Shown in pieces: positions 1 to 64,000 of a stretch of 64,000 nucleotides of DNA. Source of the stretch: an uncultured Acidobacteriota bacterium (lineage in GTDB: Bacteria; Acidobacteriota; Thermoanaerobaculia; Gp7-AA8); contig CAVUKB010000007.1 of NCBI GenBank assembly GCA_963741955.1, positions 28,246 through 92,245 of the forward strand. Reading direction: 5' to 3'. How positions within the stretch are numbered: position 1 is the stretch's first letter; each line of letters starts with the position of its first letter. The notes under the pieces are model-generated. The model was not told the DNA's origin, did no database searches, and saw only the letters and a list, made by a program, of their open reading frames with translations. The position numbers were made by a program, and so were the translations under genes.

Positions 1-1
1 C

Positions 2-3000
2 TCCTCCGGGAGCAGCTGGCAGGTCACGCCGCTCGCCGGATCGATCGCACCGGGGCATTACTATCTGGTGCAGGAAAACGCGGGCAGCGGGGGCTCGGTG
101 AATCTTCCCGCTCCCGACGCGACGGGGGGCATCTCGATGTCCGCGTCGTCGGGTAAAGTGGCGCTGGCGGCTTCGGCCTCTCCCCTCGCCGGGACGTGTC
201 CGTCCGTCGTCGACTTCGTCGGATTCGGTTCGGCCAACTGCTTCGAAGGAGCCGCGGCCACACCCGGCCTGTCGAACACAACCGCGGCCTTCCGGAATGA
301 AGATGGGTGCGCGGACACGGACGACAACACGGGAGACTTCTCGACCGGCAGCCCCTCGCCCCGCAACAGCGCCTCGCCGGTGCATTCGTGCGGAGCGGTC
401 GTTCCATCACCCCCGACGGGCATCGGCCAGGCCGATCCGAACAGCGTCAGTCCGGGAGCCGTGACCCTGCTCACCGTGACCGTGACCGCGGGGACGCTTC
501 CGCCGAGCACGGGGATCACTGTGGCCGCGGACCTCGGGTCGATCGGCGGAGTCTCGTCGCAGCCGTTCTACGACGACGGCACGCACGGCGACATCACCGC
601 GGCCGACGGCACGTATTCGTTCGCCGCTCACGTCGCGAGCTCGACACCTCTCGGCGCGACGAGCCTTCCGGTCCAGATCGGCGACGCGGAAGGGAGAAGC
701 TCCACGACGACGATCGACTTCAGTGTCGATTCGCCGACCCTCGCTCCCGGAACCGTCGTCATCAGCCAGATCTACGGAGGCGGCGGGAACTCGGGAGCGA
801 CACTGAAGAACGATTTCATCGAGCTCTTCAACCGTAGCGACTCACCGGTCGATCTCAACGGATGGAGTGTCCAGTACATCAACTCGAGCGGGTCGTTCGA
901 CGGTGCGATGACTCTCCTCTCCGGAGTGATCGAGCCGCACGGCTACTTCCTGATTCAGGAAGCGCAGGGGACTGGAGGAACGCTCGACCTCCCGACTCCC
1001 GATCTCTCCGGCGCGATCGCGATGGGCGCGGGCGGCGGGAAGATCGCACTGGTCGCATCGGCGGCCGCGCTCAGCGGCGCGTGCCCGACCGGAGGGGGGA
1101 TCATCGATTTCGCAGGCTACGGCAATGCGAACTGTTCCGAAACGACCTCCATCGGAAATCTTTCGAATACCACCGCCGCGTTCCGTAAATCGGGCGGCTG
1201 CAAAGAGACCAACGACAACGCCCACGACTTCTTCGTCGCCGCTCCCGCGCCGCGGAACTCCTCGACGCCGGTGAACGACTGCAGCACGGTCGAGCCGCCG
1301 TCGGCCCCGCATGTGGTGATCAGCCAGATCTACGGAGGCGGCGGAAACTCCGGCGCGGTGTACAGCAACGACTTCGTCGAGCTGTACAACCCGACCGCAG
1401 CGGCAGTCGATCTCGAGAACTGGTCGATTCAATACGCGTCGTCCACCGGGAACACCTGGGGTTCGAACAGCCAGCCTCTGGGCGGAGTGATCGAGCCCGG
1501 CGGCTACTTCCTGATCGAGCTCGGCGCCGGTGCCGGAGGGGGCACTCCCGTTCCGTCGCCCCGCATCGTGAGCGACATCAACATGAGCGCTTCGAGCGGG
1601 AAGCTCGCGCTGGTGAGACGGGTCGAAGGGCTCACCGGCAACTGTCCGATCGGCGATCCCTTCCTGGTCGACTTCATCGGTTACGGGTCGGCCGACTGTT
1701 ACGAAGGGGGACTGAACGCACCTTCGCTGAACAACTCTCAGTCACTTCTCCGGGCCAATGGCGGGGAGACCGACACAGACCAGAACAGTGACGACTTCAC
1801 CCGCGGCACGCCCGACCCGCGCGGGAGCGGAGCTCTGGTCGATCTCGCTCCGCGCATTACGGGCGTCGATCCTTCCGGAGCGGACGCTCCGTTCGACGCG
1901 AGCGTCACCATCAACTTCAGCGAGCCGGTGATGGTCACCGGGCCGTGGTTCACCATCGGATGTTCGAGCTCCGGTCCGCACAGTGACGTCGAAGTGGCAT
2001 CCGCATTCTCGGCAAGCACGTGGATTCTCACGCCCAACGTCACGCTCATACCGGGCGAGCTCTGTACGGTGCACGTCGTCGGAGGCCTGATCACGGATCT
2101 CGACGGTGCTCCTCAGAATCTCCCTTCGGACGTCGAATGGACGTTCACCGTCGCGACGGGGACACCGGTGGAGACGGCCGGTGTTCATCTCACGATGGGA
2201 ATCCCGTCGAATGCGTCGCTCGACGATCCCGACGACTACCTGATGGAAAAGCCGGAGTTCGCGCTCTCGTACAATCGGGATCGCGGCACGGCGAACTGGG
2301 TGAGCTGGCACCTGAGTGACGAGTGGACCAGTGGTGGCTCCGGTGGCCGGACCGACACGTTCCGCCCCGATCCGGCGCTGACGCGCGAGTGGTACCGCGT
2401 CCTTCAAACCGACTACGCGGGCTCCGGTTTCGACCGCGGCCACATGTGCCCGAGCGCCGATCGCACCGCGGACATTCCGGTGAATCAGGCGACGTTCCTG
2501 ATGGCCAACATGGTCCCGCAGTCTCCGGACAACAACCAGGGACCGTGGGAGCAGTTCGAGAGCGATCTCCGCGCGCTCCTTCCCGGGAACGAGATCTACA
2601 TCGTCTCCGGGCCGGAAGGAATCGGAGGGAGTGGCAGCAACGGGTACGCGGAGACCATCGCCGGCGGGCACGTCACCGTTCCCTCCAGCACATGGAAGGT
2701 CGCCCTGGTGCTCCCGAAGATGAATGGCGATGACGTGTCGAGGGTCACGGCTGCAGTACGGACCATCGCCATCGACATTCCGAACGTTCAGGGAATCCGG
2801 ACCGATCCATGGACGAAGTACCTCACCACGGTACGATCGATCGAGGACCGTACCGGGTACGACTTCTTCTCCAACGTTCCGGAGATCGTCCAGAACAGCA
2901 TCGAGGAAGGGGTGAACGGCGCGAATCCGCCGGGAGTCGCGGATCAGACCGAGACCGTCGAAGCGGGAACCGCGACGCCGCTGCTCCTGATGGCGGTCTC

Positions 3001-3541
3001 GCCGAATGACGGACCACTGACGTACTCGATCCTGACGGAGCCGGCTCATGGTGAGCTCACCGGCGCCAGCTCCGAGGCGACTCACACCTACACCCCGGCG
3101 ACGTGGTTCGTCGGTGAAGACGCGTTCACATTCCGCGTCAGTGACGGGACGAGCGATTCGATCCCCGCGACGGTCCACCTCGACGTGGTCGATACGACTG
3201 CGCCGGTGATCTCGACCCTCGTGCCGAGTCTCACTCGCCTCTGGCCGGTCAACCACAAGATGGTCGGCGTGACGCTGGAGTACTCGGTGACCGATCTCGG
3301 AGACGATTCGCCGGTCTGTTCGCTGCACGTCATGAGCAACGAATCGCCGGACGGGACGGGCGACGGTACGACCTCTCCCGACTGGGAGGTCACGGATGCC
3401 CATCACCTCCTGCTGCGGGCCGAGCGTGCCGGAACGGGCAACGGCCGGGTCTACACGATCGGCGCGGAGTGCGCAGATCGGTTCGGAAATCTCTCGACCA
3501 GCGACGAAGTGACGGTCACCGTCCCGAAGTCGCTGGATTGA
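2..3541 (+). CDS. Secreted DNA/RNA non-specific endonuclease with N-terminal lamin-tail (LTD) repeats, Ig-like and cadherin-like domains. The gene is 5'-truncated by the window edge.
   Basis: The reading frame is open from base 2 and continues the LTD pattern (GSIAPGHYYLVQE). There are about 2.5 LTD repeats (VVISQIYGGGGNSGA...NDFIELFN...DLNGWSVQY...GVIEPHGYFLIQ). The NUC-family active-site motifs DRGHMCPSADR and FLMANMVPQSPDNNQGPWEQFE are present. C-terminal Ig/cadherin-like segments follow. Confidence 0.8.
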   Translation, partial: SSGSSWQVTPLAGSIAPGHYYLVQENAGSGGSVNLPAPDATGGISMSASSGKVALAASASPLAGTCPSVVDFVGFGSANCFEGAAATPGLSNTTAAFRNEDGCADTDDNTGDFSTGSPSPRNSASPVHSCGAVVPSPPTGIGQADPNSVSPGAVTLLTVTVTAGTLPPSTGITVAADLGSIGGVSSQPFYDDGTHGDITAADGTYSFAAHVASSTPLGATSLPVQIGDAEGRSSTTTIDFSVDSPTLAPGTVVISQIYGGGGNSGATLKNDFIELFNRSDSPVDLNGWSVQYINSSGSFDGAMTLLSGVIEPHGYFLIQEAQGTGGTLDLPTPDLSGAIAMGAGGGKIALVASAAALSGACPTGGGIIDFAGYGNANCSETTSIGNLSNTTAAFRKSGGCKETNDNAHDFFVAAPAPRNSSTPVNDCSTVEPPSAPHVVISQIYGGGGNSGAVYSNDFVELYNPTAAAVDLENWSIQYASSTGNTWGSNSQPLGGVIEPGGYFLIELGAGAGGGTPVPSPRIVSDINMSASSGKLALVRRVEGLTGNCPIGDPFLVDFIGYGSADCYEGGLNAPSLNNSQSLLRANGGETDTDQNSDDFTRGTPDPRGSGALVDLAPRITGVDPSGADAPFDASVTINFSEPVMVTGPWFTIGCSSSGPHSDVEVASAFSASTWILTPNVTLIPGELCTVHVVGGLITDLDGAPQNLPSDVEWTFTVATGTPVETAGVHLTMGIPSNASLDDPDDYLMEKPEFALSYNRDRGTANWVSWHLSDEWTSGGSGGRTDTFRPDPALTREWYRVLQTDYAGSGFDRGHMCPSADRTADIPVNQATFLMANMVPQSPDNNQGPWEQFESDLRALLPGNEIYIVSGPEGIGGSGSNGYAETIAGGHVTVPSSTWKVALVLPKMNGDDVSRVTAAVRTIAIDIPNVQGIRTDPWTKYLTTVRSIEDRTGYDFFSNVPEIVQNSIEEGVNGANPPGVADQTETVEAGTATPLLLMAVSPNDGPLTYSILTEPAHGELTGASSEATHTYTPATWFVGEDAFTFRVSDGTSDSIPATVHLDVVDTTAPVISTLVPSLTRLWPVNHKMVGVTLEYSVTDLGDDSPVCSLHVMSNESPDGTGDGTTSPDWEVTDAHHLLLRAERAGTGNGRVYTIGAECADRFGNLSTSDEVTVTVPKSLD

Positions 3542-3559
3542 CGTTTCGCTGATCCGGCG

Positions 3560-4420
3560 ATCATGGATCCGCACCGCTCGGGAACCTTGCAGGTTGAGGG
3601 GTGCGGATCCTCCGATCCGCGGCGAGAATCGCGTTCGAGCGCAATGAGACGGCGCTGTCGGCTGAGGCGAAGCCGCTCTCGCGAGACTCGCGCACTCCAC
3701 CGACGCTGCGCGCAACGCGACAGTCTCCGTCTTCCTCGGCTTCGACACGATCGTCGCCACTCGGGACCCCCGCAGATTGAGGGGTGCAGATCCTCCGATC
3801 TGCCGCGGACGTGGTGTTCGAGCGCAATGAGACGGCGCTGTCGGCTGAGGCGAAGCCGCTCTCGCGAGACTCGCGCATTCCACCGACGCTGCGCGCAACG
3901 GGACAGTCTCCGTCTTCCTCGGCTTCGACATGATCGTCGCCACTCGGGACCCCCGCAGATTGAGGGGTGCAGATCCTCCGATCTGCCGCGGACGTGGTGT
4001 TCGAGCGCAATGAGACGGCGCTGTCGGCTGAGGCGAAGCCGCTCTCGCGAGACTCGCGCATTCCACCGACGCTGCGCGCAACGGGACAGTCTCCGTCTTC
4101 CTCGGCTTCGACATGATCGTCGCCACTCGGGACCCCCGCAGATTGAGGGGTGCAGATCCTCCGATCTGCCGCGGACGTGGTGTTCGAGCGCAATGAGACG
4201 GCGCTGTCGGCTGAGGCGAAGCCGCTCTCGCGAGACTCGCGCATTCCACCGACGCTGCGCGCAACGGGACAGTCTCCGTCTTCCTCGGCTTCGACATGAT
4301 CGTCGCGGCGGATCAGAGGATCCGCACCCCCTCGGGGTCCCTGCAGGTTGACCCCCGAATTCCACCGACGCTGCGCGCAACGCCGCGGTCTCCGTCTTCC
4401 TCGGCTCCCCTCGCGCGGAG
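3560..4420. repeat. Intergenic tandem repeat array: 183-bp unit, about 4.6 copies. Each unit contains short hairpins, and the array is bracketed by a ggatccgcacc...ggtgcggatcc palindrome.
   Basis: Units start at about 3593, 3776, 3959 and 4142, exactly 183 bp apart, plus a partial diverged fifth copy. Copies are near-identical. ORFs through the array on both strands give repeating Arg-rich peptides and are unlikely to be coding. Confidence 0.85.
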
Positions 4421-4550
4421 TCGGCCGCGGGCGGGCTTTCCGAGGAGGAATCACGAACCCGCCGATCGCGAACTGGTCCGCAATTCGCATCGGCTCTGTC
4501 CGCCAGCCGGAACGTCAACACCTAAATCCGCCGTCGAACAGGAGCGTCGA

Positions 4551-6836
4551 ATGAGCACCGTCGAACCGCAAGCGCCCTCTCTCCCGGAGTTCGAAAAAGA
4601 AGTCGCCGAAACGCAGGAATGGCTCGACAGCCCCCGCTTCCGGGAGATCACCCGTCTCTACTCCGCACGACAGGTCGTCGAGCAGCGCGGCACGATCCGC
4701 ACGGAATACAGCGTCGCTCGCGACGCCGCGGTTGCTTTTTACGACCGCCTCCGCGAGCTCTTCCGCGAAAAGAAAGCGGTCACCACGTTCGGTCCCTATT
4801 CGCCCGGACAGGCGGTCGCCTTGAAGCGCATCGGAATCGAGGCGATTTACCTCGGCGGTTGGGCGACGTCGGCCAAGGGCTCGACCCACGAAGATCCCGG
4901 ACCCGATCTCGCCAGCTATCCCCTCAGTCAGGTCCCGGATGAGGCAGCGGTTCTGGTCCGCGCGCTCCTCGCGGCGGACCGCAACCAGCAGTTCCTTCGG
5001 TCGCGGATGAGCGAACAGCAACGGGCCAAGACGCCGGTCTACGATTTCCGCCCGTTCATCATCGCCGATGCAGATACGGGACACGGAGGCGATCCGCACG
5101 TACGGAATCTCGTGCGGCGCTTCGTCGAGGCAGGGGTGTCCGGGTACCACATCGAGGACCAGCGGCCGGGGACGAAAAAGTGCGGACATCAGGGGGGGAA
5201 GGTCCTGGTCGGATCGGACGAACAGATCAAGCGCCTGAACGCGGCGCGCTTTCAGCTCGACGTGATGCGCGTCCCTGGAATCATCGTGGCGCGAACGGAT
5301 GCCGAAGCGGCGACTCTCATCGACAGCCGCGGAGACGAGCGCGATCAGCCGTTCATCCTCGGCGCGACGAACGTGAACCTTCCCGCGTACAAGGCTGCGT
5401 TTCTCGCGCTGATGCGCCGGTTCCACTCACTCGGGGTGAAAGAACTGAACGGGTTCATGCTCTACGAACCGTCGGATGAAGAGATGCGGGACGCCGACGA
5501 GTGGCTCGAGCGGACCGGTCTGGCCGCCGAGGCGAAGGGAGCCATCGATCGGATCACCCGGAATGAAGGTTTCTCGGTCGATGCGCTCTTCGACAGCGTT
5601 GCGTCGCATCTGATCGAGATCTGGGAGGCGGAGGCGGGGCTCGAGACGTACAGCGAGGCGGTTGCGGACGTACTCGAGTTCCAGCAGAGCGAAGGCGAAC
5701 CGATCGAGATGACGCCGGAGGAATGGCGGATCTACGCGTCGCGCGCGTCTCTCTACGCGGCCCGGAAGACGGCGCGCTCGCTCGGAGTGAACATCGTCTG
5801 GAACTGCGAGCACGCGAAGACGCCGGACGGCTACTACCAGGTCCGTGGCGGAATCGAGTACGCCATCGCGAAGTCACTGGCTGTCGCCCCCTTCTCCGAC
5901 ATTCTCTGGATGGAAACGAAGACGGCGGATCTCGCCGACGCGAAGAGATTCGCGGACGCGATCCACGCGCGGTTCCCGGACAAAATGCTCGCCTACAATC
6001 TCTCGCCCTCCTTCAACTGGGATTCCACCGGAATGACTGATGACGACATGCGGGCGTTCCCCGGTGAGCTCGGTAAGATGGGATTCGTCTTCAACTTCAT
6101 CACCTATGGTGGCCATCAGATCGACGGACTGGCGGCAGAGGAGTTCGCGACCGCGCTGCGGCAGGACGGGATGCTCGCGCTCGCGAGGCTGCAGCGGAAG
6201 TTCCGGCTGGTCGAGTCGCCGTACCGCACGCCCCAGACGCTGGTCGGCGGCCCCCGTCTCGATGCCGCGCTCGCCGCATCGTCCGGCCGGACCGCCACCA
6301 CGAAGGCGATGGGGAAAGGATCGACGCAGCACCAGCATCTGATCCAGACCGAAGTCCCGAAGAAGCTGCTCGAGGAGTGGCTCGGAATGTGGGCCGACTA
6401 CTACCAGCTGCGAGGACCTCTCACCGTGGATCTGAGGCCGCAGCGGGCGGGGTCAGAGCTTCTGGAGCTGGCCATCGTGCGCAGCGACGAGAAGGAGGCG
6501 AACGTCATCTTCGCACCGATCCTGGACCGGCGGGAACGGACGATTCTTTCCGTACGCGACCAGAACACGTTCGACGAAGAGCTTCGAAGAAAGCGGCTGA
6601 TGACGCTGATCCACCTCTTCCTGATCCACCGCTACAAAGCCGAGTCGGTGCACTACGTCACTCCGACCGAGGACAACCAGTACCAGACCTCGAAGATGAA
6701 GTCGCACGGGATCTTCAGCCAGGTGAACACGGAGGTGGGACAGATCATCGTTGCGGATGTGAATCACCCGCGGATCGCCGAGCTCCTCGCGCCGGACCGC
6801 GAAGCTCTGTGGAAGTTGATCCGGAAAGAGGGGTAG
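4551..6836 (+). CDS. aceA: Isocitrate lyase, long form (ICL2/AceAb-like, about 761 aa)
   Basis: [12 protein letters not shown] catalytic signature. N-terminal MSTVEPQ... typical of ICL. ATG at 4551 with a GGAG RBS. The track ORF from 4296 is an upstream extension into the repeat array. Confidence 0.9.
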
Positions 6837-6973
6837 ACGAGATTTCGCCACGACGGCGTCTGCCGTCTCGGGATCCTCACGGGCTCAGCGATCAGCCTGA
6901 GACCACCGGATAGCGCGGCCGATTGAAGTGTGCCACACTTATCTCCGATCCGAAAAGACATCGAAGCGGCCGT

Positions 6974-7003
6974 GAACCAGGGGAGGTGCGACCAGCCGCT
7001 CCT
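6974..7003. terminator. Putative bidirectional hairpin terminator between the convergent aceA and 7018..7848 genes
   Basis: ggggagg-N13-cctcccc stem-loop followed by a T-containing tail, immediately after both stop codons. Confidence 0.35.
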
Positions 7004-7017
7004 CCCCTGGAATGATT

Positions 7018-7848
7018 TCATTCGGCACCCGGAACGATGACGGTGACGTGCTGAGTGATGTCACTCGTCACCGTCATCATTGTCCAGTAAGGCACATCCC
7101 CGTCGGGTGGTATCACTTCGATGCCTGCATCGTCCGGGATCACGCCAGCGGGCAAATCACCTGTCAGATCGTAACTCGCGGCATACCACGGGAAACTCGA
7201 ATCCGCATCGCTATCGCAGTGCGAGCCGTCGGCCCAAGTCCACGGTAAGGTCATGCTGCTGATCGTGCTACCGTCCTTGGTCTTGAATAACCTCACTCTG
7301 AACGTTCGCACATCGTCGCAGAAACGTTCTGTGAACCGGTAGATTCGGATGGACAGTCGGAAGCCCGAGGTCAACGGGATAGGTGCGAACCAGGTAGCCC
7401 CGCGGCGAACGTCGCGGGAACGAACGACCGGAATCGAGGTCCCCCACGTCGTTTCGGCGCGCGAGGAGTCGCGTACGCCCAACGAGAACGAGACCTGTGC
7501 GGCCACGTCAGCATTCACGTACAAGAGGCGCGATGGGAGGGCGAATGCGAAATCGCGGTTGTCCGGATGGAGCTCCTCGGCCGCTCCGGGAGCGAGCAGA
7601 CGGTCGTGCCCGCAGGGAATCGAGGCTCCACAATCGATGACTTCTCCGCTTACCTCGAAGTAGAGCGACAAGGCTCGCTCGAGCCCATTCGTTACCCACA
7701 AGTGCGAACTCCAGTTCGAGCCAAATGCCCCGGGAACGTCATAATATACGGCAGGGACCAGTATCACTTCCCTGGGTGGATCAGCGGCAATACTCTTCGT
7801 GGCCACACAGGCCAGGCAAAGAGCAGCCAAGACGATACGGAAACTCAT
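7018..7848 (-). CDS. Secreted hypothetical protein (signal peptide MSFRIVLAALCLACVA)
   Basis: ATG at 7848 overlaps (ATGA) the stop of the upstream gene. N-terminal signal peptide. No recognisable family. Confidence 0.55.
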   Translation of the reverse strand: MSFRIVLAALCLACVATKSIAADPPREVILVPAVYYDVPGAFGSNWSSHLWVTNGLERALSLYFEVSGEVIDCGASIPCGHDRLLAPGAAEELHPDNRDFAFALPSRLLYVNADVAAQVSFSLGVRDSSRAETTWGTSIPVVRSRDVRRGATWFAPIPLTSGFRLSIRIYRFTERFCDDVRTFRVRLFKTKDGSTISSMTLPWTWADGSHCDSDADSSFPWYAASYDLTGDLPAGVIPDDAGIEVIPPDGDVPYWTMMTVTSDITQHVTVIVPGAE

Positions 7849-8456
7849 GAGCCTACCTCCTGATCGCATGGCCTCGTTCTCGCGAGCTTGATCTGGCCGG
7901 CGTGAAGAGGGTCGCCGGTATTCACCAACACCTGTGAGTACGTGAGAAGTTGGCTCCACACGTCGCCGGGGCTGAGGTTCGGATCGTGTGCATACGGAAC
8001 GGCGACGGTGGTGTGGCGGAACTCGGGGAGGTATTTCCATACCGGATCGGAGATGACCAGCTTCCCGTCCTCCTCGAGCATCATCACGCCGACGCTGACG
8101 ATCGCTTTCGTCTGGGACGCGATCCGGAACATCGAATCATCGCGCATCGGCACGCGCGCTTCGCGATCCCGTGCGCCGAACGTGTCGAGGAAGGCGATCT
8201 TCCCGTGCCGGGCCACCAGGATTACCCCGCCCGGGAGCCGGTCCTCCCGGACGTAGCGTTCCATCGTCGAGTGGAGTCGTTGCAGCCTTTCCGTGGAGAG
8301 CCCGACGCTCTCCGGTGTGGCCCGATCGAACGAGCTTCTCCCGGCCGTTTGTGCCGTCGCGAGCGACGCGACGAGAACGATCGAGACAGCGAGAAGGGTG
8401 GCCGCCGAAGCGACTCGGCGTCGAGAGCAGTCGAGGTTTTTCGGTTTCATCTTCAT
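7845..8456 (-). CDS. Serine hydrolase (beta-lactamase / class C family) N-terminal fragment, about 204 aa. Possibly truncated or a pseudogene.
   Basis: Signal peptide MKMKPK...ATAQTA. The SxxK motif FRIASQTKAI and typical LPGGVILVARHGKIA are present, but no YxN or KTG motifs follow before the stop. A GGAG RBS precedes the ATG at 8456. Confidence 0.5.
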   Translation of the reverse strand: MKMKPKNLDCSRRRVASAATLLAVSIVLVASLATAQTAGRSSFDRATPESVGLSTERLQRLHSTMERYVREDRLPGGVILVARHGKIAFLDTFGARDREARVPMRDDSMFRIASQTKAIVSVGVMMLEEDGKLVISDPVWKYLPEFRHTTVAVPYAHDPNLSPGDVWSQLLTYSQVLVNTGDPLHAGQIKLARTRPCDQEVGS

Positions 8457-8698
8457 CTCCGGACGAGCAGCGATCACGAGATATCTGAACGACTGCCAAC
8501 TTACTCCCCCGATCGGAGGCGAGGCAATCACGGGAATCTCTGTTACGTCTTCGCAACACCATTGACGGAGAAAGGCCGACGGCCCGGACGGCCCGTCGCC
8601 CTGTGCCTCGCGTCACAGTTTCGCCCGATTCGCCAACGATAGAGTCCTCCCGTAAGAGTGCCCGGATCCCGAACGATCCGGAGAGGAGACGTCCTTCA

Positions 8699-9982
8699 AT
8701 GGCTGCCAACAACAACGCTTTCGTCACCGCGCAACGCCAGTTCGACCGGGTCGCCGACATGCTGGAGCTCGACGCTTCCACCCGTGCGCTCCTTCGCTGG
8801 CCTCTGCGCGAATATCACTTCGCCGTTCCGGTTCGCATGGACGACGGGAAAGTCGAGATCTTCCGCGGCTTCCGCGTACAGCACAACGACGCCCGTGGCC
8901 CGGGGAAGGGCGGCATCCGCTTCCACCCCGCCGAGACCATCGACACGGTCCGCGCCCTGGCGATGTGGATGACGTGGAAGTGCGCCGTCGTCGACATCCC
9001 GCTCGGTGGGAGTAAAGGTGGGGTGATCGTCGACGCCCACAATCTCAGCGCCCGTGAGACCGAATCGCTCTGCCGCGGGTGGGTGCGGCAGATCGCCCGT
9101 GACATGGGTCCGTTCCGCGACGTTCCCGCCCCCGACGTGATGACCAATCCGCAGAACATGCTTTGGATGCTCGACGAGTTCGAAGCGATCCATGGCGGAC
9201 GGTTCCCCGGATTCATCACTGGAAAGCCCATCGGAATGGGCGGATCGCAGGGTCGGAAAGAGGCCACCGGGTACGGCGTGGTCTTCACCATCCGCGAAGC
9301 GCTCCGCGAGCTGAACATGGATCCGGAGAAGACCACCGCCAGCGTTCAGGGTTTCGGCAACGTCGCCCAATACGCGGTGGAGCTTCTCGGCAAGATCGGG
9401 GTGACTGTCCGCTGCGTTTCGAGCTGGGACCAGTCGGAGCAGAAGTCGTTCACCTTCCGTCGCGAGAGCGGCGTCGATTTCGCCGAGCTGCTGAAGATCA
9501 CCAGCCCGTTCGGTGAGATCGACCGTGCGAAGGCGACGAAGCTCGGCTACGAGGTGCTTCCGGCCGAAGCCTGGATCGAGCAGGACGTCGATATCCTCGT
9601 TCCTGCGGCGCTCGAACATCAGATCACGGAAGAAAACGTAGGGAAGATCAGCGCCCGGGTCCGGATCATCGCCGAGGGAGCCAATGGCCCGACGACGATG
9701 GAAGCGGATGAAGCGCTCGCGAAGCGGGGGATCTTCCTGATCCCCGACTTCCTGGCCAACGCCGGTGGGGTGACCACCAGCTATTTCGAGCAGGTTCAGA
9801 GCAACATGAACTACTTCTGGGAGAAGGACGAGGTTCTCGCGCGCCTCGACACGAAGATGACCGCGGCGTTCCATGCGGTCCTCGACGTGGCGAAGAAGCG
9901 GAAGGTCTCCATGCGCGATGCGGCGTACATCATCTCCATCAGCAGAGTGGCGCAGGCCTGCCGCGATCGGGGCTGGGTGTAG
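8699..9982 (+). CDS. gdhA: Glutamate dehydrogenase (Glu/Leu/Phe/Val dehydrogenase family)
   Basis: KGGIRFHP and GGSKGG motifs. About 427 aa. A GGAGAGGAG RBS lies before the ATG at 8699. Confidence 0.9.
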   Translation: MAANNNAFVTAQRQFDRVADMLELDASTRALLRWPLREYHFAVPVRMDDGKVEIFRGFRVQHNDARGPGKGGIRFHPAETIDTVRALAMWMTWKCAVVDIPLGGSKGGVIVDAHNLSARETESLCRGWVRQIARDMGPFRDVPAPDVMTNPQNMLWMLDEFEAIHGGRFPGFITGKPIGMGGSQGRKEATGYGVVFTIREALRELNMDPEKTTASVQGFGNVAQYAVELLGKIGVTVRCVSSWDQSEQKSFTFRRESGVDFAELLKITSPFGEIDRAKATKLGYEVLPAEAWIEQDVDILVPAALEHQITEENVGKISARVRIIAEGANGPTTMEADEALAKRGIFLIPDFLANAGGVTTSYFEQVQSNMNYFWEKDEVLARLDTKMTAAFHAVLDVAKKRKVSMRDAAYIISISRVAQACRDRGWV

Positions 9983-9998
9983 AAGAGAAGACGGTCCA

Positions 9999-10159
9999 GG
10001 AGTCTGCGCGGTAGAAACTGTCCTACTGCGAAAACGGATCAGCGGTCCAGATCCGTCCGGATTTTCGGCGAGTAGCCACCGCTACGCACCTCAAATTCGA
10101 ACGAAGTTGGCCTCGCTGCTCCGCCTTCTCGCGACGGACGTTCCTACCGTGCAGACTCC
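9999..10159 (+). mobile_element. MITE (A-type, about 161 bp) with 16-20-bp TIRs ggagtctgcgcggtagaaac / gtt(c/t)ctaccg(t/c)gcagactcc. Copy 1.
   Basis: Near-identical copies at 26272..26432 and 36393..36553. Its TIRs match the ends of the IS at 34798..36390. Confidence 0.8.
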
Positions 10160-10337
10160 TCGGCTCGCAAAGTTCCGGATTCGGAGCGAAGATGGGAAGC
10201 AGGAGCGGGCCGCGCGAGCGCGCGGTCCGTTCCGCCCCCTGAGCGTTCAGGCGAAGGGGAGGATTCGATCCGGGCTGAGATCGGAGTCGCCAAGGCGGAC
10301 GGGTCCGGCTCCCTGAGAGAGCCCTCGAGAGGGCCGC

Positions 10338-12167
10338 ATGAAGAAGGTCACCGATCAGGACGTGCTCGACGGGGTCAGGTCTTTCGACCGGACGTTCTTC
10401 GATCCCTCTGCACGTCTGAAGGTGATCGGCTCCGGTTCGCTCGGAGGGAAGGCCCAGGGGCTGGCTTTCGCGCGGATGGTTCTCGACTCCTCGTTTCCCC
10501 ATGGCCGCTTCCCGCGAATCGAGGTCGGAATCCCAAGCATGACCGTCCTCCGCACGGGGGTGTTCGACGCATTCGTCGAACGGAACGGCCTCGGGAAATT
10601 CAGGGACATTACGACCGAGAGTTCATCGGAAACCGCAACATCGCGCCTGACTCCCCCCTTCATCGGGATGAGAGATGAACCGGAATCGGCGGAACGGTCC
10701 GACGAGGAGATCGCACGCGCGTTTCAACGTGGCGACATGCCGGTGGAAGTGCTCGGCGACCTGCGCGCGCTCGTAGAGCAGGTGAAGACTCCTCTTGCGA
10801 TCCGGTCGTCGAGTCTCCTGGAGGACGCACTCGGCGAGCCGTTCGCCGGCGTCTACCAGACCAAGATGATCCCGAACAATCAGCCGAGTCCGGACGACCG
10901 CTTCCGGCCGCTGGTGGACGCGATCAAGCTGGTATGGGCCTCGACCTTCTTCAGCGGCGCACGCCGCTACCGCGCGGCCGCGGCCGACATTCGCGAAGAG
11001 AAGATGGCGGTGATCATCCAGGAAGTGGTCGGTGACCGCTACGACCAGCGCTTCTACCCGTACGTCTCCGGCGTCGCTCGCTCGATCAACTACTATCCCA
11101 CCGGGCGCGCGCGTCCCGAAGATGGCGTCGCGAATCTCGCCCTCGGTCTCGGCAAGACCATCGTGGACGGGTCGGTCTGCTGGACGTACTCGCCCGCGTT
11201 TCCCGCCGCCGCACCGCCGGTCGGGTCACCACTGGAGCTGGTGAAGACCACCCAGACGAGCTTCTGGGCGGTGAACATGGGGAAGCCCCCGGCATACGAT
11301 CCGATTCACGAGACGGAGTTCCTCGTGCAGCCGGGGCTCGACGACGCCGAGAACGACGGATCACTCGACTGGGTCGCGTCGACGTTCGACGCGGCCGCGG
11401 GGAGGATCACTCCGGGGATCGGACGAAGCGGCCCGCGGGTGCTCGACTTCGCCATGATCCTCGCCCTCCGCGAGCAGCCGCTGAACGACATCGTCCGCGA
11501 GCTCCTGACGCTCTTCGAGAAGTCACTGGAGGCCCCCGTGGAGATCGAGTTCGCGATGAGCCTCGAGCCGGCTCGCTTCGGATTTCTCCAGGTCCGTCCG
11601 ATGATGGTCTCCTCCGCGATCGTGGAGATCGACGAAGACGATCTCTTCGGTCCCGATGTTCTGGTGGCTTCCGAGCGCGTTCTCGGAAACGGGGAGATCG
11701 AGACGATCCGCGACGTGGTCTACGTTCGTCCGGACCGTTTCGACGCGAAGGAGACGCCCCGGATCGCTCTGGAGCTCGAGCAGATCGACCGGGTGGTATC
11801 ACGAACCGGCGGGCCGTATCTTCTGATCGGGTTCGGACGATGGGGGAGCAGCGATCCATGGCTCGGGATCCCGGTGAGCTGGCCGCAGATTGCGGGAGCA
11901 CGGGCGATCGTCGAAGCGATGACCACGAGGATGAACGTCGATGCGAGTCAGGGATCGCATTTTTTCCACAACCTGACCAGCTTTGGAGTTTCCTACTTCT
12001 CGATCTCCGCCCGCGGGCCGTACGCGATCGACTGGGAATGGCTCGAAAGGCAGACTGCGGGAGAGGAAACTGAGCTCGTACGCCACGTCCGTCTCGATGC
12101 GCCGCTGACGGTGAAGGTTGACGGACGTACGGGGCGAGGGGTGATCATGAAGGGCGGAAGGCGATGA
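10338..12167 (+). CDS. PEP-synthase/PPDK N-terminal-like ATP-binding (ATP-grasp, PF01326-like) domain protein without a phosphohistidine domain
   Basis: GSGSLGGKAQGL, IRSSSLLEDALGEPFAGVYQTK, MAVIIQEVVG and GVARSINYYP match the PpsA nucleotide-binding domain. The C-terminal domain is shared with the downstream paralog (GFGRWGS, GSHFFHNL). No GGxTSHAAIxARE swivel motif. Confidence 0.75.
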   Translation: MKKVTDQDVLDGVRSFDRTFFDPSARLKVIGSGSLGGKAQGLAFARMVLDSSFPHGRFPRIEVGIPSMTVLRTGVFDAFVERNGLGKFRDITTESSSETATSRLTPPFIGMRDEPESAERSDEEIARAFQRGDMPVEVLGDLRALVEQVKTPLAIRSSSLLEDALGEPFAGVYQTKMIPNNQPSPDDRFRPLVDAIKLVWASTFFSGARRYRAAAADIREEKMAVIIQEVVGDRYDQRFYPYVSGVARSINYYPTGRARPEDGVANLALGLGKTIVDGSVCWTYSPAFPAAAPPVGSPLELVKTTQTSFWAVNMGKPPAYDPIHETEFLVQPGLDDAENDGSLDWVASTFDAAAGRITPGIGRSGPRVLDFAMILALREQPLNDIVRELLTLFEKSLEAPVEIEFAMSLEPARFGFLQVRPMMVSSAIVEIDEDDLFGPDVLVASERVLGNGEIETIRDVVYVRPDRFDAKETPRIALELEQIDRVVSRTGGPYLLIGFGRWGSSDPWLGIPVSWPQIAGARAIVEAMTTRMNVDASQGSHFFHNLTSFGVSYFSISARGPYAIDWEWLERQTAGEETELVRHVRLDAPLTVKVDGRTGRGVIMKGGRR

Positions 12168-15100
12168 TCGACGAGAATCAGATTCCGATGGAGAAGCTCC
12201 TCAACGCTCTGCAGGAGCGGACCAAGGAGCTCGGGTGCCTCTATCGGGTCGAGGAGCTTTTCAGCCAGCCGGGGATCACGTTGCCGGAAATTCTGGAGGG
12301 GATCGTCCAGGCGATACCTGCGGGTTGGCAGTACGTCGACGTCTGCGAAGCTCAGATCACGATCGGCTCGCTGGTGGTGACTTCGCCGGGATACCGCGAC
12401 ACCCCGTGGACGATCGAGTCGCCTCTGACGGTGCAGGATCAGATCGTCGGGCGCATCATGGTCGTCTATCTGGAAGAGCGTCCCGCGGAGGATGAAGGAC
12501 CCTTTCTCAAGGAAGAGCGAAAGCTGATCGACACCATCGCCGACCGGCTCGAGCGTCGAATCCTCCACGAGAACCTCCGTCTGGTCTTCGAGCGCGAGCG
12601 GGAGAGAGCGACCACCGGAGTGGAGTGGCGGATCATCATCGACCTCCTCCGGAGGACCGACCCGAAGCTCCTTGCGCGCATCTCGCGCAAGATGCTCTAC
12701 CACCTCGCGTGGGCCGGCGTCGACGACGTCAATCCGATCATCGAAGATTTCAGCAACAACGCGCGGGAGGAAGGTGATCCGGAAGTCGACGAGAACCGAC
12801 CGCTTCCGCTCACACTGCGCCGCGACTTTCTCGACATGACCGAGCAGATCTTCGAGATCGCGGCGAACCACATCAGCGAATCGGAGATCCTGTCGAACAT
12901 CCAGAAGTGGATCAAGGAAGACCGTTCGGGCTTTCTGGTCCGCATCCTGGAGAATCCGGTCTCCTCGCTCGCCGAGATCACCAACGCCATCGAGCGTTTC
13001 CATCATCTCGCCCCACAGGGGCTGGAGCTCTCGCTCCCGCGGGAACGCTCGTTCCGCGTCTCCCTGATCCGGCGACTCCTCAGCGATCACTCGGCGTTCA
13101 TCGGTGCGGCGAAGCACTTCATCGACGTCGACGACTTCTTCGATCTCCTCCGTCACGTGATCCATCCCGCCGGGAGCCACGGGAAGCTCGGCGGAAAAGC
13201 GGCGGGCCTGGTGCTCGCCTCCCACGTTCTCGAGCGCGACCACACCCGCTCCGAGATCTTCGGCGACGTTCGCACGCCGCGGACCTGGTACCTCACCTCG
13301 GACGGGATTCTCAACTTCATCGACAGCAATGATCTCGAAGAGATCGTGGAGCTGAAGTACGAAGATCTCGCGCGCGTGCGGCAGGAGTACCCGTACGTCG
13401 TTCACGTCTTCAAGAACTCCCCTCTACCGCCGGAGATCCTGAACGGTTTGTCCGTGGCTCTCGACGATCTTCCGGAGACACCTCTCATCGTCCGCAGCTC
13501 GAGTCTGCTCGAGGACCGGCTGGGGACGTCGTTCGCGGGGAAGTACAAGAGCCTCTTCATCGCGAATCAGGGATCGAAGCGGGAGCGCCTCGCGTCGCTG
13601 GTGGACGCGATCACTGAAGTCTATGCGTCGACGTTCGGGCCCGATCCGATCGAGTACCGGTCGGAGCACGGGCTGCTCGATTTCCACGAGGAGATGGGCA
13701 TCCTGATCCAGGAAGTAGCGGGAGCGAGGGTGGGACGCTATTACATGCCCGCGTTCGCGGGAGTGGCGTTCAGTCACAACGAGTTCCGCTGGTCGAAACG
13801 GATCCGCCGCGAAGATGGATTGATCCGGATGGTGCCGGGGCTCGGGACCCGTGCGGTGGACCGGATGAGCGACGACTACCCGATTCTGGTCGCTCCGGGG
13901 CAGCCGTCTCTCCGGGTGAACGTCACACTCGACGAGAAGGTGCGCTACTCGCCGAAGATGATGGACGTGATCAATCTGGAGACCAATTCACTCGAAACGG
14001 TGGAGGTCGATGATCTGCTGCGCGAGTTCGGCGACGAGTACCCGATGCTCCACCAGCTCGTCTCGATCCTCCGGGAGGACCGGCTGGTGCAGCCGACAGC
14101 GCTCGGGATCGAGCCGCAGAACGACCGGCTGGTGATGACGTTCGAGCGGCTGATCTCCGAGACGACGTTCGTCGAGCAGATCCGGACCATTCTCGACGTG
14201 CTGCAGCAGGAGCTCCGGATGCCGGTGGACATCGAGTTCGCGCACGATGGAAAAGATCTCTACCTGGTGCAGTGCCGGCCGCAGAGCTACGGCGCAGCGT
14301 CGATTCCGGCGGTCATCCCCCACGACCTCCCCCACGAGAGGATCGTCTTCACCGCCAAGCGTTACGTCTCGAACGGAACCGTTTCGGGAATCACTCACAT
14401 CGTCTACGTCGATGCAGATCGATACGACGAGCTCCCGGATCGGGCGGACCGGCTCGCGGTCGGCCGCGCGGTCGGGCGGCTGAACCAGATCCTTCCCAAG
14501 AGGCAGTTCATTCTGATGGGCCCGGGTAGATGGGGAAGCCGTGGGGACATCCGGCTCGGAGTGAGCGTCACGTACTCCGACATCCACAACACGTCCATGC
14601 TGCTGGAGATCGCGAGGAAGAGGCGCGACTACGTTCCGGAGCTCTCGTTCGGAACGCATTTCTTCCAGGACCTGGTCGAGGCGAATATCCGCTATCTGCC
14701 GCTCTACCCCGATGAGCCGGACGTGATCCTGAACGAAGATCTGCTCATCAGATCGCGAAATGCACTTCCCGATCTCCTTCCCGATTTCGCCCGATTCGCC
14801 GACGTGATCCGGGTCATCGACGTACCGGCTGAAACTGGAGGCATGACCCTCCAGGTCCTGATGAACGGCGACTCGGATGAAGCGATGGGTCTGTTGACCG
14901 AAACCACGCCCGAGATTCAGGAGCCTCAGGTGACCGCTCGGTTCAGTGAAGCCGTCCAGCGAGTCGACGACAGTCATTGGCAGTGGCGGCTCAGGATGGT
15001 CGAACAGATGGCGTCGGTGCTCGACGCGCAGCGCTACGGAGTTCACGCGCTCTACCTGTTCGGAAGCACCAAGAACGCGACCGCAGGCTCGGAGAGCGAC

Positions 15101-15379
15101 ATCGATCTCCTGATTCACTTCAAGGGTGAGGAACACCAGCGCCGCGAGCTTTCGGCATGGCTCGATGCCTGGAGCCTGGCGCTCGGACATCTGAATTACC
15201 TCCGGACGGGGAGGCGAATCGAACGGCTTCTCGACGTCCATTTCGTGACCGACGAGGACCTGCGTCGGAGAACGAGCTTTGCGGCCAAGATCGGGGCGGT
15301 CACGGATGCTGCCCGTCCAATTCCGCTCGCCGGAAGGGTCGGCACTCCGAGCCGCTCGGGACCGGTCACAGCTCCGTAG
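12164..15379 (+). CDS. Multidomain protein: N-terminal GAF-like sensor, PEP-synthase-like ATP-binding domain, paralogous C-domain, and C-terminal minimal nucleotidyltransferase (Pol-beta/MNT-like)
   Basis: ATGA overlap with the upstream paralog. GGKAAGLVLAS, VRSSSLLEDRLGTSFAGKYKS, MGILIQEVAG, GPGRWGS and GTHFFQDL are present. The C-terminal LFGSTKNATAGSESDIDLLIHF is a GS...DxD NTase motif. Confidence 0.75.
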   Translation: MIDENQIPMEKLLNALQERTKELGCLYRVEELFSQPGITLPEILEGIVQAIPAGWQYVDVCEAQITIGSLVVTSPGYRDTPWTIESPLTVQDQIVGRIMVVYLEERPAEDEGPFLKEERKLIDTIADRLERRILHENLRLVFERERERATTGVEWRIIIDLLRRTDPKLLARISRKMLYHLAWAGVDDVNPIIEDFSNNAREEGDPEVDENRPLPLTLRRDFLDMTEQIFEIAANHISESEILSNIQKWIKEDRSGFLVRILENPVSSLAEITNAIERFHHLAPQGLELSLPRERSFRVSLIRRLLSDHSAFIGAAKHFIDVDDFFDLLRHVIHPAGSHGKLGGKAAGLVLASHVLERDHTRSEIFGDVRTPRTWYLTSDGILNFIDSNDLEEIVELKYEDLARVRQEYPYVVHVFKNSPLPPEILNGLSVALDDLPETPLIVRSSSLLEDRLGTSFAGKYKSLFIANQGSKRERLASLVDAITEVYASTFGPDPIEYRSEHGLLDFHEEMGILIQEVAGARVGRYYMPAFAGVAFSHNEFRWSKRIRREDGLIRMVPGLGTRAVDRMSDDYPILVAPGQPSLRVNVTLDEKVRYSPKMMDVINLETNSLETVEVDDLLREFGDEYPMLHQLVSILREDRLVQPTALGIEPQNDRLVMTFERLISETTFVEQIRTILDVLQQELRMPVDIEFAHDGKDLYLVQCRPQSYGAASIPAVIPHDLPHERIVFTAKRYVSNGTVSGITHIVYVDADRYDELPDRADRLAVGRAVGRLNQILPKRQFILMGPGRWGSRGDIRLGVSVTYSDIHNTSMLLEIARKRRDYVPELSFGTHFFQDLVEANIRYLPLYPDEPDVILNEDLLIRSRNALPDLLPDFARFADVIRVIDVPAETGGMTLQVLMNGDSDEAMGLLTETTPEIQEPQVTARFSEAVQRVDDSHWQWRLRMVEQMASVLDAQRYGVHALYLFGSTKNATAGSESDIDLLIHFKGEEHQRRELSAWLDAWSLALGHLNYLRTGRRIERLLDVHFVTDEDLRRRTSFAAKIGAVTDAARPIPLAGRVGTPSRSGPVTAP

Positions 15380-15389
15380 GGGCGACCTC

Positions 15390-15530
15390 ACTTTCCGAGG
15401 ATCGGAAAAGCATCGCGGATCGAGGATTGAGGATCGCGGATCTGAAAAGCATCGCGGATCGAGGATTGAGGATCGCGTATCTGAGGAGCATTGGGGATCG
15501 GGGATCGGGGATCGGGGGTTGGGGAAAGCC
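15390..15530. repeat. Short tandem repeat: about 39-bp unit GATCGCGGATCTGAAAAGCATCGCGGATCGAGGATTGAG at about 2.7 copies, followed by (GGGGATCG)x3
   Basis: Seen directly after the stop of the 12164..15379 gene, in a convergent intergenic region. Confidence 0.7.
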
Positions 15531-15609
15531 CCGGAGGGGCGTTTGACAAGAGCCCGGGACGCAGTCGTGGGATTTCTGTATTCGCGCTCTGCCGCTCCGA
15601 TTGCTGGCA

Positions 15610-16455
15610 TCAGAGGAGCTCGCGCGTCGCTTCGTGCGGAGACTCCGGATCGAACCGGACCAGGGCGAGCTCCGGGCCGTCGTGTGCCGCACCGAGGATC
15701 GTCGTCGAACCGATCCGCTCTTTCCACTGGCCGGTGATCCGTGCGGATTCGTGGACGTGCCCGTGCAGGGTCACCAGAGGCTGAGATGATTCGATGAAGC
15801 GGCGGATCGCGATGGATCCGATGTGAGTGTCGAGCGGAACGTGATCGACTGCCACTCCGTCGAGCGCCGCGCGGTCGAGAGGCGTCTGGTAAGGCGGAGA
15901 GTGGAACAGGCAGATCGCATGCGAGAGATCGACGCCCTTCGTCAGCTCCTCGAGGTCGCGCGCGATCGTTCCGTACTTCACGTCCGACTCGTCGGCATCC
16001 ACGCTCCTCCACCCCTCTTCCGGTGAGATGCACCCCGGATCGACGTACCGCGATACGTCGTACCGCTCCCAGTCTTTCAGCCGGAATGGAGTCGGAGGCA
16101 CGCAGCAGTAGCCGAGAACGGGGGAGGACCCGAGGCGGCTGCGCCTCCGGTGGAGATAAACGAGGAGCCCTTCCGACTCCATCTCGAGCAGCTGCGACTC
16201 GAATTCGCGCGGGTCATCGTTTCCGAAGATGAGGAAGATTCGCGGATATCCCGATTGCAGGAGAGCTCGGAGCCTGCGGAGGCGCGGCGCGAAGTCCTCC
16301 CTCAGGAATGTCGCAAGAGCGCCCTGATGCGGCGCGGGAAGAATATCGCCGCCCATGAAAACCGCCTCGGGCCGCTCCGAAGCGATGGTGCGCACGAGCG
16401 CGTCATAGCGATGCGCGCTTCCATGCAGATCCGAGACGAAGAACGCGAGGGTCAT
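15610..16455 (-). CDS. Metallophosphoesterase (calcineurin-like phosphoesterase)
   Basis: FFVSDLHGS...GGDILP...FGNDD...GHVHE metallophosphatase motifs. ATG at 16455. Confidence 0.75.
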   Translation of the reverse strand: MTLAFFVSDLHGSAHRYDALVRTIASERPEAVFMGGDILPAPHQGALATFLREDFAPRLRRLRALLQSGYPRIFLIFGNDDPREFESQLLEMESEGLLVYLHRRRSRLGSSPVLGYCCVPPTPFRLKDWERYDVSRYVDPGCISPEEGWRSVDADESDVKYGTIARDLEELTKGVDLSHAICLFHSPPYQTPLDRAALDGVAVDHVPLDTHIGSIAIRRFIESSQPLVTLHGHVHESARITGQWKERIGSTTILGAAHDGPELALVRFDPESPHEATRELL

Positions 16456-16490
16456 CAGCGCCCATTGTGTCGCAAACCTCGATCGAGGGA

Positions 16491-19022
16491 TCAGGCGTGA
16501 TGGGTCGACATGACTTCGAGCGGGAGATTCCGAGCCAGCGCAGCCTCGAGCTCCGACTGCTTCGTCGGCTTCGACAGATAGTCGTCCATCCCCGCGGAAA
16601 GACACTTCTCCCGGTCGCCCTGCAGTGCGTGCGCGGTCATCGCGACGATCCGCGTCCGGTTCGCGCTGGTCTGTTTCCGGCGGATCTCGACCGTCGCTTC
16701 GTAGCCATCCATCACCGGCATCTGGCAGTCCATCAGGACGATGTGGTAATCACCGTTCAGGACCGCATCCACCGCCTCGGCGCCGTTCGTCGCGACGTCT
16801 GCCCGGTAGCCGAGGTTCTGGAGCTGCCCGAGCGCGACCTTCCGGTTGAGCGGTTTGTCCTCCACCAGGAGAATTCGAACCCGCTCTCTCACTTCCGGCG
16901 GCACCACCACGGGCTTTTCTTCGGAGGGCGGCCCCGCGGCCGCATCGATCGCCGGCATCTCGCGCGCGAGAACCGTGCTCAACGCATCGAAAAGATCGGA
17001 TGGGGCGACCGGTTTGTTGATGTAGGCCCCGATTCCTGCCGCCCGCGCCTTCGAGTCGTCGATGATCTCGCCGAGCGGAATCATCATCACCAGACCGGTC
17101 GACGCGATCGATGGATCGGCCTTGACCAGTCGGGCGAAACCGATTCCGTCGATCTCCACGAGTTGACGGTCGAACACCGCGATCCGGTACGGCTCGCCGA
17201 GCGAGGCTTCGCTTCGCAGCCGTTCGAGCGCTTCGGTGTAATCACCGGCGGCGCGGGTTCGCATCCCCCACGACGCGAAGATGTGCGAAAGCACCTTGCG
17301 ACTCGTTTCGCTGCGGTCGACGATCAGCGCCCGCATGCCGGGGAATCCGCTCTTCATCGCGGTGACCGTGATCCGTTCGGCAGTCTTCTTCTGAAACGGG
17401 ACGGTGAACCAGAAGGTCGAGCCGATACCTTCTTCACTGGTCACCCCGATCTGGCCCCCCATGATCTCGACCAGCTGCTTCGAGGTGGTCAGGCCGAGGC
17501 CGGTGCCGCTGTGCTCCCGCGTGCTGGAGCTGTCGACCTGAAAGAAGGGATCGAAGATTCTCGGGATGGCATTCTCCGGGATCCCGACGCCGTGATCGGT
17601 GATCTCGAAGCGGATCAGATAGTGGGAATCCGTCTCGTTCTGCCCGCGCACCCCGATCCGGACCGTGCTCTCCCCGCTGAATTTGATCGCATTCCCGAGA
17701 AGATTGGTGAGTACCTGCCTCAGGCGGGCGACGTCGCCGCGAACGATGGGAGGAATGTCCTCGTCGACTTCGGCGCGGATGGTGACCTTCCGCTCCATTC
17801 CCACCACGTTCATCACATCGACGATCCGCTGCACGCTGCTTCGAAGATCGAAGTCGGCCAGCGTGATGGAAAGCTTTCCCGACTCGAGCTGCGAAACGTG
17901 GAGGATGTTGTTGATGATGCCGAGAAGAGTCTCGGCGCTTCCCTGGGCGGTCTGCACGTAGTCGCGTTGTTCCGCGGTGAGAGTCGTACTGTCACCGAGG
18001 AGCTGGAGCATGCCGAGAATCACGTTCATCGGCGTGCGGATCTCGTGAGTGATGTTGGTCAGGAACTGCGACTTGGCGCGCGAGGACTCGAGAGCTTCGT
18101 CCCGCGCCTTTCCGAGCTCGATCTCCGACATCTTCCGTTCGGTGATGTCCCGGAAGATCACCCGGGCGAGGATCACGCTTCCGTTCACCACCTTCGGGAT
18201 GAGACTTCCTTCGACGATCAGCCTCCGGCCGTCCGCCGCGAGGAACTCGGTCTCCACTGTTTCGGCGACTCCGGTCCGGATGATCTGCTGAAACATACGG
18301 TTGAAGTCGGGGAGCGCATCGGGGTGGATCGCATCTTCAATCGTCGGTCGATGGAGCGTACCGTCGGCTCCCGCCAGCGTCTCGATCGCGGCCCGATTGA
18401 GGTGCATCAGCCTGCCGTCGGAACGGATGCTCATGATCATGTCATCGGCCGAATCGAACAGATCCTGGAAGCGCTCGTCGCTCTCGCGCAGCGCTTCACG
18501 GACTTCGGCAGTATCGGCGAGCTGGAGGTCGAGCCGCTCGAGACGGCGGCGAAGGTCGAGCTCAGCACCGACCTCGCGTGCGAGCGTCCGCAGCGCGTTC
18601 ACCTGTACATTCTGGAGTTGACGGGGAACCCGGTCGAACACTTCGAGCGATCCGACGACCATTCCGTCCGAGGTCACGATCGGCGCTCCGGCGTAAAACC
18701 GGACGTTGGGCGGGGCCGTCACCAGGGGATTCGAAACGGCGCGCGGATCCTTCTGTGCATCCTCGATGAGAACGACGTCGTTCGCATCGACGACGAAGCG
18801 CGCGAACGCGGCCTCGCGAGGGAACTGGCTCACATTCCAGCGGAATCGCGACTTGATCCAGTAGCGGTCCTGGTCGAGGAATCCGAGAATGGCGACAGGA
18901 GCTCCGCAGATCTCGGCGGCGAAAGCAGTCAGCTGGTCCAGGTGCGGCTCTGCGGGAGTGTCGAGAATGCCGCACTCCTGCAGGGTAAGAAGTCTCATTC
19001 GATCATTGGTGGAATCGGTCAT
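16491..19022 (-). CDS. Hybrid sensor histidine kinase (GAF/PAS, HisKA, HATPase, two receiver domains)
   Basis: H-box ITHEIRTPMN. G-boxes GTGLGL and DHGVGI. Receiver motifs ILLVEDKPLNRKV...VLMDCQMPVMDG. Confidence 0.85.
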   Translation of the reverse strand: MTDSTNDRMRLLTLQECGILDTPAEPHLDQLTAFAAEICGAPVAILGFLDQDRYWIKSRFRWNVSQFPREAAFARFVVDANDVVLIEDAQKDPRAVSNPLVTAPPNVRFYAGAPIVTSDGMVVGSLEVFDRVPRQLQNVQVNALRTLAREVGAELDLRRRLERLDLQLADTAEVREALRESDERFQDLFDSADDMIMSIRSDGRLMHLNRAAIETLAGADGTLHRPTIEDAIHPDALPDFNRMFQQIIRTGVAETVETEFLAADGRRLIVEGSLIPKVVNGSVILARVIFRDITERKMSEIELGKARDEALESSRAKSQFLTNITHEIRTPMNVILGMLQLLGDSTTLTAEQRDYVQTAQGSAETLLGIINNILHVSQLESGKLSITLADFDLRSSVQRIVDVMNVVGMERKVTIRAEVDEDIPPIVRGDVARLRQVLTNLLGNAIKFSGESTVRIGVRGQNETDSHYLIRFEITDHGVGIPENAIPRIFDPFFQVDSSSTREHSGTGLGLTTSKQLVEIMGGQIGVTSEEGIGSTFWFTVPFQKKTAERITVTAMKSGFPGMRALIVDRSETSRKVLSHIFASWGMRTRAAGDYTEALERLRSEASLGEPYRIAVFDRQLVEIDGIGFARLVKADPSIASTGLVMMIPLGEIIDDSKARAAGIGAYINKPVAPSDLFDALSTVLAREMPAIDAAAGPPSEEKPVVVPPEVRERVRILLVEDKPLNRKVALGQLQNLGYRADVATNGAEAVDAVLNGDYHIVLMDCQMPVMDGYEATVEIRRKQTSANRTRIVAMTAHALQGDREKCLSAGMDDYLSKPTKQSELEAALARNLPLEVMSTHHA

Positions 19023-19235
19023 CCGTCACGCGCTCCCAGCGCCGTATATGTGTTGAAAGAAACCTGTGCCGGCGGGAACACTCTCAATGTAATGCCGCAC
19101 CGGCAGAGTTTGCTGCACGAATAAAAATGTCCGCTCATTCTCCACCTCAGCGGGGCGGACTGCAAGATCCCCTAACTTTGGTTGAGGTCCTTTCGTTGCA
19201 GTATGTTGGGACGGGCGGATCCGTTTCGACGACCC

Positions 19236-19318
19236 TTCCCGGTAGGAACGTCCGGAGCGAGAAAGCGGAGCAGCGAGGCCAGATTCGTTCGGATTTGGGC
19301 CGCTGATCCGCTTTCGAG
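19236..19318 (-). mobile_element. Internally deleted remnant of the A-type MITE, reverse orientation, abutting the fdhD stop
   Basis: ggtaggaacgtccggagcgagaaagcggagcagcgaggccagattcgttcggatttg...gatccgctttcg matches the reverse complement of the MITE with about 45 bp of the centre missing. Confidence 0.55.
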
Positions 19319-20182
19319 CTAGCGCAGCCGCTCGGCTCCGGCGTAGACATTGAAGCGGCGATTCCGGACGAACCCGAGGAGCGTCATCCCTGCCTCGCGC
19401 GCCAGATCGACCGCGAGGGAGGAAGGCGCTCCGACCGCGGCGAGGAGGGGGATACCTGCGACCGCAGCCTTCTGGACGAGCTCGAAGCTCGCCCGGCCGC
19501 TGACCATCAGCACCGAGCTTGCGAGCGGAACGCGCCCGGCGAGAAATTCGCGGCCGATCACCTTGTCCAGAGCGTTGTGCCGGCCCACGTCTTCGCGGAG
19601 AGCTCTGAGCTCTCCCTCCCGCGAGAAGAGCCCCGATGCGTGCAGGCCGCCGGTCACGTCGAACGTCTCCTGTCGGCCGCGTAGCTCTTCTTCGAGCCGA
19701 TGGATGGTCGCCGAGTCGATCGAAAACGCCGAGGCGGACGAACGCACATACGGGATCCGAACCGCTTCGATCGAAGTCTTTCCGCAGATGCCGCAGCTCG
19801 AGGCGGTGTAGAAGTGACGCTCGAGTCGCGCGAGATCGGGGCTGATCGAGGAAGAGAGCGTCACCCGGACGATATTGGATCCGCCGTGGGGCTGCTGCGG
19901 CCCGCATGCGGCGATCTCTGCGATCTCGCCACGCTCCCGCACGATTCCTTCGGTGAAGAGAAAACCTGCCGCGAGCTCGTCGTCCTCCCCGGGAGTGCGC
20001 ATGGTGATGGAGATGGTCTGGCGCTGCGGCGCCCCTCCGTCCATCCATTCGAGCCGGATCTCCAGAGGCTCCTCGATGGCGACGGCGTCTTCGCGATTCG
20101 CGATCCGTTCGTCCGAGCAGAGCCCGATGCGATCGAGACGGAAACTCGAGATCGACGATCCGTCCGGCGGCGATAGAGACAT
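19319..20182 (-). CDS. fdhD: Formate dehydrogenase accessory sulfurtransferase FdhD
   Basis: SCGICGK motif and GGLHA...RHNALDK. About 287 aa from the ATG at 20182 with a GGAGGG RBS. The longer track ORF (507 aa) is an upstream extension. Confidence 0.85.
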   Translation of the reverse strand: MSLSPPDGSSISSFRLDRIGLCSDERIANREDAVAIEEPLEIRLEWMDGGAPQRQTISITMRTPGEDDELAAGFLFTEGIVRERGEIAEIAACGPQQPHGGSNIVRVTLSSSISPDLARLERHFYTASSCGICGKTSIEAVRIPYVRSSASAFSIDSATIHRLEEELRGRQETFDVTGGLHASGLFSREGELRALREDVGRHNALDKVIGREFLAGRVPLASSVLMVSGRASFELVQKAAVAGIPLLAAVGAPSSLAVDLAREAGMTLLGFVRNRRFNVYAGAERLR

Positions 20183-20356
20183 GTTCCCTCCGCATGCAAT
20201 TTCCGTGGAAGGAGGATTCACGCGGCCTGCCGCTTGCATCACTGCGAGTCGATTCGGACCTGAACGAGCGGAGGCGGCATGATCGGTGATCTTTTTCGCG
20301 ACTGGCCCCTGGTGCGGCAGATCCTCGAGGGAGGAGACGGTACCGGAGAGGAATCG

Positions 20357-23300
20357 ATGAGCCGCAGGACCCGTGAGCTCCGGCCGCGGAACGAAGACGC
20401 CGACGTCGCACGCTCGATCTGTCCCTACTGCGGGGTGGGCTGCGGACAGCTCATCTTCCACAAGGAAGGAAGGATCGTCTCCATCGAAGGAGATCCGGAG
20501 TCGCCGATCTCGCGCGGGCATCTCTGTCCGAAAGGTGCAGCGAGTCAGGAACTGCTCACCCATCCCGGGAGGCTCACGAAAGTCAGGTACCGCGCGCCCT
20601 ACACCACCGAGTGGCAGGAGATCTCTCTCGAGCGGGCCATGGAGATGATCGCCGACCGGGTCTGGCGCTCGCGCGAGAGGACGTTCGAGCAGAAGCGGGA
20701 CGGACGGACTCTGATGCAGTGCGGTGGCATCGCGCATCTCGGCGGGGCGACCCTCGACAACGAAGAGAACTACGTCATCAAGAAGCTCTTCACCGCAGGC
20801 CTCGGCATGGTGGCAGTCAGCAACCAGGCCCGGATATGACACAGCTCCACGGTGCCCGGTCTGGGCACCTCGTTCGGACGCGGCGGAGCAACCACCGCAC
20901 AGCAGGACCTCGCCAACGCAGACGCCATTCTGATCATGGGATCATCCATGGCCGAGAATCATCCGGTCGGATTCCAGTGGGTGGTCGAGGCGCGTGAACG
21001 AGGAGCGAAGGTCATCCACGTCGACCCCCGCTTCACCCGGACCTCTGCGATGGCCGATTACTGGGTTCCTCTTCGTCCCGGTACGGACATCGTCTTCCTC
21101 GGCGGGATGGTCAACTACGTACTGCAGAACGACCGCGCTTTCCGCGAATACGTCGCGCACTACACCAACGCTCCCACCATCCTGAAGGAGGAGATGCAGG
21201 ACACCGAGGACCTCGGCGGCCTCTTCTCGGGATGGAATGACGACAAACAGCAGTACTCGCCGGAGAGCTGGTTCTACGAAGGTGCGAAGCGTAAGAGAAG
21301 ACCGAAGTCGAAGGAGCGTGAAGTCGCCGGACACGAGCCCGAAGGGGGAGGTCATGGGAAAGACCGCGGCGGCGAAGCTCAGAGCGTCAAGGACGGAGCG
21401 ATCGATCGTGATCCGGCCCTCGAGCATCCGCGCTGCGTCTACCAGGTATTGAAGCGACACTTCGAGCGCTACACGCCGGAGATGGTCGCCCGCTGCTGCG
21501 GTATTCCGAAGGAAGCCTTCCTGGAGGTGGCGGAGACGTTCGTCGCGGCGTCCGGTCCGGAGAAGACCGGCGCGATCTGCTACGCGGTGGGATGGACCCA
21601 GCACTCGACCGGCGTGCAGATCATCCGCACCGCAGCGATCCTCCAGCTGCTGCTCGGAAACATCGGACGCCCCGGCGGTGGAATCCTCGCCCTGAGGGGT
21701 CATGCCTCCATTCAGGGCTCCACCGACATTCCGACGCTCTACGACATCCTCCCCGGCTATCTCGCGATGCCCTTCTTCGAGGCGGATTCCGATTCCCTCA
21801 AGCAGTACATCCGGAAGCATTCCGCGAAGACCGGCTGGTGGGCGAACTTCGACAAGTACATCGTCAGCCTCCTCAAAGCCTACTTCGGCGAAGCAGCGAC
21901 GAAGGAAAACGAATACGGATTCCATTGGCTGCCGCGGGTGACCGGCGACCACTCGCACCAGGGCTACTGGCTGGAGATGATGGACGGCGGACTCGAGGGG
22001 CTGTTCGTGATGGGACAGAACCCTGCGGTCGGTGCGCCGAACGCAGGGTTGGAGCGGAAAGCGCTCGCGAAGCTCAAATGGCTCGTGGTGCGCGACCTCG
22101 TCGAGACGGAGACGGCGAGCTTCTGGTACGACTCGGCGGAAGTCAGGCGCGGGGAGGTGAAGCCGGAAGAGATCGGGACGGAAGTCTTTCTGATGCCCGC
22201 GGCCGGGCACGCCGAGAAGGAAGGGACGTTCACCAACACGCAGAGGCTCCTGCAATGGCACGAGAAGGCGGTCGATCCCCCCGGCGACGCCCGGAGCGAG
22301 ACGTGGTTCGTCGTCCATCTCGGCAATCTCCTCAAGGAAAAAGCGAAGGCGGAGGGGGGGCCGCGTAACGAAGGACTGAACGCACTCTGGTGGGACTACG
22401 AGCTCGAAGGACGGATGGGCGAGCCGAACGTTCAGCAGATTCTCGCGGAGATCAACGGCTGGACGGTGAAGGACCGGAAGCTCGTGAGCGGCTTCACCGA
22501 CCTGAAGGCGGACGGCTCCACCGCTTGCGGATGCTGGATCTACTCCGGAGTCTTTCCGTCTCACGACGAGAACAAGGCTCACAAGCGCGATCCTCGAGGC
22601 CCGTACGGTCACGGGTGGGGATTCGCCTGGCCCTCGGACCGGAGGATTCTCTACAACCGCGCGTCGGCCCGGCCGGACGGGCAGCCCTGGAGCGACAAGA
22701 AGAAGCTCATCTGGTGGGATGAAGAGAAGGGCGAATGGACGGGAGACGACGTTCCGGATTTCACGAAAGACAAACGCCCGGACTACAAGCCGAAGAAGAC
22801 GTCGAGAGGCGATGCGGGAACGGCCGGCGACCAGCCGTTCATCATGCATTCGGATGGAGTCGGATGGATCTGGGTTCCGTCGGGACTGAAAGACGGACCG
22901 CTCCCGACCCATTACGAACCGCTGGAGTCGCCGGTCAGAAATCCGCTGTACGAGACGCAGGTCAACCCGGCCGCCGACCGGAAGGAACGCCCCGACAATC
23001 CGTACGCGTCGTCACCTGATCCGAAGTTTCCCTACGTCCTCACGACGTACCGGCTGACCGAGCACCATACCGCAGGCGGGATGACCCGGCCGCTCTCACA
23101 TCTCGCCGAGCTTCAACCGGAGCTGTTCTGCGAGATCTCGCCCGAGCTCGCCGCGGAAGCGGGAGTCGAGCATGGGTCGTGGGCGAGGATCTCCACCCCG
23201 AGGGGAGAAATCCGCGCGCGGGTGATGGTCACCGGAAGGATGCGGTCGATGGAGGTGGAGGGGAAAGTCATCCATCAGGTGGGACTGCCGTATCACTGGG

Positions 23301-23434
23301 GATCGAAGGGACTGGTCCAGGGAGACGTAGTGAACGACCTGGTCGCGATGTCCGAAGAACCGAACGTCAGGATCATGGAGACGAAGGCCCTGCTGTGCAA
23401 CCTCGAAAGCATCGGGGAAGCATCTGATATCTGA
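20357..23434 (+). CDS. fdhA: Formate dehydrogenase catalytic (molybdopterin) subunit, selenocysteine-containing. In-frame TGA at 20837..20839.
   Basis: ORFs 20279..20839 and 20852..23434 are in the same frame. CPYCGVGCG FeS motif. The sequence VSNQARI-TGA-HSSTVPGLGTSFGRGG aligns with E. coli FdnG/FdhF ...ARV-U-HGP(S/T)VA.LA..FGRGAM. The start could also be 20279. Confidence 0.8.
20851..20869 (+). promoter_or_regulatory. SECIS-like hairpin 11 nt downstream of the in-frame UGA
   Basis: ggugccc-GGUCU-gggcacc stem-loop with G/U in the apical loop, as in bacterial fdhF SECIS. Confidence 0.6.
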
Positions 23435-23591
23435 TATCTGATATCTATTATCGATTATCTGACACGATAATTACGATCGCTATTAATTCATTAGATATCA
23501 GTTATCAATAACGATTGGATATAAACACACAAACCACAGACCCGAATTACTGACAGATAATAGATAATAGATAACAGATAATAGATAAACC
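23435..23591. repeat. AT-rich island (far below the local ~68% GC) between fdhA and fdhB with direct repeats (GATATCT)x3 and (AGATAAT/C)x5 in inverted arrangement at its two ends
   Basis: tctgatatctgatatctgatatctattatcgattatc ... cagataatagataatagataacagataatagataaacc. Occupies the entire 157-bp fdhA-fdhB spacer. Confidence 0.7.
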
Positions 23592-24374
23592 ATGTCTCTC
23601 ACAGGATTTCTCACCGACTCGACCCTCTGCATCGGCTGCAAGGCATGCGAAGTGGCGTGCAAGGAATGGAACGAGGTGCCGGAGGATGGCCTCGTCTGGA
23701 GCGGGATGTCGTACGACAACACCCTCGCTCTCGGCGGATCGACCTGGCGGCACGTGAAGTTCCTCGAATTCGATCCGGAGATCGGGAAGGGAGGAAACTC
23801 CGCGGAGCGGGTGACGTGGGAGTTCTCCTCGGATGTCTGCAAGCATTGCGAAGTCGCCGGATGCCTCGAGGCGTGTCCGACCGGCTCGATCGTCCGCACC
23901 GAGTTCGGAGGCGTCTACGTCCAGCCGGACGTCTGCAACGGATGCGGATACTGTGTGGTCACCTGCCCGTTCGGGGTGATCGACAAGCGCATCGAAGACG
24001 GACGGATGTTCAAGTGCACGTTCTGCTACGACCGTCAGAAGGCGGGGGCGGAGCCTGCCTGTGCGAAGGCGTGCCCGACTCAGTCGATTCTGTTCGGCGA
24101 TCTCGACACGCTGCGGGAGCGTGCAGGTGAACGAATCCGCGAGCTCCAGTCCGCGGGGATGGACGACGCGACGCTGTGGGATCCGCAGCACACCACGGTG
24201 GAAGGAACGCACGCGATCTTCATCGTGCGTGGGGATCCGGCGAGTTACAACCTTCCCCCGAATCCGGAAGTACCACAGGCGAAGCTCTATGCCGGATGGA
24301 TGTCGGCCGCCGTCACGGCCGGGGCGATCCTTCTCGGTTCGGTGGTCGCGTTCGCCGCAGGAGGCCGCCGATGA
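23592..24374 (+). CDS. fdhB: Formate dehydrogenase iron-sulfur subunit (4x[4Fe-4S], FdnH-like) with a C-terminal TM anchor
   Basis: CIGCKACEVACKEWN, CKHCEVAGC, CNGCGYCVVTCPFG and CTFCYDR clusters. C-terminal hydrophobic helix. Confidence 0.85.
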   Translation: MSLTGFLTDSTLCIGCKACEVACKEWNEVPEDGLVWSGMSYDNTLALGGSTWRHVKFLEFDPEIGKGGNSAERVTWEFSSDVCKHCEVAGCLEACPTGSIVRTEFGGVYVQPDVCNGCGYCVVTCPFGVIDKRIEDGRMFKCTFCYDRQKAGAEPACAKACPTQSILFGDLDTLRERAGERIRELQSAGMDDATLWDPQHTTVEGTHAIFIVRGDPASYNLPPNPEVPQAKLYAGWMSAAVTAGAILLGSVVAFAAGGRR

Positions 24375-25378
24375 AGGAACGGATTCCGAGCCGGGTCAGC
24401 GAAGCGCGCCTCGACCAGCTCCGTCAGGAAGCAGAAATCCGGGGACGGGTGAAGGAGCCGGGGATCCGACCGCTCGGCGCTCCTTTCCCGCAGGCGACCC
24501 CGGAGCACGGCTACTACGGACTTCCTCTGCTCAAGAAGCCGACCTGGAAGTGGGAGATCCCGGCATACTTTTTCGTCGGCGGCGCGGCAGGAGCCGCTGC
24601 GGTCGTCGGTGCTGCGGCCCAGCTGAGTGGTGACGAACGGCTGGTGCGTGAGGCACGCTGGGTTGCCGCGGCCGGAGCGACTCTTTCTGCTCCGCTGCTC
24701 GTCTCCGACCTCGGCCGGCCGGAACGTTTTCTCGCCATGCTCCGGGTGTTCAAGCTCCAGAGCCCGATGTCGGTCGGTGCGTGGACGCTGACCGCATTCG
24801 GTTCGACCAGTGCGGCAGCGGCGTTCGCGAAGTTGATCGAGGAGAAGAGCGAGGGGCGCACGCCGGTTCGCATTCTCGGCGACGCGGCTGCGGCGCTCTC
24901 CGCGGCGACCGGTCTCGGAATGGCGACCTACACCGGAGTCCTCGTCGGCGCGACGGCGATCCCGGTGTGGCAGGAGAACGTGCGGCTCCTCCCTCTCCAC
25001 TTCGGCGCGTCGGCTCTCGCCTCGGCCGTCTCCCTCCTCGAGCTTCTCGGCAATCGCAACGGCGCGCTGAACGCACTCGGCTTCGGCGCCGCGGTGGTCG
25101 AGACCGGAGTCGGAGCGGTCTTCGAGAATGAAACCGGACGCGCGTTCAAGCCGCTCAAAGAGGGAGAGAGCGGAACGATCACCCGAATCGGCGGCGTCCT
25201 CTCCGGACCGGCGCCGCTTCTGCTCCGTCTCGCCAGTGCACTGGTCGGGAGCGGATGGCGCCTCCGTCAGGCCGCAGCGGTCTCCAGTCTCGCCGGATCG
25301 CTGATCACACGCTACGCATGGCTCGAAGCGGGAAAAGAATCGGCGAAGGATCCGACGATCCCGCTCGAGATCGAGTGA
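24371..25378 (+). CDS. Formate dehydrogenase membrane subunit, NrfD/PsrC-like polytopic anchor
   Basis: ATGA overlap with fdhB. About 8 predicted TM helices rich in Gly and Ala. Start at the internal Met of track ORF 24176. Confidence 0.65.
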   Translation: MKERIPSRVSEARLDQLRQEAEIRGRVKEPGIRPLGAPFPQATPEHGYYGLPLLKKPTWKWEIPAYFFVGGAAGAAAVVGAAAQLSGDERLVREARWVAAAGATLSAPLLVSDLGRPERFLAMLRVFKLQSPMSVGAWTLTAFGSTSAAAAFAKLIEEKSEGRTPVRILGDAAAALSAATGLGMATYTGVLVGATAIPVWQENVRLLPLHFGASALASAVSLLELLGNRNGALNALGFGAAVVETGVGAVFENETGRAFKPLKEGESGTITRIGGVLSGPAPLLLRLASALVGSGWRLRQAAAVSSLAGSLITRYAWLEAGKESAKDPTIPLEIE

Positions 25379-25406
25379 ACCGCGTCGTTCGGACGAAAGA
25401 CTCCAG

Positions 25407-25940
25407 CTACGGCCCGACCGTGAAGCGGTCGATCATCCACTGACCGCTCTCGGCTTTGCGGAACCTCACCCGCGAAGGCTGTGGTCCGGGAGCCGGGATC
25501 TGCTGCGATTGCCGTCCGAACGCCGTCGGTTCCCAGTCCCACGTGAATTCGACGTCGGCCATCCGCTCATCGGCATTGACGGTCTTCACGTCCTTGAGCT
25601 GCCGGTGAGCGGTCGGGATCTTCCAGAGCGTCAGTGAGCCGTACGGTTCGCTCTTCCACCCCTTCGACGCTTCTCTTCCCTTCGCAGTCAGCTGGCAGCT
25701 CCCGGCGCCGCCTCCCTCCGGGAACTGGCAGGCGATGAAGCCGTTCGCGGTCGCGGCCATCTGTGACGCGTAGTAGCTGTACTCCTCGGTCAGTCCGTCT
25801 CCGGTATAGATCTGACCGACTGCGGGCTCGCTGAATTCCTTCGACTGCTCGATCAGCTTCGTCGCTTCCTCTTTCGGAATCCCGGAAGAACAGGCGAGCA
25901 CGAAGAAGGACGCGGCGGCAAGGATGGCGAGACGTTTCAT
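25407..25940 (-). CDS. Lipoprotein, hypothetical (lipobox LAC)
   Basis: MKRLAILAAASFFVLACSS signal/lipobox. No family recognised. Confidence 0.6.
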   Translation of the reverse strand: MKRLAILAAASFFVLACSSGIPKEEATKLIEQSKEFSEPAVGQIYTGDGLTEEYSYYASQMAATANGFIACQFPEGGGAGSCQLTAKGREASKGWKSEPYGSLTLWKIPTAHRQLKDVKTVNADERMADVEFTWDWEPTAFGRQSQQIPAPGPQPSRVRFRKAESGQWMIDRFTVGP

Positions 25941-26090
25941 CGACTCTTCCTTTCGCCCGGACGATGAACGGTGAGAGCTCCGGGCCGGGTCGTTTGCACG
26001 CCGATGTTATCAAAGTGTCGCGATGGAGGGTCATCTCCTCCGAGGCGGATTTTCGCATTCGGAGCAGGTTCTGCTGATGAGGAGGGGCCA

Positions 26091-26269
26091 GCCCGCATTT
26101 CTCACACCGTCTCGTCGCGAGGAGGCGGAGAGTGGCTTGGATGCAAGGCGCGCGCAGTTTCGGCGACGAAGGCATAGTGGTGACTATGTTGAGGAGCCGA
26201 AGCTGTGCGCAACGTGGCAGACAGGCCGCTATCCGTCTCCGCAGCAGAGACGATGTGAGAAATGCGGGC
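26091..26269 (+). mobile_element. B-type non-autonomous element (about 179 bp) with 16-bp TIRs gcccgcatttctcaca / tgtgagaaatgcgggc. Copy 1.
   Basis: Second copy at 34617..34795 (about 90% identical). Both are followed by TA and then an A-type TIR. Confidence 0.7.
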
Positions 26270-26271
26270 TA

Positions 26272-26432
26272 GGAGTCTGCGCGGTAGAAACTGTCCTACT
26301 GCGAAAGCGGATCAACGGTCCAAATCCGCCCGGATTTTCGGCGAGTAGCCACCGCTACGCACCTCAAATCCGAACGAATTTGGCCTCGTTGCTCCGCTTT
26401 CTCGCTACGGACGTTTCTATCGCGCAGACTCC
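26272..26432 (+). mobile_element. MITE A-type, copy 2
   Basis: About 95% identical to the copies at 9999 and 36393. Perfect TIRs. Confidence 0.8.
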
Positions 26433-26446
26433 TAGAAGTCCGATCG

Positions 26447-27187
26447 CTACTGCAGCTCGCGGAACCAGCGGTTCGCGCGGGGAAGGAAGTAGTGGCCGTA
26501 ATCGAGCGAGAACGCCACCGCGGTGGCTCGGCCGACGATGCGCTTGCGGGGGATCGGCCCGAGATAACGGCTGTCGTAACTGTCGTCGCGATTGTCGCCC
26601 ATCACGAAATACGAATTCGGGGGGACCTGGATCGGACCATACGTGCGAAGGGCTGGAGCATCGGGGAGAAGCATGATGTCGTGATGCACGCCGTCGAGGT
26701 TTTCCTGTGCGATCTCGACGCGTGAGCCGCGGCGCACTCCCTCCGCATCGACGGCGTCTCCTTCGAGCAACCGGTACGACATCGCTCTTCCGTTGATCAC
26801 CACCCGTTCGTCGCGGATCTCGATCACGTCACCGGGAAGCCCGATCACCCGTTTCACCAGGCGCGTGCCGTCCTTCGGTGAGAAAAAGACGACGATGTCG
26901 CCGCGTTTCGGATTGGTCCAGGTCGAGATGTGCGTGGTGGTGAAGGGAACCTTCAGGTCGTACGCGACCTTGTTCACCACGACACGGTCGCCTTCGACGA
27001 TGGTCGGTTTCATCGAAGCGGTGGGGACGTCGTTCCAGTCCGCGAGGGCCGAGCGGAGCGACCCGAGGCAGATGGCGATGATCAGAAACGGAAGAATCCA
27101 CTCTTTCCAGAGGTAGCGTGCACCTCGAGTCACACTGCTCTCCGGCTCTGCGGCGTCGCCGGCCGTCTCTCTGATCGCGTCGGACAT
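26447..27187 (-). CDS. lepB: Signal peptidase I
   Basis: SMKPTIVEGDRVVVNK (S26 box B), GDNRDDSYDSRY (box E). Start uncertain (27187 or 27247). Confidence 0.85.
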   Translation of the reverse strand: MSDAIRETAGDAAEPESSVTRGARYLWKEWILPFLIIAICLGSLRSALADWNDVPTASMKPTIVEGDRVVVNKVAYDLKVPFTTTHISTWTNPKRGDIVVFFSPKDGTRLVKRVIGLPGDVIEIRDERVVINGRAMSYRLLEGDAVDAEGVRRGSRVEIAQENLDGVHHDIMLLPDAPALRTYGPIQVPPNSYFVMGDNRDDSYDSRYLGPIPRKRIVGRATAVAFSLDYGHYFLPRANRWFRELQ

Positions 27188-27284
27188 GCTTAGGATCCCT
27201 TTCGTGCCTGCCGGACAGAACATCGGGGTACGGTTCATTGCTTCCATCAGGGACCGCCGCGCACGGCGGCGGAGGTTTCGAGAG

Positions 27285-28559
27285 ATGCGCCGAACCGGCT
27301 ACAATGACTCACTCACCGTGACGACCACTGCCGAATCGATCCCTCCCTCCGTTTCCACGATTGCAGCGCCGGTCGAAGGGGTGCGCGAGCGCCTGACGTC
27401 GCTCGACGTCTTCCGCGGCATCACCATCGCGGGGATGCTCCTGGTGAACGATCCCGGCAGCTGGGGGGCGATCTATCCTCCGCTCGAGCATGCGCCGTGG
27501 CACGGCTGGACTCCGACGGACCTGATCTTCCCGTTCTTCCTCTTCATCGTCGGAATCACGACCCATCTTTCGCTCACGGCGCGACGTGCTCGCGGAGCGG
27601 ACGAGCGGGAACTGCTCCGGCAGATCCTCCGCCGCGGGACGATCATCCTTCTGATCGGACTCTTCCTGAACGCATTCCCGTTCTTCGCCTGGTGGAAACT
27701 CGACGGCATTGCGAACCCGACCTTCATGCAGCGCGTGGTGTGGCGGTTCGCGCACATGCGCTTTCCCGGAGTGCTGCCGCGGATCGGGGTCGCGTACATG
27801 ATCGGAGCGCTCCTCACGTTCCGTACGTCGGTCCGCCAGCAGCTGGCGATTCTCGGCGGAATCCTGGTCGGATACTGGGCGGTGATGACTCTGGTGCCCG
27901 TGCCGGGGACGGGAGTGATCGGGGCACAGCTTCTCGACCGGCCGGAACTCGTCCTCTCGGCGTGGCTCGACCGGATCGTCTTCGGCCCGCACCTCTGGGC
28001 GCAGACGAAGACGTGGGATCCGGAGGGACTCCTCTCGACCGTTCCCGCGGTCGGCACGGTGATTCTCGGCGTGCTGGCGGGGAGGTGGATCGGAAGCGGG
28101 CGACCCCTCCAGGAACGGCTGAACGGACTCTTCGCCGTCGGCTCGCTGACCATGGTCGCGGGGCTGGCGTGGAACTGGGTGTTTCCCATCAACAAGAATC
28201 TCTGGACCAGCTCCTACGTCCTCTTCACCGCGGGCATGGGAGCGGTCACTCTCGCGACGTGCATCTGGATCATCGACGTGAAGAAGATGCGCGGATGGTC
28301 GAAGCCGTTCGTGGTGTTCGGCATCAACCCGATTCTCGCCTTCGCCGGATCGGCATTCATGGCGCGGATGATCTATTCGCTGATCAAAGTGACCTACCAG
28401 GGGAGGACGGTGCCGATCGAGGCCGCGATCTACCATGGCGCATTCGCCAGCTGGTTGCCGCCACGCCCCGCATCGCTCGCTTTCGCGATCTGTTTCGTCC
28501 TTCTCTGGCTGGCGATCCTCTGGCCACTTCACGAACGAAACATCATCATCAAGATCTGA
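27285..28559 (+). CDS. Membrane acyltransferase, DUF1624/HGSNAT-like (heparan-alpha-glucosaminide N-acetyltransferase family)
   Basis: RLTSLDVFRGITIAGMLLVN and WHGWTPTDLIFPFFLFIVG motifs. About 10 TM segments. Start at the internal ATG at 27285. Confidence 0.6.
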   Translation: MRRTGYNDSLTVTTTAESIPPSVSTIAAPVEGVRERLTSLDVFRGITIAGMLLVNDPGSWGAIYPPLEHAPWHGWTPTDLIFPFFLFIVGITTHLSLTARRARGADERELLRQILRRGTIILLIGLFLNAFPFFAWWKLDGIANPTFMQRVVWRFAHMRFPGVLPRIGVAYMIGALLTFRTSVRQQLAILGGILVGYWAVMTLVPVPGTGVIGAQLLDRPELVLSAWLDRIVFGPHLWAQTKTWDPEGLLSTVPAVGTVILGVLAGRWIGSGRPLQERLNGLFAVGSLTMVAGLAWNWVFPINKNLWTSSYVLFTAGMGAVTLATCIWIIDVKKMRGWSKPFVVFGINPILAFAGSAFMARMIYSLIKVTYQGRTVPIEAAIYHGAFASWLPPRPASLAFAICFVLLWLAILWPLHERNIIIKI

Positions 28560-28568
28560 CCCCTTTCG

Positions 28569-29213
28569 ATGCGCGCCCTTCGAATCGCCACGCTCCTGAT
28601 CCTGATCGCGGCCTCTGCGGCCGTCGCGGGTGATCTGCGCATCATGATTTTCGACCCGTCGCAGGGAATCGCGGGGTGGGAGTCGAAGAGCTTCGCAGGG
28701 AAGACCGAATACACGCTCGGCGCACGCGAGGGACGGATGTGCCTGCACGCGGCCAGCAGCGACAGCGCCTCTGCGCTGATCCACTCCGTGGACGTCGATC
28801 TCGAGAAGACTCCCTACCTTCACTGGTCGTGGAGGATCGCGGCAACGATGGGTAGCGTCGACGAGCGCACGCGCAAAGGCGATGATTACCCGGCGCGGAT
28901 CTACATCGTCTTCGCACGAACGACGCTTTTCTCTCTTCCTTCGGGGATCAACTACGTCTGGACATCGCAACTGCCGGCGGGAACGGTCTGGACGAACGCT
29001 TTCGTCTCACGCGTGCGGATGATCGCAATTCGCTCGGGGATGGAACAGGCGCGCTCGTGGATCGACGAGCGACGAAACGTCCTGGCGGACGCGCGCTCTC
29101 TCTTCGGGGAGGACGTTCCCCGCGTCGTCGCGGTCGGCCTGATGACCGACAGCGACAATACCGGCGGTCGCTCGTCCGCCGATTACGGACAGATCTGGTT
29201 CGCGAACGACTGA
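28569..29213 (+). CDS. Secreted hypothetical protein (possibly DUF3047-like)
   Basis: Signal peptide MRALRIATLLILIAASAAVA. Coding-like composition. Confidence 0.5.
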   Translation: MRALRIATLLILIAASAAVAGDLRIMIFDPSQGIAGWESKSFAGKTEYTLGAREGRMCLHAASSDSASALIHSVDVDLEKTPYLHWSWRIAATMGSVDERTRKGDDYPARIYIVFARTTLFSLPSGINYVWTSQLPAGTVWTNAFVSRVRMIAIRSGMEQARSWIDERRNVLADARSLFGEDVPRVVAVGLMTDSDNTGGRSSADYGQIWFAND

Positions 29214-29321
29214 GCGCGCACCTTCCCGTCACCGTGTTCCGGAACGCCTGTCGCTTTCTCTCGGAGAAGCGGTCGTGAACCCCTGAGCGCCGGCTGTCGT
29301 AGTGTTCCGCCGCCGCTACCC

Positions 29322-30332
29322 CTACTTCGATTCCGCGGTGAGGGCGTCCGTCCGGTATCCGAGTTTTCGGAGCAGCGGGTCGAACTGATCGAGGCGGGAG
29401 ACGCTCTTCGACCACGGAGTCAACATGGTGTAGAACCTCGTCCCGGTCACCGCCGGATCGCCGAAGTCCTTGTCCATTCCGATCATCGGGTCGAGGATGA
29501 GCAGCCCGAGTGTGAGCCCTTCCACCGGACTCCACGCCCCGCGGACGTGCCCCTTTCGGAACCCGCTGGTGTAGAAGAACGACGCCTCTTCTCCTTCTCT
29601 CCCGATCACCGGAAGGTGGTGAAGATCATCCATCGGGCGGAGCTCGAGCTGCTGCGCGACGCCGTCAGGCACGGTCTCGGTCGAGGTCATGGTGTGGACG
29701 CGGTGGGTGCGCGAATCCATGGCGACGAGGAGGCGGCGATGCGGGATCAGCGGATGCGGAACGATCGCGTCGAGCTGTTTTCCCCACACCTTCTTCGTCC
29801 CCTCGGGATATCCGTCGGGTAGGACGGCTTTCGGAAGGAGATCGGTGGGGAGAAGCGCTCGATAGCAGCCGCACGTGTACACCGTGGTGACGAAAAGGGG
29901 GTCGAGCGTTAGGGCATCGAGAGTGACGAGGGTAAGGAGACCCGCGTTGCGGTGACGTTCGTAGAAGACGTGCGGGGTCAGCGGGAGTGCGGTGAAGTGG
30001 ATGCGGTAGAGCAGATGGACGACGTCGCGGCCTCCGATCCGGTCTCGGAGAGTGGAGACGAACACGGTATGGCGGTCGGGGTCGACGCCGACGTGCTCGC
30101 GTCCGTTCACCGCGCGGACCTCGGGCGTCCCGATCCGGTTGAACTCCAACTGGCCGTCGTCGATCTCGAAGATCGGCGCATAGCACGGGAGAAGCTGTTG
30201 CGGTTCCCGGCTCGCAGCCTGCTCCGGAGAGCACTCGGGGGCGGAGTAGACCCACGACTCTGCGCGTGCCGTCGGTGAAAAGACGAGCGCTGCCATGAAC
30301 ACGGCGAGTACCGCGATGCTCTTCTCCATCAT
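29322..30332 (-). CDS. Secreted hypothetical protein
   Basis: Signal peptide MMEKSIAVLAVFMAALVFSPTARA. No family recognised. Confidence 0.5.
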   Translation of the reverse strand: MMEKSIAVLAVFMAALVFSPTARAESWVYSAPECSPEQAASREPQQLLPCYAPIFEIDDGQLEFNRIGTPEVRAVNGREHVGVDPDRHTVFVSTLRDRIGGRDVVHLLYRIHFTALPLTPHVFYERHRNAGLLTLVTLDALTLDPLFVTTVYTCGCYRALLPTDLLPKAVLPDGYPEGTKKVWGKQLDAIVPHPLIPHRRLLVAMDSRTHRVHTMTSTETVPDGVAQQLELRPMDDLHHLPVIGREGEEASFFYTSGFRKGHVRGAWSPVEGLTLGLLILDPMIGMDKDFGDPAVTGTRFYTMLTPWSKSVSRLDQFDPLLRKLGYRTDALTAESK

Positions 30333-30554
30333 GTCTCCTGTTGGATGTTCTGCAGCGAAGAACGTGACGGATGCGCGGTCTGTTCCGCACAACGCGCGAT
30401 GGGAGCTCCCGCGGGAACGCCCGAGCGGCAGGCGGTCTATTCTTTTGTGAGGCTCTGCTAAAGAATAATATTCTGTATGGACAGATCTTCCGCGAATTTA
30501 GTTCTGTCAATCGATTCCTGCACCGAACACTCCGCCGTACGGAGAGGTGCCGGA

Positions 30555-31780
30555 TCACTCGTACCGCAGCGCTTCGATCGGATCGAGCCCGGCGGCTTTC
30601 CGCGCGGGGTACACACCGAAGACGATTCCGATGCCGGCGGCGCAGCCGAATGCGAGCGCGATGGAGCTGGATGTGACCGAGACGGGCCAGCCCGCCGCGT
30701 GCGACAGCATCCGCGACGCGCCGACTCCGAGAAGCACTCCGATCGCTCCTCCTGCGACGGAAAGGGCGATCGCCTCCAGTAGGAACTGGAGGAGCACGTG
30801 CCTTCCCTTCGCGCCCACGGCCATCCGGATGCCGATCTCCCGGGTCCGCTCGGTCACCGAGACGAGCATGATGTTCATGATCCCGATTCCGCCGACGATG
30901 AGGGAGATCGCGGCGACCGACCCGAGGAGCAGCTTCAGCGTGCGCGAGGTATCTGCGGCGCGTGAGGCGATCTCCTCCTGGGAGCGCATCATGAAATCGG
31001 TGTCCTGACCCGGCTGGATGTGATGCCGCTGGCGCAGGACGGCGTCGATCTCGTGCTGCGCCTCCTCCACCCGGCTCTCCGAGACTGCGGAGACGTAGAT
31101 GATCTGGAGTTTGGTGGTGCCGATCAGCCGCTTCATCGCCGTGGTGTACGGGATCACGATGGTGTCGTCCTGATCCTGCCCCATGGTCGATCCACCCTTC
31201 CGTTCCAGCACGCCGTCCACCCGGAACGGGACGTTTCTGATCCGGATCACCTGTCCGACCGGATTCCCCTCCGGGAAGAGATTCTCCGACACGGTTTTTC
31301 CGATCACCGCGACCTTCGAACCTGCCTTGACTTCGCCGTCGGTGAAGAACTCCCCTTCGTCGACGTTCCAGGCCCGGATCATCGGCCAGTCGACGTCGAC
31401 GCCGTTGATCGAGGTTCCCCAGTTCATCTCCCCGGCCACGACCTGGGCCGCGGTGCGGACGCCGGGGGAGACGTACGCCACGCTCGGGCACTCGGTCTTG
31501 ATCGCCTGCGCGTCTTCGGGGGTGAGGTTCGACTGGCCGGTGAAGATGTGCGCGCCGGATTGGGTCGAGGCCCCGGGAAAGATCATGATGAAGTTGCTGC
31601 CGAGCGAGTTGATGGTCGCCTGAACCGACTGCGAAGCGCCGCTCGCGACGGCGACCATCGCGATCACGCACGCCACACCGATCACGATCCCGAGCATGGT
31701 CAGTGCGGAGCGGAGCTTGTTGCGTGCGATCGCCTTCAGCCCGACCCGCGAGATGTTCCAGAAGCGGAGTACGGAAGCTC

Positions 31781-31784
<4 letters not shown>
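30555..31784 (-). CDS. ABC transporter permease, MacB/FtsX family
   Basis: N-terminal TM, large periplasmic domain, C-terminal FtsX-like four-TM region. ATGA overlap with the upstream ATPase gene. Confidence 0.85.
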
Positions 31785-32508
<724 letters not shown>

Positions 32509-32512
<4 letters not shown>

Positions 32513-33768
32513 AATCGTCCCATCCGCGGGCCGCGCCGCCCCTCTTCGGCCTTCGCCGTCACCTTTCCGACGACCACTTTGTCGCCCGGCTTCAGTTCTC
32601 CGTCCACCACGGCGGTGAACCGTCCGTCGCTGATGCCGGTTCGGATCTTCACCGGACGGAGTGCGTCGTTCGGCCCGAGCACATACACCGTCTGCATGTG
32701 CCGGTCGTGCCGGCGCCCGCCGACGGCGGCACCCATCGCGCCGATTCCGCCTCCTTCACCGCTCGTCGCGACGGAGCGCTCGAACGACGTGGAAGGCCCG
32801 GTCTCGGGTCCGTTGCCGCTCTTCCTGCCGGTGGCGTCCGGGTCGGGGCGGAACCGAAGTGCCGCGTTCGGGACGCGGAGCACATTCGGGACGGACGCGA
32901 CGTCGATGGTGACATTGGCGGTCATCTGCGGTCGAAGTCGTTTGTCGGGATTCGGGACCTGAATGATCACGGGGTACGTGACCACGTTCTGGTTGGTAGT
33001 CGCGTTGAGCCGGATCTGCGAGATCTTTCCCTGGAACGTCTCTTCCGGATAAGCGTCGACGGTGAATCGTGCGGTCTGGCCGACGCGGACGCGGCCTATG
33101 TCCGACTGATCGACGTCGGCCTGGACCTGCATCTTGGTGAGGTCCTGGGCGATGGTGAAGAGCGTCGGAGCCTGAAACGAAGCAGCCACCGTCTGGCCGA
33201 CGTCGTACTGGCGCGCCGCGACCACCCCATCGATCGGGGAGAGGATCCTGGTGTACTGCAGATTCGTCTCGGCCTGCCGCAGTGCCGCACGTGACATGTC
33301 GAGCTGCGCACGCGCCGCATCGTAGGCCGCCTTTGCCGTGTCGAGATCGGCCTGGGCGGTCAGTCCCTGATCGACGAGACGCTTCTGGCGCTGGTAAGTG
33401 ATCTGCGAATTACGAACTTCCACCTCCGAGCGCTCGGCGTCAGCCCGTCGCTGTTCCACCTGTGCCTGGAACGGCGTCGGATCGAGCTCCGCGATCAGCT
33501 GTCCCTTCTTCACCGGGCTGTTGAAGTCCGCGTAGAGCCGGGAAATGACACCCGAGACCTGACTTCCGACCTGCACGGTGGTCACCGCCGAGAGCGTGCC
33601 GGTCGCGGTCACGGTCATGGTGACGGTGCCGCGATCCGCAGCGAAGGAGCGGTAGGCTTCTTCCGATTTGTTCTTTCGTCCGGCGAATGCTTTCCATCCG
33701 AGAACGAAGATGATGCCGAGCACGAGAATTGTGACGGCCCAGCGAAGGGGGGTTCTTCTCTTTTCCAT
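32509..33768 (-). CDS. Efflux periplasmic adaptor (HlyD/MacA family)
   Basis: N-terminal TM. Coiled-coil (AQVEQRRADAERSE...). Beta-barrel and membrane-proximal segments. ATG at 33768 with an AGGGAG RBS. The track ORF to 34212 is an extension. Confidence 0.8.
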
Positions 33769-34059
33769 GGGGCTCCCTGGACGATCCGGGCGACGACTCT
33801 GACACTCATTGCGGCCCGGCGATTCGACAATTCTGTAACGTTTCGTCGCACGGCCGTCTTCCTCTAACTGCCCCCCAGGTCGTGGCTGAAGTGTGACGAT
33901 CTCCCCATCCTTTCCTGACAGGACCGTGCGATTGTAAAAACGGAGTAATTCCACCCATTTGGGGGATGACGCCGGGGGAGCCGCGGGCCGATCATGAAGA
34001 TCCGGGATGAAACGGAAGCGGTGGGGAAGACACCCAGTCATGCAGGAGGCGGGACTCAA

Positions 34060-34617
34060 ATGGGTCGCTACATCCAGAAGGTATCGATCGGATCGAGGGA
34101 GACGTGGGTCGGCTGGATCCTCGACGGCATCGAAGGGGAGATCGACGGATTGACTCCGGCCGACGAGATGTCGGAAGAGGAGCTTGCCCTGAAAGGGGTC
34201 CGCGAGTTCCATCAGGCTCCGCGGGCCATGCTCGGTCAGGTCGAGAAGCGTCGTCGTCGCCGGATCCGGCTCTCGGCGCCCCTGCAGGCGAACGTCAATT
34301 CACGGACGGCGGAAGTGTGGGATCTGAGCTCGAGCGGAGTCGGGATCCAGCACCAGTTCAAGCTCAAACCCGCCACGGAGATCACGGTGGAGATCCAGGG
34401 CCCGGAAGGCCGGAGGTCACTCCGGTTCGAGGTGCTTCGCTGCGAGCTCTCCCGGAGTCTGAAGGCGACCGGAGAGATCCTCTACTACTCGGCGCTCAGA
34501 CTCGCGGATGGAGCGATGGACGCCGGCGAGTTTCTCCGGCGGTTGATGGACCGCAATGCGGACAACGCGTTCGGCCTCCCGGACGGGGCGGCGCGTTCAC
34601 GTCACGCATTCCTCTAG
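34060..34617 (+). CDS. PilZ domain protein (c-di-GMP receptor)
   Basis: RRRRRIR (RxxxR) and DLSSSGVGI (DxSxxG) motifs. AGGAGG RBS before the ATG at 34060. Confidence 0.6.
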   Translation: MGRYIQKVSIGSRETWVGWILDGIEGEIDGLTPADEMSEEELALKGVREFHQAPRAMLGQVEKRRRRRIRLSAPLQANVNSRTAEVWDLSSSGVGIQHQFKLKPATEITVEIQGPEGRRSLRFEVLRCELSRSLKATGEILYYSALRLADGAMDAGEFLRRLMDRNADNAFGLPDGAARSRHAFL

Positions 34618-34795
34618 CCCGCATTTCTCACACCGTCTCGTCGCGAGGAGGCGGAGAGTGACTTGGATGCAAGGCGCGCCCGGCTTCGGCGACGAAGGCA
34701 TAGTGGTGACTATGTCGAGGAGCCGAAGCGGGGCGCAACGCAGCAGACACACCGCTATCCGTCTCCGCAGCAGAGATGGTGTGAGAAATGCGGGC
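34617..34795 (+). mobile_element. B-type element, copy 2, directly 5' of the IS
   Basis: Same TIRs as 26091..26269. The junction reads gcgggc-TA-ggagtctgcgcggtag. Confidence 0.7.
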
Positions 34796-34797
34796 TA

Positions 34798-36390
34798 GGA
34801 GTCTGCGCGGTAGGACGAAACTTCGGCGCTTCCTGAAGATCTCGGAAGACGTCCACTCGCGAGCGGCACAACCGCGGCACCGAAGCGCCTTCAGGTTGAT
34901 GGTGCCGTTCTCGGGGAGTTGGCAGCGCGAAACACTTGTTCGGCGGGACTTTTCGGGGGTTGGATACTGCTCTGCCGCGGCTATTCGAGCGCAACCAGAG
35001 CGCTCATTCGCTTTAGATTGATCACCAGGCACACCAGAGCCCATTCGCCGGCAACTTTGCGCATCCCGCGGAGACTGAATCGTCGAAAGCCGAGAACGTT
35101 TTTGACCCAGCCAAACACCGGTTCAACGATTGCCTTTCGCCGGCGATAGACCGCCTTGCCTGGAGGTGAGTCCAACTTCTGCTTCATCCGCAGAGTCGCG
35201 GGGAGCGTCGTCTCAGCTGCGGCTTCTTTACCTTCTCGTCCGAGAGAAACATAGGCATCGATCTTCTTCTGCTCCAACTCGATGAACGAGGTTTCCGATC
35301 TGTAGCCGGCGTCTGCAACAACCTGGTCGGGAGTTGTTTCGCAATTCTGTTCGACCACCTCGACCAAAGGCAGGAGTGATCCGCTGTCCGCCGCAGATTG
35401 TGTGATCTCGAATCCAACGATGAGTTGGTTATAGGCATCAACTGCGATCTGCGCGTTGTAGCACTGCTGAAATCCTTCCTGGGACTTCATGATTCGGCTC
35501 TCGGAATCGGTGAAGTTTTCTTGCGCTTTGTCATCAGGTACGCCGAACTTCCGTTTGAATGGCTTACCCTTCTTCCTGGCCGGATCATCGTCGCCTTCGG
35601 AGCGACCATCCTTCGTGTCCTGTTCCCGCTGCCGTTGTTCGAGTCGCTCTCGTGCCTCTTTGATTTTTTGGATACGAGTCTCCCGGCGCTGGAGCTCTTC
35701 GGGCAACTCATCCCCGCGTCGATCAACTCCGTACTCGGCATCCTCCCGGGCATCCTCCTCCGCCGCGGTGGCCAAAATGTCCGCGATCTCCTTCTCGAGT
35801 TTTGCTTGTTCCTTCTTCATCCGATCGTAGCTCATCGCCTTGTGCTTGCTGGCATTCGCTCGGACCTTCGACCCGTCGATTGCAATCCTCCCGAGCGTAA
35901 CTAACCCTGTTTCCTGGGCGGTCCGAATGATCTGGACCAGTAAGGAGCTGAACGCGTCCACATGCTCGAGCCGAAAGTCGCAGATGGTTCGATGCGACGG
36001 AAAGTTCCCGGCCGCAAGATACCGGACGGCGACATCTTCATCGATCCGCCGGGCAATCTTGCGCGAGGAGAACGTTCCCGTCAGGTACGAATAGATGATC
36101 AACTTGAGCATCATCCTTGGCTCGTACGGCTGCTTCCGTCTCCCGTCGCCTTTGTACGGCTCGTAGAATGCACTCAGATCGAGCTGATCGACGATGTCGA
36201 AAACGAAGTGCGCCAAGTGACCCTCAGGGAGCCAGTCATATGGCGAGGGCGGAAGCAGCAGCGACTGCTCCGGTCGGTATGGCCTATACGTGGTCGGCAT
36301 GACCCAATCTTACCATATTATTGTTATTACTAATCATACCCTTTTATCATGTTCCTTTGCCGTGCACCGGTTTTCTACCGCGCAGACTCC
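34798..36390 (-). mobile_element. Complete IS element, IS1182-like (IS5 superfamily), about 1.6 kb, with TIRs ggagtctgcgcggtag shared by the A-type MITEs
   Basis: Left end ggagtctgcgcggtaggacgaaac. Right end gttttctaccgcgcagactcc. One DDE transposase ORF inside. Confidence 0.75.
34981..36300 (-). CDS. IS1182/IS5-superfamily DDE transposase
   Basis: N-terminal DUF772-like MMLKLIIYSYLTGTFSSRKIARRI. DGSKVRANAS. Coiled-coil insert. C-terminal VEPVFGWVKNVLGFRRFSLRGMRKVAGEWALVCLVINLKRM. Confidence 0.8.
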   Translation of the reverse strand: MPTTYRPYRPEQSLLLPPSPYDWLPEGHLAHFVFDIVDQLDLSAFYEPYKGDGRRKQPYEPRMMLKLIIYSYLTGTFSSRKIARRIDEDVAVRYLAAGNFPSHRTICDFRLEHVDAFSSLLVQIIRTAQETGLVTLGRIAIDGSKVRANASKHKAMSYDRMKKEQAKLEKEIADILATAAEEDAREDAEYGVDRRGDELPEELQRRETRIQKIKEARERLEQRQREQDTKDGRSEGDDDPARKKGKPFKRKFGVPDDKAQENFTDSESRIMKSQEGFQQCYNAQIAVDAYNQLIVGFEITQSAADSGSLLPLVEVVEQNCETTPDQVVADAGYRSETSFIELEQKKIDAYVSLGREGKEAAAETTLPATLRMKQKLDSPPGKAVYRRRKAIVEPVFGWVKNVLGFRRFSLRGMRKVAGEWALVCLVINLKRMSALVALE

Positions 36391-36392
36391 TA

Positions 36393-36553
36393 GGAGTCTG
36401 CGCGGTAGAAACTGTCCTACTGCGAAAGCGGATCAACGGTCCAAATCCGCCCGGATTTTCGGCGAGTAGCCACCGCTACGCACCTCAAATCCGAACGAAT
36501 TTGTCCTCGTTGCTCCGCTTTCTCGCTACGGACGTTTCTACCGCGCAGACTCC
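36393..36553 (+). mobile_element. MITE A-type, copy 3, separated from the IS right end only by TA
   Basis: Junction gactcc-TA-ggagtc forms a palindrome. Confidence 0.8.
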
Positions 36554-36657
36554 TAGCGGCGAGGAGGGATTCCGCGACGTGATTCGTCCCTCCCGGCGGA
36601 GTCGCTGAACCTTCGTCTCCCTCTTCTCTTCGGATCTCATGCGATAATCGCCCGGTT

Positions 36658-38166
36658 TTGCATCCGATCGATCTCGTCATCATTTTTCTCTACGTCGCGG
36701 GCGTCCTGATCGCCGGGGCCTGGTTCGGCCGCCGCCAGCGCTCCACGGCTCACTATTTCTTCGCCACTCAGCACGTCCCCTGGTGGGCGGTCGGCGCGTC
36801 GATCGTCGCCACCGAGACATCGACCATCAGCTTCATCTCCGTCCCGGGGATCGCATACGCACGCGGGGGAAACTTCACCTTTCTCCAACTCGTCTTCGGA
36901 TATCTCGTGGGACGGGTGATCATCTCCTTCCTCTTCATCCCCTCTTACTTCAAAGGAAAGCTGACCACCGTCTACGAGCTTCTCCACGGACGCTTCGGAC
37001 AGGCGGTGACCTCCCTCTCCGCCGCGCTCTTCGTGATCATGCGATCGATCGCGGATGGGGTGCGGCTCCTCCTCACCGCGATCGTCCTCGCCGGGGTATA
37101 CCGGACCTTCGTTCCCTCGGCAAACATGACCTCGGCGTTGACCGGTTCGATCCTCGCGCTCGGCGTGGTCATGGTGGTTCTCTTCTATCTCGGCGGGATG
37201 GAAGCGATCATCTGGGTCGAGTTCGTGCAGCTGTTCATCTACATCGGAGGGGCGATCGCTGCGGGCGTCGTGCTCGTGCATGGAATCCCGGGAGGGCTCG
37301 GAGCGGCACTCGACATCGGCCACCAGTACGGGAAGTTCCAGCTCCTCGACTTCTCGGCCAGCCTGACGCGCTCTTTCACGTTCTGGGCAGGAGTGATCGG
37401 CGGATGCTTTCTCACCATGAGCACGCACGGAACCGATCAGTTCATGGTTCAGCGCTATCTCTCGACCGCCGGCCCGCGCCCTGCAGCCGCAGGGCTGCTG
37501 ACTTCGGCGGTGGTGGTGCTCGTCCAGTTCATCGGATTTCTCTTCCTCGGGGTGCTTCTGTTCGCGTGGTACGCGCCGTACAAGCTCGCGACGTGGGCCA
37601 CCGGCAGTCCGGCTGCACCCTTCATCTCACCGGACCAGGTCTTCCCCAACTTCATCACCCATCACCTGCCGACCGGCCTGTCGGGACTGGTGGTCGCTGC
37701 GATTCTGGCGGCAGCCATGTCGTCGTCGATCAACTCCATCGCGGCGACGGCGATGTCGGACCTCTACCGCCCGATCTTCCGGGGACGGAGCGACCGGCAC
37801 TACCTGAACGTCTCGAAGGTTCTGACCATCGTCGCCGGAATCGTGCAGATCGGCGTTGCGCTCGGAATGGCCGGCATGACTCGCTCGGCACTCGACACCG
37901 CCCTTTCGGTCGCGTCGCTGATCAACGGCCCGGTACTCGGAGTCTTCCTCCTCGGCGCAGCGAAACGGGGCCGGACCACGGCGGCACTGAGCGGAATGAC
38001 GGCCGGCATCATCGCCGTCGCGGTGGTCTGGCTCGGCACGCCGCTCGCGTGGCCCTGGTACACCGTGGTGGGGTCCGTCACCACGTTCGCGGTCGGGCTT
38101 TTCGTGTCGCTCGTGAAGGGAGAGACGGCGAGCGAGATTGCGCTCGGGACCGGCGAGGCGGAGTAG
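36658..38166 (+). CDS. Sodium:solute symporter family (SSS) transporter
   Basis: About 13 TM helices. N-terminal HPIDLVIIFLYVAGVLIAGAWFGRR and WWAVGASIVATETSTISFISVPG typical of SSF. Confidence 0.8.
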   Translation: MHPIDLVIIFLYVAGVLIAGAWFGRRQRSTAHYFFATQHVPWWAVGASIVATETSTISFISVPGIAYARGGNFTFLQLVFGYLVGRVIISFLFIPSYFKGKLTTVYELLHGRFGQAVTSLSAALFVIMRSIADGVRLLLTAIVLAGVYRTFVPSANMTSALTGSILALGVVMVVLFYLGGMEAIIWVEFVQLFIYIGGAIAAGVVLVHGIPGGLGAALDIGHQYGKFQLLDFSASLTRSFTFWAGVIGGCFLTMSTHGTDQFMVQRYLSTAGPRPAAAGLLTSAVVVLVQFIGFLFLGVLLFAWYAPYKLATWATGSPAAPFISPDQVFPNFITHHLPTGLSGLVVAAILAAAMSSSINSIAATAMSDLYRPIFRGRSDRHYLNVSKVLTIVAGIVQIGVALGMAGMTRSALDTALSVASLINGPVLGVFLLGAAKRGRTTAALSGMTAGIIAVAVVWLGTPLAWPWYTVVGSVTTFAVGLFVSLVKGETASEIALGTGEAE

Positions 38167-38175
38167 GATGCGCGC

Positions 38176-39060
38176 ATGCCGGAGCTGCCGGATGTCGCCG
38201 TCTATGTCGATGCGCTGGAAAAGCGGATCTCCGGCCAGACGCTGCTGAACATCCGCTTCGCAAATCCGTTCGTTCTCCGCACCGTCGAGCCGTCGAAAGA
38301 GGAGCTGGTCGGACGCAGAGTGACCGGGCTGCGGAGGATCGGGAAACGGATCGTGATCGGGCTCTCCGAGGAGCTCTTCATCGTGATCCATCTGATGATC
38401 GCGGGAAGATTCAGATGGCTGGCAGAGGGCGCGAAGATCCCCGGGAAGATCGGTCTCGCCGCGTTCGATTTTTCCAGTGGTACCCTCGTGCTGACGGAAG
38501 CCGGCTCGAAAAGAAGGGCTTCGATCCATTTCATCCGCGGAGTGGATGCTCTCCGTTCCCTCGACCCGGGCGGTGCCGAAGTGTTCGAGATCTCTCTCGA
38601 AGAATTCGCGCGCATCGTGAGGAGGGAGAACCACACCCTCAAGCGGAGCCTCACCGATCCGCGCAATTTCAGCGGAATCGGTAACGCGTATTCGGATGAG
38701 ATTCTGTGGGCCGCGCGGCTCTCGCCTCTCGTGCTGACGCAGAAACTCGGAGACGAAGAGATCGAGCGGCTGTTCAGCGCGACGCGTGCGACGTTGAAGG
38801 AGTGGACCGAGCGGTTGCGAGAAGCGTACGGCGGGAAGTTCCCGGAGAAAGTCACCGCGTTTCGGGAGGGGATGGCGGTCCACGGGCGTTTTGGTGAGCC
38901 GTGTCCGGCGTGCGGAAGCAAAGTGCAGCACATCGTCTATGCCGACAACGAGACGAACTACTGTGCCCGTTGCCAGACCGGAGGAAAGCTTCTCGCAGAC
39001 CGCGCGATGTCGCGCCTGCTGCACGGCGACTGGCCTAATTCGATCGACGAGCTCGAGTGA
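38176..39060 (+). CDS. Fpg/Nei family DNA glycosylase / AP lyase
   Basis: N-terminal MPELPDV (catalytic Pro2/Glu3). H2TH region. C-terminal zinc finger CPACGSKV...CARCQ. Confidence 0.85.
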   Translation: MPELPDVAVYVDALEKRISGQTLLNIRFANPFVLRTVEPSKEELVGRRVTGLRRIGKRIVIGLSEELFIVIHLMIAGRFRWLAEGAKIPGKIGLAAFDFSSGTLVLTEAGSKRRASIHFIRGVDALRSLDPGGAEVFEISLEEFARIVRRENHTLKRSLTDPRNFSGIGNAYSDEILWAARLSPLVLTQKLGDEEIERLFSATRATLKEWTERLREAYGGKFPEKVTAFREGMAVHGRFGEPCPACGSKVQHIVYADNETNYCARCQTGGKLLADRAMSRLLHGDWPNSIDELE

Positions 39061-39106
39061 AGAACGCGCGCTGCGGAGGGGAAGGAGCGACGTGCGTGCG
39101 CAGTGG

Positions 39107-39586
39107 TCAGGATTGCTTCGGCCGCGAGATCGTCCCGGTACGGGCCTCCGTCACACGCGCGTAATCGGCGGGATCGAGGAGAATCTGGGTTCCGCGGACT
39201 CCCGCAGAAACGGAGATGAGATCCCAATCGAGAGCACTCCGGTCGAGGTAGACCGGAAACTTCTTTTTCGCACCGAGAACCGTCACGCCTCCGCGGATGT
39301 AACCGGTCAGCGGCTGGACCTCCTTGAGGGCGACGGTGTCGACCTTCCGGTCGCCACTGAGCTTCGCCAGCGCCTTGAGGTCGAGCTCGAGATCGCCGGG
39401 AACCACGGCGAAACAGACTCCGTGCCGGTCGCCGCGTGCGACGAGCGTCTTGAAGACCTGTCGTGCCGGGAAGCCGATCTTCGCGGCCACCGCCTCCGCG
39501 GAAAGATCGTCGGGATCGACGTCGTACTCGCGGCATTCGTACCGGACACCGAGCGAGTCGAGAAGGCGTGCTGCATTCGTCTTCAT
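39107..39586 (-). CDS. ybaK: Cys-tRNA(Pro)/Cys-tRNA(Cys) deacylase YbaK
   Basis: MKTNAARLLDSLGVRYECREY... full-length match to the YbaK family, about 159 aa. Confidence 0.85.
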   Translation of the reverse strand: MKTNAARLLDSLGVRYECREYDVDPDDLSAEAVAAKIGFPARQVFKTLVARGDRHGVCFAVVPGDLELDLKALAKLSGDRKVDTVALKEVQPLTGYIRGGVTVLGAKKKFPVYLDRSALDWDLISVSAGVRGTQILLDPADYARVTEARTGTISRPKQS

Positions 39587-40410
39587 CCGGTGATTTCCGA
39601 TGCGGCGAACGCGCCGGCCGTTCCCGCCTCCACGCCGCGGATCCAGTCGCGGAGCACCTCAGTCAGGCGCGCCGGCTGTTCCATCACCAGGCCGTGGCCG
39701 CAGTCTTCGAACAGCGCGAGCCGTGCTCCGGGGATCCGGCTTGCGAGCTCTTTCGACTCGGCGGGAGGGAATGTCACGTCGTGGTCCGCCGCGACGACGA
39801 GGGTGGGCGCGGTGATTCGAGGAAGCAGCGGAGTGAGGTCGAGATTCTCGAGCGCGAGGAGGGAGTCGGCGATTCCGCGGAACCACCAGTCGGGAAGATA
39901 CGCGACCTGCTGGCGCCGCAGGGCGAGCGTCGCGGCTTCCCGCGTCCGGTAGCTCTCGCTGAAGGTGTGCGCGGTCAGGATGTCGTAGAGGTTCTGCCGA
40001 TCCCCGCCGGCCGCTGCATCGAGGCAGGCTTCACGAAGCAGAAGCGTCTTCTCCCACATTGCCGGCCGGACGCGATCGGAAGCGGTGATCGCGATGACGG
40101 ATGCGGTCCGGGAGGGATGCTCGGCTGCGAACTGGAGAGCGACGAATGCGCCGAAGGAAGTTCCTGCGACGTGTACGCGATCGCAGCCCAGCGAGTCGAG
40201 CAGTGCTGCGACGTCCTCCACGTGACCGCCGATGGTGCGAGGAGGATCACCCGGAGAGAGGAGCTGCCCGCGGAAGTCGCAGCGGATCACACGGTAGTGC
40301 GCAGCGAGTGGTGCCGCGATCTCCTCCCACGCCGCGAAGGACATCATCCCTCCGTTCAGGAGAAGAAGAGCGGGGCCGGTGCCGTCGGATCGGTGAGTCA
40401 GAAGTTCCAT
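39583..40410 (-). CDS. Alpha/beta hydrolase
   Basis: Nucleophile elbow GTSFG. HGxP-like LLLLNGGMMS. ATGA overlap with ybaK. Confidence 0.75.
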   Translation of the reverse strand: MELLTHRSDGTGPALLLLNGGMMSFAAWEEIAAPLAAHYRVIRCDFRGQLLSPGDPPRTIGGHVEDVAALLDSLGCDRVHVAGTSFGAFVALQFAAEHPSRTASVIAITASDRVRPAMWEKTLLLREACLDAAAGGDRQNLYDILTAHTFSESYRTREAATLALRRQQVAYLPDWWFRGIADSLLALENLDLTPLLPRITAPTLVVAADHDVTFPPAESKELASRIPGARLALFEDCGHGLVMEQPARLTEVLRDWIRGVEAGTAGAFAASEITG

Positions 40411-40609
40411 CAGCGCACTCCTCGTAAAACCGAATGGCGGATCGGTTTTTACCGATCATCGGTTCTCGGGTGCGACGTGTCAAGGTGGATCGAGCCGAGC
40501 GCCGCACGATCTCGCGGTCGAGCTCGAACGAAATTCGAGCCTTCCGTCCATCGGCGCGCAGCGGGCGGAGTCACTTCAGTCGCCGGGAGTCCACCTCGCG
40601 GCAAAAGCC

Positions 40610-41989
40610 TCAGATCGCAGCGTCCGGCTCGGTCTTGTGCTTCCCGAAGAGAACCGACTCGTCGATCTCCCCTTCGCTGTGAGCCACCACCAGCGCCGTG
40701 ACTGCGTCGCTGGTGACGTTCACCGCGGTGCGGGTCATGTCGAGGAGCCGGTCCACGGTCCAGATGATCGCGGTGTACGCCACGGGCAGCCCGACCGCCT
40801 GAAGGATGATCACCATCATCACCAGTCCGGCGTGAGGAATTCCCGCCGCACCGATACTCACCATCAGTGCGAGGAAGACGATGATCAGCTGGGCGCTGAA
40901 CGTGAGCGTGAAGTGCGGATCGATCATCGAATGGATCTGGGCGATGAAGATCACGCTGACGCACTCGTAAAGAGCGGTGCCGTTCATGTTGATCGTCGCG
41001 CCGAGCGGGAGAACGAAGCTGGTGACTTCGTTCGAGATTCCTGCACCGTCTTCCGCCCGCTCCATCGTCACGCCGAGCGTACCGCTGCTGGAGGCGGTCG
41101 AAAACGCCGTGAGGAGAGCGGGGGTGAGCACCCGATAAAACTTGATCGGATTCCGGCGGGTGAGGATGAGCACGAGCAGAGGGAGAGTGATGAAAAGGTG
41201 GATCAGAAGCGCCGACAGGACCGTGACCACGTACCAGAGCATGCTGATGAAGATCTCGGGACCGGTCGTCGCGACCATCCTGCCGATCAGAGCTGCGATG
41301 CCGACCGGCGCAAGGGCGATCACGAAACGGGTCATCTTCAGCATGATCTCTCCACCCGAGTCGATGAACGCGAGCATCGGAGCCTGCTTCGCTTCGTCGA
41401 TGCTCAGCAGGAAGATGCCGAAGAGGAGGGTGAAGAAGATCACTCCGATCAGGTCGAAGTTCGCCGCGGACGCGACGATGTTGTCCGGGACCATCGCCTG
41501 GAGCACGGTCCAGAACGATTCGGGAACTGCGGCGCTCACTTCGGCCGCCGCAGGGAGAGTCAGATGAATGCCGTAGCCGGGACGGATGGTATTCACCAGC
41601 AGCAGTCCGGTGACGATCGCGATCAGGCCGGTGAGGAGGTACATGCCGAGCGTCTTCCACCCGATGCGCCAGAGGCGCTTCATGTTCCCCATTCCCGCCA
41701 CTCCGCCTGCGAGCGAAAAGAAGACGAGAGGGATGACGATCAGCTTGAGGAGCTTGAGAAAGATCTCCGCGATCCCCTCGAGGGCCTGATAGAGATCCGT
41801 CTTCTCCAGGTTCGCCTTCAGTTTCGTCGCAATGTCGGCGGCATGCGCGGTCACCTCGGCGCGCGTATACGAGGGGCCGAGCACTTCGACCCGCGCCTCG
41901 TGGATGTTCGCGCGATAGATTGCGGTACCGATCAGGGCGCCTGCGAGGACGCCGAGGAGAACCCACCAGTGGAGACCGATTCTTCGCAT
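40610..41989 (-). CDS. Dicarboxylate/amino acid:cation symporter (DAACS, GltP/DctA family)
   Basis: Full-length similarity to sodium:dicarboxylate symporters. The overlapping 505-aa Arg-rich ORF in another frame was rejected. Confidence 0.85.
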   Translation of the reverse strand: MRRIGLHWWVLLGVLAGALIGTAIYRANIHEARVEVLGPSYTRAEVTAHAADIATKLKANLEKTDLYQALEGIAEIFLKLLKLIVIPLVFFSLAGGVAGMGNMKRLWRIGWKTLGMYLLTGLIAIVTGLLLVNTIRPGYGIHLTLPAAAEVSAAVPESFWTVLQAMVPDNIVASAANFDLIGVIFFTLLFGIFLLSIDEAKQAPMLAFIDSGGEIMLKMTRFVIALAPVGIAALIGRMVATTGPEIFISMLWYVVTVLSALLIHLFITLPLLVLILTRRNPIKFYRVLTPALLTAFSTASSSGTLGVTMERAEDGAGISNEVTSFVLPLGATINMNGTALYECVSVIFIAQIHSMIDPHFTLTFSAQLIIVFLALMVSIGAAGIPHAGLVMMVIILQAVGLPVAYTAIIWTVDRLLDMTRTAVNVTSDAVTALVVAHSEGEIDESVLFGKHKTEPDAAI

Positions 41990-42116
41990 GACGGACGGAA
42001 CTATAGCAGGAACGTAAACTGCGTTCGAAGCGCCGGCCGTGCGTGCCGCGATCAGCGAGGCGAATGACGATCCGGTACCCGGTGGGGGGAAGACTCAGGA
42101 AGAGCCGACGACATGA

Positions 42117-43385
42117 TCACGATGCCGCGTCGGCGGCGGAGATCACTTTCGCCAGGACGGCCGCTCTCGCAGGAACGCGCTTCATGTAATGCGTCGTTTC
42201 GCTGAGTGACCGGATCAGACCTGCGCGCAGCCGGGTGATGTTGACCTCACCGGCGTTGTACAGCGCCGCGGTCCACTCGTCCAGTCCGGAGTGCGGAACG
42301 CCGAGCCGGGTCGCTTCCTGTTGCTTGGTCGTGAGGTGCTGCGAGAGGAATGCGGCCATCGCCTGCGGCGAGAATCGAACGTCCAGAACCTTTCCGAGAT
42401 ATTCACCGGCCTCGTATGGATGCTGCTGGATGATCGTGTCCGGCTTCGCGTGGTAGTGCTGCCGCAGGATCGCATCGCGGCGCGAGGTCAACTGGCGCTG
42501 GTACTTGCTCCAGCCGGCCCGCTGCAGGTTTCGCAGGTACCGGTAGTCGCGGCGGATCCGGTTCCGGTACCGGATCAGCGAGCGGCGCGATGCCCGATGG
42601 TCGATCAGCCGTCCGAGCTCTGCGAGAGCTTCACGGTTGTGCGCGTCGGCCGCGGTGATGTGGCGGTAAAAGACGTCGTTGGCGACCGGACGAAGCGCTT
42701 CGAGCTCGCCCATGCCGACCCGGCGCAGCTTCTGCGCGGACGCGAGAAGCCGCTTCGCGTTGCGCCGCGTCTTCGCGTCGTTCCTGCGGATCAGCATCGA
42801 AGCGATCCGGTCGGCATCGTTGAGAGGCTTCTTCATGATGTACGCACGCGTTCCGATCAGATACGCGTTCGTGACGTAAAGCTTCCCGTTCCCTCCCTCA
42901 GAGAGGTACGCGGCCGGGGTTGCCTGGGCCAGTCCCGCCGCGCCGGCGGGAGAGATCGCCAGGACCTTTCCGCGCGTCTCTGTCCACGCGATCGCGAGGA
43001 GGTAGTTCAGGGGGATCGGACTGTTCTGCTGATCGACGGTCGTACGCAACACGTGAACGAGCTTCGCCGGATGTCGGGTCTTCCACTGCGCCAGCTCGGA
43101 GGTGAGGGCCTTCTCGACCGCGGCAGGAGCCGCGTCGGCCGCGGTCTCGGGAGCGGTCACGTTGGTGATCAGCGGCCGGTTGCCCATCTCGAGTTGAACC
43201 GGCGGAGAGGCGGGGCTCGCCTGGTGAACGGCTTCTGATTGCTCGACGCGCACCGGCGGAGGCGTAGTGTTTCGGCTGCCGAGCGAGGGCATCAGCGCAG
43301 TCGCTGCGGTCAGAGCCGCCGTTCCGGCCGCGATTGCGAGGGCGGTCACCAACGTCCGTCCAGGTGTCTTTCGTCGTCCTTTCAT
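42117..43385 (-). CDS. Lytic transglycosylase (SLT domain) protein, secreted
   Basis: LLAIAWTETRGK...SPAGAAGLAQATPAAY SLT catalytic-Glu region. Signal peptide after MKGRRK. AAGGAGG RBS upstream of the ATG at 43385. Confidence 0.65.
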   Translation of the reverse strand: MKGRRKTPGRTLVTALAIAAGTAALTAATALMPSLGSRNTTPPPVRVEQSEAVHQASPASPPVQLEMGNRPLITNVTAPETAADAAPAAVEKALTSELAQWKTRHPAKLVHVLRTTVDQQNSPIPLNYLLAIAWTETRGKVLAISPAGAAGLAQATPAAYLSEGGNGKLYVTNAYLIGTRAYIMKKPLNDADRIASMLIRRNDAKTRRNAKRLLASAQKLRRVGMGELEALRPVANDVFYRHITAADAHNREALAELGRLIDHRASRRSLIRYRNRIRRDYRYLRNLQRAGWSKYQRQLTSRRDAILRQHYHAKPDTIIQQHPYEAGEYLGKVLDVRFSPQAMAAFLSQHLTTKQQEATRLGVPHSGLDEWTAALYNAGEVNITRLRAGLIRSLSETTHYMKRVPARAAVLAKVISAADAAS

Positions 43386-43616
43386 CCGCGCGTGCTCCTC
43401 CTTTCGCTCTCCGTCGAGCGGCATGGTTCAAGCTTCAACTACTTGAAAAATAAGTGTCTTTGCCGCGTTACTACTAATAACATACGCGGCCGGCCGACGA
43501 TTCCAAAAGAGTGCGTTTGGGGCGTCTGGCGCAAGAATGACGAGGCAGGATTTGCGTGTTATGCAAACTGGGCGAGGCGGGCGCCCAACCCCGAAGCCGA
43601 GCGCGTCTCGGGTCGG

Positions 43617-44918
43617 TCAGTGGCCCTCTGCAGCGACCGGCTTATCGAGCTCTTCGATTGTCGCATCCGAGGCCTGCCGGCTCCGGCGGAGGCGCTCGGC
43701 TGTCGCCTCGACGCCGCGCATCACCCGGAGAACGTTCAGTCCGGCGATCTTCTCGAGATCGGCATCGCTGTAGCCGCGACGCACCAGTTCGGCAAAGAGA
43801 AAGGGAAAACGGTCCACTCCTTCCAGTCCCACCGGGGTCGAGCCGATGCCGTCGAAATCACTCCCGATGCCGATGTGGTCGATCCCAGCGACGTCCCGGA
43901 GATGGTCGATGTGGTCGGCGACGTCGCTGAGCGTCGCCCGAGGCATCGGATGCGCCGTTGTCCACTGGTCCATTTTCTGTTTCACGACATCGGGCTGTCC
44001 CTGATAAAGCTCCTCGAGGCGTCCGCGCTCCGCGTGTTGGTCGCCCACCCAGAGCCGGAGCGCCTCGGAGTCGAACGAGGGTACGAACGTCACCATCACT
44101 ACGCCGCCGTTCTTCGCCACTTTCCGGAGAACTTCATCGGGGACGTTGCGAGGATGATTCGTGAGCGCACGCGTGGACGAATGCGAAAAAATGACCGGAG
44201 CCTCCGTCGTCTCGAGCGCATCGGACATCGTCTCGGGAGAGGTATGAGAGAGATCGACGATCATCCCGAGCCGGTTCATTTCCTTCACCACTTCGCGTCC
44301 GAATGGAGTGAGGCCGTGATGGACGGGAGTGTCGGTGGCCGAGTCCGCCCATTCGGTGTTCTTCGAATGCGTGAGGGTCATGTACCGCCCCCCGAGCCGG
44401 TAGAGGTCGCGGAGGACCGCAAGGGAGTGGTCGATCGAGTGACCACCCTCGACGCCGATGAGCGAAGCGATCTTTCCTTCGCGATGGATCCGCTCCACGT
44501 CGTTGGCGGTCAGCGCCATCTCCAGCTGGCCTGGGTATGCGGCAGTCATCCGGTGCACCAGATCCATCTGCTCGAGCACCGCCTGGACCGCGCTCGCTCC
44601 TTCGAGCTCGACGGGGACGTAGACGGACCAGAACTGCGCTCCCACTTCCCCGTTCCGGAGACGCCCGAGATCGGTCATCAGAGGCTTTTCGAGTTTCGAC
44701 GTGTCGCTCCGGAGATCGATTTTCGAGAGGTGCGAGTCGAATTGCGTGCGGATCTCCCATGGAAGATCGTTGTGTCCGTCGATGAGTGGAACCTGATGCA
44801 GAATGGACCGCGCATGTTCCAGCATGGCCGGTGTCGGAACGGGAGCGGCCGGCTGCGCTCCGGCAGGCGGAAGGAATCCGAAGACGGACAGCAGCAGCAG
44901 AGAGACGACTCGCTTCAT
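43617..44918 (-). CDS. Membrane dipeptidase (peptidase M19, renal dipeptidase family), secreted
   Basis: DGHNDLPW and zinc-ligand HxD/E...H motifs. Signal peptide [16 protein letters not shown]. Confidence 0.85.
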
Positions 44919-45121
44919 CGAAAGACCTCCTGATTGGACTCGGCCGCCATTGTAGACCTCAGGACTTCTGCTGCGGAGCGCGATCCGGGCCTCTCTGCGG
45001 GGTCAGACGACGATGTTGCTCCTCAAGGTAGTGCAGCGATGACGCCTCGTCGCAAGATCGCCATCTTCCTTGCATCCATCCCCCTTTGCGGGATCGCACT
45101 CCTCGCGACGAAATCCCGTGA

Positions 45122-45679
45122 ATGATCCGGGCTAGAATGCGGAACAGCAACACGATCGAACGGTCCTCGCCCGTGAAACAGATCTCAGACTGCACAGGGA
45201 TTCTCGACTGGATCCCCTCGAGCGCGCTTCGTCGCGACAGCGTCCTGCGTCACGCAGACGACGTTTATGCGGAGCTTCAGTGGAAGCGCTCCTTCGGTGC
45301 GATCGCGGAGGCGGAGACTTTCGAAGCGAAGTGGTCGCTGAAGCTGGAGGGATTTCTCTTCCGGCAGTGGGTCACGATCCGGAAGCCCGGCGAGTCGATG
45401 CCGGTGGCGATGTTCCAGGCCTCTCCCAGCTTCAACGGCACACTCGAGTTTCCCGACGGACATCGCTACCACTGGGACTCGAACTTCTGGCTCACCCGGT
45501 GGATCTGGAGCGATACACGCGGAATGGAGCTGATCCGCATGCAGCGCCATCTCTCGCTCCGGACCGAAGGGTGCGTCGAAGTGGTGTCCGACGAGAGTAT
45601 CGGCAACCCGGACCTCCCGCTCCTCACGGTCCTCGGGTGGTACCTGATCGTTCTGGTGACGGACCTCAGACCAGGATGA
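45122..45679 (+). CDS. Hypothetical protein
   Basis: Coding-like codon usage. C-terminal hydrophobic helix. No family recognised. Confidence 0.4.
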   Translation: MIRARMRNSNTIERSSPVKQISDCTGILDWIPSSALRRDSVLRHADDVYAELQWKRSFGAIAEAETFEAKWSLKLEGFLFRQWVTIRKPGESMPVAMFQASPSFNGTLEFPDGHRYHWDSNFWLTRWIWSDTRGMELIRMQRHLSLRTEGCVEVVSDESIGNPDLPLLTVLGWYLIVLVTDLRPG

Positions 45680-45747
45680 GGGAGGGAGGCGGCGACCGGC
45701 GCGCTCGTCCGGCCGCCCGCGCCTGATGCGAGGTAGAATGTTCGCCG

Positions 45748-46395
45748 ATGAGCGGAGTCGAGCGTCGAGCGTTTCAGCGGCTTCTCCTCGAGCAGCCCGT
45801 CGGAGGAAGCTTCTCCGGACAAGGTGTTCAGATCCTCGAGATCGGGGTGATCGGTGCGTTGATCTCCAATCACGTTCCCTTCGACCGGGGAGCTCAGTCC
45901 ACTCTCGGATTCGAATGGAAAGACGAACGGATCTCGCTCGAAGCCGCGGTCGTGCGCACCGAGTGCCACAGCTCCCCGGGAATGCCGGTGATGATGTACC
46001 AGACCGCGCTGCGATTCGTTCGTGCGATCGGAAACTCCGATCGCGCATTGCGTGACATGCTCACCTGCCAGGTCCGGCAGCTGCTGACCGAATATCACTG
46101 CGCGGAGGAGAGAGTCCCGATCCGCGAAAACTTCGACGCCGACGAGACGATGAAGATCCGGGAGGGATTCGTCACGTACTACCTCTCGGAGGGCGAGTGG
46201 CACCGGCGTCCGACTCTCCTTCCGGACCAGCCGGTCGCCGGCTTCACCGTCGCCTCCGATGAAGACCCTTCCGAAGTATCGCAACTGCGACGCTTCTACG
46301 AAGAAGCGGACAACGAGGGGATGCACCTGATCCGGCTGTTCGCTGAGCTGAGCGTCTGCCGGGCCGCGGGCATCCCCTTCAGAAATCCGCAGTGA
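45748..46395 (+). CDS. Hypothetical protein (weak PilZ-like RRxxxR at the N-terminus)
   Basis: ERRAFQR near the N-terminus. No clear DxSxxG, so only tentatively PilZ-like. Confidence 0.4.
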   Translation: MSGVERRAFQRLLLEQPVGGSFSGQGVQILEIGVIGALISNHVPFDRGAQSTLGFEWKDERISLEAAVVRTECHSSPGMPVMMYQTALRFVRAIGNSDRALRDMLTCQVRQLLTEYHCAEERVPIRENFDADETMKIREGFVTYYLSEGEWHRRPTLLPDQPVAGFTVASDEDPSEVSQLRRFYEEADNEGMHLIRLFAELSVCRAAGIPFRNPQ

Positions 46396-46413
46396 CCGAT
46401 TCGCGGACGACGA

Positions 46414-46758
46414 TCAGGCGGTCGCCACATCCGGGGCGTGACCACTGATCAGCCGCACCAGGTGTTCTTCGGGAACCAGTCCTACGATCCGCTCGGCAAC
46501 TTCTCCGTTCTTGAATAAAATGACCGTCGGAATCCCCTGAATGCCGAATTTCTGCGCGGTCGCCGGGTTGTCATCCACGTTCAGCTTCGCGACCTGCACC
46601 CGTCCGGCGAAGCGATCGGCGAGAGAGTCGACGACCGGACCGAGCACGCGGCAGGGGCCGCACCAGGGGGCCCAGAAGTCGACCAGAACCGGAGTCTCGG
46701 ACCGAAGTACATCCTGCTCGAAAGTTGCATCGCTGGTGTGGTTCACGTGATTGCTCAT
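46414..46758 (-). CDS. trxA: Thioredoxin
   Basis: WAPWCGPC active site. About 114 aa. Confidence 0.9.
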   Translation of the reverse strand: MSNHVNHTSDATFEQDVLRSETPVLVDFWAPWCGPCRVLGPVVDSLADRFAGRVQVAKLNVDDNPATAQKFGIQGIPTVILFKNGEVAERIVGLVPEEHLVRLISGHAPDVATA

Positions 46759-46876
46759 CTCAACTCCTTCCGAGGCGTCCGCCTCTTCACTTGTTCGTCA
46801 ATCGTCGAACAAAGCCGCGGAAGGGTTTATTCTTGACCTCGAGCGGACGCCGTAGCTCGGAGTCCCTGATGAATCC

Positions 46877-47197
46877 ATGAAGACGCTCTACCATCCGGAC
46901 CGTGAGGCGATCGAGCTTCCGGCGGTCCTCTACGCCCTCTCCGACCCGGTGCGGCTGGAGATCGCGCGGCGCCTCTGGAACCAGAAGGAGCTCTCCTGCG
47001 GCGCGTTCGAGCTTCCGGTGGCGAAATCGACCGCCTCTCACCACTTCAAGGTGCTGAGAGAGGCAGGGGTGATCCGGGTGCGACAGGAAGGGACGTCGCG
47101 GTTCGTCTCGCTCCGGCGCGATGATCTCGATGCGCTTTTCGAGGGGCTTCTGCCGTCCATCCTCCGCTCTCTCGGAACCAAGAAAAAGGAACTATGA
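46877..47197 (+). CDS. ArsR/SmtB family transcriptional regulator
   Basis: LSDPVRLEIARRL...ELSCGAF...STASHHFKVLREAGVI HTH region. Confidence 0.8.
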   Translation: MKTLYHPDREAIELPAVLYALSDPVRLEIARRLWNQKELSCGAFELPVAKSTASHHFKVLREAGVIRVRQEGTSRFVSLRRDDLDALFEGLLPSILRSLGTKKKEL

Positions 47198-47207
47198 TCC
47201 TCCGGAC

Positions 47208-47543
47208 ATGAAACCGAAGTTCATCGACGTGATGGGAAGTGAACTCGCGCTGGTCTGGGAAGACGGGCACGAGTCGTACTTCCCGCTCGACTATCTCAGA
47301 AAGCGCTGCCCGTGCGCGTACTGCGCGGGCGAGCCCGACCTGTTCGGCAATGTGAGCAAGCCGCCGGAGGAGCCTCTGACGCCGCTCTCGTTCCAGCTCA
47401 GCGGAATCGAACGGGTCGGGAATTACGGACTTCAGCTCAACTGGGCCGACCGGCACCAGTGGGGCATCTGGACGTTCGAGCGCCTCCGCTCTCTCTGTCC
47501 CTGTGAGGCCTGCCGGAGTCGTTCCGAGGGAGAAGACAGATGA
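47208..47543 (+). CDS. DUF971 (gamma-butyrobetaine hydroxylase-like N-terminal) domain protein
   Basis: Paired CPCAYC...CPCEAC Cys motifs and overall DUF971 pattern. Start at the internal ATG at 47208 so that it does not overlap the arsR-like gene. Confidence 0.6.
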   Translation: MKPKFIDVMGSELALVWEDGHESYFPLDYLRKRCPCAYCAGEPDLFGNVSKPPEEPLTPLSFQLSGIERVGNYGLQLNWADRHQWGIWTFERLRSLCPCEACRSRSEGEDR

Positions 47544-48514
47544 ATGCACCCGAAGCGCGCCGCGAACTCTACCCGGTCATCGAGCCGTACCTGACCGGAA
47601 GGCTCCGCGTGTCGCCGATCCACGAGCTCTACTACGAAGAGTGCGGAAATCCCGAAGGAATCCCGGCGGTATTCCTCCACGGCGGTCCTGGTGGAGGTCT
47701 GACCCCCGACTACCGCCGCTACTTCGATCCGGCCAGGTACCGGCTGGTCCTCTTCGATCAGCGGGGATCCGGACGGAGTACCCCGCACGCCGAGCTGCGC
47801 GAGAACACCACCTGGGATCTGGTCGCCGACATCGAGCGTCTGCGTGAGCACGTCGGAGTCGACGCGTGGCTCGTCTTCGGCGGTTCATGGGGAAGCACCC
47901 TCTCTCTCGCGTACGCCGAGACGCATCCGGAGCGCACGACGGCCCTGGTGCTGCGCGGCATTTTTCTCTGCCGGCCGAGAGAGATCGCCTGGTTCTACCA
48001 GGAAGGTGCCGACGCGATCTATCCGGACGTCTGGGACGCTTTCGTGAACGTCATTCCTCCGGAGGAACGGGGCGACATGGTCAAGGCGTACCATCGCCGG
48101 CTGACGAGCGACGATGAAAAGACTCGTCTCGACGCCGCAAAAGCGTGGAGCATCTGGGAAGGGAGCACTTCGAAGCTCCGTCCCGACGCGAATCTGATCG
48201 ATGAATTCGGCGAGCCGCAGATGGCACTCTCCCTCGCGCGTATCGAGTGCCACTACTTCACCAACAACGTGTTCTTTCCCACCGACAACTACCTGATCGA
48301 GAATGTCGGCAGGATCCGCAAGATCCCCGGAGTGATCGTTCAGGGCCGGTACGACGTCGTCTGTCCTGCGATGAGTGCGTGGGAGCTCCACCGCGCGTGG
48401 CCCGAAGCGAAGCTCGAGATCATTCCGGATGCAGGACACTCGATCACCGAACCGGGAATCATCGACGCTCTGGTCCGCGCCACGGATCACTTCCGGGACG
48501 TCCTCGGAGACTGA
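47540..48514 (+). CDS. pip: Prolyl aminopeptidase (proline iminopeptidase, S33)
   Basis: VFLHGGPGGG. GGSWGSTL nucleophile. ATGA overlap with the upstream gene. Full-length match. Confidence 0.9.
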   Translation: MNAPEARRELYPVIEPYLTGRLRVSPIHELYYEECGNPEGIPAVFLHGGPGGGLTPDYRRYFDPARYRLVLFDQRGSGRSTPHAELRENTTWDLVADIERLREHVGVDAWLVFGGSWGSTLSLAYAETHPERTTALVLRGIFLCRPREIAWFYQEGADAIYPDVWDAFVNVIPPEERGDMVKAYHRRLTSDDEKTRLDAAKAWSIWEGSTSKLRPDANLIDEFGEPQMALSLARIECHYFTNNVFFPTDNYLIENVGRIRKIPGVIVQGRYDVVCPAMSAWELHRAWPEAKLEIIPDAGHSITEPGIIDALVRATDHFRDVLGD

Positions 48515-48585
48515 CGCCGGGACGAGAAATCCTCTTGCACAGGCGGCGATTCTGGCGCATTCTCATCACCATCAGGGAGGATTCG

Positions 48586-49200
48586 ATGAAGACCATGCTG
48601 ACCCGTGCGGTCGTGCTCTGTGCCCTCTTTACGCTCGCGCTTCCTCTTCTCGCTCGAGGCCGGAAAGCCGGACCGACCGAGCCGGGAACCTACAAGGACT
48701 GGGGGGGTGAGGTCGACCAGCTGGTCATCGAGAGCCCGTTCCACCTTTCCGACTACCAGTTCGTGCGGGTCGAGGAGTTCGACACCAGCGAGACCCCTCT
48801 ACCGGAAGAAAAGGACAACACGTATGCTCCGGTGAAGAAGGTTCTCGCGGACGTCTCCACTCCCTTCGTGAAGGGGCTGGAACAGGAGCTCGGTGACCGC
48901 CTGAAGATCGACTCCTCGACCGGAGAGCCGGGAGCGGGAACGATCGTGATCCGCGGAAAGATCGAGACGATGGATCCGGGATCCAAGGCTGCGCGCTACT
49001 GGGCCGGATTCGGCGCCGGAGCGGCGCGGACCAGGATCGTCGGCGAAGCGATCGACGCTTCGAGCGGCAAAGTTCTCTTCCACTTTACCCAGGAACGACG
49101 ATCAGGCGTCGGAATGATGGGCGGTGACTACGTCGGTCTGATGGACCGCAACCTATCCGCCATCGGGAAAGACGTCGCCGGCGTTCTGAAGGCATTCTGA
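48586..49200 (+). CDS. Secreted hypothetical protein
   Basis: AGGGAGG RBS. Signal peptide MKTMLTRAVVLCALFTLALPLLA. Confidence 0.55.
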   Translation: MKTMLTRAVVLCALFTLALPLLARGRKAGPTEPGTYKDWGGEVDQLVIESPFHLSDYQFVRVEEFDTSETPLPEEKDNTYAPVKKVLADVSTPFVKGLEQELGDRLKIDSSTGEPGAGTIVIRGKIETMDPGSKAARYWAGFGAGAARTRIVGEAIDASSGKVLFHFTQERRSGVGMMGGDYVGLMDRNLSAIGKDVAGVLKAF

Positions 49201-49251
49201 CCCTTCGGCATCGAGCCCGGATTGCGCTTCGCAGCAGAAGGTCCGTGACCA

Positions 49252-49273
49252 GGCCGGGCTTCGAGTCCCGGCC
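49252..49273. terminator. Possible hairpin between convergent genes
   Basis: ggccggg-cttcgagt-cccggcc. No clear U-tract. Confidence 0.25.
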
Positions 49274-49281
49274 TCGACCCG

Positions 49282-49869
49282 TCAGTCGTGGATGACCATC
49301 GTGACCGGCTGGTCGAGGTAGATCACCCTGGTCGATCTGCTGTGGAAGATCCGCCGGTACCACGGTTCCGGTCGCGGTTCTCCTCCGTGATCCATCAGGT
49401 ACTTTGCGACTTCCGCGGCCTCCTTCGGAACCATCCGGATGCAGCCGTGTGACGCTGCCTCGCCGATCGAATCAGGATCGTTCGTGCCGTGGATGTAGTA
49501 GTCCGGCTCCTGAAAGAAGATCTTCACCATCTTCATCGGATTGTCGGGATCTCCAGGCTTCTTCGCCTCGGCGTTCTTCGCCCACGCTGCGTCGGGTGGT
49601 GGAACCCAGCCGGGATTCCAGATGATCTTCCGCACATTGAACTCACCGGTCGGGGTCGGATGACCGTCTTTCCCGACTGCAACACCGTAAGTGGAGACGA
49701 CATCGGATCCCAGGTGAACCTCCAGCTGCTTCTTCGACAGGCTCACTTCGATCCACGGAAGGTCACTCGAAGTTTCGTTCGTATTGCGCGCGAATGCGCT
49801 CGTCGCGGCGACGAGCATCAGTATGGCCGCGAGAGTTGCGAGTACAGGTCTCCTCCAGGGAGGGGTCAT
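49282..49869 (-). CDS. L,D-transpeptidase (YkuD domain), secreted
   Basis: HGT...SHGCIRM catalytic motif. Signal peptide MTPPWRRPVLATLAAILMLVAATSAFA. The 628-aa track ORF is a 5' extension. Confidence 0.8.
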   Translation of the reverse strand: MTPPWRRPVLATLAAILMLVAATSAFARNTNETSSDLPWIEVSLSKKQLEVHLGSDVVSTYGVAVGKDGHPTPTGEFNVRKIIWNPGWVPPPDAAWAKNAEAKKPGDPDNPMKMVKIFFQEPDYYIHGTNDPDSIGEAASHGCIRMVPKEAAEVAKYLMDHGGEPRPEPWYRRIFHSRSTRVIYLDQPVTMVIHD

Positions 49870-50051
49870 GTGGGGTTCCTTTCGATCGGTATTGCGGGGC
49901 GCGGACTTCGATGGCGGCTCTCGCTCGCCTCCTCTCGGACTGTGCCAGTCGAGGCGACGGATACGGCGGCGACACTTCCGCCAGGCCGCTCCCACACTCA
50001 CTCTTTTTGCAATGCGAATACCCATTTTCGAGCCGATCCGACGTTCCGGGA

Positions 50052-51431
50052 TCAAGGCGTTATCGGGGGCGCGATGGGTTTGATTCCTCGGGCGGAACGC
50101 ACGAGAAAGCGGGCGAGGAGAAGTGCAGCGACGACCGTCAGACCGGCGCAGAGTCCCCACCAGAGTCCGACCACTCCCATCTTCCGGTAGAACCCGAAAA
50201 AGAGAGCCACCGGAAATCCGACCAGCCAATGCCCGAGGATGTTCGCGACGAACGTGAATCGGGTCTCGCCCGCACCACGGAGGACGCCCGCGCCGACTCC
50301 CTGGATTCCGTCCGAGATCTGAAAGAGCGCGGCGATCCCGAGAAGCGGAATGGCCGCGGCGATCACTCGCGGCTTGTCGGTGATGAGGAGTGCGAGCCAT
50401 CCCGGCACGGTGAGAAACACGAGGGCGGAGAGCGACATGAATGCCGCCCCTGACGCGAATGCGACGATTCCGGCCCGGCGCGTTCCTTCCCGATCTCCGG
50501 CCCCGATCGCTCTTCCGACCCGCACCGACCCGGCGGAACCGATTCCCACCGCCACCGTGAACGTGAACGCGGCGAGGGTGAGCGTGACCTGGTGTGCGGC
50601 CAGCTCGACCTCTCCCAGCGTTCCTGCCAGCACTCCCACCAGCGCGAACACCGCGACTTCCGCACCCATGTGCAGCCCGACCGGGAGTCCGATCCGGAAC
50701 GCGTGGCGGATCTCGGGGCCGTGAATGCGCCGATGCGGAGATCCGTCGCTCTCGACCGGGATGCGGCCGATCGCACGCGCGAGCACCCAGACGAACAGAA
50801 GACTCCCGAGAACCGACGCGATTGCGGCGCCGCGGATTCCCATCGCCGGCAGGCGGTGAAGCGCGCCACACCATTCCGGAAGAATCGAACCGCCGAAGAC
50901 CAGCAGAATGTCTGCGGCGAGGTTGAAGACATTCCCGATCACCATCGCTGCCACGATCGGGCGCGTCACCAGGCGCGCCTGGAGGTAGGCCCGGAGGACC
51001 ATGAAGACGAGCAGCGGGATCAGGCTCGCGATCCGGATCATCAGGTAGGCCGACGCCGTGTCGATGATCGCCTGGTCGATCCTGAAGGCGCGGAGAAGAA
51101 GGGGTGACAATGCGAGAGGGAGTGACATCACACCGCCGATGAAGATCGAGAGCCAGACTCCCTGCCACATGATCCTTCGAGCGCGGAACGGTTCACCCGC
51201 GCCGAGTGCCTGCGCGGCGAGAGGATCGATTCCCATCACCACTCCGGCGGCGAAGATGGAGATCGAAAAGAAGAGCGCATTCGCGATCCCGATCGCACCG
51301 AGCTGCGTTGCGCCGAGCCGGCCGACCACTGCGGTGTCGACCACTCCCATCGCCTGCATTCCCGCCTGCGCCGCAGCGAGTGGAATGGCGAGCTCCCACA
51401 ACCTCCTCAGCTCGCGTCCGTATGCTTCCAT
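50052..51431 (-). CDS. MATE family efflux transporter
   Basis: 12 TM helices. N-terminal LAIPLAAAQAGMQAMGVVDTAVVGRLG typical of NorM/DinF. Confidence 0.85.
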   Translation of the reverse strand: MEAYGRELRRLWELAIPLAAAQAGMQAMGVVDTAVVGRLGATQLGAIGIANALFFSISIFAAGVVMGIDPLAAQALGAGEPFRARRIMWQGVWLSIFIGGVMSLPLALSPLLLRAFRIDQAIIDTASAYLMIRIASLIPLLVFMVLRAYLQARLVTRPIVAAMVIGNVFNLAADILLVFGGSILPEWCGALHRLPAMGIRGAAIASVLGSLLFVWVLARAIGRIPVESDGSPHRRIHGPEIRHAFRIGLPVGLHMGAEVAVFALVGVLAGTLGEVELAAHQVTLTLAAFTFTVAVGIGSAGSVRVGRAIGAGDREGTRRAGIVAFASGAAFMSLSALVFLTVPGWLALLITDKPRVIAAAIPLLGIAALFQISDGIQGVGAGVLRGAGETRFTFVANILGHWLVGFPVALFFGFYRKMGVVGLWWGLCAGLTVVAALLLARFLVRSARGIKPIAPPITP

Positions 51432-51572
51432 CGCTTCGGGATTCTAGCCCGGATTTCCGATCCGCCTGGTCGCACCGAAGCGAGGAGTTCGAAAGCCCTT
51501 CAGGCGGAGGAGTGGACCAGTGAGGCGGCTCTCGTCGGACGCCGCGCACGACCGCGTTCGAGAAGTGTCGGG

Positions 51573-52553
51573 CTACGAATGTCCGAGCACAGGGTGCGGC
51601 AGGTACGGTTCTTCCAGCGCGGCAATCTCCTCTGACGAGAGCGAGAGGTCGACTGCGCATATCGCCTGTTTCAGGTGCTCCATCTTCGACGCTCCGATGA
51701 TCGGCGCCGTCACTCCCGGCTTGTGGAGGATCCACGCGAGCGCCACCTGGGCCGGAGTGACTTCGCGTGCGGTCGCGATCTCCTTCACCCGGTCGACCAC
51801 TGCGAAATCGGCGTCCTGGTAATACATGGAATGGGCGAAGGTATCCGTACGGGCGCGTTCCGTGGTTCCCTCACTGCTCCGGCTCCGGTTGCCCGCAAGA
51901 AACCCGCGGGCGAGAGGACTCCACGGAATCACTCCGATCCCCTGATCCTCACAGAGCGGAATCATCTCCCGCTCTTCTTCCCGATAGATCAGATTGTAGT
52001 GGTTCTGCATCGACACGAACTTCGTCCAGCCGTGACGCTCGGATGTGGCGAGCATCTTCGCGAACTGCCACGCATACATGCTCGACGCTCCGATGTAACG
52101 TGCCTTTCCGCTCTTCACCACGTCGTGGAGAGCTTCGAGAGTCTCTTCGATCGGAGTGTCGTAATCGAAGCGATGGATCTGGTAGAGATCGACGTAGTCG
52201 GTGCCGAGTCGCCGCAGCGAATTGTCGATCGCATGAAAGAGGTGCTTACGCGAGAGTCCGTGATCGTTCGGAGCATCGGTCAGCGGGAAGTAGACCTTCG
52301 TTGCGATCACCACCCGGTCACGGTTGCCCAGATCGCGGAGCGCGCGGCCGAGAACCTCTTCGCTCTTTCCGATCGAATACATGTCTGCGGTATCGAAGAA
52401 GTTGATCCCCCCCTCGAACGCCTCGCGTATGAACGGTCGCGACTCTTCCTCGTCCAGAACCCAGCTGCGCCACTGGCTCGATCCGTAGGTCATCGCTCCG
52501 AGGCAGATCTTCGACACTTCCAGGCCGGTACGACCGAGTTTCACGTACTGCAT
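51573..52553 (-). CDS. Aldo/keto reductase
   Basis: MQYVKLGRTGLEVSKICLGAMTYG. AKR catalytic tetrad context (D, Y, K, H). Confidence 0.9.
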   Translation of the reverse strand: MQYVKLGRTGLEVSKICLGAMTYGSSQWRSWVLDEEESRPFIREAFEGGINFFDTADMYSIGKSEEVLGRALRDLGNRDRVVIATKVYFPLTDAPNDHGLSRKHLFHAIDNSLRRLGTDYVDLYQIHRFDYDTPIEETLEALHDVVKSGKARYIGASSMYAWQFAKMLATSERHGWTKFVSMQNHYNLIYREEEREMIPLCEDQGIGVIPWSPLARGFLAGNRSRSSEGTTERARTDTFAHSMYYQDADFAVVDRVKEIATAREVTPAQVALAWILHKPGVTAPIIGASKMEHLKQAICAVDLSLSSEEIAALEEPYLPHPVLGHS

Positions 52554-52556
52554 CAC

Positions 52557-53102
52557 TCAGACTCCTTTCCGCGGAGGGAGCGATTCAGCGGAATCCCCTC
52601 GCTCCGCCGGAGGTGAGAGGAGCGCATGAAGCAGGAGCAGAATCACTCCGGTCATGATTGCCGTGTCTGCGAGATTGAACGTCCACCAGTGAAAATAGCG
52701 GTGCGAGGTGCGGATGTAGAAGTCGAGAAAATCCGTGACCGAGCCATAGCGGACACGATCCGCGATGTTTCCCACCGCTCCCCCCATGATGAGGTGAATT
52801 CCGATCTGAAGAGCGAAATCGCGGGGGGGGTTCCGGAGCGAGTAGAACGAGAGAAAGAGCAGGAGAAGGATTCCCGCCGCCGAGAGAATCACGCGGGTGG
52901 TCTCGGGTCCGAGGGAGGAGGCGATCCCGAAGATGATTCCGGAATTTCTCACGTGGGTGAGTGAGAAGAATCCGGGAATCACTTCCACTCCACGTCCGAC
53001 GGGGAATCGCTCGATGATCCGGGCTTTTGTGACCAGGTCGGCCGTGACCACGGCCACGGCGAGCAAGCCGTACCCGATGCGGAGGATCAAGGAGCGATTC
53101 AT
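52557..53102 (-). CDS. lspA: Lipoprotein signal peptidase (signal peptidase II)
   Basis: Four TM helices. Conserved FNLAD and GGAxGN(x)DR motifs (GGAVGNIADRV). Confidence 0.85.
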   Translation of the reverse strand: MNRSLILRIGYGLLAVAVVTADLVTKARIIERFPVGRGVEVIPGFFSLTHVRNSGIIFGIASSLGPETTRVILSAAGILLLLFLSFYSLRNPPRDFALQIGIHLIMGGAVGNIADRVRYGSVTDFLDFYIRTSHRYFHWWTFNLADTAIMTGVILLLLHALLSPPAERGDSAESLPPRKGV

Positions 53103-53140
53103 CGGGGGAGTCTACCATCGGCGAGTGCGCCGAATCGGAG

Positions 53141-55204
53141 TCAGGCGACGTCGATCATCGAACGGTTGTGCTGGATGAATTTCTCGAAGAGAACCGGAGC
53201 GAGTGGACGACTGAAGAGAAATCCCTGAAGCCGGTCACAGTCGCTTCGCTTGAGGAAATCGAGCTGACCGAGCGTTTCGACTCCCTCGGCGAGGACCATC
53301 AGCTTGAGACTGTGTGCCATGGCGATCACCCCGCTCGCGATCGCTCCATCTTCAGGCACGGTGATCTCTCGCACGAAGGATTGATCGAGTTTCAGCGTGT
53401 CCACCGGGAACTGCCGCAGATAGCTGAGGGACGAGTAACCGGTGCCGAAGTCGTCGATCGCGATCCGTACTCCGAGCTCCTTCAGCTCCCGGAGAATGCG
53501 GATGCTGGCCTGCACGTCCCGCATCGCGCTGCTCTCGGTGATCTCCAGCTCGAGATAGCGAGCACGCAATCCGCTCTCCTCGAGTGCTTCGCGGACGTGC
53601 TCGATCAGATTCGATTCGTGGAACTGTCGGGCCGAGAGATTCACACAGACGATCAGATCGAAGCCGAGTTGACGCTGCCATCCGCGGGCCTGCGCGCACG
53701 CCTCCTTCAAGACCCACTTTCCGATCGGTACGATCAGACCGGTGCTCTCCGCCGTGGAAATGAACGACTCGGGAAGCAGCAGGCCACGGGTGGGATGTTG
53801 CCATCGGAGGAGGGCTTCCAGGCCGAATACGCGTCCCGACGCGAGGTCGATCAGCGGCTGGTAGTGAAGCGAGAATTCGCCGCGACCGAGTGCGCGACGG
53901 AGATCGTTCTCCAGCTCGAGGAGTTCCAGCGAACGGGCATTCATCGACGGGGTGTAGAACTGGAAGTTGTCGCGTCCCTGCTCCTTGGCCCGATACATCG
54001 CGGTGTCGGCGTTCTTCACCAGGGTCTCGATGTCGTTGCCGTCGTTGGGGAAAACGGCGATGCCGATACTGCTGGTGACCACCACCTCCCGCTGGCCTGC
54101 CCGGAACGGAAGGGCGAGAGCATCGAGAGTCTTCCGGGCGACTTTTCCGGCATCCTGGATATTGCCGTTGATCTGGGTGAGGATCACGAACTCGTCTCCG
54201 CCGAAGCGGGCCACGGTATCGTCCTGCCGAACGACCTTCCGGATGCGCTCTGCCACGGTCTTCAGGAGAGTGTCGCCGACCGAGTGGCCGAGGGAGTCGT
54301 TGATGGTCTTGAACCGATCGAGGTCGAAAAAGAGGATCGCGAGGCGGTGACCGTGCCGGGTGGCGTGAGCCATCGCGACGATCAGACGATCGAAGAAGAG
54401 CGCGCGGTTCGGGAGCCCGGTCAGGAGGTCGTGATACGCGATGTGCTCGACCTGAGATGCGGCGAGTACGGCGGCTTCCCTCTCGTCCTCCAGGAGCGAG
54501 ATGGTGATGCCGAGAGCGATCGCTCCCTGGAACACCAGATCGGTGATTCCGAACCGGATCGAGAGGGCGAGATTGCCTCCCTCGATCGCGTCGTGGAGAA
54601 AGACGCCCGACTGGGCGATCTGCACGGCGCCCCAGATGAGAAGTGAGATGGAGAAGAGAGCGAAAGGCGTGCTCTCTCCACGGTGGCGGCTGCGCCAGAT
54701 CCACCACCCTCCGAGACCAGCAGCCGCGCCGGCGAGAAACGAGTGAATGCCGAGCTGAAAGAATGTCTGCATCGCCGCATCCTGGCGTGCACCGAGAGTG
54801 ACCAATGCATTGACGGCTCCTGCCGCCGACAGGAGGATGATGATCCTGCGCGTTTCCAGTCGCGTCACGGGCCGGAATCGGGCGAGATCGCGACAGGCGA
54901 AGACGAGCCATCCGAGCTGGAGGAACCCGGCGATGGATGCGCCGAGTCCGGATAGAAAACGGAACGGATGTGCAGGGGCGTAGCCGGGGGCGAGAAGAAG
55001 CCAGACCGTGGTCAGGAGGGCGAAGCCGAGAAGGGCGGCGGAACTGTAGAGCCAGTGAAGGAGATACGGCTTGGAATGCCGCCTTCTCAGCGCGAGAACG
55101 AGCAGAACCACCGCCAGGGCTCCGGCGGCATCCAATCCCTGGGTCGCCAGCTCCATCAGGCGATCCGGCCCCATCTCTCCCGCCCGGGCGATCCACGACG
55201 GCAC
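53141..55204 (-). CDS. Membrane-anchored GGDEF-EAL protein (diguanylate cyclase/phosphodiesterase) with N-terminal 7-8 TM sensor domain
   Basis: GGDEF region RFGGDEFVIL. EAL motifs QPLIDLASGRVFGLEALLRW and DDFGTGYSSL. Start uncertain: GTG at 55204 or ATG at 55156. Confidence 0.85.
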   Translation of the reverse strand: MPSWIARAGEMGPDRLMELATQGLDAAGALAVVLLVLALRRRHSKPYLLHWLYSSAALLGFALLTTVWLLLAPGYAPAHPFRFLSGLGASIAGFLQLGWLVFACRDLARFRPVTRLETRRIIILLSAAGAVNALVTLGARQDAAMQTFFQLGIHSFLAGAAAGLGGWWIWRSRHRGESTPFALFSISLLIWGAVQIAQSGVFLHDAIEGGNLALSIRFGITDLVFQGAIALGITISLLEDEREAAVLAASQVEHIAYHDLLTGLPNRALFFDRLIVAMAHATRHGHRLAILFFDLDRFKTINDSLGHSVGDTLLKTVAERIRKVVRQDDTVARFGGDEFVILTQINGNIQDAGKVARKTLDALALPFRAGQREVVVTSSIGIAVFPNDGNDIETLVKNADTAMYRAKEQGRDNFQFYTPSMNARSLELLELENDLRRALGRGEFSLHYQPLIDLASGRVFGLEALLRWQHPTRGLLLPESFISTAESTGLIVPIGKWVLKEACAQARGWQRQLGFDLIVCVNLSARQFHESNLIEHVREALEESGLRARYLELEITESSAMRDVQASIRILRELKELGVRIAIDDFGTGYSSLSYLRQFPVDTLKLDQSFVREITVPEDGAIASGVIAMAHSLKLMVLAEGVETLGQLDFLKRSDCDRLQGFLFSRPLAPVLFEKFIQHNRSMIDVA

Positions 55205-55387
55205 CGCCGAGTCGCTCTCGTTTTCATTTCAGAAAACCACCCGTCCCATCCCGACACCAGAGCTGCCTCGCCGCAGCCTGTGCGAGCGCTGCAGGTACGG
55301 TCCGTTGGATTGTAGCAATGTCGCTTCGAATTTTCAGATTATTTTTCGAGAGGTATTTTCCTTCATTTTGAACCGACTGCCCAAACA

Positions 55388-55418
55388 GAAAAGGCAGGTG
55401 CGTACACCTGCCTTTTGC
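55388..55418. terminator. Rho-independent terminator (bidirectional)
   Basis: aaaaggcaggtg-cgta-cacctgcctttt perfect 12-bp stem flanked by A and T runs, 20 nt after the stop of the 55439..56065 gene. Confidence 0.8.
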
Positions 55419-55438
55419 GACATCTTCGGGAAAGGATC

Positions 55439-56065
55439 TCAGCTGTTCTGATCTTTCGCTTTATCGGCCTGCTTCTGCACCGGAGCGGGAGTGGCAGCCG
55501 GGGCGGTGGTGTTCGCCTTCGCAGCCGCGGGTGCACTCTCCTTCACCTCGAACGACCCGAACGAGTTCGTGATCTCGGGCGCCTGCCGCGTCGACTGATC
55601 GAATCCGAGATAGATCAGCTGAAACATCGAATCGTTGGAAATGACCAGATCGGTCCGGGCGAAGATCGGACGTGGCGAGCTCGCGGAATAGAGAATGCTC
55701 CGTCCCGGATGACCCTCGAATTCCTTCTTGCTCTCGTTTTCGAGAGTGGCGTTGAGGCTCTTGAGAAGAGAATCACGGCCGCTGTCCATCATCGCTTTCG
55801 GATCGAGAATTTTTCCGGGCATCTTACTGAGCGAGACGATGAACGCCGAACCGTCCTTCGCTTTCGAGACCCAGGTGGTCTGTTTGATCGGGCCGTTCGG
55901 CGAAGCGACGGTCTGCTCCTGCTTCGCGAACTGGCCGAATCCGGCCGGCAGGGTCAGCGTGAACTGCGAGTTGTCGACGTGCGGTCCGGTCTCTGCGATC
56001 GCCGCGGGAACGACGAGTGCTCCGGTCAGGAGCAACGCCGGAAGGGTTCTGCGAAACGGAATCAT
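55439..56065 (-). CDS. Secreted hypothetical protein with Ala/Pro-rich C-terminal tail
   Basis: Signal peptide MIPFRRTLPALLLTGALVVPAAIA. Confidence 0.5.
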   Translation of the reverse strand: MIPFRRTLPALLLTGALVVPAAIAETGPHVDNSQFTLTLPAGFGQFAKQEQTVASPNGPIKQTTWVSKAKDGSAFIVSLSKMPGKILDPKAMMDSGRDSLLKSLNATLENESKKEFEGHPGRSILYSASSPRPIFARTDLVISNDSMFQLIYLGFDQSTRQAPEITNSFGSFEVKESAPAAAKANTTAPAATPAPVQKQADKAKDQNS

Positions 56066-56325
56066 GATGGGCTCCTCTCCCTCTGTTGATCGAACTTGAT
56101 TGATTCGAATCGGTGACAACAACCACCGAGACCGGACTTAATCCTCGGGGACGCAGTTCGCTATTCCCGGCATTTTTCCCGTGTTGCTCCGAAGGCTGCA
56201 AAAGCTGTCGCGGAAGGGGTTAGGTCGCACGGGCGCACTTCTCCGGCCGCTTTCCATCCGTGACGGGTCACAATCTTCGGTGACTTTGGTCCTCCCTGGC
56301 GGGGTCCGGAGAGTTTACCGTATCT

Positions 56326-56460
56326 TCAGAGCCTGCGGGGCAGAAAACGTCCTGCTGAGACAGCGGATCAGCGGTCCGGATCGCTCCGGAACTCCGGCGC
56401 GCACCCGGCCGCGCTGCTCCTCTTTCTCGCAACGGGATTTCTGGCGTGCAGGATCCTGCA
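56326..56460 (+). mobile_element. Degenerate A-type MITE-like sequence upstream of, and overlapping, the 5' end of the 56488 gene
   Basis: gcctgcggggcagaaaacgtcctgctgagacagcggatcagcggtcc... is about 70% similar to the MITE consensus. Confidence 0.4.
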
Positions 56461-56487
56461 CCGCTGGTCGCAGAAGAGGGATTCAGC

Positions 56488-57891
56488 ATGATGAAAAAAG
56501 TTCCGGACACCATCGATCAGACGGTTTCTCCCGATGCGGAGCTCCTCGCCGCCGACAGAGACGCCGTGTCGCTTCGTGACTCGGAATTCAGTCGTCTGGT
56601 CCGATCCGGCGAGACTTACGTCGACTACACCGGCGCAGCTCTCTACCCGGAGTCGCTCGTCCGCGATCACCACGCGCTGCTGCTGGAGGAGGTCTCGGGA
56701 AATCCGCACTCGACGAGCCCGGCCGCCGCCCGTTCGACCCAGCGGCTCACCGGGACGCGCGATCGCATTCTCGCGTTCTTCAACGCACCGACCGACGAGT
56801 ACGAGGTGATCTTCACTCCGAACGCGTCGGGCGCTCTTCGCATCGTCGGCGAAGCGTACCCGTTCGGATGCAACGGGCGGTACCTGCTGACCTCGGACAA
56901 CCACAACTCCGTCAACGGCATTCGTGAATATGCCCGCGCGCGCGGTTCCGACGTCCGCTACATCCCGATCACCCTCTCGGATCTGCGCCTCGACGCGGCC
57001 GTCCTCGCCGCGGAGCTCGAGGGAGGGTGCCGTGTTTCGCCACGTCTGTTCGCGTATCCGGCTCAGTCCAACTTCTCCGGCGTGCAGCATTCCCTCCAAT
57101 GGATCGAGAAGGCGCACCAATGCGGGTGGGACGTGCTGCTCGACGCCGCAGCCTTCGTTCCGACCAACCGGCTCGATCTGTCGCTCCACAAGCCGGAATT
57201 CGCGGTGGTCTCCTTCTACAAAATGTTCGGCTATCCGACCGGGATCGGTGCGCTCATCGCCAAGCGATCCGCGCTCGCGCGGCTGCACCGTCCATGGTTC
57301 GCCGGAGGGACCATCACCGTGGCGTCCGTGAAGGCAGAGCGCTACGCGCCGGCGCGCGACGAGGCCGCGTTCGAAGACGGTACCCAGGATTTCCTTTCCA
57401 TCCCCGCGATCGCTCTCGGCCTCGATTACCTCGAACGCCTCGGAATCGATCGAATCCATCGGCGGGTGGAGCTTCTCACCGGCTGGACCCTTCGGGAGCT
57501 CGAATCGCTCCACCATGCGAACGGCAGTCCGCTGGTGCACATCTACGGTCCGCTCGGCTCGGAAGAGCGCGGAGGAACCATCGCGCTGAATGTATTCGAC
57601 GCGTCGGGCGAAATGGTGGATCACCGGGTGGTCGAAGCTCTCGCGTCTCGTGCCGGCATCTCACTACGGACCGGCTGCTTCTGCAATCCCGGTGCGGGAG
57701 AGACGGCGCTGGAGATACCCAAACAGCGGATCGTCACCTGCTTCGAGGAGTCCGACGGGAGGCTCACGCTCGATGACTTCAAGGTCTGCCTGCACGGCGG
57801 CAGCGGCGCGGTCCGGATCTCGTTCGGATACGCGAGCGTCCTCGAGGACGCTCGGCGGGTCGTGGAGTTCGTCTCGCGATTCCTCGACTGA
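56488..57891 (+). CDS. Aminotransferase class V, molybdenum cofactor sulfurase (MOCOS) NifS-like domain family
   Basis: VSFYKMFGYPTGIGAL and full-length PLP-fold similarity. About 467 aa. Confidence 0.7.
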   Translation: MMKKVPDTIDQTVSPDAELLAADRDAVSLRDSEFSRLVRSGETYVDYTGAALYPESLVRDHHALLLEEVSGNPHSTSPAAARSTQRLTGTRDRILAFFNAPTDEYEVIFTPNASGALRIVGEAYPFGCNGRYLLTSDNHNSVNGIREYARARGSDVRYIPITLSDLRLDAAVLAAELEGGCRVSPRLFAYPAQSNFSGVQHSLQWIEKAHQCGWDVLLDAAAFVPTNRLDLSLHKPEFAVVSFYKMFGYPTGIGALIAKRSALARLHRPWFAGGTITVASVKAERYAPARDEAAFEDGTQDFLSIPAIALGLDYLERLGIDRIHRRVELLTGWTLRELESLHHANGSPLVHIYGPLGSEERGGTIALNVFDASGEMVDHRVVEALASRAGISLRTGCFCNPGAGETALEIPKQRIVTCFEESDGRLTLDDFKVCLHGGSGAVRISFGYASVLEDARRVVEFVSRFLD

Positions 57892-57995
57892 TCCCGTGCG
57901 GACTCCGGCTGGTTTCTACCCGATAATGAAAACACATATCGACTTATGATATGTGCGAGTAAGTATACGCTCGGCTAAAGATATTCTTTATCTCT

Positions 57996-58032
57996 GAATG
58001 TCGTCCGGTGCCGGGAGTCTGCGCAGTAGGAT
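57996..58032. repeat. Minimal solo-TIR element: A-type left and right TIRs back-to-back (ggagtctgcgcagtag-gatg-gtttctaccgcgcag)
   Basis: Seen directly. Preceded by another TIR-like fragment (ggtttctacccgat at about 57912) and a low-GC hairpin island. Confidence 0.55.
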
Positions 58033-58058
58033 GGTTTCTACCGCGCAGCCTTCAGTAG

Positions 58059-60383
58059 CTACGATTCGGTCCGGAAGTAGACCGTGTCGAACTGGCTGCA
58101 CTGCTGGCAGCGTCGCGACACGATCGTGAGCGGGTGTCCGAGATAGCGGGCGGTCTGACGCATCTCGCTGCCGGGAGGAAACTCCGCGCCGCAGGGGCAG
58201 GGGCGGACCGCGAGGAGAGCCCCGACCTCCGCGCTGCCGGAGACCGGAATCGGAGAGGCCGGAGTTCGACCGTCCGGTGCGTCTTTCAGCTCGGAGAGAC
58301 GAGTGGATCTCCGCGGAGTTCCCCCTCCGCGCTGCGCGAACGAAGAGGCCAGCTTCCAGCCGGCGAACAGCGCGCCGCCGAGGATCAGGAGCGATACGAT
58401 TGCCACGCCCCCGGCGAGTACCGGGAAGGAGGGAGTCATCGACGCGGCGACCGGCGCCGGAACATCGTCACGAAGCTCGTAGTCGAGCACTGCTCGCGCC
58501 TTGTCCACGTGGTCGAGGAACTCCGGGATGCGCTTCCGCGGAACGGAATCGGAGAGGCTCCGGTAGCGGTAGCGCAGCCGCAACATCCTCTCGCTGACCG
58601 TAGAGTCGAACCAGAACCGGAACGCCGGGTCATCGACCTCGAGGTGCTCGGGATGAATCGAGAGCCGGCGTGGGAGCTCGACCCGGATCTCGTGCACCAC
58701 GTGAGCGGGGTGGATCAGCCCGTACGGCCCGGAGCGCTGGACGGACGCGGGGCGGGAGAGCCAGTCGTCCATGGCCCACGCGAAGAGATCCCTCCGGTGA
58801 TTCTTCCAGAACGACGGAATCGAGTAACGCTCGGTGACGACGATTCTGTTGGCCGACCTGTCGTCTTTCACCACCGGGCGCTCGAGCGCGGTCACCTTCG
58901 CATCGAACTGTGCGTAATGGTTGACGTAGTTCCGGGCGAGCTCCGCGTTGGAGGTGGAGTCGAAGTAGCCGCGCATGTCATCGGCGTCTTCTCCGGTGTA
59001 AACGCTCTTCACCTCGAGCTCTGCTCCGGCTCCTCCCTCTCCCACGCGATAAATCTCTTCGATGGAGGTCGTGGGCCGCGGCATCTCCGGCGGAGGGATC
59101 GGTACCAGAGCCGTGGTCGTGCGGTCGACGAGGAGCGCGCGTCCGAAATCGGGCGGCGCCAGTGCATCGAGGGATCCCCCTTCGTCGGAACGGGTCGCAT
59201 CGATCCAGTGCGAACGGCCGTCGAGCACGACGTGGACGATCACGTGATCGAACGCGAATGGTGAGGGAAGGACCTCGTCGAGCGTTTCGCGAGCGGTGGT
59301 GTTCACCAGGGCTGGCCGGGCCTGGAATCCGAGTTTCTGCAACAGGACCGTCAGGAGGAGCGCCTTGTCCTTGCAGTCACCGAAGCGCTGCCGGAGCACC
59401 TGGTCCGGCGGATGCGGCTGATGGGTGTTGGGACCGATCTCGATCCCGAGATAGCGGATCTGATCCTGCACGAAACGGACGGCGGCGAGGACTTTCCCCT
59501 CGTCCGTCGATTCGCCGGTCGCGATCGATCGCGCCAGTGCGGTCATCCGGCTGCCACCGTTCCCGGCGTGGTCGAAGAGGTCGGAAGCCCATCGCGCAAC
59601 TTCGTTCCAGTCCCGGAATTCCGAGAGCTCCACCCGGGGGAAGGGATCGAACCAGACCGGTGTGTCGCTGTCCCACTCGATTGCGGGAACATCGTCTGCG
59701 GCCCAGGTCCAGGAGTGGAACGTCCCTTCGCGACGGACGCTTCCGGGGATCTTCGACTGGAACTCGCGGGGAGTGATCGTACGTCCGGCCGGGATGAGAG
59801 CTCTCGCATAGAGTCGCGCGACGGGAACCTGATACCCGAGATCGAGCTCGCCGGCGAATCGTCCATGGAGGATCGGATTCGCGCCGCGAAGCGAGTACGC
59901 GTAGTCGACGATGTCTCCCGGTCGAAGGTCGCGGAGAAAGAAGAGGGCAGTGAGGGTGCCGTCGTACATCCGTTCGGATCGATCACGCTCCCGTTCGATG
60001 ACCCTCACCTGCTCCGGAGAAAACGCGCGGATCCGGCGGCCGTCGCGGATGATGTCGACGAAATGGATGGTCAGGCTCTGCCAGGTCGGATCGAAGTCGA
60101 AGTGAAGCTCCGAGAAATTCCGGACGCCGCTGCTCGAGACGATCTTTCTCGCCCGGCGGACCCACCTCTCCGTCGTCCGCCCGATTCGGATCTGGTCGTC
60201 GACGAGCAGATGCCACGTGCCGTCGCTGATCTGCCCCGCCGGTTCGGCTTTCGTGGCCGGAAGATCGACGCGGGTGATCCAGTCGGGAGGTGGCGCGACG
60301 GAGAAAGGACGTCCGGCCGCGAGAGCGCCTGGTGCGGGGAGAAGAATGGCCAGAAGTGAGAGCAGAAGAGGAAGGCGTCGCAT
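58059..60383 (-). CDS. Secreted DUF3857-like / transglutaminase-like cysteine protease domain protein with a C-terminal TM helix and a cytoplasmic Cys4 zinc-ribbon-like tail
   Basis: Transglutaminase core RFGDCKDKALLLTVLLQKLGFQARPALVN. Signal peptide MRRLPLLLSLLAILLPAPGALA. TM helix VLAGGVAIVSLLILGGALFAGW. Tail motifs CPCG...CQQC. Confidence 0.65.
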   Translation of the reverse strand: MRRLPLLLSLLAILLPAPGALAAGRPFSVAPPPDWITRVDLPATKAEPAGQISDGTWHLLVDDQIRIGRTTERWVRRARKIVSSSGVRNFSELHFDFDPTWQSLTIHFVDIIRDGRRIRAFSPEQVRVIERERDRSERMYDGTLTALFFLRDLRPGDIVDYAYSLRGANPILHGRFAGELDLGYQVPVARLYARALIPAGRTITPREFQSKIPGSVRREGTFHSWTWAADDVPAIEWDSDTPVWFDPFPRVELSEFRDWNEVARWASDLFDHAGNGGSRMTALARSIATGESTDEGKVLAAVRFVQDQIRYLGIEIGPNTHQPHPPDQVLRQRFGDCKDKALLLTVLLQKLGFQARPALVNTTARETLDEVLPSPFAFDHVIVHVVLDGRSHWIDATRSDEGGSLDALAPPDFGRALLVDRTTTALVPIPPPEMPRPTTSIEEIYRVGEGGAGAELEVKSVYTGEDADDMRGYFDSTSNAELARNYVNHYAQFDAKVTALERPVVKDDRSANRIVVTERYSIPSFWKNHRRDLFAWAMDDWLSRPASVQRSGPYGLIHPAHVVHEIRVELPRRLSIHPEHLEVDDPAFRFWFDSTVSERMLRLRYRYRSLSDSVPRKRIPEFLDHVDKARAVLDYELRDDVPAPVAASMTPSFPVLAGGVAIVSLLILGGALFAGWKLASSFAQRGGGTPRRSTRLSELKDAPDGRTPASPIPVSGSAEVGALLAVRPCPCGAEFPPGSEMRQTARYLGHPLTIVSRRCQQCSQFDTVYFRTES

Positions 60384-60462
60384 CAGCGATTCCGATCGGC
60401 AGGTCAAGATCGGGACGATTATAGATCGCCCTCGCTCCGAACCGCTCCGTCCGGGGACGGTT

Positions 60463-62502
60463 TCATCGGACGCTCATCCGGCGGGGAGCCTGGTCGAAGA
60501 TCTCCACTCGGTTCTTCCCGTTCCGCTTTGCGACGTAGAGAGCTTCGTCGGCCCGCACCAGCGCCTCTTCTTCCGTGCAGAGTTGATCGGGCGAGGCGAG
60601 GCAATACAGACCGAAACTCAAGGTGACCAGCAGAGTGACCGGAGCGATCTGGTCCAGATCGACTTCCCTCGTCTCGATCTCCGCGCGCAGTTCCTCGAGG
60701 TGCCGGTAGGCGCCGTCGCGCGGAGTATCGGGAAGGACGAAGACGAACTCCTCCCCGCCGAAGCGGGCGACGATGTCCGTCGACCGGGACCGTTCCGAGA
60801 ACGCCCGCGCGATCGCTCGGATCACCACGTCCCCCGCGTGGTGGCCCCAGGTGTCGTTGATCTGTTTGAAATCGTCGATATCGGCGAATGCGATGGCGAG
60901 AGGGTGGAACGAGCGGGTTGCGCGTCGAAGCTCCTCACGCAGCCTCTCCACCGCGACCTGCCTCCGCGGGAGGCGGGTCAGCGGGTCGTGCGTTGCGAGA
61001 TCGAACAGCCGCGCATTCTCGAGCATGGCCGACGCCTGTTGCGCGATCTGGTCGAGAATCTCGAGGTCGTCCCGATCGAGCGCTGCTCCACGGCCGAGCT
61101 TTCCGAGTGCGAGCACCGCCACCAGCCGGTCCTTTAGGCGGACCGGCACGACGTATTCGGTCTCGAGAAGATCGAGCATGCCGCGCAGTTCGGCCGGCTC
61201 GTCGTCCGATTCGAAGCGCCGCATCGGAACCCTCGGCCGGAGGCTCGACCAGTTCTGCAGCTCCTCGGCCGTCAGGACGACATTGCGCGCAGTTTCGTCG
61301 CCGGTCATTCGACCCGAGATCGCCCGCACCCGGTAGTACTCTCCCCCCTGATCGGCGAGCAGCAGCGCCGCACCGCGCAACGAGAGCGACGTATGGATCC
61401 GTTCGATCAGGTGAGCGGCGGCCTCGTCGATCTCCGTGAACCCGGCCAGCTCTCCGATCAACGACGCCTCGAGGCGGCGGAGGGCGATCTTTTCGCTGAA
61501 CAATGCCTGATCGATCCGGCTCTCGACTGCTCGCGAAAGAGGTTGAAAGAATGCTCCTCCGATGAAGAAGAGGAGCGCGATCCACCAGAGGGTGATGTGG
61601 ATCCCGAGGACGTGAGCGGCGAACAGACCGATCAGGGCGCCGGCCAGATAGACGCTCGCGCCGAGCATCCCCATCGTCAGGACGTAGATGAGGCCTCGCC
61701 GGAGAAACGACCCGAGATCGAAAAGGTGGAAGTGAAAGATCGATACGTAGAATCCCGCCGGAACGAGCATCACTGCGAATGGCTCGATCACCCCGGCTGC
61801 GGTGTCGCGCCACGCCGGGATGAAGAGCCATGCGGTGATGTTCGCCGCCCACGGAAGGATTCCCGCGAGAACCACCAGAGCCTGAAGCCGCCCTTCCCGC
61901 GTCTCTTCCCGTCGCGCGGCCGACTGGAGGAGCCAGACGCTGATGCAGGCCCCGGCGACGTACGCCGAGAGCGACATCTCTGCGCGAACCTGGAGCGCAG
62001 AGGGAAGTGTCACTCCGAACCATGCGCTTCCCCGTGATGCAGAGAAAACGAGAAGCCAGCTCACGACGGTCAGGAGAGCCCCGGTCGCATACGTGCCGCC
62101 GACGATCCAGCGATGGCGCCGCGTGATCGGGTTCGCACGCGGAATCAGCGACGCCATGTGGACCACGACTGCGAAGTTCATCATGTAGACGGAGGAATAG
62201 AGGAACAGCAGAAGGTCGTCCCATGCCGATGCGCCGGGGCGGATGACCGCGGCATCGAAGAGGATGGTCAGCGAAACGGCGAAGCCGGTGAACATGAAGA
62301 GAATGACGCGAGGATCGCGGGGACGCCGTACGACGGCGGCGACGGTGAGTCCCCCGTACAGGAGGAGTGTCGCTGCGTAGATCGCCCAGGTTACGCGCAC
62401 GTCTTCTGTTCCGAGCGCGTAGCTCGGAAGAACGACGAGCGCGAACGCAACGCCATAGAACAGGAGCGTTGCGGCGACGGCACTTTTCCCGGACCGTAGC
62501 AT
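60463..62502 (-). CDS. Membrane-integrated diguanylate cyclase (multi-TM sensor, GAF-like linker, GGDEF)
   Basis: RFGGEEFVFVLP GGDEF motif. RxxD I-site-like region. About 10 N-terminal TM helices. ATG at 62502. The 771-aa track ORF is an extension. Confidence 0.8.
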   Translation of the reverse strand: MLRSGKSAVAATLLFYGVAFALVVLPSYALGTEDVRVTWAIYAATLLLYGGLTVAAVVRRPRDPRVILFMFTGFAVSLTILFDAAVIRPGASAWDDLLLFLYSSVYMMNFAVVVHMASLIPRANPITRRHRWIVGGTYATGALLTVVSWLLVFSASRGSAWFGVTLPSALQVRAEMSLSAYVAGACISVWLLQSAARREETREGRLQALVVLAGILPWAANITAWLFIPAWRDTAAGVIEPFAVMLVPAGFYVSIFHFHLFDLGSFLRRGLIYVLTMGMLGASVYLAGALIGLFAAHVLGIHITLWWIALLFFIGGAFFQPLSRAVESRIDQALFSEKIALRRLEASLIGELAGFTEIDEAAAHLIERIHTSLSLRGAALLLADQGGEYYRVRAISGRMTGDETARNVVLTAEELQNWSSLRPRVPMRRFESDDEPAELRGMLDLLETEYVVPVRLKDRLVAVLALGKLGRGAALDRDDLEILDQIAQQASAMLENARLFDLATHDPLTRLPRRQVAVERLREELRRATRSFHPLAIAFADIDDFKQINDTWGHHAGDVVIRAIARAFSERSRSTDIVARFGGEEFVFVLPDTPRDGAYRHLEELRAEIETREVDLDQIAPVTLLVTLSFGLYCLASPDQLCTEEEALVRADEALYVAKRNGKNRVEIFDQAPRRMSVR

Positions 62503-62629
62503 TGACCGATATCGGGGCGGATGCTGCGAGTGTAGACCACACCGGAGTGGCGCACAAGAAAGTCGTGATGCGCCCGGGGCGCCGAAGCTGGCTGACGATT
62601 TGCTTCGAAAGACCGATTCTGAGGGACGA

Positions 62630-63802
62630 GTGAGAAATTTCGATGTCGCGATCGTCGGCTGCGGGCCCGCGGGAAACATCGCCGCGTGGCATCTTGCTGC
62701 ACGCGGAGTGGAGGTCGCCCTTCTCGAACGGGCCACCCTGCCGCGTCCGAAGACGTGCGGTGGCGGACTCTCACGCAAGACCCTCGAGGAGATTCCCTAC
62801 GACATCGATCCGGTCGTGGAGTCGGAGATCGAATCCGCATTCGTGACCAGCGGAGGCTCGACGTTTCTGCAGTCGAAAGAGCGGATCGGAGTCACGGTCT
62901 GCCGCGACAGGCTCGATTCATACATGGCCCGCCAGGCCGTCGAGAAGGGGGTTACGCTGCTCGAGTCGTGTACCCTCGAGAGTTTCAGCATCCGCCGGGA
63001 TCACGTCCGGCTCGAGACCTCACGCGGGGCATTCTCCGCCGGCGTTCTGATCGGCGCGGACGGCGTCTACAGCGGAGTACGCCGTGCACTCGACACCTCA
63101 TGCTCCCCTTTCTTCGCTCCCGCCATCGAGGCGCTGGTCTATGTCGAGCCGGCGCGCACCGGGCTCATTGACGGCGGCTGCATTCTCGATTTCGACGCAA
63201 TCCCCCATGGTTATGGCTGGGTGTTTCCGAAGCGGGATCATTACAACGTCGGACTCTATCGCTACCGGAGAAGCCGGGGCGGTCCCGGAATGCGGGGCAT
63301 GCTGCAAGCCTTCATCGAGCGCTTTCCCCAACTCCACTCCCCTCTCCGGGTCGTGACCAGGGGATATTCGATTCCGGTGCGGCGTGCGGCGACCGTGGTC
63401 GATCCCGGAGGCGTTCTTCTTGCCGGCGATGCGGCCGGGCTCGCGGAAAACGTCTATGGGGAAGGAATCTGTTTCGCTGTGCGAAGCGGGAGACTCGCCG
63501 CCGAAACCGTAGCCGCAACACTCGGCGGATCCGGCGATCTTTCCGAATATGCGCACCGACTGCGGCCGCTGATGCGTGAGCTGGCGCTCTCCAGGTTCAC
63601 CGCCTCGCTGGTGTATGCGGGCTCTCCGGGAATGCGACGGCGTCTCTCCCGCTCCGGACCGATCAGCCGCCGTTTCACCGGTCTTCTCACCGGAGACAAC
63701 GGCTACGCCGCATGTCTGATCGGAACGGCGGCATGTCTTCCGTTCGCGCCGCTCCTTCCGCAGAACCGTGAACAGAGGTCTCCTCTCGATCTGCAGACGT
63801 GA
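62630..63802 (+). CDS. FAD-dependent oxidoreductase, geranylgeranyl reductase family
   Basis: DVAIVGCGPAGNIAAWHLAARGVEVALLER Rossmann motif and KTCGGGLS. Start ambiguous: TTG at 62600 or GTG at 62630. Confidence 0.7.
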   Translation: MRNFDVAIVGCGPAGNIAAWHLAARGVEVALLERATLPRPKTCGGGLSRKTLEEIPYDIDPVVESEIESAFVTSGGSTFLQSKERIGVTVCRDRLDSYMARQAVEKGVTLLESCTLESFSIRRDHVRLETSRGAFSAGVLIGADGVYSGVRRALDTSCSPFFAPAIEALVYVEPARTGLIDGGCILDFDAIPHGYGWVFPKRDHYNVGLYRYRRSRGGPGMRGMLQAFIERFPQLHSPLRVVTRGYSIPVRRAATVVDPGGVLLAGDAAGLAENVYGEGICFAVRSGRLAAETVAATLGGSGDLSEYAHRLRPLMRELALSRFTASLVYAGSPGMRRRLSRSGPISRRFTGLLTGDNGYAACLIGTAACLPFAPLLPQNREQRSPLDLQT

Positions 63803-64000
63803 CCCCTGGCCCCAATGGCCCGAACTTAAGGGGCGCTGTGGGTGTTCACAGAGCAGATGCGTGGAGTTACTGCGCATCTGCCGCAGGTGTCGTCTCGTTG
63901 TGTTCTGAAGGCGATCTGCGCGGCCACGGCGGGAGCCGTGGCGCCCCTCGGAGAGGGGATCGTTCGCTGCCCAGCGAGCTCGCGCCGACTCCCGGCTGCG

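Follow-up and report, generated by a model that had tools for sequence, protein, structure and literature searches.

A tandem array upstream of aceA in a Thermoanaerobaculia MAG: probably a local cluster of a dispersed REP/REPIN-like palindromic repeat

Here we describe a tandem array of 183-bp units located between a secreted-type nuclease gene and the isocitrate lyase gene aceA in a Thermoanaerobaculia MAG, beginning with its extent and anatomy, continuing with the related loci found elsewhere, and then weighing the ways in which it might be explained. The array lies in a stretch of 64,000 nucleotides, referred to below as the window. It is made up of a palindromic repeat that is dispersed, being present at several unrelated intergenic loci of the organism or its close kin, and that has undergone amplification in place. 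In our judgement it is probably a tandem cluster of a lineage-specific REP/REPIN-like palindromic family, enlarged in place.

The array and its genomic setting

Upstream of the array lies a secreted-type non-specific endonuclease gene on the plus strand (68-3541; Pfam Endonuclease_NS at 9.9e-50, together with LTD and the Ig-like domains Big_5 and Big_9), whose 5' end is cut by the start of the window, and whose stop codon precedes the first hairpin by 24 nt. Downstream, also on the plus strand, stands aceA (4551-6836), which encodes a long-form, ICL2-type isocitrate lyase of 761 aa (Pfam ICL, 7.9e-127) and has an AGGAG 5 nt upstream of its ATG. The NCBI name for the product, on a contig of 1.30 Mb, is 'isocitrate lyase ICL2 [Thermoanaerobaculia bacterium]'. 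The first-pass annotation had placed the array between a secreted nuclease gene and the isocitrate lyase gene, and Pfam agrees on both neighbours.

Tandem Repeats Finder (TRF), applied to the 64-kb window (G+C 63%), reports one large array, at 3577-4306, with a period of 183, 4.0 copies, 97% matches and a score of 1353. Unit identities and alignment likewise delimit four tandem units of 183 bp each, with their starts at 3577, 3760, 3943 and 4126. In-register similarity detected by the repeat finder spans 3566-4414, with the final copy at 67% identity, which fits the earlier count of about 4.6 tandem copies. Between units 2 and 3 there is no difference, and unit 4 departs from them solely at its last 2 nt, whereas unit 1 matches units 2-3 at 167 of 183 positions (91%), 13 of the 16 differences falling within its first 56 nt. 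The identity of more than 95% first reported therefore describes the array overall (97%) and not unit 1. Probes of 26 and 21 nt taken from the unit had no matches in 100 shuffles.

The degenerate fifth and last copy (4309-4414) is composed of an arm (4306-4330), a copy of the spacer (4331-4351) and 55 nt from the 3' end of a unit (4358-4414), and lacks the middle of the unit. An internal inverted repeat had been described as conserved in each unit; gcagatcctccgatctgc is indeed found in units 2-4, but unit 1 and the tail carry the variants gcggatcctccgatccgc and gcggatcagaggatccgc, respectively, the variant of unit 1 differing from gcagatcctccgatctgc by a compensatory G-C/A-T change. Identical central copies bordered by older, degenerate edge copies bear the mark of unequal recombination or replication slippage that is still going on, and the combination of identical central units, a unit 1 that has diverged by 9% and a decayed last copy points to repeated rounds of local duplication.

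The repeat is real, and its copy number of four rests on one assembly. It is present in two independent assemblies of the same strain, namely MAG GCA_049580305.1 and a Logan contig. In the former, a short-read MAG with 100% identical flanks, the array comprises unit 1 plus one copy of the identical units, that is, 2 units versus 4 here, and the units absent are exactly the identical ones. The Logan contig breaks inside the array, and its start lies exactly 30 nt ahead of the earliest position at which unit 4 differs from units 2-3. Since this pattern is the one expected of short-read collapse of identical repeats, the difference between 2 and 4 units is not evidence of polymorphism.

Anatomy of the unit and of the complete element

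Three parts make up the unit, namely a spacer of 21 nt (CTCGGGACCCCCGCAGATTGA), an arm that is palindromic (GGGGTGCAGATCCTCCGATCTGCCGCG) and whose core forms a 7-bp stem with a 4-nt loop, and a body of ~130 nt that is partly self-complementary and contains TCTCGCGAGA and TGCGCGCA. The basic element of the family is ~170-190 nt long (~186 nt) and has two inverted palindromic arms of 27-30 nt (GGGGTGCRGATCCTCYGATCYGCCGCG), each with a short hairpin, flanking the body. Each of the four units corresponds to this element minus 22 nt from one of its arms, with the 21-nt spacer added, and is recognised on the minus strand by an nhmmer profile of the family with E-values of 1e-39 to 1e-45. Only the last unit has both arms: unit 4 runs into the inverted arm GCGGCGGATCAGAGGATCCGCACCCC (4304-4330), which is followed by the copy of the spacer and the terminal 55 nt of a unit. 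The sole complete family element of the array accordingly extends over 4141-4334 on the minus strand, with two inverted REP-like arms around the ~130-nt body. The 21-nt spacers that bound the element are direct repeats, yet they also stand between every pair of units.

The whole element folds into a long hairpin, be it as RNA or as single-stranded DNA; for the complete copy at 4141-4334 the single-stranded DNA fold has -56.1 kcal/mol (z -4.0), and a complete element at 8445-8625 of a second array-bearing contig, L097, also forms a long hairpin (z -3.8; see below). The 183-bp unit cut in the phase given by TRF, in contrast, folds no better than shuffles (z +0.4), a value that misleads, as a unit cut in this way is short of 22 nt at one arm, while the complete element reaches a z of about -4. 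The first-pass annotation was right in seeing conserved hairpins in the array.

A pattern search for the REP core palindrome GCRGATC-N4-GATCYGC returns five perfect copies, all within the array (3603-3620, 3786-3803, 3969-3986, 4152-4169 and 4308-4325) and related by one compensatory change from G-C to A-T; other matches in the window carry 2 mismatches. The core lies within the conserved 27-mer, and the segment 3600-3625 folds at -15 kcal/mol (z -3.1).

At the left edge, a REP doublet (3553-3625) consists of a degenerate arm, the 21-nt spacer and the arm GGGGTGCGGATCCTCCGATCCGC, and forms a strong hairpin just past the nuclease stop codon (RNA fold of 3556-3625, -38.7 kcal/mol, z -3.2; DNA fold of 3553-3625, z -4.3). 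The pair ggatccgcacc (3565) and ggtgcggatcc (3600), earlier described as a palindromic bracket around the whole array, makes up this left-edge hairpin, with 15-nt arms that are 93% complementary. An inverted bracket does exist, but the arrangement is more complex, with the left edge (3598-3652) inverted-complementary to the right edge (4276-4330) over 55 nt at 75%, and over the first 30 nt at ~90% (~27/30).

A dispersed family at unrelated intergenic loci

Several searches with the unit returned no relative: BLAST detected no other copy in the window or in any of 80 aceA loci of relatives, an exact 68-mer was absent from GTDB representative genomes, a 21-mer scan of JGI metagenomes gave 13 chance matches in coding DNA, and viral contigs, plasmids and phages held no match. 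Further loci were reached by using a spurious 309-aa minus-strand ORF as a probe in an exhaustive phmmer search over 1.84 billion representatives, which matched P0003 and P0004, a pair of short orphan proteins whose contigs measure 0.54 and 1.47 Mb. By tblastn, P0003 contains three tandem copies homologous to window positions 3597-3694, one frame matching at 84% over 31 aa, and the reading of the copies in three different frames implies a period of 209 nt. P0004 has a period of 216 nt and includes the arm in both orientations, one read as GGADPLIRR and the other as a 10-aa peptide. A second, word-index search with these two proteins added P0006-P0009, and the DNA of two of these loci was obtained, in each case from ENA assembly ERZ25039483, as contigs L096 and L097.

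The L096 and L097 arrays have periods of 215-221 and 269 nt (TRF). Across loci, periods of 183, 209, 215-221, 216, ~255 and 269 bp are found, and at each locus the element is reiterated head to tail with a linker stretch. The 27-mer GGGGTGCAGATCCTCCGATCTGCCGCG is identical in units 2-4 of the window, in four copies of L096 and in four copies of L097. Moreover, blastn aligns the window unit with the L096 and L097 bodies at 82.6% over 92 nt (E 7e-22, reverse orientation), and elements of the window and L096 share ~70% identity over the whole 188-nt element. With a G+C of 0.63 and a tetranucleotide correlation of r 0.96 to the window, compared with 0.73-0.89 for other acidobacterial and mycobacterial loci, L096 and L097 appear to come from the same organism or close kin, judging from composition together with sequence identity. 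P0006 and L096 share a flank while their arrays are read in different frames, for which strain variation or long-read indel error may be responsible; this pair was therefore kept out of the evidence.

A second, partial locus of the family occupies the end of the window itself (63869-64000, plus strand; nhmmer E 1.1e-6 for 63869-63950, fold z -3.2). It is diverged, is cut by the window end and lies ~67 nt downstream of a FAD-binding oxidoreductase gene (Pfam, 62600-63802). The nhmmer profile made from the alignment additionally revealed a lone partial copy in L096 (3414-3472), the sole copy seen outside arrays. About seven loci are documented, four of them solely as ORF translations, on contigs of 0.13-1.47 Mb. 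A search for the unit elsewhere had been suggested at first pass, and it succeeded: there are homologous arrays at L096 and L097, a second copy in the window and at least four loci known from ORFs.

The neighbours of these loci are mutually unrelated, comprising aceA and the nuclease gene for the array studied here, tRNA-His and tRNA-Pro near a radical-SAM/PqqD cluster for the L097 array, a Wzz/polysaccharide-export cluster for the L096 array, and the oxidoreductase gene for the second window locus. All three DNA loci and the second window locus are extragenic, with negative coding statistics, and the L096 and L097 arrays both begin and end inside the element body.

One arm of the element, flanked by the conserved ...GATTCGCGCGGC before it and GCGCCCCTCGG after it, is highly variable. 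Its stem reads AGATC/GATCT in the window array, GGATC/GATCC in L097, GGATCCCGC/GCGGGATCC in L096 and L097, CACGGC/GCCGTG at 63.9 kb of the window and GGAGT/ACTCC at 3.4 kb of L096; thus the stem sequence differs completely between copies while a hairpin is present in all. That the hairpin is always kept despite unrelated stems suggests that the stem-loop itself, as single-stranded DNA or as RNA, is what is maintained or recognised. Run on an alignment of 12 elements, RNAalifold retrieves both terminal hairpins together with a closing stem; its covariation term is +0.67, which means no net support for a global fold, the copies within a locus being too alike for that test.

Comparison with known repeat families

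Several traits typical of REP sequences are present in the family, namely a short palindromic core, for which ~20-60 bp is usual, a hairpin formed by inverted REPs, extragenic sites and tandem reiteration, the last reported by TRF in the window, L096 and L097. REP families generally count tens to hundreds of dispersed copies, and REPs often flank an associated RAYT (Y1 transposase) gene. The BIMEs of Escherichia coli are chains of palindromic units in alternating orientation, joined by two alternating kinds of linker of ~10-30 nt, extragenic and often placed after a stop codon; BIME-2 binds gyrase. The array resembles BIME-2 in its alternating palindromes, its two linkers, its variable motif number and its extragenic position. 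It differs in that one of its linkers is the conserved ~130-nt body, and there is no sequence similarity.

In Pseudomonas fluorescens SBW25, 16 tandem REPIN clusters that include flanking sequence have been described, the largest holding 4 REPINs and 1 REP over >700 bp, with a peak in neighbour distances at 184 bp (PMC3116915); the array considered here has 4 units and a partial one over 730-850 bp, at a period of 183. Inverted palindrome pairs that form a hairpin, extragenic location, near-identical units repeated in tandem with their flank and several clusters of differing module length are common to both (PMC3116915). In SBW25, however, most REPINs are singlets, with hundreds of copies, a RAYT gene stands beside some clusters, and the REPINs measure 71-110 bp (PMC3116915). 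The present family, with an element of ~186 nt, belongs to another phylum (Acidobacteriota) and was seen almost only as arrays, whereas singlets and doublets prevail among classical REPs. No Y1/RAYT transposase was found among 37 window ORFs from 16 kb on and at 7018-8531 (Pfam E <= 1e-5) or in the Pfam lists for window positions 1-16.8 kb, L096 and L097, which together cover <2% of the genome.

Most large REP clusters consist of dimers or singletons that recur in tandem along with the DNA beside them; REPs are found chiefly downstream of ORFs, and many are plausibly transcribed (PMC3733652). The GTAG and CGTC REP superfamilies share with the present family stem-loops of 20-40 bp, opposite dimers that fold into larger structures, tandem clusters that include the flank and a location downstream of ORFs, but their tetranucleotides are missing from the arm ends here (PMC3733652), the arm GGGGTGCRGATCCTCYGATCYGCCGCG containing neither GTAG nor CGTC, one of which marks most described REPs. 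The surveys of tagged REPs consulted report no such repeats for Acidobacteriota.

Like MITEs, the element is shorter than 300 bp, has terminal inverted repeats of ~27-30 nt, is non-coding and is present at several loci; unlike them, it has no recognisable target-site duplication, the array ends of L096, L097 and the window lie inside the element, and no full-length IS akin to it was found. By contrast, the window does contain a true MITE-like element from a different family, whose 23-nt ends are perfect and whose z is -12. The MIRUs of Mycobacterium tuberculosis, which are 40-100 bp long and occupy 41 loci (PMC12065434), and the satellites of Leptospira interrogans (PMC6749651) are similarly arranged head to tail, intergenic, multi-locus and homogenised in their central copies. 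The unit described here differs in being longer and in being built around inverted palindromes, and its gap between 2 and 4 units looks like short-read collapse.

Judged by these likenesses, what is newly documented is a REP/REPIN-like family in Thermoanaerobaculia, its anatomy as such being known from other bacteria. Since a survey of prokaryotic satellites notes that non-coding families which are dispersed and have long repeats are rare among bacteria (PMC6749651), the family is worth recording even though it would not be a new kind.

Alternative explanations

A different assignment, which we regard as unlikely though deserving of attention, is that the repeat is not a RAYT-driven REPIN at all, but a new array-forming palindromic element of Acidobacteriota: untagged, ~186 nt long and nearly always in tandem clusters. 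The wholesale replacement of one hairpin's stem with its structure kept would then point to a structure-specific site for a nuclease, a transposase or an RNA-binding factor; alternatively, the element could have a host role in the protection or termination of mRNA 3' ends or in chromosome structuring, as for BIME-2. The lack of a tag on the arms, the predominance of arrays, the greater length of the element, the documentation of only about seven loci and the absence of a RAYT gene from the scanned sequence count against the REP/REPIN-like assignment.

The position of the array suggests another explanation, that of dedicated control of aceA. The gene immediately ahead of aceA is that of malate synthase, aceB, in many acidobacterial relatives, most of the closest Thermoanaerobaculia loci among them; here the malate synthase partner is not in the window and the cluster fills the junction between nuclease gene and aceA, so it can be argued that aceA needs a new promoter at this site. 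A remnant of aceB upstream of aceA was considered and rejected, as local alignment scores were no better than those of random window segments and only the ribosome-binding region matched; tblastn against malate synthase gave nothing significant. On the regulatory reading, the palindromes (GCAGATC-N4-GATCTGC and TCTCGCGAGA) would act as operators or enhancers for a regulator of the glyoxylate shunt, for example as upstream sites for a sigma-54-type promoter at 4474-4489. The array does end 136 nt upstream of the aceA start, the palindromes occur at no other site in the window, and the last of them lies ~155 nt upstream of the -24/-12-like motif TGGTCCGCAATTCGCA (4474-4489; 17/21), of a kind with only 14 sites on both window strands. 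Against this, the elements also form arrays near tRNA genes, an export cluster and an oxidoreductase gene, the motif is not conserved before aceA in 27 acidobacterial relatives, no gene for an enhancer-binding protein or other regulator is adjacent, and a consensus scan detects no sigma-70-like promoter in the region. The unrelated contexts of the other arrays make an aceA-specific role improbable, and the sigma-54-like motif, a speculative call, is the only hint of one. The first-pass annotation had preferred an array of binding sites or small RNAs in the aceA leader, a view weakened on its own terms by the match of the unit to a dispersed element; its other suggestion, a satellite-like expansion, stands. 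The array may still have a side effect on aceA expression. Clustering of GATC sites of the Dam/SeqA type was likewise rejected: GATC is ~4x over-represented throughout the window (851 versus 217 expected), and the array is no outlier.

Equally doubtful is a functional structured RNA, in which the units or the whole cluster would be transcribed and act as an RNA sponge or sRNA, perhaps by way of the CCUCC loop with its likeness to an anti-Shine-Dalgarno sequence. Hairpins retained with entirely different stems amount to structural covariation, complete elements fold much better than shuffles, and the loop CUCC is kept in most copies. Nevertheless, the loop is only 4 nt long and reads AGAG in the tail copy and GGGA or GCA in other copies of the family, the RNAalifold covariation term gives no net global support, and the internal 183-bp units, one arm short, do not exceed shuffles. 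Additionally, Rfam 15 yields no match, whether in E-value mode at 3000-5000 or in gathering mode over the whole window, the only hits being chance-level microRNAs and snoRNAs far below threshold, and ARAGORN predicts 0 tRNA or tmRNA genes. There is no promoter or terminator consensus per unit; intrinsic terminators are absent from the array, terminator-like sites lying only inside aceA.

A local, one-off minisatellite (VNTR), born of this intergenic DNA and with no relatives elsewhere, would account for the identical central units and divergent edges, and early searches of the window, the aceA loci of relatives, plasmids, phages and exact patterns turned up no other copy. As a sole explanation it is refuted by the homologous arrays of L096 and L097, and likewise by the other locus in the window and those known from ORF translations, which leaves it very little room, while local amplification stays part of the account.

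The array shows no sign of being coding. GC3 and GC2 asymmetry is absent, every phase lying at 0.62-0.70, compared with a GC3 of 0.81 and a GC2 of 0.43-0.54 in the flanking genes. Codon log-odds trained on 12 long window ORFs are +0.47 bits per codon for aceA and +0.31 for the nuclease gene, against -0.16 to -0.65 for all six frames of the array, and Pfam finds nothing in its open frames. Codon scores, GC3 and Pfam thus agree with the first-pass view that the array is unlikely to be coding, and the exclusion of CRISPR was equally sound, as units 2-4 are identical throughout 183 nt (save for the last 2 nt of unit 4) and so lack unique spacers. The possibility that the unit is a decayed coding fragment was rejected, since neither tblastn (window, relatives, malate synthase) nor a Pfam search at E <= 10 gave anything significant; two short plus-strand stretches of the unit show gene-like GC3. 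We give practically no credence to a repeat-containing protein gene, represented by the 309-aa minus-strand ORF P0001 (3561-4490) of the source annotation: a period divisible by three, four of six frames open across the array and a deposit in public databases speak for it, but its codon log-odds are negative (-0.195), it has neither GC3/GC2 asymmetry nor a Pfam match, and its only 'homologues' are ORFs that run through members of this DNA family on either strand and in changing frames, with periods not divisible by 3 (209 nt, for example).

Possible origin, function and significance

For the probable REP/REPIN-like family, we infer a two-step history, in which the element would have spread by a mechanism that recognises hairpins in single-stranded DNA, of the RAYT or IS200-IS605 type or analogous, and clusters would afterwards have grown locally by unequal recombination or slippage. 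At the present locus, the cluster would do no more than fill the place at which aceA has lost aceB, the gene that usually precedes it. The two loci in the window begin 24-67 nt past a stop codon, and the hairpins, when transcribed, would serve to protect the upstream mRNA at its 3' end or to terminate it there, an effect that would be generic and not specific to aceA. Any function is probably at most that of putative generic 3' hairpins.

The tempting reading of the array as dedicated control of aceA is thereby removed. The deposited 'hypothetical proteins' P0001, P0003, P0004 and P0006-P0009 are spurious ORFs running across repeat arrays. In short-read assemblies such arrays come out broken or collapsed (L001, L002), and long-read contigs probably end at them as well (L096, L097). 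Finally, an untagged family so prone to form clusters could be used to test the origin of REP clusters and the identity of the enzymes that mobilise them.

Genomic context of aceA and of the repeat array

In many acidobacterial relatives, the malate synthase gene lies immediately 5' of aceA, forming an aceB-aceA operon (window 3542-4550 compared with the relatives' aceA loci L003-L014), an arrangement also found in most of the closest Thermoanaerobaculia loci. The 64-kb window contains no malate synthase gene, and its aceA is preceded instead by the nuclease gene and the repeat cluster; synteny upstream of aceA is broken relative to the aceB-aceA arrangement. A sigma-54-like -24/-12 motif (TGGTCCGCAATTCGCA) is present at 4474-4489, 62 nt 5' of the aceA start codon, and may be a chance match, since it is not conserved in the relatives.

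In short-read assemblies of the same strain, the main array is either collapsed to two units (MAG locus L001, 7699-8341) or broken (Logan contig L002, 1-60), and copy numbers taken from short-read MAGs are unreliable for such repeat clusters. Public annotations further list 'hypothetical proteins' across these arrays, namely the window ORF at 3561-4490 (-) and the database proteins P0003, P0004 and P0006-P0009. These are spurious ORFs read through repeat arrays: they have no homologues beyond one another, and their mutual matches fall in shifting frames.

A dispersed hairpin element beside a transposase gene

Distinct from the 183-bp array family, an element of ~167 nt is dispersed in the window at 9996-10162, 26269-26435 and 36390-36556, with a diverged copy at 56329-56406. 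Its inverted ends are perfect over 23 nt (CTAGGAGTCTGCGCGGTAGAAAC...), begin at CTAG and contain GTAG, CTAG being otherwise extremely rare in the window (9 sites in 64 kb). Folding predicts a near-perfect hairpin (-102 kcal/mol, z -12), and the element looks like a MITE or a REPIN. One copy adjoins an IS5/IS4-like DDE transposase gene at 34981-36300 (-) (DDE_Tnp_1, DUF772), and a 198-nt repeat (26090-26287 and 34616-34813, 93% identity) is common to the transposase region and the surroundings of another hairpin copy. The IS5/IS4-like insertion sequence may be the source of the hairpin element.

Other repeats in the window and in related contigs

Across the whole window, GATC is about four times over-represented (851 observed, 217 expected from base composition), as, similarly, is TCGA (780); the excess holds genome-wide and does not single out the array. 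Convergent genes enclose a second region of intergenic tandem repeats at 15399-15525, in which three copies of a 39-nt unit precede (GGGGATC) x 4.7. A molybdopterin oxidoreductase gene is separated from its Fe-S subunit gene by a spacer with two heptamer microsatellites, (ATCTGAT) x 5.9 at 23422-23462 and (AGATAAT) x 4.9 at 23555-23588.

Two more large non-coding satellites occur on the related contig L096, at 416-1288 and 2007-2948. The first has a period of 95/191 nt (x 9); the second, whose period is 116/225 nt (x 8), includes (ATTTCGG)n. 23S_rRNA_IVP genes are flanked by both. A heptamer run complementary to (ATTTCGG)n lies at 7971-8002 of L097, a contig of the same ENA assembly (ERZ25039483). 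Satellite content seems unusually high in this lineage.

What the first reader, a model, noticed from the sequence alone, without database searches (positions are those of the whole stretch)
10338..15379. Tandem, translationally coupled paralogs of the PEP-synthase ATP-grasp domain, the second fused to a GAF-like sensor and a minimal nucleotidyltransferase
Both proteins carry the PF01326-type nucleotide-binding domain of PEP synthase / PPDK / rifampin phosphotransferase (GGKAxGL, (I/V)RSSSLLED..G.SFAG, MA/GI(I/L)IQEV). Neither contains the phosphohistidine swivel motif (GGxTSHAAIxARE) nor a PEP-utilisers C-terminal TIM barrel. They instead share an uncharacterised C-domain (G(F/P)GRWGS, G(S/T)HFF). 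The second protein adds an N-terminal GAF-like module and a C-terminal Pol-beta-type NTase (LFGSTKNATAGSESDIDLLIHF). A sensor, an ATP-grasp dikinase-like domain and a nucleotidyltransferase in one coupled module is not a described pathway enzyme. It could be a signal-regulated small-molecule or protein nucleotidylation/phosphorylation system, or an antibiotic-inactivating (RPH-like) module.
Basis: partly seen in the sequence, partly recalled or inferred. Interest (0 to 1): 0.7.

Follow-up and report, generated by a model that had tools for sequence, protein, structure and literature searches.

The report
Sensor-gated dikinase-like pair beside glutamate dehydrogenase
Two coupled, PEP-synthase-like enzymes that lack the pyruvate-binding part (one also carries a GAF sensor and a small nucleotidyltransferase) sit next to a glutamate dehydrogenase, and usually a phosphoesterase, in hundreds of bacterial species; this undescribed module most likely controls glutamate dehydrogenase and is often mis-annotated as PEP synthase or PPDK.

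Summary

Two things change the picture.

Second, the pair belongs to a conserved module: glutamate dehydrogenase, then A, then B, then usually a convergent metallophosphoesterase. At least 594 species-level genomes from more than 15 phyla encode B relatives. GDH lies directly upstream on the same strand in 61 of 65 informative loci. A+B fusions exist. A receiver-domain paralogue lies beside a different class of GDH.

Best reading (inferred, about 0.45): a signal-gated system that covalently modifies or regulates GDH. No description was found in the literature searched.

The parts
8699..9982 (+). Glutamate dehydrogenase (GDH1). The probable start is M at 8699 (427 aa); the ORF opens at GTG 8603. 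It is a hexameric family-II (Pyrococcus/Thermotoga-type) GDH.
   Evidence: Pfam ELFV_dehydrog_N + ELFV_dehydrog. PDB 1euz, E 2e-120. NCBIfam GdhA_Arch 470 bits. A 62-74% identical gene lies directly upstream of A/B in 61 of 65 informative loci.
10338..12167 (+). Protein A (609 aa): ATP-grasp plus swivelling C-domain, with no sensor and no NTase.
10437..11618 (+). A: PPDK_N ATP-grasp nucleotide-binding domain (residues 34-427). Motifs GGKAQG36, RSSSLLED156, IIQEV226, EIEFA402 and LQVRP417 are intact.
   Evidence: Pfam E 5e-34. Motif positions. The columns are nearly invariant in 41 sequences.
11658..12149 (+). A: C-domain (residues ~441-604), predicted swivelling beta/beta/alpha fold. It is a putative phospho-His carrier with GFGRWGS498 and GSH541FF.
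11958..11960 (+). Codon of A His541, the candidate phospho-acceptor histidine.
   Evidence: Invariant in alignments A1 and A3. His is present in 151 of 154 C-domains among 150 representatives clustered at 50% identity.
12164..12167 (+). ATGA stop/start overlap of A and B (translational coupling). A GGAAGG Shine-Dalgarno-like site lies 5 nt upstream.
   Evidence: In related loci, 27 of 65 have a 4-nt overlap, 12 of 65 have an 8-nt overlap, and most of the rest have a gap of 30 nt or less.
12164..15379 (+). Protein B (1071 aa): GAF, helical region, ATP-grasp, swivelling C-domain, linker, minimal NTase.
12188..12607 (+). B: GAF-fold sensor domain (residues ~9-148), with invariant C25 and C61 and the motif PFLKEERKL.
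12623..13162 (+). B: all-helical region (residues ~154-333) of unknown role. Its last ~75 residues are shared with the paralogues that sit beside the second GDH class; some of those carry a receiver domain and Pfam DUF5752 at the equivalent place.
   Evidence: Model secondary structure, pLDDT 50-90. tblastn B[265-918] matches in L011 and L074. DUF5752 in the L084 and L029 proteins.
13184..14290 (+). B: PPDK_N ATP-grasp domain (residues 341-709). GGK345, RSSSLLED444, FAG, IQEV, DIEFA689 and Q703-C-R705 are invariant or nearly so.
   Evidence: Pfam E 8e-56. Conservation counts in 42 sequences.
14342..14866 (+). B: C-domain (residues ~727-901), paralogous to the A C-domain, with GPGRWGS786 and GTH832FF.
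   Evidence: Alignment A3 of A- and B-type C-domains. Shared invariant residues: N, G-x-GRWGS-x-D, E, S-x-G-x-HFF, Y. BLASTP of A against B.
14657..14659 (+). Codon of B His832, the candidate phospho-acceptor histidine.
   Evidence: 42 of 42 conserved. Position.
14981..15313 (+). B: Pol-beta-type minimal nucleotidyltransferase (residues ~940-1050). G967-S968, D979 and D981 are invariant; the third acidic residue D1024 is present in 30 of 42.
   Evidence: Pfam NTP_transf_2 29.5-32.7 bits (cut-off 21) and Polbeta. Conservation.
15610..16455 (-). Metallophosphoesterase (MPE, 281 aa from M at 16455; the ORF opens at 16605), convergent with B. Motifs DLHG, GGD, GNDD and GHVH are present.
   Evidence: Pfam Metallophos E 8e-8. 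An orthologue (44-66% identity) lies within 3.5 kb downstream of B in 43 of 66 informative loci, 39 of them on the opposite strand. No close solved relative by sequence.

Best explanation
The finding is the core of a conserved four-gene module centred on glutamate dehydrogenase: GDH, then A, then B, then a convergent metallophosphoesterase.

A and B are paralogous 'dikinase cores'. Each has a PEP-synthase-type ATP-grasp domain followed, after a ~30-residue linker, by a strongly diverged swivelling domain. That domain most resembles the phospho-histidine carrier domain of PPDK, PEP synthase, Enzyme I and rifampin phosphotransferase, and it bears a near-invariant G-[ST]-H. Neither protein has the PEP/pyruvate TIM barrel or any other recognisable substrate domain.

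Proposed mechanism:
1. The ATP-grasp domain loads the carrier His (A H541, B H832) from ATP.
2. The swivelling domain delivers the phosphoryl group to an external acceptor. The most likely acceptor is the co-encoded GDH, or a protein that controls it.
3. B's N-terminal GAF domain gates this step in response to a small ligand. A carbon/nitrogen-status metabolite such as 2-oxoglutarate or glutamine is the obvious candidate.
4. B's C-terminal minimal nucleotidyltransferase adds a second, nucleotidyl modification.
5. The metallophosphoesterase removes the mark or marks.

Shown here: domain anatomy, paralogy, translational coupling and fusion, residue conservation, and synteny with GDH. Inferred: His phosphorylation, the identity of the acceptor, the GAF ligand, and the roles of the NTase and the phosphoesterase.
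For: Anatomy
- PPDK_N in both proteins, NTase in B, no PF00391 or PF02896.
- All ATP-grasp motifs are invariant in both families.
- C-domain model: pLDDT 89.6.
- The order of predicted strands and helices, and the position of the His (in the loop after the strand 'AIVEA', before a short helix and the next strand), match the canonical carrier domain (the comparison is my reading).
- The spacing from the ATP-grasp end (Q-x-R-P) to the first G-x-G hairpin equals that in E. coli PpsA.
- His is conserved in 151 of 154 C-domains across 150 representatives at 50% identity.

A and B act together
- ATGA overlap. Overlaps or gaps of 30 nt or less in most of 65 loci.
- Natural A+B fusions of 1520-1650 aa.

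Link to GDH
- Of 65 loci with enough upstream DNA, 53 have GDH then A then B, 8 have GDH then B, and 1 has a divergent GDH.
- The loci come from Acidobacteriota, Bacteroidota, Ignavibacteria/Melioribacter, Calditrichia, Planctomycetota, Anaerolineales, Myxococcales, Zixibacteria, Eisenbacteria, Krumholzibacteriota, Gemmatimonadaceae, Fermentibacteria, Delongbacteria, Spirochaetaceae and Neomarinimicrobiota.
- In a Phycisphaerae MAG, four genes including a Glu_synthase-domain protein and NuoE/NuoF/GltD-like proteins are inserted between A and B.
- A paralogous protein (receiver domain + DUF5752 + PPDK_N + the same C-domain) lies directly downstream of a different GDH class, the family-I NADP-GDH (NF006929, 740 bits against a cut-off of 536), in L084 and L029. 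Several other loci show the same GDH2 / A-like pairing by tblastn.
- Sensor domains (GAF, REC) on the paralogues fit regulators.

Eraser candidate
- Metallophos gene downstream in 43 of 66 loci.

Not mobile or defensive
- No relative in viral contigs.
- PADLOC hits only the NTase segment.
Against: - There is no direct evidence that GDH, or any protein, is modified.
- Sequence-based methods do not see the His-domain relationship: Pfam, a profile of the C-domain against PDB sequences, hhalign against an 8-sequence swivel alignment (probability 1.8%), and Foldseek against PDB (no hit at E<=0.001). An extended hhalign of the whole A family against PpsA stays collinear only as far as the first hairpin of the C-domain and does not place H541 on the PpsA catalytic His.
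- I could not obtain residue-level superpositions, so equating H541/H832 with the catalytic His rests on topology.
- The very high conservation (50-73% identity over 1071 aa across phyla) is more typical of metabolic enzymes than of regulators.
- The synteny would be explained equally well by a small-molecule reaction on glutamate or 2-oxoglutarate.
- The phosphoesterase is missing from 23 of 66 loci, and B lies away from GDH in 3 of 65.
- The NTase's third acidic residue is not invariant (30 of 42).
Confidence: 0.45

Rival explanations
1. Metabolic enzyme. A/B is a heteromeric ATP-dependent dikinase that phosphorylates (and perhaps nucleotidylates) a small molecule at the glutamate / 2-oxoglutarate / ammonia node, for example a 2-oxo acid or a cofactor used by GDH. 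The acceptor would bind at the ATP-grasp / His-domain interface or on GDH itself. The metallophosphoesterase would recycle the product.
For: - Known PPDK_N enzymes recalled from the literature act on small molecules (pyruvate, rifampin, glucan, phenol, prodigiosin precursors). NCBIfam's nearest models are PEP-synthase-like, PigC and RedH.
- Conservation across phyla is very high, as for enzymes.
- Both GDH classes make the same metabolites, so the double synteny fits this reading too.
- Glutamate-synthase-type genes are inserted in the cluster in L006.
Against: - There is no substrate-binding domain of the kind seen in the structurally characterised relatives: no TIM barrel, no RIF-binding-type domain.
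- The ATP-grasp region is only ~80 residues longer than the Pfam model, and ~27 of those residues are an insert specific to the window protein that is absent from P0110.
- GAF and REC sensor domains on paralogues and a protein-type minimal NTase are more typical of regulators.
- No biosynthetic or transport genes are conserved around the module.
Confidence: 0.25
2. The C-domain is not a phosphoryl carrier. The ATP-grasp domains would act directly (as ATP sensors, ATPases or ligases), and the conserved His and GRWGS loop would serve ligand binding or protein-protein contact, for example docking on the GDH hexamer as an allosteric, non-covalent regulator.
For: HMM, profile-profile and Foldseek searches all fail to link the C-domain to PF00391-type domains. 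The PROSITE-type signature G-[GA]-x-[TN]-x-H (recalled from memory) is not matched by S-Q-G-S-H / S-F-G-T-H.
Against: - The domain sits exactly where the carrier domain sits in PpsA and RPH, with the same linker length.
- The His is preceded by Ser/Thr, as in the canonical T-S-H, and is conserved in 151 of 154.
Confidence: 0.15
3. RPH-like antibiotic or xenobiotic phosphotransferase.
For: The weak best PDB sequence hits are to the ATP-grasp domain of Listeria rifampin phosphotransferase (5hv6, E ~0.01). Like RPH, the proteins lack the TIM barrel.
Against: - NCBIfam RIF_Ptrans_rph scores 27.8 bits against a cut-off of 999.
- There is no ~430-residue rifampin-binding domain between the ATP-grasp and the C-domain.
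- The context is conserved, chromosomal and housekeeping, next to GDH, in more than 15 phyla.
Confidence: 0.03
4. Toxin-antitoxin or anti-phage defence module built on an MNT-type nucleotidyltransferase.
For: The NTase segment hits PADLOC PDC-S09 models (E 3e-8) and, below cut-off, NCBIfam MntA antitoxin (24 bits against 60).
Against: - Only ~40 residues match.
- No HEPN partner appeared in the Pfam-annotated neighbourhoods examined.
- No relatives in viral contigs.
- Synteny is stable and centred on a core metabolic gene.
Confidence: 0.02
5. Ordinary PEP synthase or PPDK, split or truncated, as many database records name it.
For: Source annotations include 'pyruvate, phosphate dikinase', 'phosphoenolpyruvate synthase' and 'pyruvate, water dikinase'.
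Against: - PEP_synth / PRK06464 scores are 26-55 bits against cut-offs of 598-740.
- No PF02896 TIM barrel and no PF00391 domain.
- The full-length architecture is conserved in at least 594 species, so these are not fragments.
Confidence: 0.02

Closest known systems
PEP synthase (PpsA) / pyruvate phosphate dikinase (PPDK)
   Same: PPDK_N ATP-grasp with all nucleotide-binding motifs. It is followed, after a linker of the same length, by a swivelling beta/beta/alpha domain carrying a conserved [ST]-H.
   Different: No PEP/pyruvate TIM barrel (PF02896). The carrier-like domain is too diverged for PF00391, HMM or hhalign and has an extra ~20-residue helix and a GRWGS loop. There are extra GAF, helical and NTase modules. 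Equivalog scores are far below cut-off.
Rifampin phosphotransferase (RPH) and PRK06241-type PEP-synthase-like kinases (also PigC/RedH)
   Different: RPH has a large substrate-binding domain between the ATP-grasp and the His domain; A and B have none. RPH is a stand-alone resistance enzyme, not part of a GDH module.
Enzyme I-Ntr (PtsP): GAF + phospho-His carrier + PEP-binding domain
   Different: PtsP is charged from PEP through a TIM barrel; A and B would be charged from ATP through an ATP-grasp. There is no HPr/NPr-binding subdomain, and an NTase is added.
GlnE (glutamine synthetase adenylyltransferase) and GlnD (PII uridylyltransferase)
   Same: Pol-beta-superfamily nucleotidyltransferases that reversibly modify a central nitrogen-assimilation enzyme or its regulator in response to glutamine and 2-oxoglutarate. 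This is the functional analogy proposed here for GDH.
   Different: No sequence relationship beyond the NTase superfamily. GlnE and GlnD have no ATP-grasp or His-carrier part. Removal is by a second NTase domain (GlnE) or an HD domain (GlnD), not by a metallophosphoesterase. No target modification is shown here.
MntA-type minimal nucleotidyltransferases (type VII toxin-antitoxin systems)
   Same: Same minimal NTase core with GS...DxD.
   Different: Here it is a C-terminal domain of a 1071-aa protein. There is no HEPN partner, and the MntA model scores below cut-off (24 bits against 60).

Membership tests
PEP synthase / PPDK (pyruvate, water / phosphate dikinase) | N-terminal PPDK_N ATP-grasp nucleotide-binding domain (PF01326) | tested here: met
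   A: E 5e-34, 118 bits. B: E 8e-56, 190 bits. Cut-off 27.
PEP synthase / PPDK (pyruvate, water / phosphate dikinase) | PEP-utilisers mobile phospho-His domain (PF00391) with the signature G-[GA]-x-[TN]-x-H | tested here: not met
PEP synthase / PPDK (pyruvate, water / phosphate dikinase) | C-terminal PEP/pyruvate-binding TIM barrel (PF02896) | tested here: not met
   No hit in A or B. A ends right after the C-domain, and in B the C-domain is followed by the NTase.
PEP synthase / PPDK (pyruvate, water / phosphate dikinase) | Score above the NCBIfam equivalog cut-off (TIGR01418, PRK06464) | tested here: not met
   26-55 bits against cut-offs of 598-740.
Swivelling phospho-histidine carrier domain (fold level) | Swivelling beta/beta/alpha fold placed directly after the ATP-grasp domain | tested here: met
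Swivelling phospho-histidine carrier domain (fold level) | A conserved histidine structurally equivalent to the catalytic His, and phosphorylated | tested here: inconclusive
   His is conserved in 151 of 154 and lies in the topologically equivalent loop. No residue-level superposition was available, Foldseek was negative, and phosphorylation cannot be tested in silico.
Rifampin phosphotransferase (RPH) | Rifampin-binding domain between the ATP-grasp and the His domain; equivalog score | tested here: not met
   NF041857 scores 27.8 bits against a cut-off of 999, and only for B. Only a ~30-residue linker separates the ATP-grasp end from the C-domain.
GAF domain | GAF fold (a long N-terminal helix, an antiparallel sheet, and a long C-terminal helix) | tested here: met
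GAF domain | Pfam GAF model above the gathering score | tested here: not met
   PF01590 scores 13.2 bits against 22.4, E 0.14.
Pol-beta minimal nucleotidyltransferase (NTP_transf_2) | HMM match above cut-off, plus the GS and DxD catalytic motifs | tested here: met
   PF01909 scores 29.5-32.7 bits against a cut-off of 21. G967, S968 and D979 are 42 of 42; D981 is 41 of 42.
Pol-beta minimal nucleotidyltransferase (NTP_transf_2) | Third catalytic carboxylate | tested here: inconclusive
   D1024 is conserved in 30 of 42 sequences only.
MntA/HepT type VII toxin-antitoxin system; PADLOC PDC-S09 | Stand-alone MNT with an adjacent HEPN toxin; equivalog score | tested here: not met
   NF047752 scores 24 bits against 60. 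PADLOC matches ~40 residues only. Neighbouring genes are GDH and Metallophos, with no HEPN domain in the annotated neighbourhoods examined.

The most novel reading that the evidence does not exclude
An undescribed covalent-control cascade for glutamate dehydrogenase. Two ATP-charged phospho-histidine 'protein dikinases' (A and B) would phosphorylate GDH. The one gated by a GAF metabolite sensor would also nucleotidylate it, and a dedicated metallophosphoesterase would erase the marks. This would be the GDH counterpart of the GlnE/GlnD system for glutamine synthetase and the first ATP-grasp / swivel-His enzyme with a protein substrate. It would be widespread in FCB-group bacteria, Acidobacteriota, Planctomycetota and others.
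Probability: 0.3. Interest if true: 0.85.

Novelty: new variant of a known kind. Interest (0 to 1): 0.68.

Why it matters
1. GDH is the hinge between carbon and nitrogen metabolism. As far as I know, post-translational control of it is poorly understood in the phyla that carry this module (Acidobacteriota, Bacteroidota, Ignavibacteria, Calditrichia, Planctomycetota and many candidate phyla common in soils and sediments). A conserved, sensor-equipped enzyme pair locked to GDH in at least 594 species gives a concrete, testable candidate for such control.

2. The module would extend the PEP-utilising dikinase family to a core that has no small-molecule substrate domain. It could turn out to be the first member with a protein acceptor.

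3. Practically, these genes are often annotated as 'pyruvate, phosphate dikinase', 'phosphoenolpyruvate synthase' or 'pyruvate, water dikinase'. They lack the pyruvate/PEP-binding domain, so such labels can put a false gluconeogenic or PPDK step into metabolic reconstructions from MAGs.

Tried and rejected
- Ordinary PpsA/PPDK: rejected (no PF02896 or PF00391; equivalog scores far below cut-off).
- RPH-like resistance enzyme: rejected (no substrate domain).
- Defence or toxin-antitoxin system: rejected (only the NTase segment hits PADLOC/MntA; no viral relatives).
- Riboswitch or leader RNA in the long GDH-A spacer: Rfam found nothing there. The extra length is a dispersed ~163-bp repeat.
- Loci where B lies away from GDH (L035, L068): the neighbours are unrelated (MutS2, T9SS-tail proteins, a tRNA methyltransferase and others), so they gave no functional clue.
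- Contexts of receiver-type representatives P0288 and P0259: the contigs were too short to be informative.
- Comparison of cluster-linked GDH with Thermococcus GDH: this showed conserved Cys residues and two short insertions but no obvious acceptor motif.
- Literature searches (PPDK_N; DUF5752; GDH + PEP synthase + metallophosphoesterase; dikinase + GDH + NTase + GAF; GDH post-translational modification): no description of this module.


Full report

Yes. The window has ORF A at 10338..12167 (609 aa) and ORF B at 12164..15379 (1071 aa) on the + strand. They overlap by ATGA, and a GGAAGG Shine-Dalgarno-like site lies 5 nt upstream of the B start.

Pfam finds PPDK_N (PF01326) in A residues 34-427 (E 5e-34) and in B residues 341-709 (E 8e-56). 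It finds NTP_transf_2 / Polbeta in B residues 956-997 (E 1e-6). It finds no PEP-utilisers mobile domain (PF00391) and no PEP-utilisers_C TIM barrel (PF02896). This remains true when the isolated C-domains are scanned at E<=10.

A and B are paralogues over A 31-564 / B 338-855 (30% identity, E 2e-42). The similarity covers both the ATP-grasp and the extra C-domain.

Both proteins are 100% identical to proteins of a Thermoanaerobaculia (Acidobacteriota) MAG, on a 1.3-Mb contig, named only 'PEP/pyruvate-binding domain-containing protein'.

**2. The N-terminus of B is a GAF domain.**

The Pfam GAF model gives only E 0.14 (13 bits, cut-off 22). An AlphaFold2 model of B residues 1-340, built with 41 homologues, has mean pLDDT 75.7 and about 90 over residues 20-100. 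It shows a long helix, a second helix, four strands and a long helix over residues 9-148, followed by an all-helical region at 154-333.

**3. The shared 'uncharacterised' C-domain.**

An AF2 model of A residues 426-609 is confident (pLDDT 89.6, pTM 0.89).

- rank 1: the C-terminal domain of Geobacillus pyruvate kinase (2e28), which a PpsA swivel-domain query also recovers at E 3e-17;
- rank 2: the PPDK phosphoryl-carrier domain (2fm4);
- rank 3: rifampin phosphotransferase (5hv1);
- rank 4: maize PPDK (1vbg);
- rank 6: Enzyme I (5woy);
- Enzyme I-Ntr and another Enzyme I appear further down.

The domain lies immediately after the ATP-grasp domain. The spacing from the ATP-grasp end (LQVRP in A, VQCRP in B) to a G-x-G hairpin is about 30 residues, the same as from IVQARP to GRAIG in E. 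coli PpsA.

The order of predicted elements reproduces the canonical carrier domain apart from one inserted ~20-residue helix. That order is hairpin, (inserted helix), strand 'YLLIGF', loop 'GRWGSSDPW', strand 'AIVEA', loop with G-S-H, short helix, strand, and finally the 'VKVDGRTGRGVI' hairpin. It places the His where the catalytic His sits. This comparison is my inference.

The His (A H541, B H832) is invariant in the A and B alignments. It is present in 151 of 154 C-domains among 150 representatives clustered at 50% identity. The Arg of GRWGS is present in 153 of 154.

Against this, every sequence-based test failed: Pfam, a C-domain profile against PDB sequences, and hhalign against a swivel alignment (probability 1.8%). 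An extended hhalign of the A family against PpsA stays collinear only through the first hairpin. Foldseek against PDB finds nothing at E<=0.001.

My reading is that this is a strongly diverged phospho-His carrier domain, with probability about 0.65-0.7. It is not a member of PF00391 by any sequence criterion.

**4. What A and B are.**

Both keep all the ATP-grasp motifs: GGK, RSSSLLED, FAG, QEV, (D/E)-I-E-F-A and Q-x-R-P. These are invariant or nearly so in 41-42 sequences. So both are probably catalytically competent.

They look like the first two-thirds of a PEP synthase without the pyruvate/PEP-binding barrel. Unlike rifampin phosphotransferase, they have no substrate-binding domain in its place.

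NCBIfam's nearest models are PRK06241-type 'PEP synthase', PigC, RedH, PEP_synth and RPH. All score 20-55 bits against cut-offs of 500-1350. PDB sequence hits are marginal (RPH ATP-grasp 5hv6, E ~0.01).

B's NTase has an invariant GS and DxD. The third acidic residue is conserved in 30 of 42 sequences.

**5. The context is the key finding.**

In the window, a glutamate dehydrogenase lies directly upstream of the pair (probable coding range 8699..9982). A metallophosphoesterase lies convergently downstream (15610..16455, minus strand).

The same four-gene arrangement appears in Bacteroidota, Ignavibacteria and a further fused-form metagenome contig. Calditrichaceae and Phycisphaerae MAGs show it with other genes inserted between A and B. 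In the Phycisphaerae MAG the inserted genes include a Glu_synthase-domain protein and NuoE/NuoF/GltD-like proteins.

The best 80 come from Acidobacteriota, Bacteroidota, Ignavibacteria/Melioribacter, Calditrichia, Planctomycetota, Anaerolineales, Myxococcales, Zixibacteria, Eisenbacteria, Krumholzibacteriota, Gemmatimonadaceae, Fermentibacteria, Delongbacteria, Spirochaetaceae, Neomarinimicrobiota and one bin labelled Hyphomicrobiales.

tblastn of the four window proteins against these loci gives the following:
- Of 65 loci with enough upstream DNA, 53 have GDH then A then B, 8 have GDH then B, 1 has a divergent GDH, and 3 have no GDH upstream on the same strand. One of those three, L024, has a GDH and an A gene on the opposite strand upstream.
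- The GDH is 62-74% identical to the window's.
- The phosphoesterase lies within 3.5 kb downstream in 43 of 66 loci, on the opposite strand in 39.

The A/B junction is a 4-nt overlap in 27 of 65 loci and an 8-nt overlap in 12. Most of the rest have a gap of 30 nt or less. Natural A+B fusions of 1520-1650 aa exist.

**6. A second, paralogous module.**

Many of the same loci carry a second GDH, 30-34% identical to the first. NCBIfam identifies it as a bona fide family-I NADP-GDH (NF006929, 740 bits against a cut-off of 536).

In L084 and L029 it is followed directly by a ~1010-1080-aa protein made of a receiver domain, DUF5752, PPDK_N and the same C-domain. In L011 it is followed by an 860-aa relative in which Pfam detects only PPDK_N.

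So two different classes of glutamate dehydrogenase are each paired with a member of this ATP-grasp + C-domain family, and in several cases that member carries a sensor domain. This ties the family to GDH (or its reaction) specifically. The GAF and REC inputs are what one expects of regulators.

The C-domain family as a whole comprises 1605 clusters at 50% identity (E<=1e-3). In the representatives listed, the C-domain lies at or near the C-terminus of a protein; the exceptions are the A+B fusions (and B itself), where it is internal.

**7. Mechanism.**

Shown: domain anatomy, intact catalytic motifs, a conserved His, coupling and fusion of A and B, and tight synteny with GDH and, less tightly, with a phosphoesterase.

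Inferred (best explanation, about 0.45): ATP charges the carrier His through the ATP-grasp domain, as in PpsA, PPDK and RPH. Because there is no substrate domain, the swivelling domain hands the phosphoryl group to an external acceptor, most plausibly GDH or a GDH-controlling protein. The precedent, from established knowledge, is that Enzyme I's swivel domain phosphorylates the protein HPr. B's GAF domain gates the reaction according to a metabolite. B's NTase adds a nucleotidyl mark, in analogy to GlnE and GlnD. The metallophosphoesterase reverses the modification.

Rivals:
- A small-molecule dikinase acting at the glutamate / 2-oxoglutarate node (about 0.25). The very high cross-phylum conservation favours this reading, and synteny cannot exclude it.
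- The C-domain is not a carrier, and A and B act non-covalently or as ATPases (about 0.15).
- RPH-like drug kinase, toxin-antitoxin/defence module, or ordinary PpsA/PPDK (each 0.03 or less). These are contradicted and by the context.

**8. Comparison with what is known, and novelty.**

The module works like a dikinase (PpsA, PPDK, RPH). It fails the sequence-defined membership tests for those families on two of three defining domains. It resembles Enzyme I-Ntr in joining a GAF sensor to a swivelling His enzyme, and it resembles GlnE/GlnD in logic only.

Six full-text searches found no description of this module, of DUF5752, or of a GDH / PEP-synthase-like / phosphoesterase cluster. Database names are generic or wrong, for example 'pyruvate, phosphate dikinase', 'phosphoenolpyruvate synthase' and 'pyruvate, water dikinase'.

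I file it as a new variant of a known kind: a dikinase-type phospho-His enzyme with a new architecture and a new, conserved partnership. The more novel reading, a covalent-control cascade for GDH, is not excluded (about 0.3).

**9. Limits.**

The acceptor, the GAF ligand and the roles of the NTase and the phosphoesterase are unknown. All of the 80 best loci are MAGs, and the scan did not list any cultured carrier.

Noticed in passing
window 9998-10160 (copies at 26271-26433 and 36392-36554; partial copy at 19240-19297 on the - strand): The unusually long GDH-A spacer (355 bp here; only about 20-290 bp in the related loci) contains a ~163-bp dispersed repeat that is 92.6% identical to two other copies in the window. 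Its first ~21 nt recur inverted at the far end of the other copies, so it looks like a MITE/REP-like element with terminal inverted repeats. It is absent from the 86 related loci fetched by then.
   Followed up: partly
window 15399-15525: A tandem repeat lies between the B stop and the phosphoesterase stop: period 39, 3.0 copies, 88% matches (15399-15514). It is followed by GGGGATC x4.7 (15493-15525).
   Followed up: partly
window 15527-15571 (- strand): A sub-threshold Rfam match to the Acido-Lenti-1 sRNA motif (29.8 bits against a gathering score of 37, E 0.0011, full model length) lies just 3' of the metallophosphoesterase stop codon.
   Followed up: no
window 16491-19022 (- strand): A hybrid histidine kinase (GAF-PAS-HisKA-HATPase_c, with two receiver-domain matches) ends 35 bp upstream of the metallophosphoesterase start, on the same strand. 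This adjacency was not seen in the other loci whose genes were annotated, so it may be specific to this genome. It is notable because paralogues of A carry receiver domains.
   Followed up: partly
related loci L084 9125-13670 (-), L029 10050-14915 (-), L011 11885-15970 (+); also L023, L057, L064, L077, L085, L074: There is a second paralogous module: a family-I NADP-GDH directly followed by a ~1010-1080-aa protein with a receiver domain, DUF5752, PPDK_N and the C-domain. In L011 and L074 the partner is a B-like relative in which no sensor domain or NTase was detected. It is not present in this window.
   Followed up: partly
window 8699-9982 and GDH genes of loci L007-L086: The cluster-linked GDH subfamily has conserved cysteines (CDPH, CRGW, TCSYFEQ) and two short insertions relative to Thermococcus GDH 1euz. 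B also has invariant cysteines in the GAF domain (C25, C61) and in the ATP-grasp motif QCRPQ. A redox connection is possible but was not tested.
   Followed up: no
locus L006 10257-16630: In a Phycisphaerae MAG, four genes are inserted between A and B: a NuoE-like 2Fe-2S protein, a NuoF/GltD-like fusion, a ferredoxin and a Glu_synthase-domain protein. This places a glutamate-synthase-type enzyme in the same cluster as GDH.
   Followed up: no
window 4296-6836 (+): An unusually long isocitrate-lyase-family protein (846 aa, with two ICL stretches and a weak PEP_mutase hit) lies 1.9 kb upstream of the GDH gene.
   Followed up: no

What the first reader, a model, noticed from the sequence alone, without database searches (positions are those of the whole stretch)
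20837..20869. In-frame UGA selenocysteine codon and SECIS hairpin inside the formate dehydrogenase catalytic subunit gene
Six-frame analysis splits the gene at TGA 20837, but both halves are in the same frame and align across the stop with the FdnG/FdhF ...ARV-U-HGP... selenocysteine site. A ggugccc-GGUCU-gggcacc hairpin lies 11 nt downstream. Automated annotation would mis-call two genes or a pseudogene.
Basis: partly seen in the sequence, partly recalled or inferred. Interest (0 to 1): 0.5.

Follow-up and report, generated by a model that had tools for sequence, protein, structure and literature searches.

The report
Selenocysteine codon in formate dehydrogenase gene
The stop codon that seems to split this soil bacterium's formate dehydrogenase gene is a genuine, conserved selenocysteine codon followed by its RNA hairpin signal, which is a textbook arrangement already handled by NCBI annotation and therefore ordinary.

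Summary
TGA 20837-20839 joins two same-frame ORFs into one 1051-aa formate dehydrogenase alpha subunit (NCBIfam NF041513, 1600 bits against a cut-off of 1400). The TGA aligns with the selenocysteine of solved FDH structures (QARI-U-HS). A GGUGCCC/GGUCU/GGGCACC hairpin starts 11 nt after the UGA.

The comparative evidence is strong. All 80 Acidobacteriota species homologues (73-79% amino-acid identity) keep the TGA. They share a 6-bp stem that is paired in every sequence, with compensatory changes at both wobble-wobble pairs, and an invariant GGUCU loop. Synonymous sites are nearly frozen at the five hairpin codons. Two Cys (TGC) homologues lack the hairpin, and four more distant TGA homologues have it. 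In Tsukamurella the same operon sits beside selD-selC-selA-selB, and in Arthrobacter beside selD and selA. TGA is the ordinary stop for 27 of 37 window ORFs, so the recoding is site-specific.

Corrections: the motif is ARI-U-HSS, not ARV-U-HGP. Prodigal-type calls do split the gene, but NCBI already annotates a near-identical MAG contig as one 1051-aa product.

Not shown: selA, selB, selC and selD were not found in the window, about 8.5 kb beyond one end of it, or 1.5 Mb of homologous loci. The rest of the genome could not be searched.

Verdict: a known, ordinary feature of low interest.

The parts
19319..20182 (-). fdhD-like gene (FdhD/NarQ family, 287 aa), divergent from fdhA; the family is known as a formate dehydrogenase maturation factor
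   Evidence: Pfam PF02634 on the equivalent called genes of the near-identical contig L001 and the identical contig L002; translation
20270..20274 (+). Shine-Dalgarno-like GGAGG, 4 nt before the ATG at 20279
   Evidence: read directly from the sequence
20279..23434 (+). fdhA: a single 1051-aa selenocysteine-containing formate dehydrogenase alpha subunit, read through UGA codon 187
   Evidence: NF041513 1600.7 bits (cut-off 1400) and TIGR01553 986 bits (cut-off 814). NCBI annotates a 1051-aa product on the near-identical contig. GC3 is 0.80 on both sides of the TGA.
20837..20839 (+). In-frame UGA, the selenocysteine codon (residue 187), the Mo/W-ligand position
   Evidence: Aligns with X (Sec) in QARIXHS of 6SDR chain A. 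TGA in 80 of 80 Acidobacteriota homologues and in 4 of 6 more distant family members; the other 2 have TGC.
20851..20869 (+). SECIS hairpin: 5' arm 20851-20857, loop GGUCU 20858-20862, 3' arm 20863-20869. The conserved core is the 6-bp stem 20852-20857/20863-20868. The outermost pair 20851/20869 is present here but not conserved.
   Evidence: In 81 sequences the six core pairs are 100% paired, with compensatory changes at columns 24/36 and 27/33. The loop is invariant. Wobble entropy at the five hairpin codons is 0-0.53 bits against a mean of 1.49. Rfam SECIS_3 scores 31.8 bits, E 1.6e-5, below the gathering score of 63.
23592..24374 (+). fdhB: 4Fe-4S electron-transfer subunit (260 aa) with a hydrophobic C-terminal segment
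   Evidence: TIGR01582 FDH-beta E 6e-56, below its cut-off; Fer4 Pfam families; translation
24371..25378 (+). NrfD/PsrC-type membrane anchor subunit (335 aa)
   Evidence: PF03916 and PF14589 on the equivalent gene of L001. The same fdh-4Fe4S-nrfD order occurs in annotated Arthrobacter, Tsukamurella, Chelatococcus and Thermomicrobium records.

Best explanation
fdhA (20279-23434) is one gene for a selenocysteine-containing molybdo/tungstopterin formate dehydrogenase alpha subunit of the actinobacterial-type family NF041513. It belongs to an fdhD / fdhA-fdhB-nrfD locus in an Acidobacteriota genome.

Proposed mechanism: during translation, the UGA at 20837 is read as selenocysteine. The hairpin 11 nt downstream (a 6-7 bp G+C-rich stem with a GGUCU loop) acts as a bacterial SECIS. 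It would recruit SelB-GTP-Sec-tRNA(Sec) to the ribosome when the UGA is in the A site, outcompeting RF2. The inserted Sec would become the metal ligand of the active site.

Shown here:
- the single reading frame and family membership;
- alignment of the UGA with the structural Sec;
- conservation of the UGA;
- conservation and covariation of the hairpin, and its association with TGA rather than TGC;
- normal use of UGA as a stop codon elsewhere in the window.

Inferred:
- SelB binding and actual selenium insertion;
- presence of selA/B/C/D elsewhere in this genome.
For: (1) The two halves share a frame and fuse to a 1051-aa protein scoring 1600.7 bits on NF041513, cut-off 1400.

(2) The UGA aligns with Sec in QARIXHS of D. 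vulgaris FdhA 6SDR; E. coli FdnG 1KQF is also a hit.

(3) All 80 species-representative Acidobacteriota homologues (73-79% aa identity) have TGA in frame at this codon. Amino acids are conserved on both sides, while synonymous sites vary freely (mean wobble entropy 1.49 bits).

(4) The six core stem pairs are paired in 81 of 81 sequences. The two wobble-wobble pairs show compensatory changes (GC 69, CG 7, AU 2, UG 2, GU 1; and CG 79, AU 1, GC 1). None of 500 shuffles reached the observed covariation score, and slid controls collapsed to 22-53% paired. RNAalifold predicts the same helix.

(5) The loop GGUCU is invariant, including the GGU glycine wobble U in a genome with GC3 near 0.8. The five hairpin codons are among the seven lowest wobble entropies of 109 conserved four-fold codons.

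(6) In E. coli fdhF, E. coli fdnG and this gene, the stem starts 11 nt after the UGA. The GGUC occupies nt 21-24 from the U of UGA, exactly as in fdhF.

(7) Control with more distant relatives: four TGA homologues (Arthrobacter, Tsukamurella, Indioceanicola, Thermomicrobium) have the hairpin at the same place. Two TGC homologues (Nonomuraea, Chelatococcus) do not.

(8) In Tsukamurella the same operon is adjacent to selD, tRNA-SeC(tca), selA and selB. In Arthrobacter it is adjacent to selD and selA.

(9) TGA terminates 27 of 37 window ORFs, including fdhA itself, fdhB and nrfD. UGA is therefore not reassigned genome-wide.

(10) Acidobacteria are documented Sec users. Four selenoproteins in three families were reported in PMC1794560. 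Occallatibacter riparius has a Sec-FdhA with the motif NQARIUHS (PMC12013277, Data S1).
Against: No selA, selB or selD and no tRNA-Sec were found in the 64-kb window, in about 8.5 kb past its 3' end, or in 1.5 Mb of homologous Acidobacteriota loci. The required machinery is therefore unverified for this genome.

The hairpin scores below the Rfam SECIS_3 gathering threshold (31.8 against 63), and nothing reaches a gathering score in the window.

The hairpin lacks the bulged U of the E. coli fdhF SECIS. No lower helix is supported by covariation. The single-sequence folding z-score is unremarkable at -1.35.
Confidence: 0.93

Rival explanations
1. Pseudogene: a Cys-type fdhA in which TGC/TGT mutated to TGA, leaving a truncated, non-functional gene.
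For: TGC to TGA is a single substitution. Cys-codon members of the same family exist, in Nonomuraea and Chelatococcus. No sel genes are seen locally.
Against: The same TGA is present in 80 of 80 different species, with an intact downstream frame and amino-acid conservation on both sides. The hairpin is under purifying selection at synonymous sites and covaries. The operon partners fdhD, fdhB and nrfD are intact.
Confidence: 0.01
2. Split gene: two separately translated polypeptides, a 186-aa Fe4S4-domain protein and an 860-aa molybdopterin protein starting at GTG 20852, assemble into the enzyme.
For: Prodigal-style gene callers output exactly these two products (L002). A GTG lies 12 nt after the TGA.
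Against: The active-site Sec/Cys ligand would be missing from both pieces. The frame is kept across the junction in all 81 sequences with no indel. There is no Shine-Dalgarno-like sequence before the GTG. That GTG is the valine codon inside the conserved hairpin, and it is GTC, GTA or GTT in some homologues, so it cannot be a conserved start.
Confidence: 0.01
3. Site-specific UGA recoding to an amino acid other than Sec. An example would be Cys delivered by a tRNA-Sec-like tRNA(Cys)UCA or an acidobacterial allo-tRNA suppressor, with the hairpin serving a SelB-like factor or simply slowing termination.
For: Mukai et al. (PMC5389517) describe selC*-type tRNA(Cys)UCA with a second selB copy in Deltaproteobacteria, and possible suppressor allo-tRNAs in Acidobacteria. 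The sel genes are not verified in this genome.
Against: The hairpin matches the SelB-binding fdhF SECIS in spacing and in the GGUC loop. The same hairpin type occurs in Tsukamurella, where a complete selD-selC-selA-selB set is adjacent. Cultured Acidobacteriota are listed as Sec-utilizing with a Sec-FdhA.
Confidence: 0.03

Closest known systems
E. coli fdhF (FDH-H) SECIS, the experimentally defined bacterial SECIS
   Same: The stem-loop lies inside the coding sequence. The stem begins 11 nt after the UGA, and GGUC occupies nt 21-24 from the U of UGA. The minimal functional element is described as a 17-nt upper stem-loop that binds SelB (PMC11431864).
   Different: There is no bulged U in the 5' arm. 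The loop has 5 nt (GGUCU) closed by C-G, rather than a 4-nt GGUC loop closed by A-U. The stem is continuous and G+C-rich, with 6-7 bp. No lower helix is conserved. The host protein is an FdnG-like enzyme of about 1050 aa, not the 715-aa FDH-H.
E. coli fdnG/fdoG SECIS (Rfam RF01989, SECIS_3) and Fdh-N
   Same: It is the best Rfam match, covering the full model length 1-59. The position is homologous in a homologous protein (QARV-U-HG against QARI-U-HS). Both have an alpha-beta-membrane subunit organisation.
   Different: The score is 31.8 bits against a gathering score of 63. The lower-stem pairs of the model are non-canonical here. The loop is GGUCU rather than AGUCU. The membrane subunit is NrfD-type, not the cytochrome b FdnI. 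The alpha subunit has no twin-arginine signal motif.
NF041513 'formate_DH_Act' family: Sec-FDH of Actinomycetota (Tsukamurella, Arthrobacter; mycobacterial FDH described in PMC13449736) and Thermomicrobium
   Same: It scores above the family cut-off. The fdh-4Fe4S-nrfD gene order is the same. The TGA and a hairpin occur at the same position (GGUUCCC-GGUCU-GGGAGCC in Tsukamurella).
   Different: In the Actinomycetota examples the sel genes lie next to the operon (selD-selC-selA-selB in Tsukamurella, selD-selA in Arthrobacter). In the window and in 80 Acidobacteriota loci they are not within about 10 kb.
D. vulgaris FdhAB (PDB 6SDR) and D. gigas W-FDH (1H0H), solved Sec-containing FDH structures
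   Same: These are the best structural relatives of the N-terminal 309 aa (E 5e-80). The QARIXHS motif is identical around Sec.
   Different: Those enzymes are periplasmic, Tat-exported, soluble heterodimers. This one has an NrfD-type anchor gene and no recognisable Tat motif.

Membership tests
Sec-containing formate dehydrogenase alpha subunit (NCBIfam NF041513 / TIGR01553) | Whole-protein HMM score above the curated cut-off | tested here: met
   NF041513 1600.7 bits against 1400; TIGR01553 986 bits against 814.2
Sec-containing formate dehydrogenase alpha subunit (NCBIfam NF041513 / TIGR01553) | In-frame UGA at the position of the catalytic Sec/Cys metal ligand (U-H-x-x motif) | tested here: met
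   X aligns with Sec (X) in QARIXHS of 6SDR chain A. The same column is TGA in 80 of 80 homologues.
Sec-containing formate dehydrogenase alpha subunit (NCBIfam NF041513 / TIGR01553) | N-terminal Fe4S4 cysteine motif and molybdopterin domains | tested here: met
   CPYCGVGCG...C is in the translation. PF04879 is found on the 186-aa piece, and PF00384 and PF01568 on the 860-aa piece of the identical contig L002.
Sec-containing formate dehydrogenase alpha subunit (NCBIfam NF041513 / TIGR01553) | Selenium actually incorporated at that residue | not testable with these tools
   Needs 75Se labelling or mass spectrometry
Bacterial SECIS (bSECIS consensus model as quoted in PMC13188914) | [quoted passage not shown] | tested here: met
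   The hairpin at 20851-20869 starts 11 nt after the UGA
Bacterial SECIS (bSECIS consensus model as quoted in PMC13188914) | Apical loop of 3-9 nt and upper stem of 4-16 bp | tested here: met
   5-nt loop; 7-bp stem in the window, 6 bp conserved
Bacterial SECIS (bSECIS consensus model as quoted in PMC13188914) | G in one of the first two loop positions, often followed by G or U | tested here: met
   The loop is GGUCU, invariant in 81 sequences
Bacterial SECIS (bSECIS consensus model as quoted in PMC13188914) | 16-37 nt between the UGA and the apical loop | tested here: met
   18 nt (20840-20857) lie between them
Bacterial SECIS (bSECIS consensus model as quoted in PMC13188914) | Structure maintained by selection (covariation; presence tied to TGA rather than TGC) | tested here: met
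   Compensatory changes at 2 pairs, no broken core pair, 0 of 500 shuffles as high. Low wobble entropy. The hairpin is present in 4 of 4 distant TGA homologues and absent in 2 of 2 TGC homologues.
Bacterial SECIS (bSECIS consensus model as quoted in PMC13188914) | Binds SelB and directs Sec insertion | not testable with these tools
   Needs SelB binding or reporter assays
Rfam RF01989 SECIS_3 (fdnG/fdoG-type SECIS) | Covariance-model score at or above the gathering threshold | tested here: not met
   31.8 bits against 63, E 1.6e-5 in a 301-nt search. No hit at gathering thresholds in the window.
E. coli fdhF-type SECIS | Bulged U in the upper stem together with a GU in the loop (the role of the bulge in SelB binding is from my own knowledge, not checked here) | tested here: not met
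   The loop GU is present at the same distance as in fdhF, but the stem is continuous with no bulge
Sec-decoding trait of the host genome | selA, selB, selD and tRNA-Sec (selC) present in the genome | tested here: inconclusive
   None was found in the window, in about 8.5 kb beyond its 3' end by Pfam domain listing, or in 1.5 Mb of homologous loci. The loci were searched with bona fide Tsukamurella SelA/B/D and recalled E. coli sequences. ARAGORN does detect tRNA-SeC in the Tsukamurella positive control. The rest of the genome could not be reached.

The most novel reading that the evidence does not exclude
In these Acidobacteriota the UGA-plus-hairpin might be decoded by something other than the canonical SelB/tRNA-Sec route. 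An example is a tRNA-Sec-like Cys or suppressor allo-tRNA of the kind Mukai et al. reported for Acidobacteria. Alternatively, the bulge-less, invariant GGUCU hairpin might be read by a SelB with a different recognition mode. The sel genes were not seen anywhere near 81 fdh loci.
Probability: 0.03. Interest if true: 0.6.

Novelty: already known. Interest (0 to 1): 0.1.

Why it matters
There are two practical consequences.

1. Gene callers that ignore recoding split this catalytic subunit into 186-aa and 860-aa fragments, as seen on Logan contigs. The fragments should be merged, with residue 187 annotated as Sec.

2. The organism's formate oxidation probably depends on selenium supply.

Scientifically this adds little. 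FdhA is described as the most widely distributed bacterial selenoprotein family. Sec use in Acidobacteria has been reported since 2006. NCBI already annotates a near-identical contig as a single 1051-aa product.

The 81-sequence alignment does give a clean definition of the acidobacterial fdhA SECIS core: a 6-bp stem with a GGUCU loop, 12 nt after the UGA. That could serve as a covariance-model seed.

Tried and rejected
- Rfam at gathering thresholds over the whole window gave nothing. Only a sub-threshold SECIS_3 match appeared in a focused search.
- Single-sequence folding significance was not informative in this G+C-rich context (z = -1.35).
- Two candidate lower helices were tested (columns 14-18/55-59 and 14-16/52-54). 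Neither has any pair changed on both sides, and the first has 47 and 34 unpaired cells at two pairs. Both were rejected.
- The 7th, outermost pair of the window's hairpin is not conserved: 41 of 81 sequences are unpaired there.
- A DNA-level search against E. coli genomes found no match. E. coli fdnG and fdhF were fetched by coordinates instead.
- The search for the Sec machinery was negative everywhere I could look:
  - ARAGORN on the window and 83 loci;
  - NCBIfam on about 40 window ORFs;
  - tblastn with recalled E. coli SelA/B/D and with annotated Tsukamurella SelA/B/D;
  - a contig extension about 8.5 kb past the window's 3' end.
- Two exact-protein look-ups failed, probably because of start-codon choice.
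- A second in-frame TGA junction at 28557 was checked. It is simply two adjacent genes, with a new start (MRALRIATLL...) right after the stop and no hairpin.
- The 100-nt ARAGORN 'tRNA-Ser(cga)' in L009 has no Rfam support.
Full report
OBSERVATION. TGA occupies 20837-20839. ORF 20279..20839 (186 aa) and ORF 20852..23434 (860 aa) share a frame. Reading through gives a 1051-aa protein containing ...AVSNQARI-U-HSSTVPGLGTSFGRGG.... The hairpin GGUGCCC (20851-20857) / GGUCU (20858-20862) / GGGCACC (20863-20869) starts exactly 11 nt after the UGA. The quoted motif 'ARV-U-HGP' is the E. coli version. Here it is ARI-U-HSS.

Folding energy alone is not significant in this 63% G+C window (z = -1.35), but position is. 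This is the only 6-bp stem with a GGTCT loop on either strand of the window. Only 1 of 1701 TGA triplets carries a 6-bp/5-nt-loop hairpin at this spacing, whereas a generic bSECIS-like hairpin follows 4.1% of TGAs.

WHAT THE GENE IS. The fused protein scores 1600.7 bits on NCBIfam NF041513 ('formate dehydrogenase', model name formate_DH_Act; cut-off 1400). It scores 986 bits on TIGR01553 (cut-off 814). The UGA aligns with the Sec (X) of D. vulgaris FdhA 6SDR in an identical QARIXHS motif, and E. coli Fdh-N 1KQF is also a strong hit.

The locus contains:
- fdhD (19319-20182, minus strand);
- fdhA (20279-23434), preceded by GGAGG at 20270-20274;
- fdhB, a 4Fe-4S subunit (23592-24374);
- an NrfD/PsrC-type membrane subunit (24371-25378).

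The same fdh-4Fe4S-nrfD order is annotated in Arthrobacter, Tsukamurella, Chelatococcus and Thermomicrobium records.

The host is an acidobacterium. The 80 best genome hits are almost all Acidobacteriota MAGs (Terriglobales, Thermoanaerobaculia, Ca. Sulfotelmatobacter) at 73-79% identity. A near-identical contig, with 3 mismatches in 12.6 kb, is in NCBI MAG GCA_049580305.1.

COMPARATIVE EVIDENCE FOR RECODING. All 80 species-level homologues have TGA in frame at this codon within QARI*HS. In an 81-sequence alignment of the 66 nt around it (A1), the six core stem pairs (window 20852-20857 with 20863-20868) are paired in every sequence. The two pairs formed between codon third positions show compensatory changes:
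- GC 69 / CG 7 / AU 2 / UG 2 / GU 1;
- CG 79 / AU 1 / GC 1.

None of 500 shuffles reached the observed covariation score or percentage paired. Slid controls dropped to 22-53% paired. RNAalifold independently predicts the same 6-bp helix. The seventh pair seen in the window is not conserved (41 of 81 unpaired). No lower helix is supported.

The loop GGUCU is invariant. Its GGU glycine codon keeps a wobble U in a genome with GC3 near 0.8. Among 109 conserved four-fold-degenerate codons in the N-terminal 309 codons, mean wobble entropy is 1.49 bits. The five hairpin codons V-P-G-L-G have 0.52, 0.20, 0, 0.20 and 0.53 bits, and are among the seven lowest. This is the signature of an RNA element overlapping a coding sequence.

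CONTROLS.
- More distant members of the same protein family (58-64% identity) were found in annotated plasmid and replicon records. The four with TGA (Arthrobacter, Tsukamurella, Indioceanicola, Thermomicrobium) carry a hairpin at the same place, with a GGUCU, AGUCU or AGUUU loop. The two with TGC (Nonomuraea, Chelatococcus) have none.
- In Tsukamurella the operon is immediately followed by selD, a tRNA-SeC(tca), selA and selB. In Arthrobacter it is followed by selD and selA.
- UGA is not reassigned in this genome. It terminates 27 of 37 window ORFs, including fdhA, fdhB and nrfD. The read-through must therefore be site-specific.

COMPARISON WITH KNOWN SECIS ELEMENTS. In E. coli fdhF, E. coli fdnG and this gene, the upper stem starts 11 nt after the UGA. 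The GGUC of the loop sits at nt 21-24 from the U of UGA, exactly as in fdhF.

The element satisfies every structural constraint of the bSECIS consensus as quoted in PMC13188914. That model requires a 3-9 nt loop, a 4-16 bp stem, a G in the first two loop positions, and 16-37 nt from the UGA to the loop. Here the loop has 5 nt, the stem has 6-7 bp, the loop begins GG, and the distance is 18 nt.

The element differs from E. coli in two ways. It lacks the bulged U of fdhF. It scores only 31.8 bits on Rfam SECIS_3, whose gathering score is 63. It works like a SECIS and fits the general model, but it is not a member of RF01989 as curated.

WHAT IS NOT SHOWN. No sel gene or tRNA-Sec was found in any of the following:
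- the window;
- about 8.5 kb beyond its 3' end;
- 1.5 Mb of homologous Acidobacteriota loci, searched with annotated Tsukamurella SelA/B/D and recalled E. coli sequences.

ARAGORN detects tRNA-SeC in the positive control. In this phylum the sel genes are evidently unlinked to fdh.

Indirect support comes from the literature. Acidobacteria had 4 selenoproteins in 3 families in the 2006 survey (PMC1794560). The cultured acidobacterium Occallatibacter riparius is listed among Sec-utilizing bacteria, with a Sec-FdhA (NQARIUHS) (PMC12013277).

RIVALS.
- A nonsense pseudogene is excluded by 80 of 80 conservation with intact downstream frames.
- A split gene would lack the catalytic ligand. Its putative GTG start is a non-conserved valine codon inside the hairpin.
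- Non-Sec recoding, for example Cys through a tRNA-Sec-like tRNA or an allo-tRNA (PMC5389517), cannot be formally excluded without the genome or proteomics. It is unlikely given the fdhF-like hairpin and the sel-linked Actinomycetota orthologues.

VERDICT. The finding and its interpretation are correct, and the phenomenon is textbook. FdhA is described as the most widely distributed bacterial selenoprotein family (PMC13188914). NCBI already annotates the near-identical contig as one 1051-aa product, while Prodigal-style calls split it into 186 + 860 aa. Novelty: already known. Interest is low.

Noticed in passing
window 20279-20420; the equivalent N-termini in L004-L083: The alpha subunit has a conserved N-terminal extension of about 40 aa (..RWPLIxQIxTGxDGTGxEAMSxRTRxLRPK..) before the CxxCxxxC motif. 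None of the 81 sequences has a twin-arginine S/T-R-R-x-F-L motif. This is unlike E. coli FdnG and D. vulgaris FdhA, yet fdhB ends in a hydrophobic helix and an NrfD-type anchor follows. The side of the membrane that the enzyme faces is unclear.
   Followed up: partly
L088/L092 (Tsukamurella plasmid 17) and L087 (Arthrobacter pYA7-1a), compared with the window and L004-L083: In Tsukamurella the fdh-4Fe4S-nrfD operon is directly flanked by selD-selC-selA-selB, and in Arthrobacter by selD and selA. In Arthrobacter this lies on a conjugative 130-kb plasmid, so a Sec-FDH operon with adjacent selD/selA is potentially mobile (whether selC and selB follow there was not checked). In 80 Acidobacteriota loci no sel gene lies within about 10 kb.
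   Followed up: partly
window 20819-20821, 20843-20845, 20882-20884: Three further codons near the UGA have unusually low wobble entropy (0.35, 0.30 and 0.53 bits). They are Ser AGC six codons upstream, Ser AGC two codons downstream, and Gly GGC fifteen codons downstream. No covarying helix explains them.
   Followed up: partly
L009:15949-16048: ARAGORN calls a 100-nt 'tRNA-Ser(cga)' with the anticodon at position 37, about 5 kb downstream of the fdhA Sec codon in a Thermoanaerobaculia MAG. Rfam finds no tRNA there at E <= 0.01. It may be a false positive or an irregular, allo-tRNA-like gene of the kind reported in Acidobacteria.
   Followed up: partly
whole window: Stop-codon usage among 37 likely genes is TGA 27, TAG 10 and TAA 0.
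   Followed up: no
window 28557-28559: A second same-frame TGA junction lies between a NagX-like acetyltransferase ORF (27117-28559) and the next ORF (28560-29213). A fresh start with a signal-peptide-like sequence (MRALRIATLLILIAAS) follows the stop and there is no hairpin, so these are simply adjacent genes.
   Followed up: yes
window 10317-15379: Two adjacent large ORFs (616 and 1085 aa) match only the PPDK_N/PEP-utilising N-terminal region of PEP synthase. On the near-identical contig the second also carries weak or faint nucleotidyltransferase Pfam hits. Their function is unclear.
   Followed up: no
window 4215-6836: The isocitrate lyase homologue is unusually long, up to 873 aa in the stop-to-stop frame, with about 130 residues before the TIGR01346 match begins. 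The exact-protein look-up with the ATG 4296 start found nothing.
   Followed up: no
window 21270-21400 (FdhA residues about 331-375): A highly charged, low-complexity insertion (KRKRRPKSKEREVAGHEPEGGGHGKDRGGEAQ...) lies within the molybdopterin domain of FdhA.
   Followed up: no
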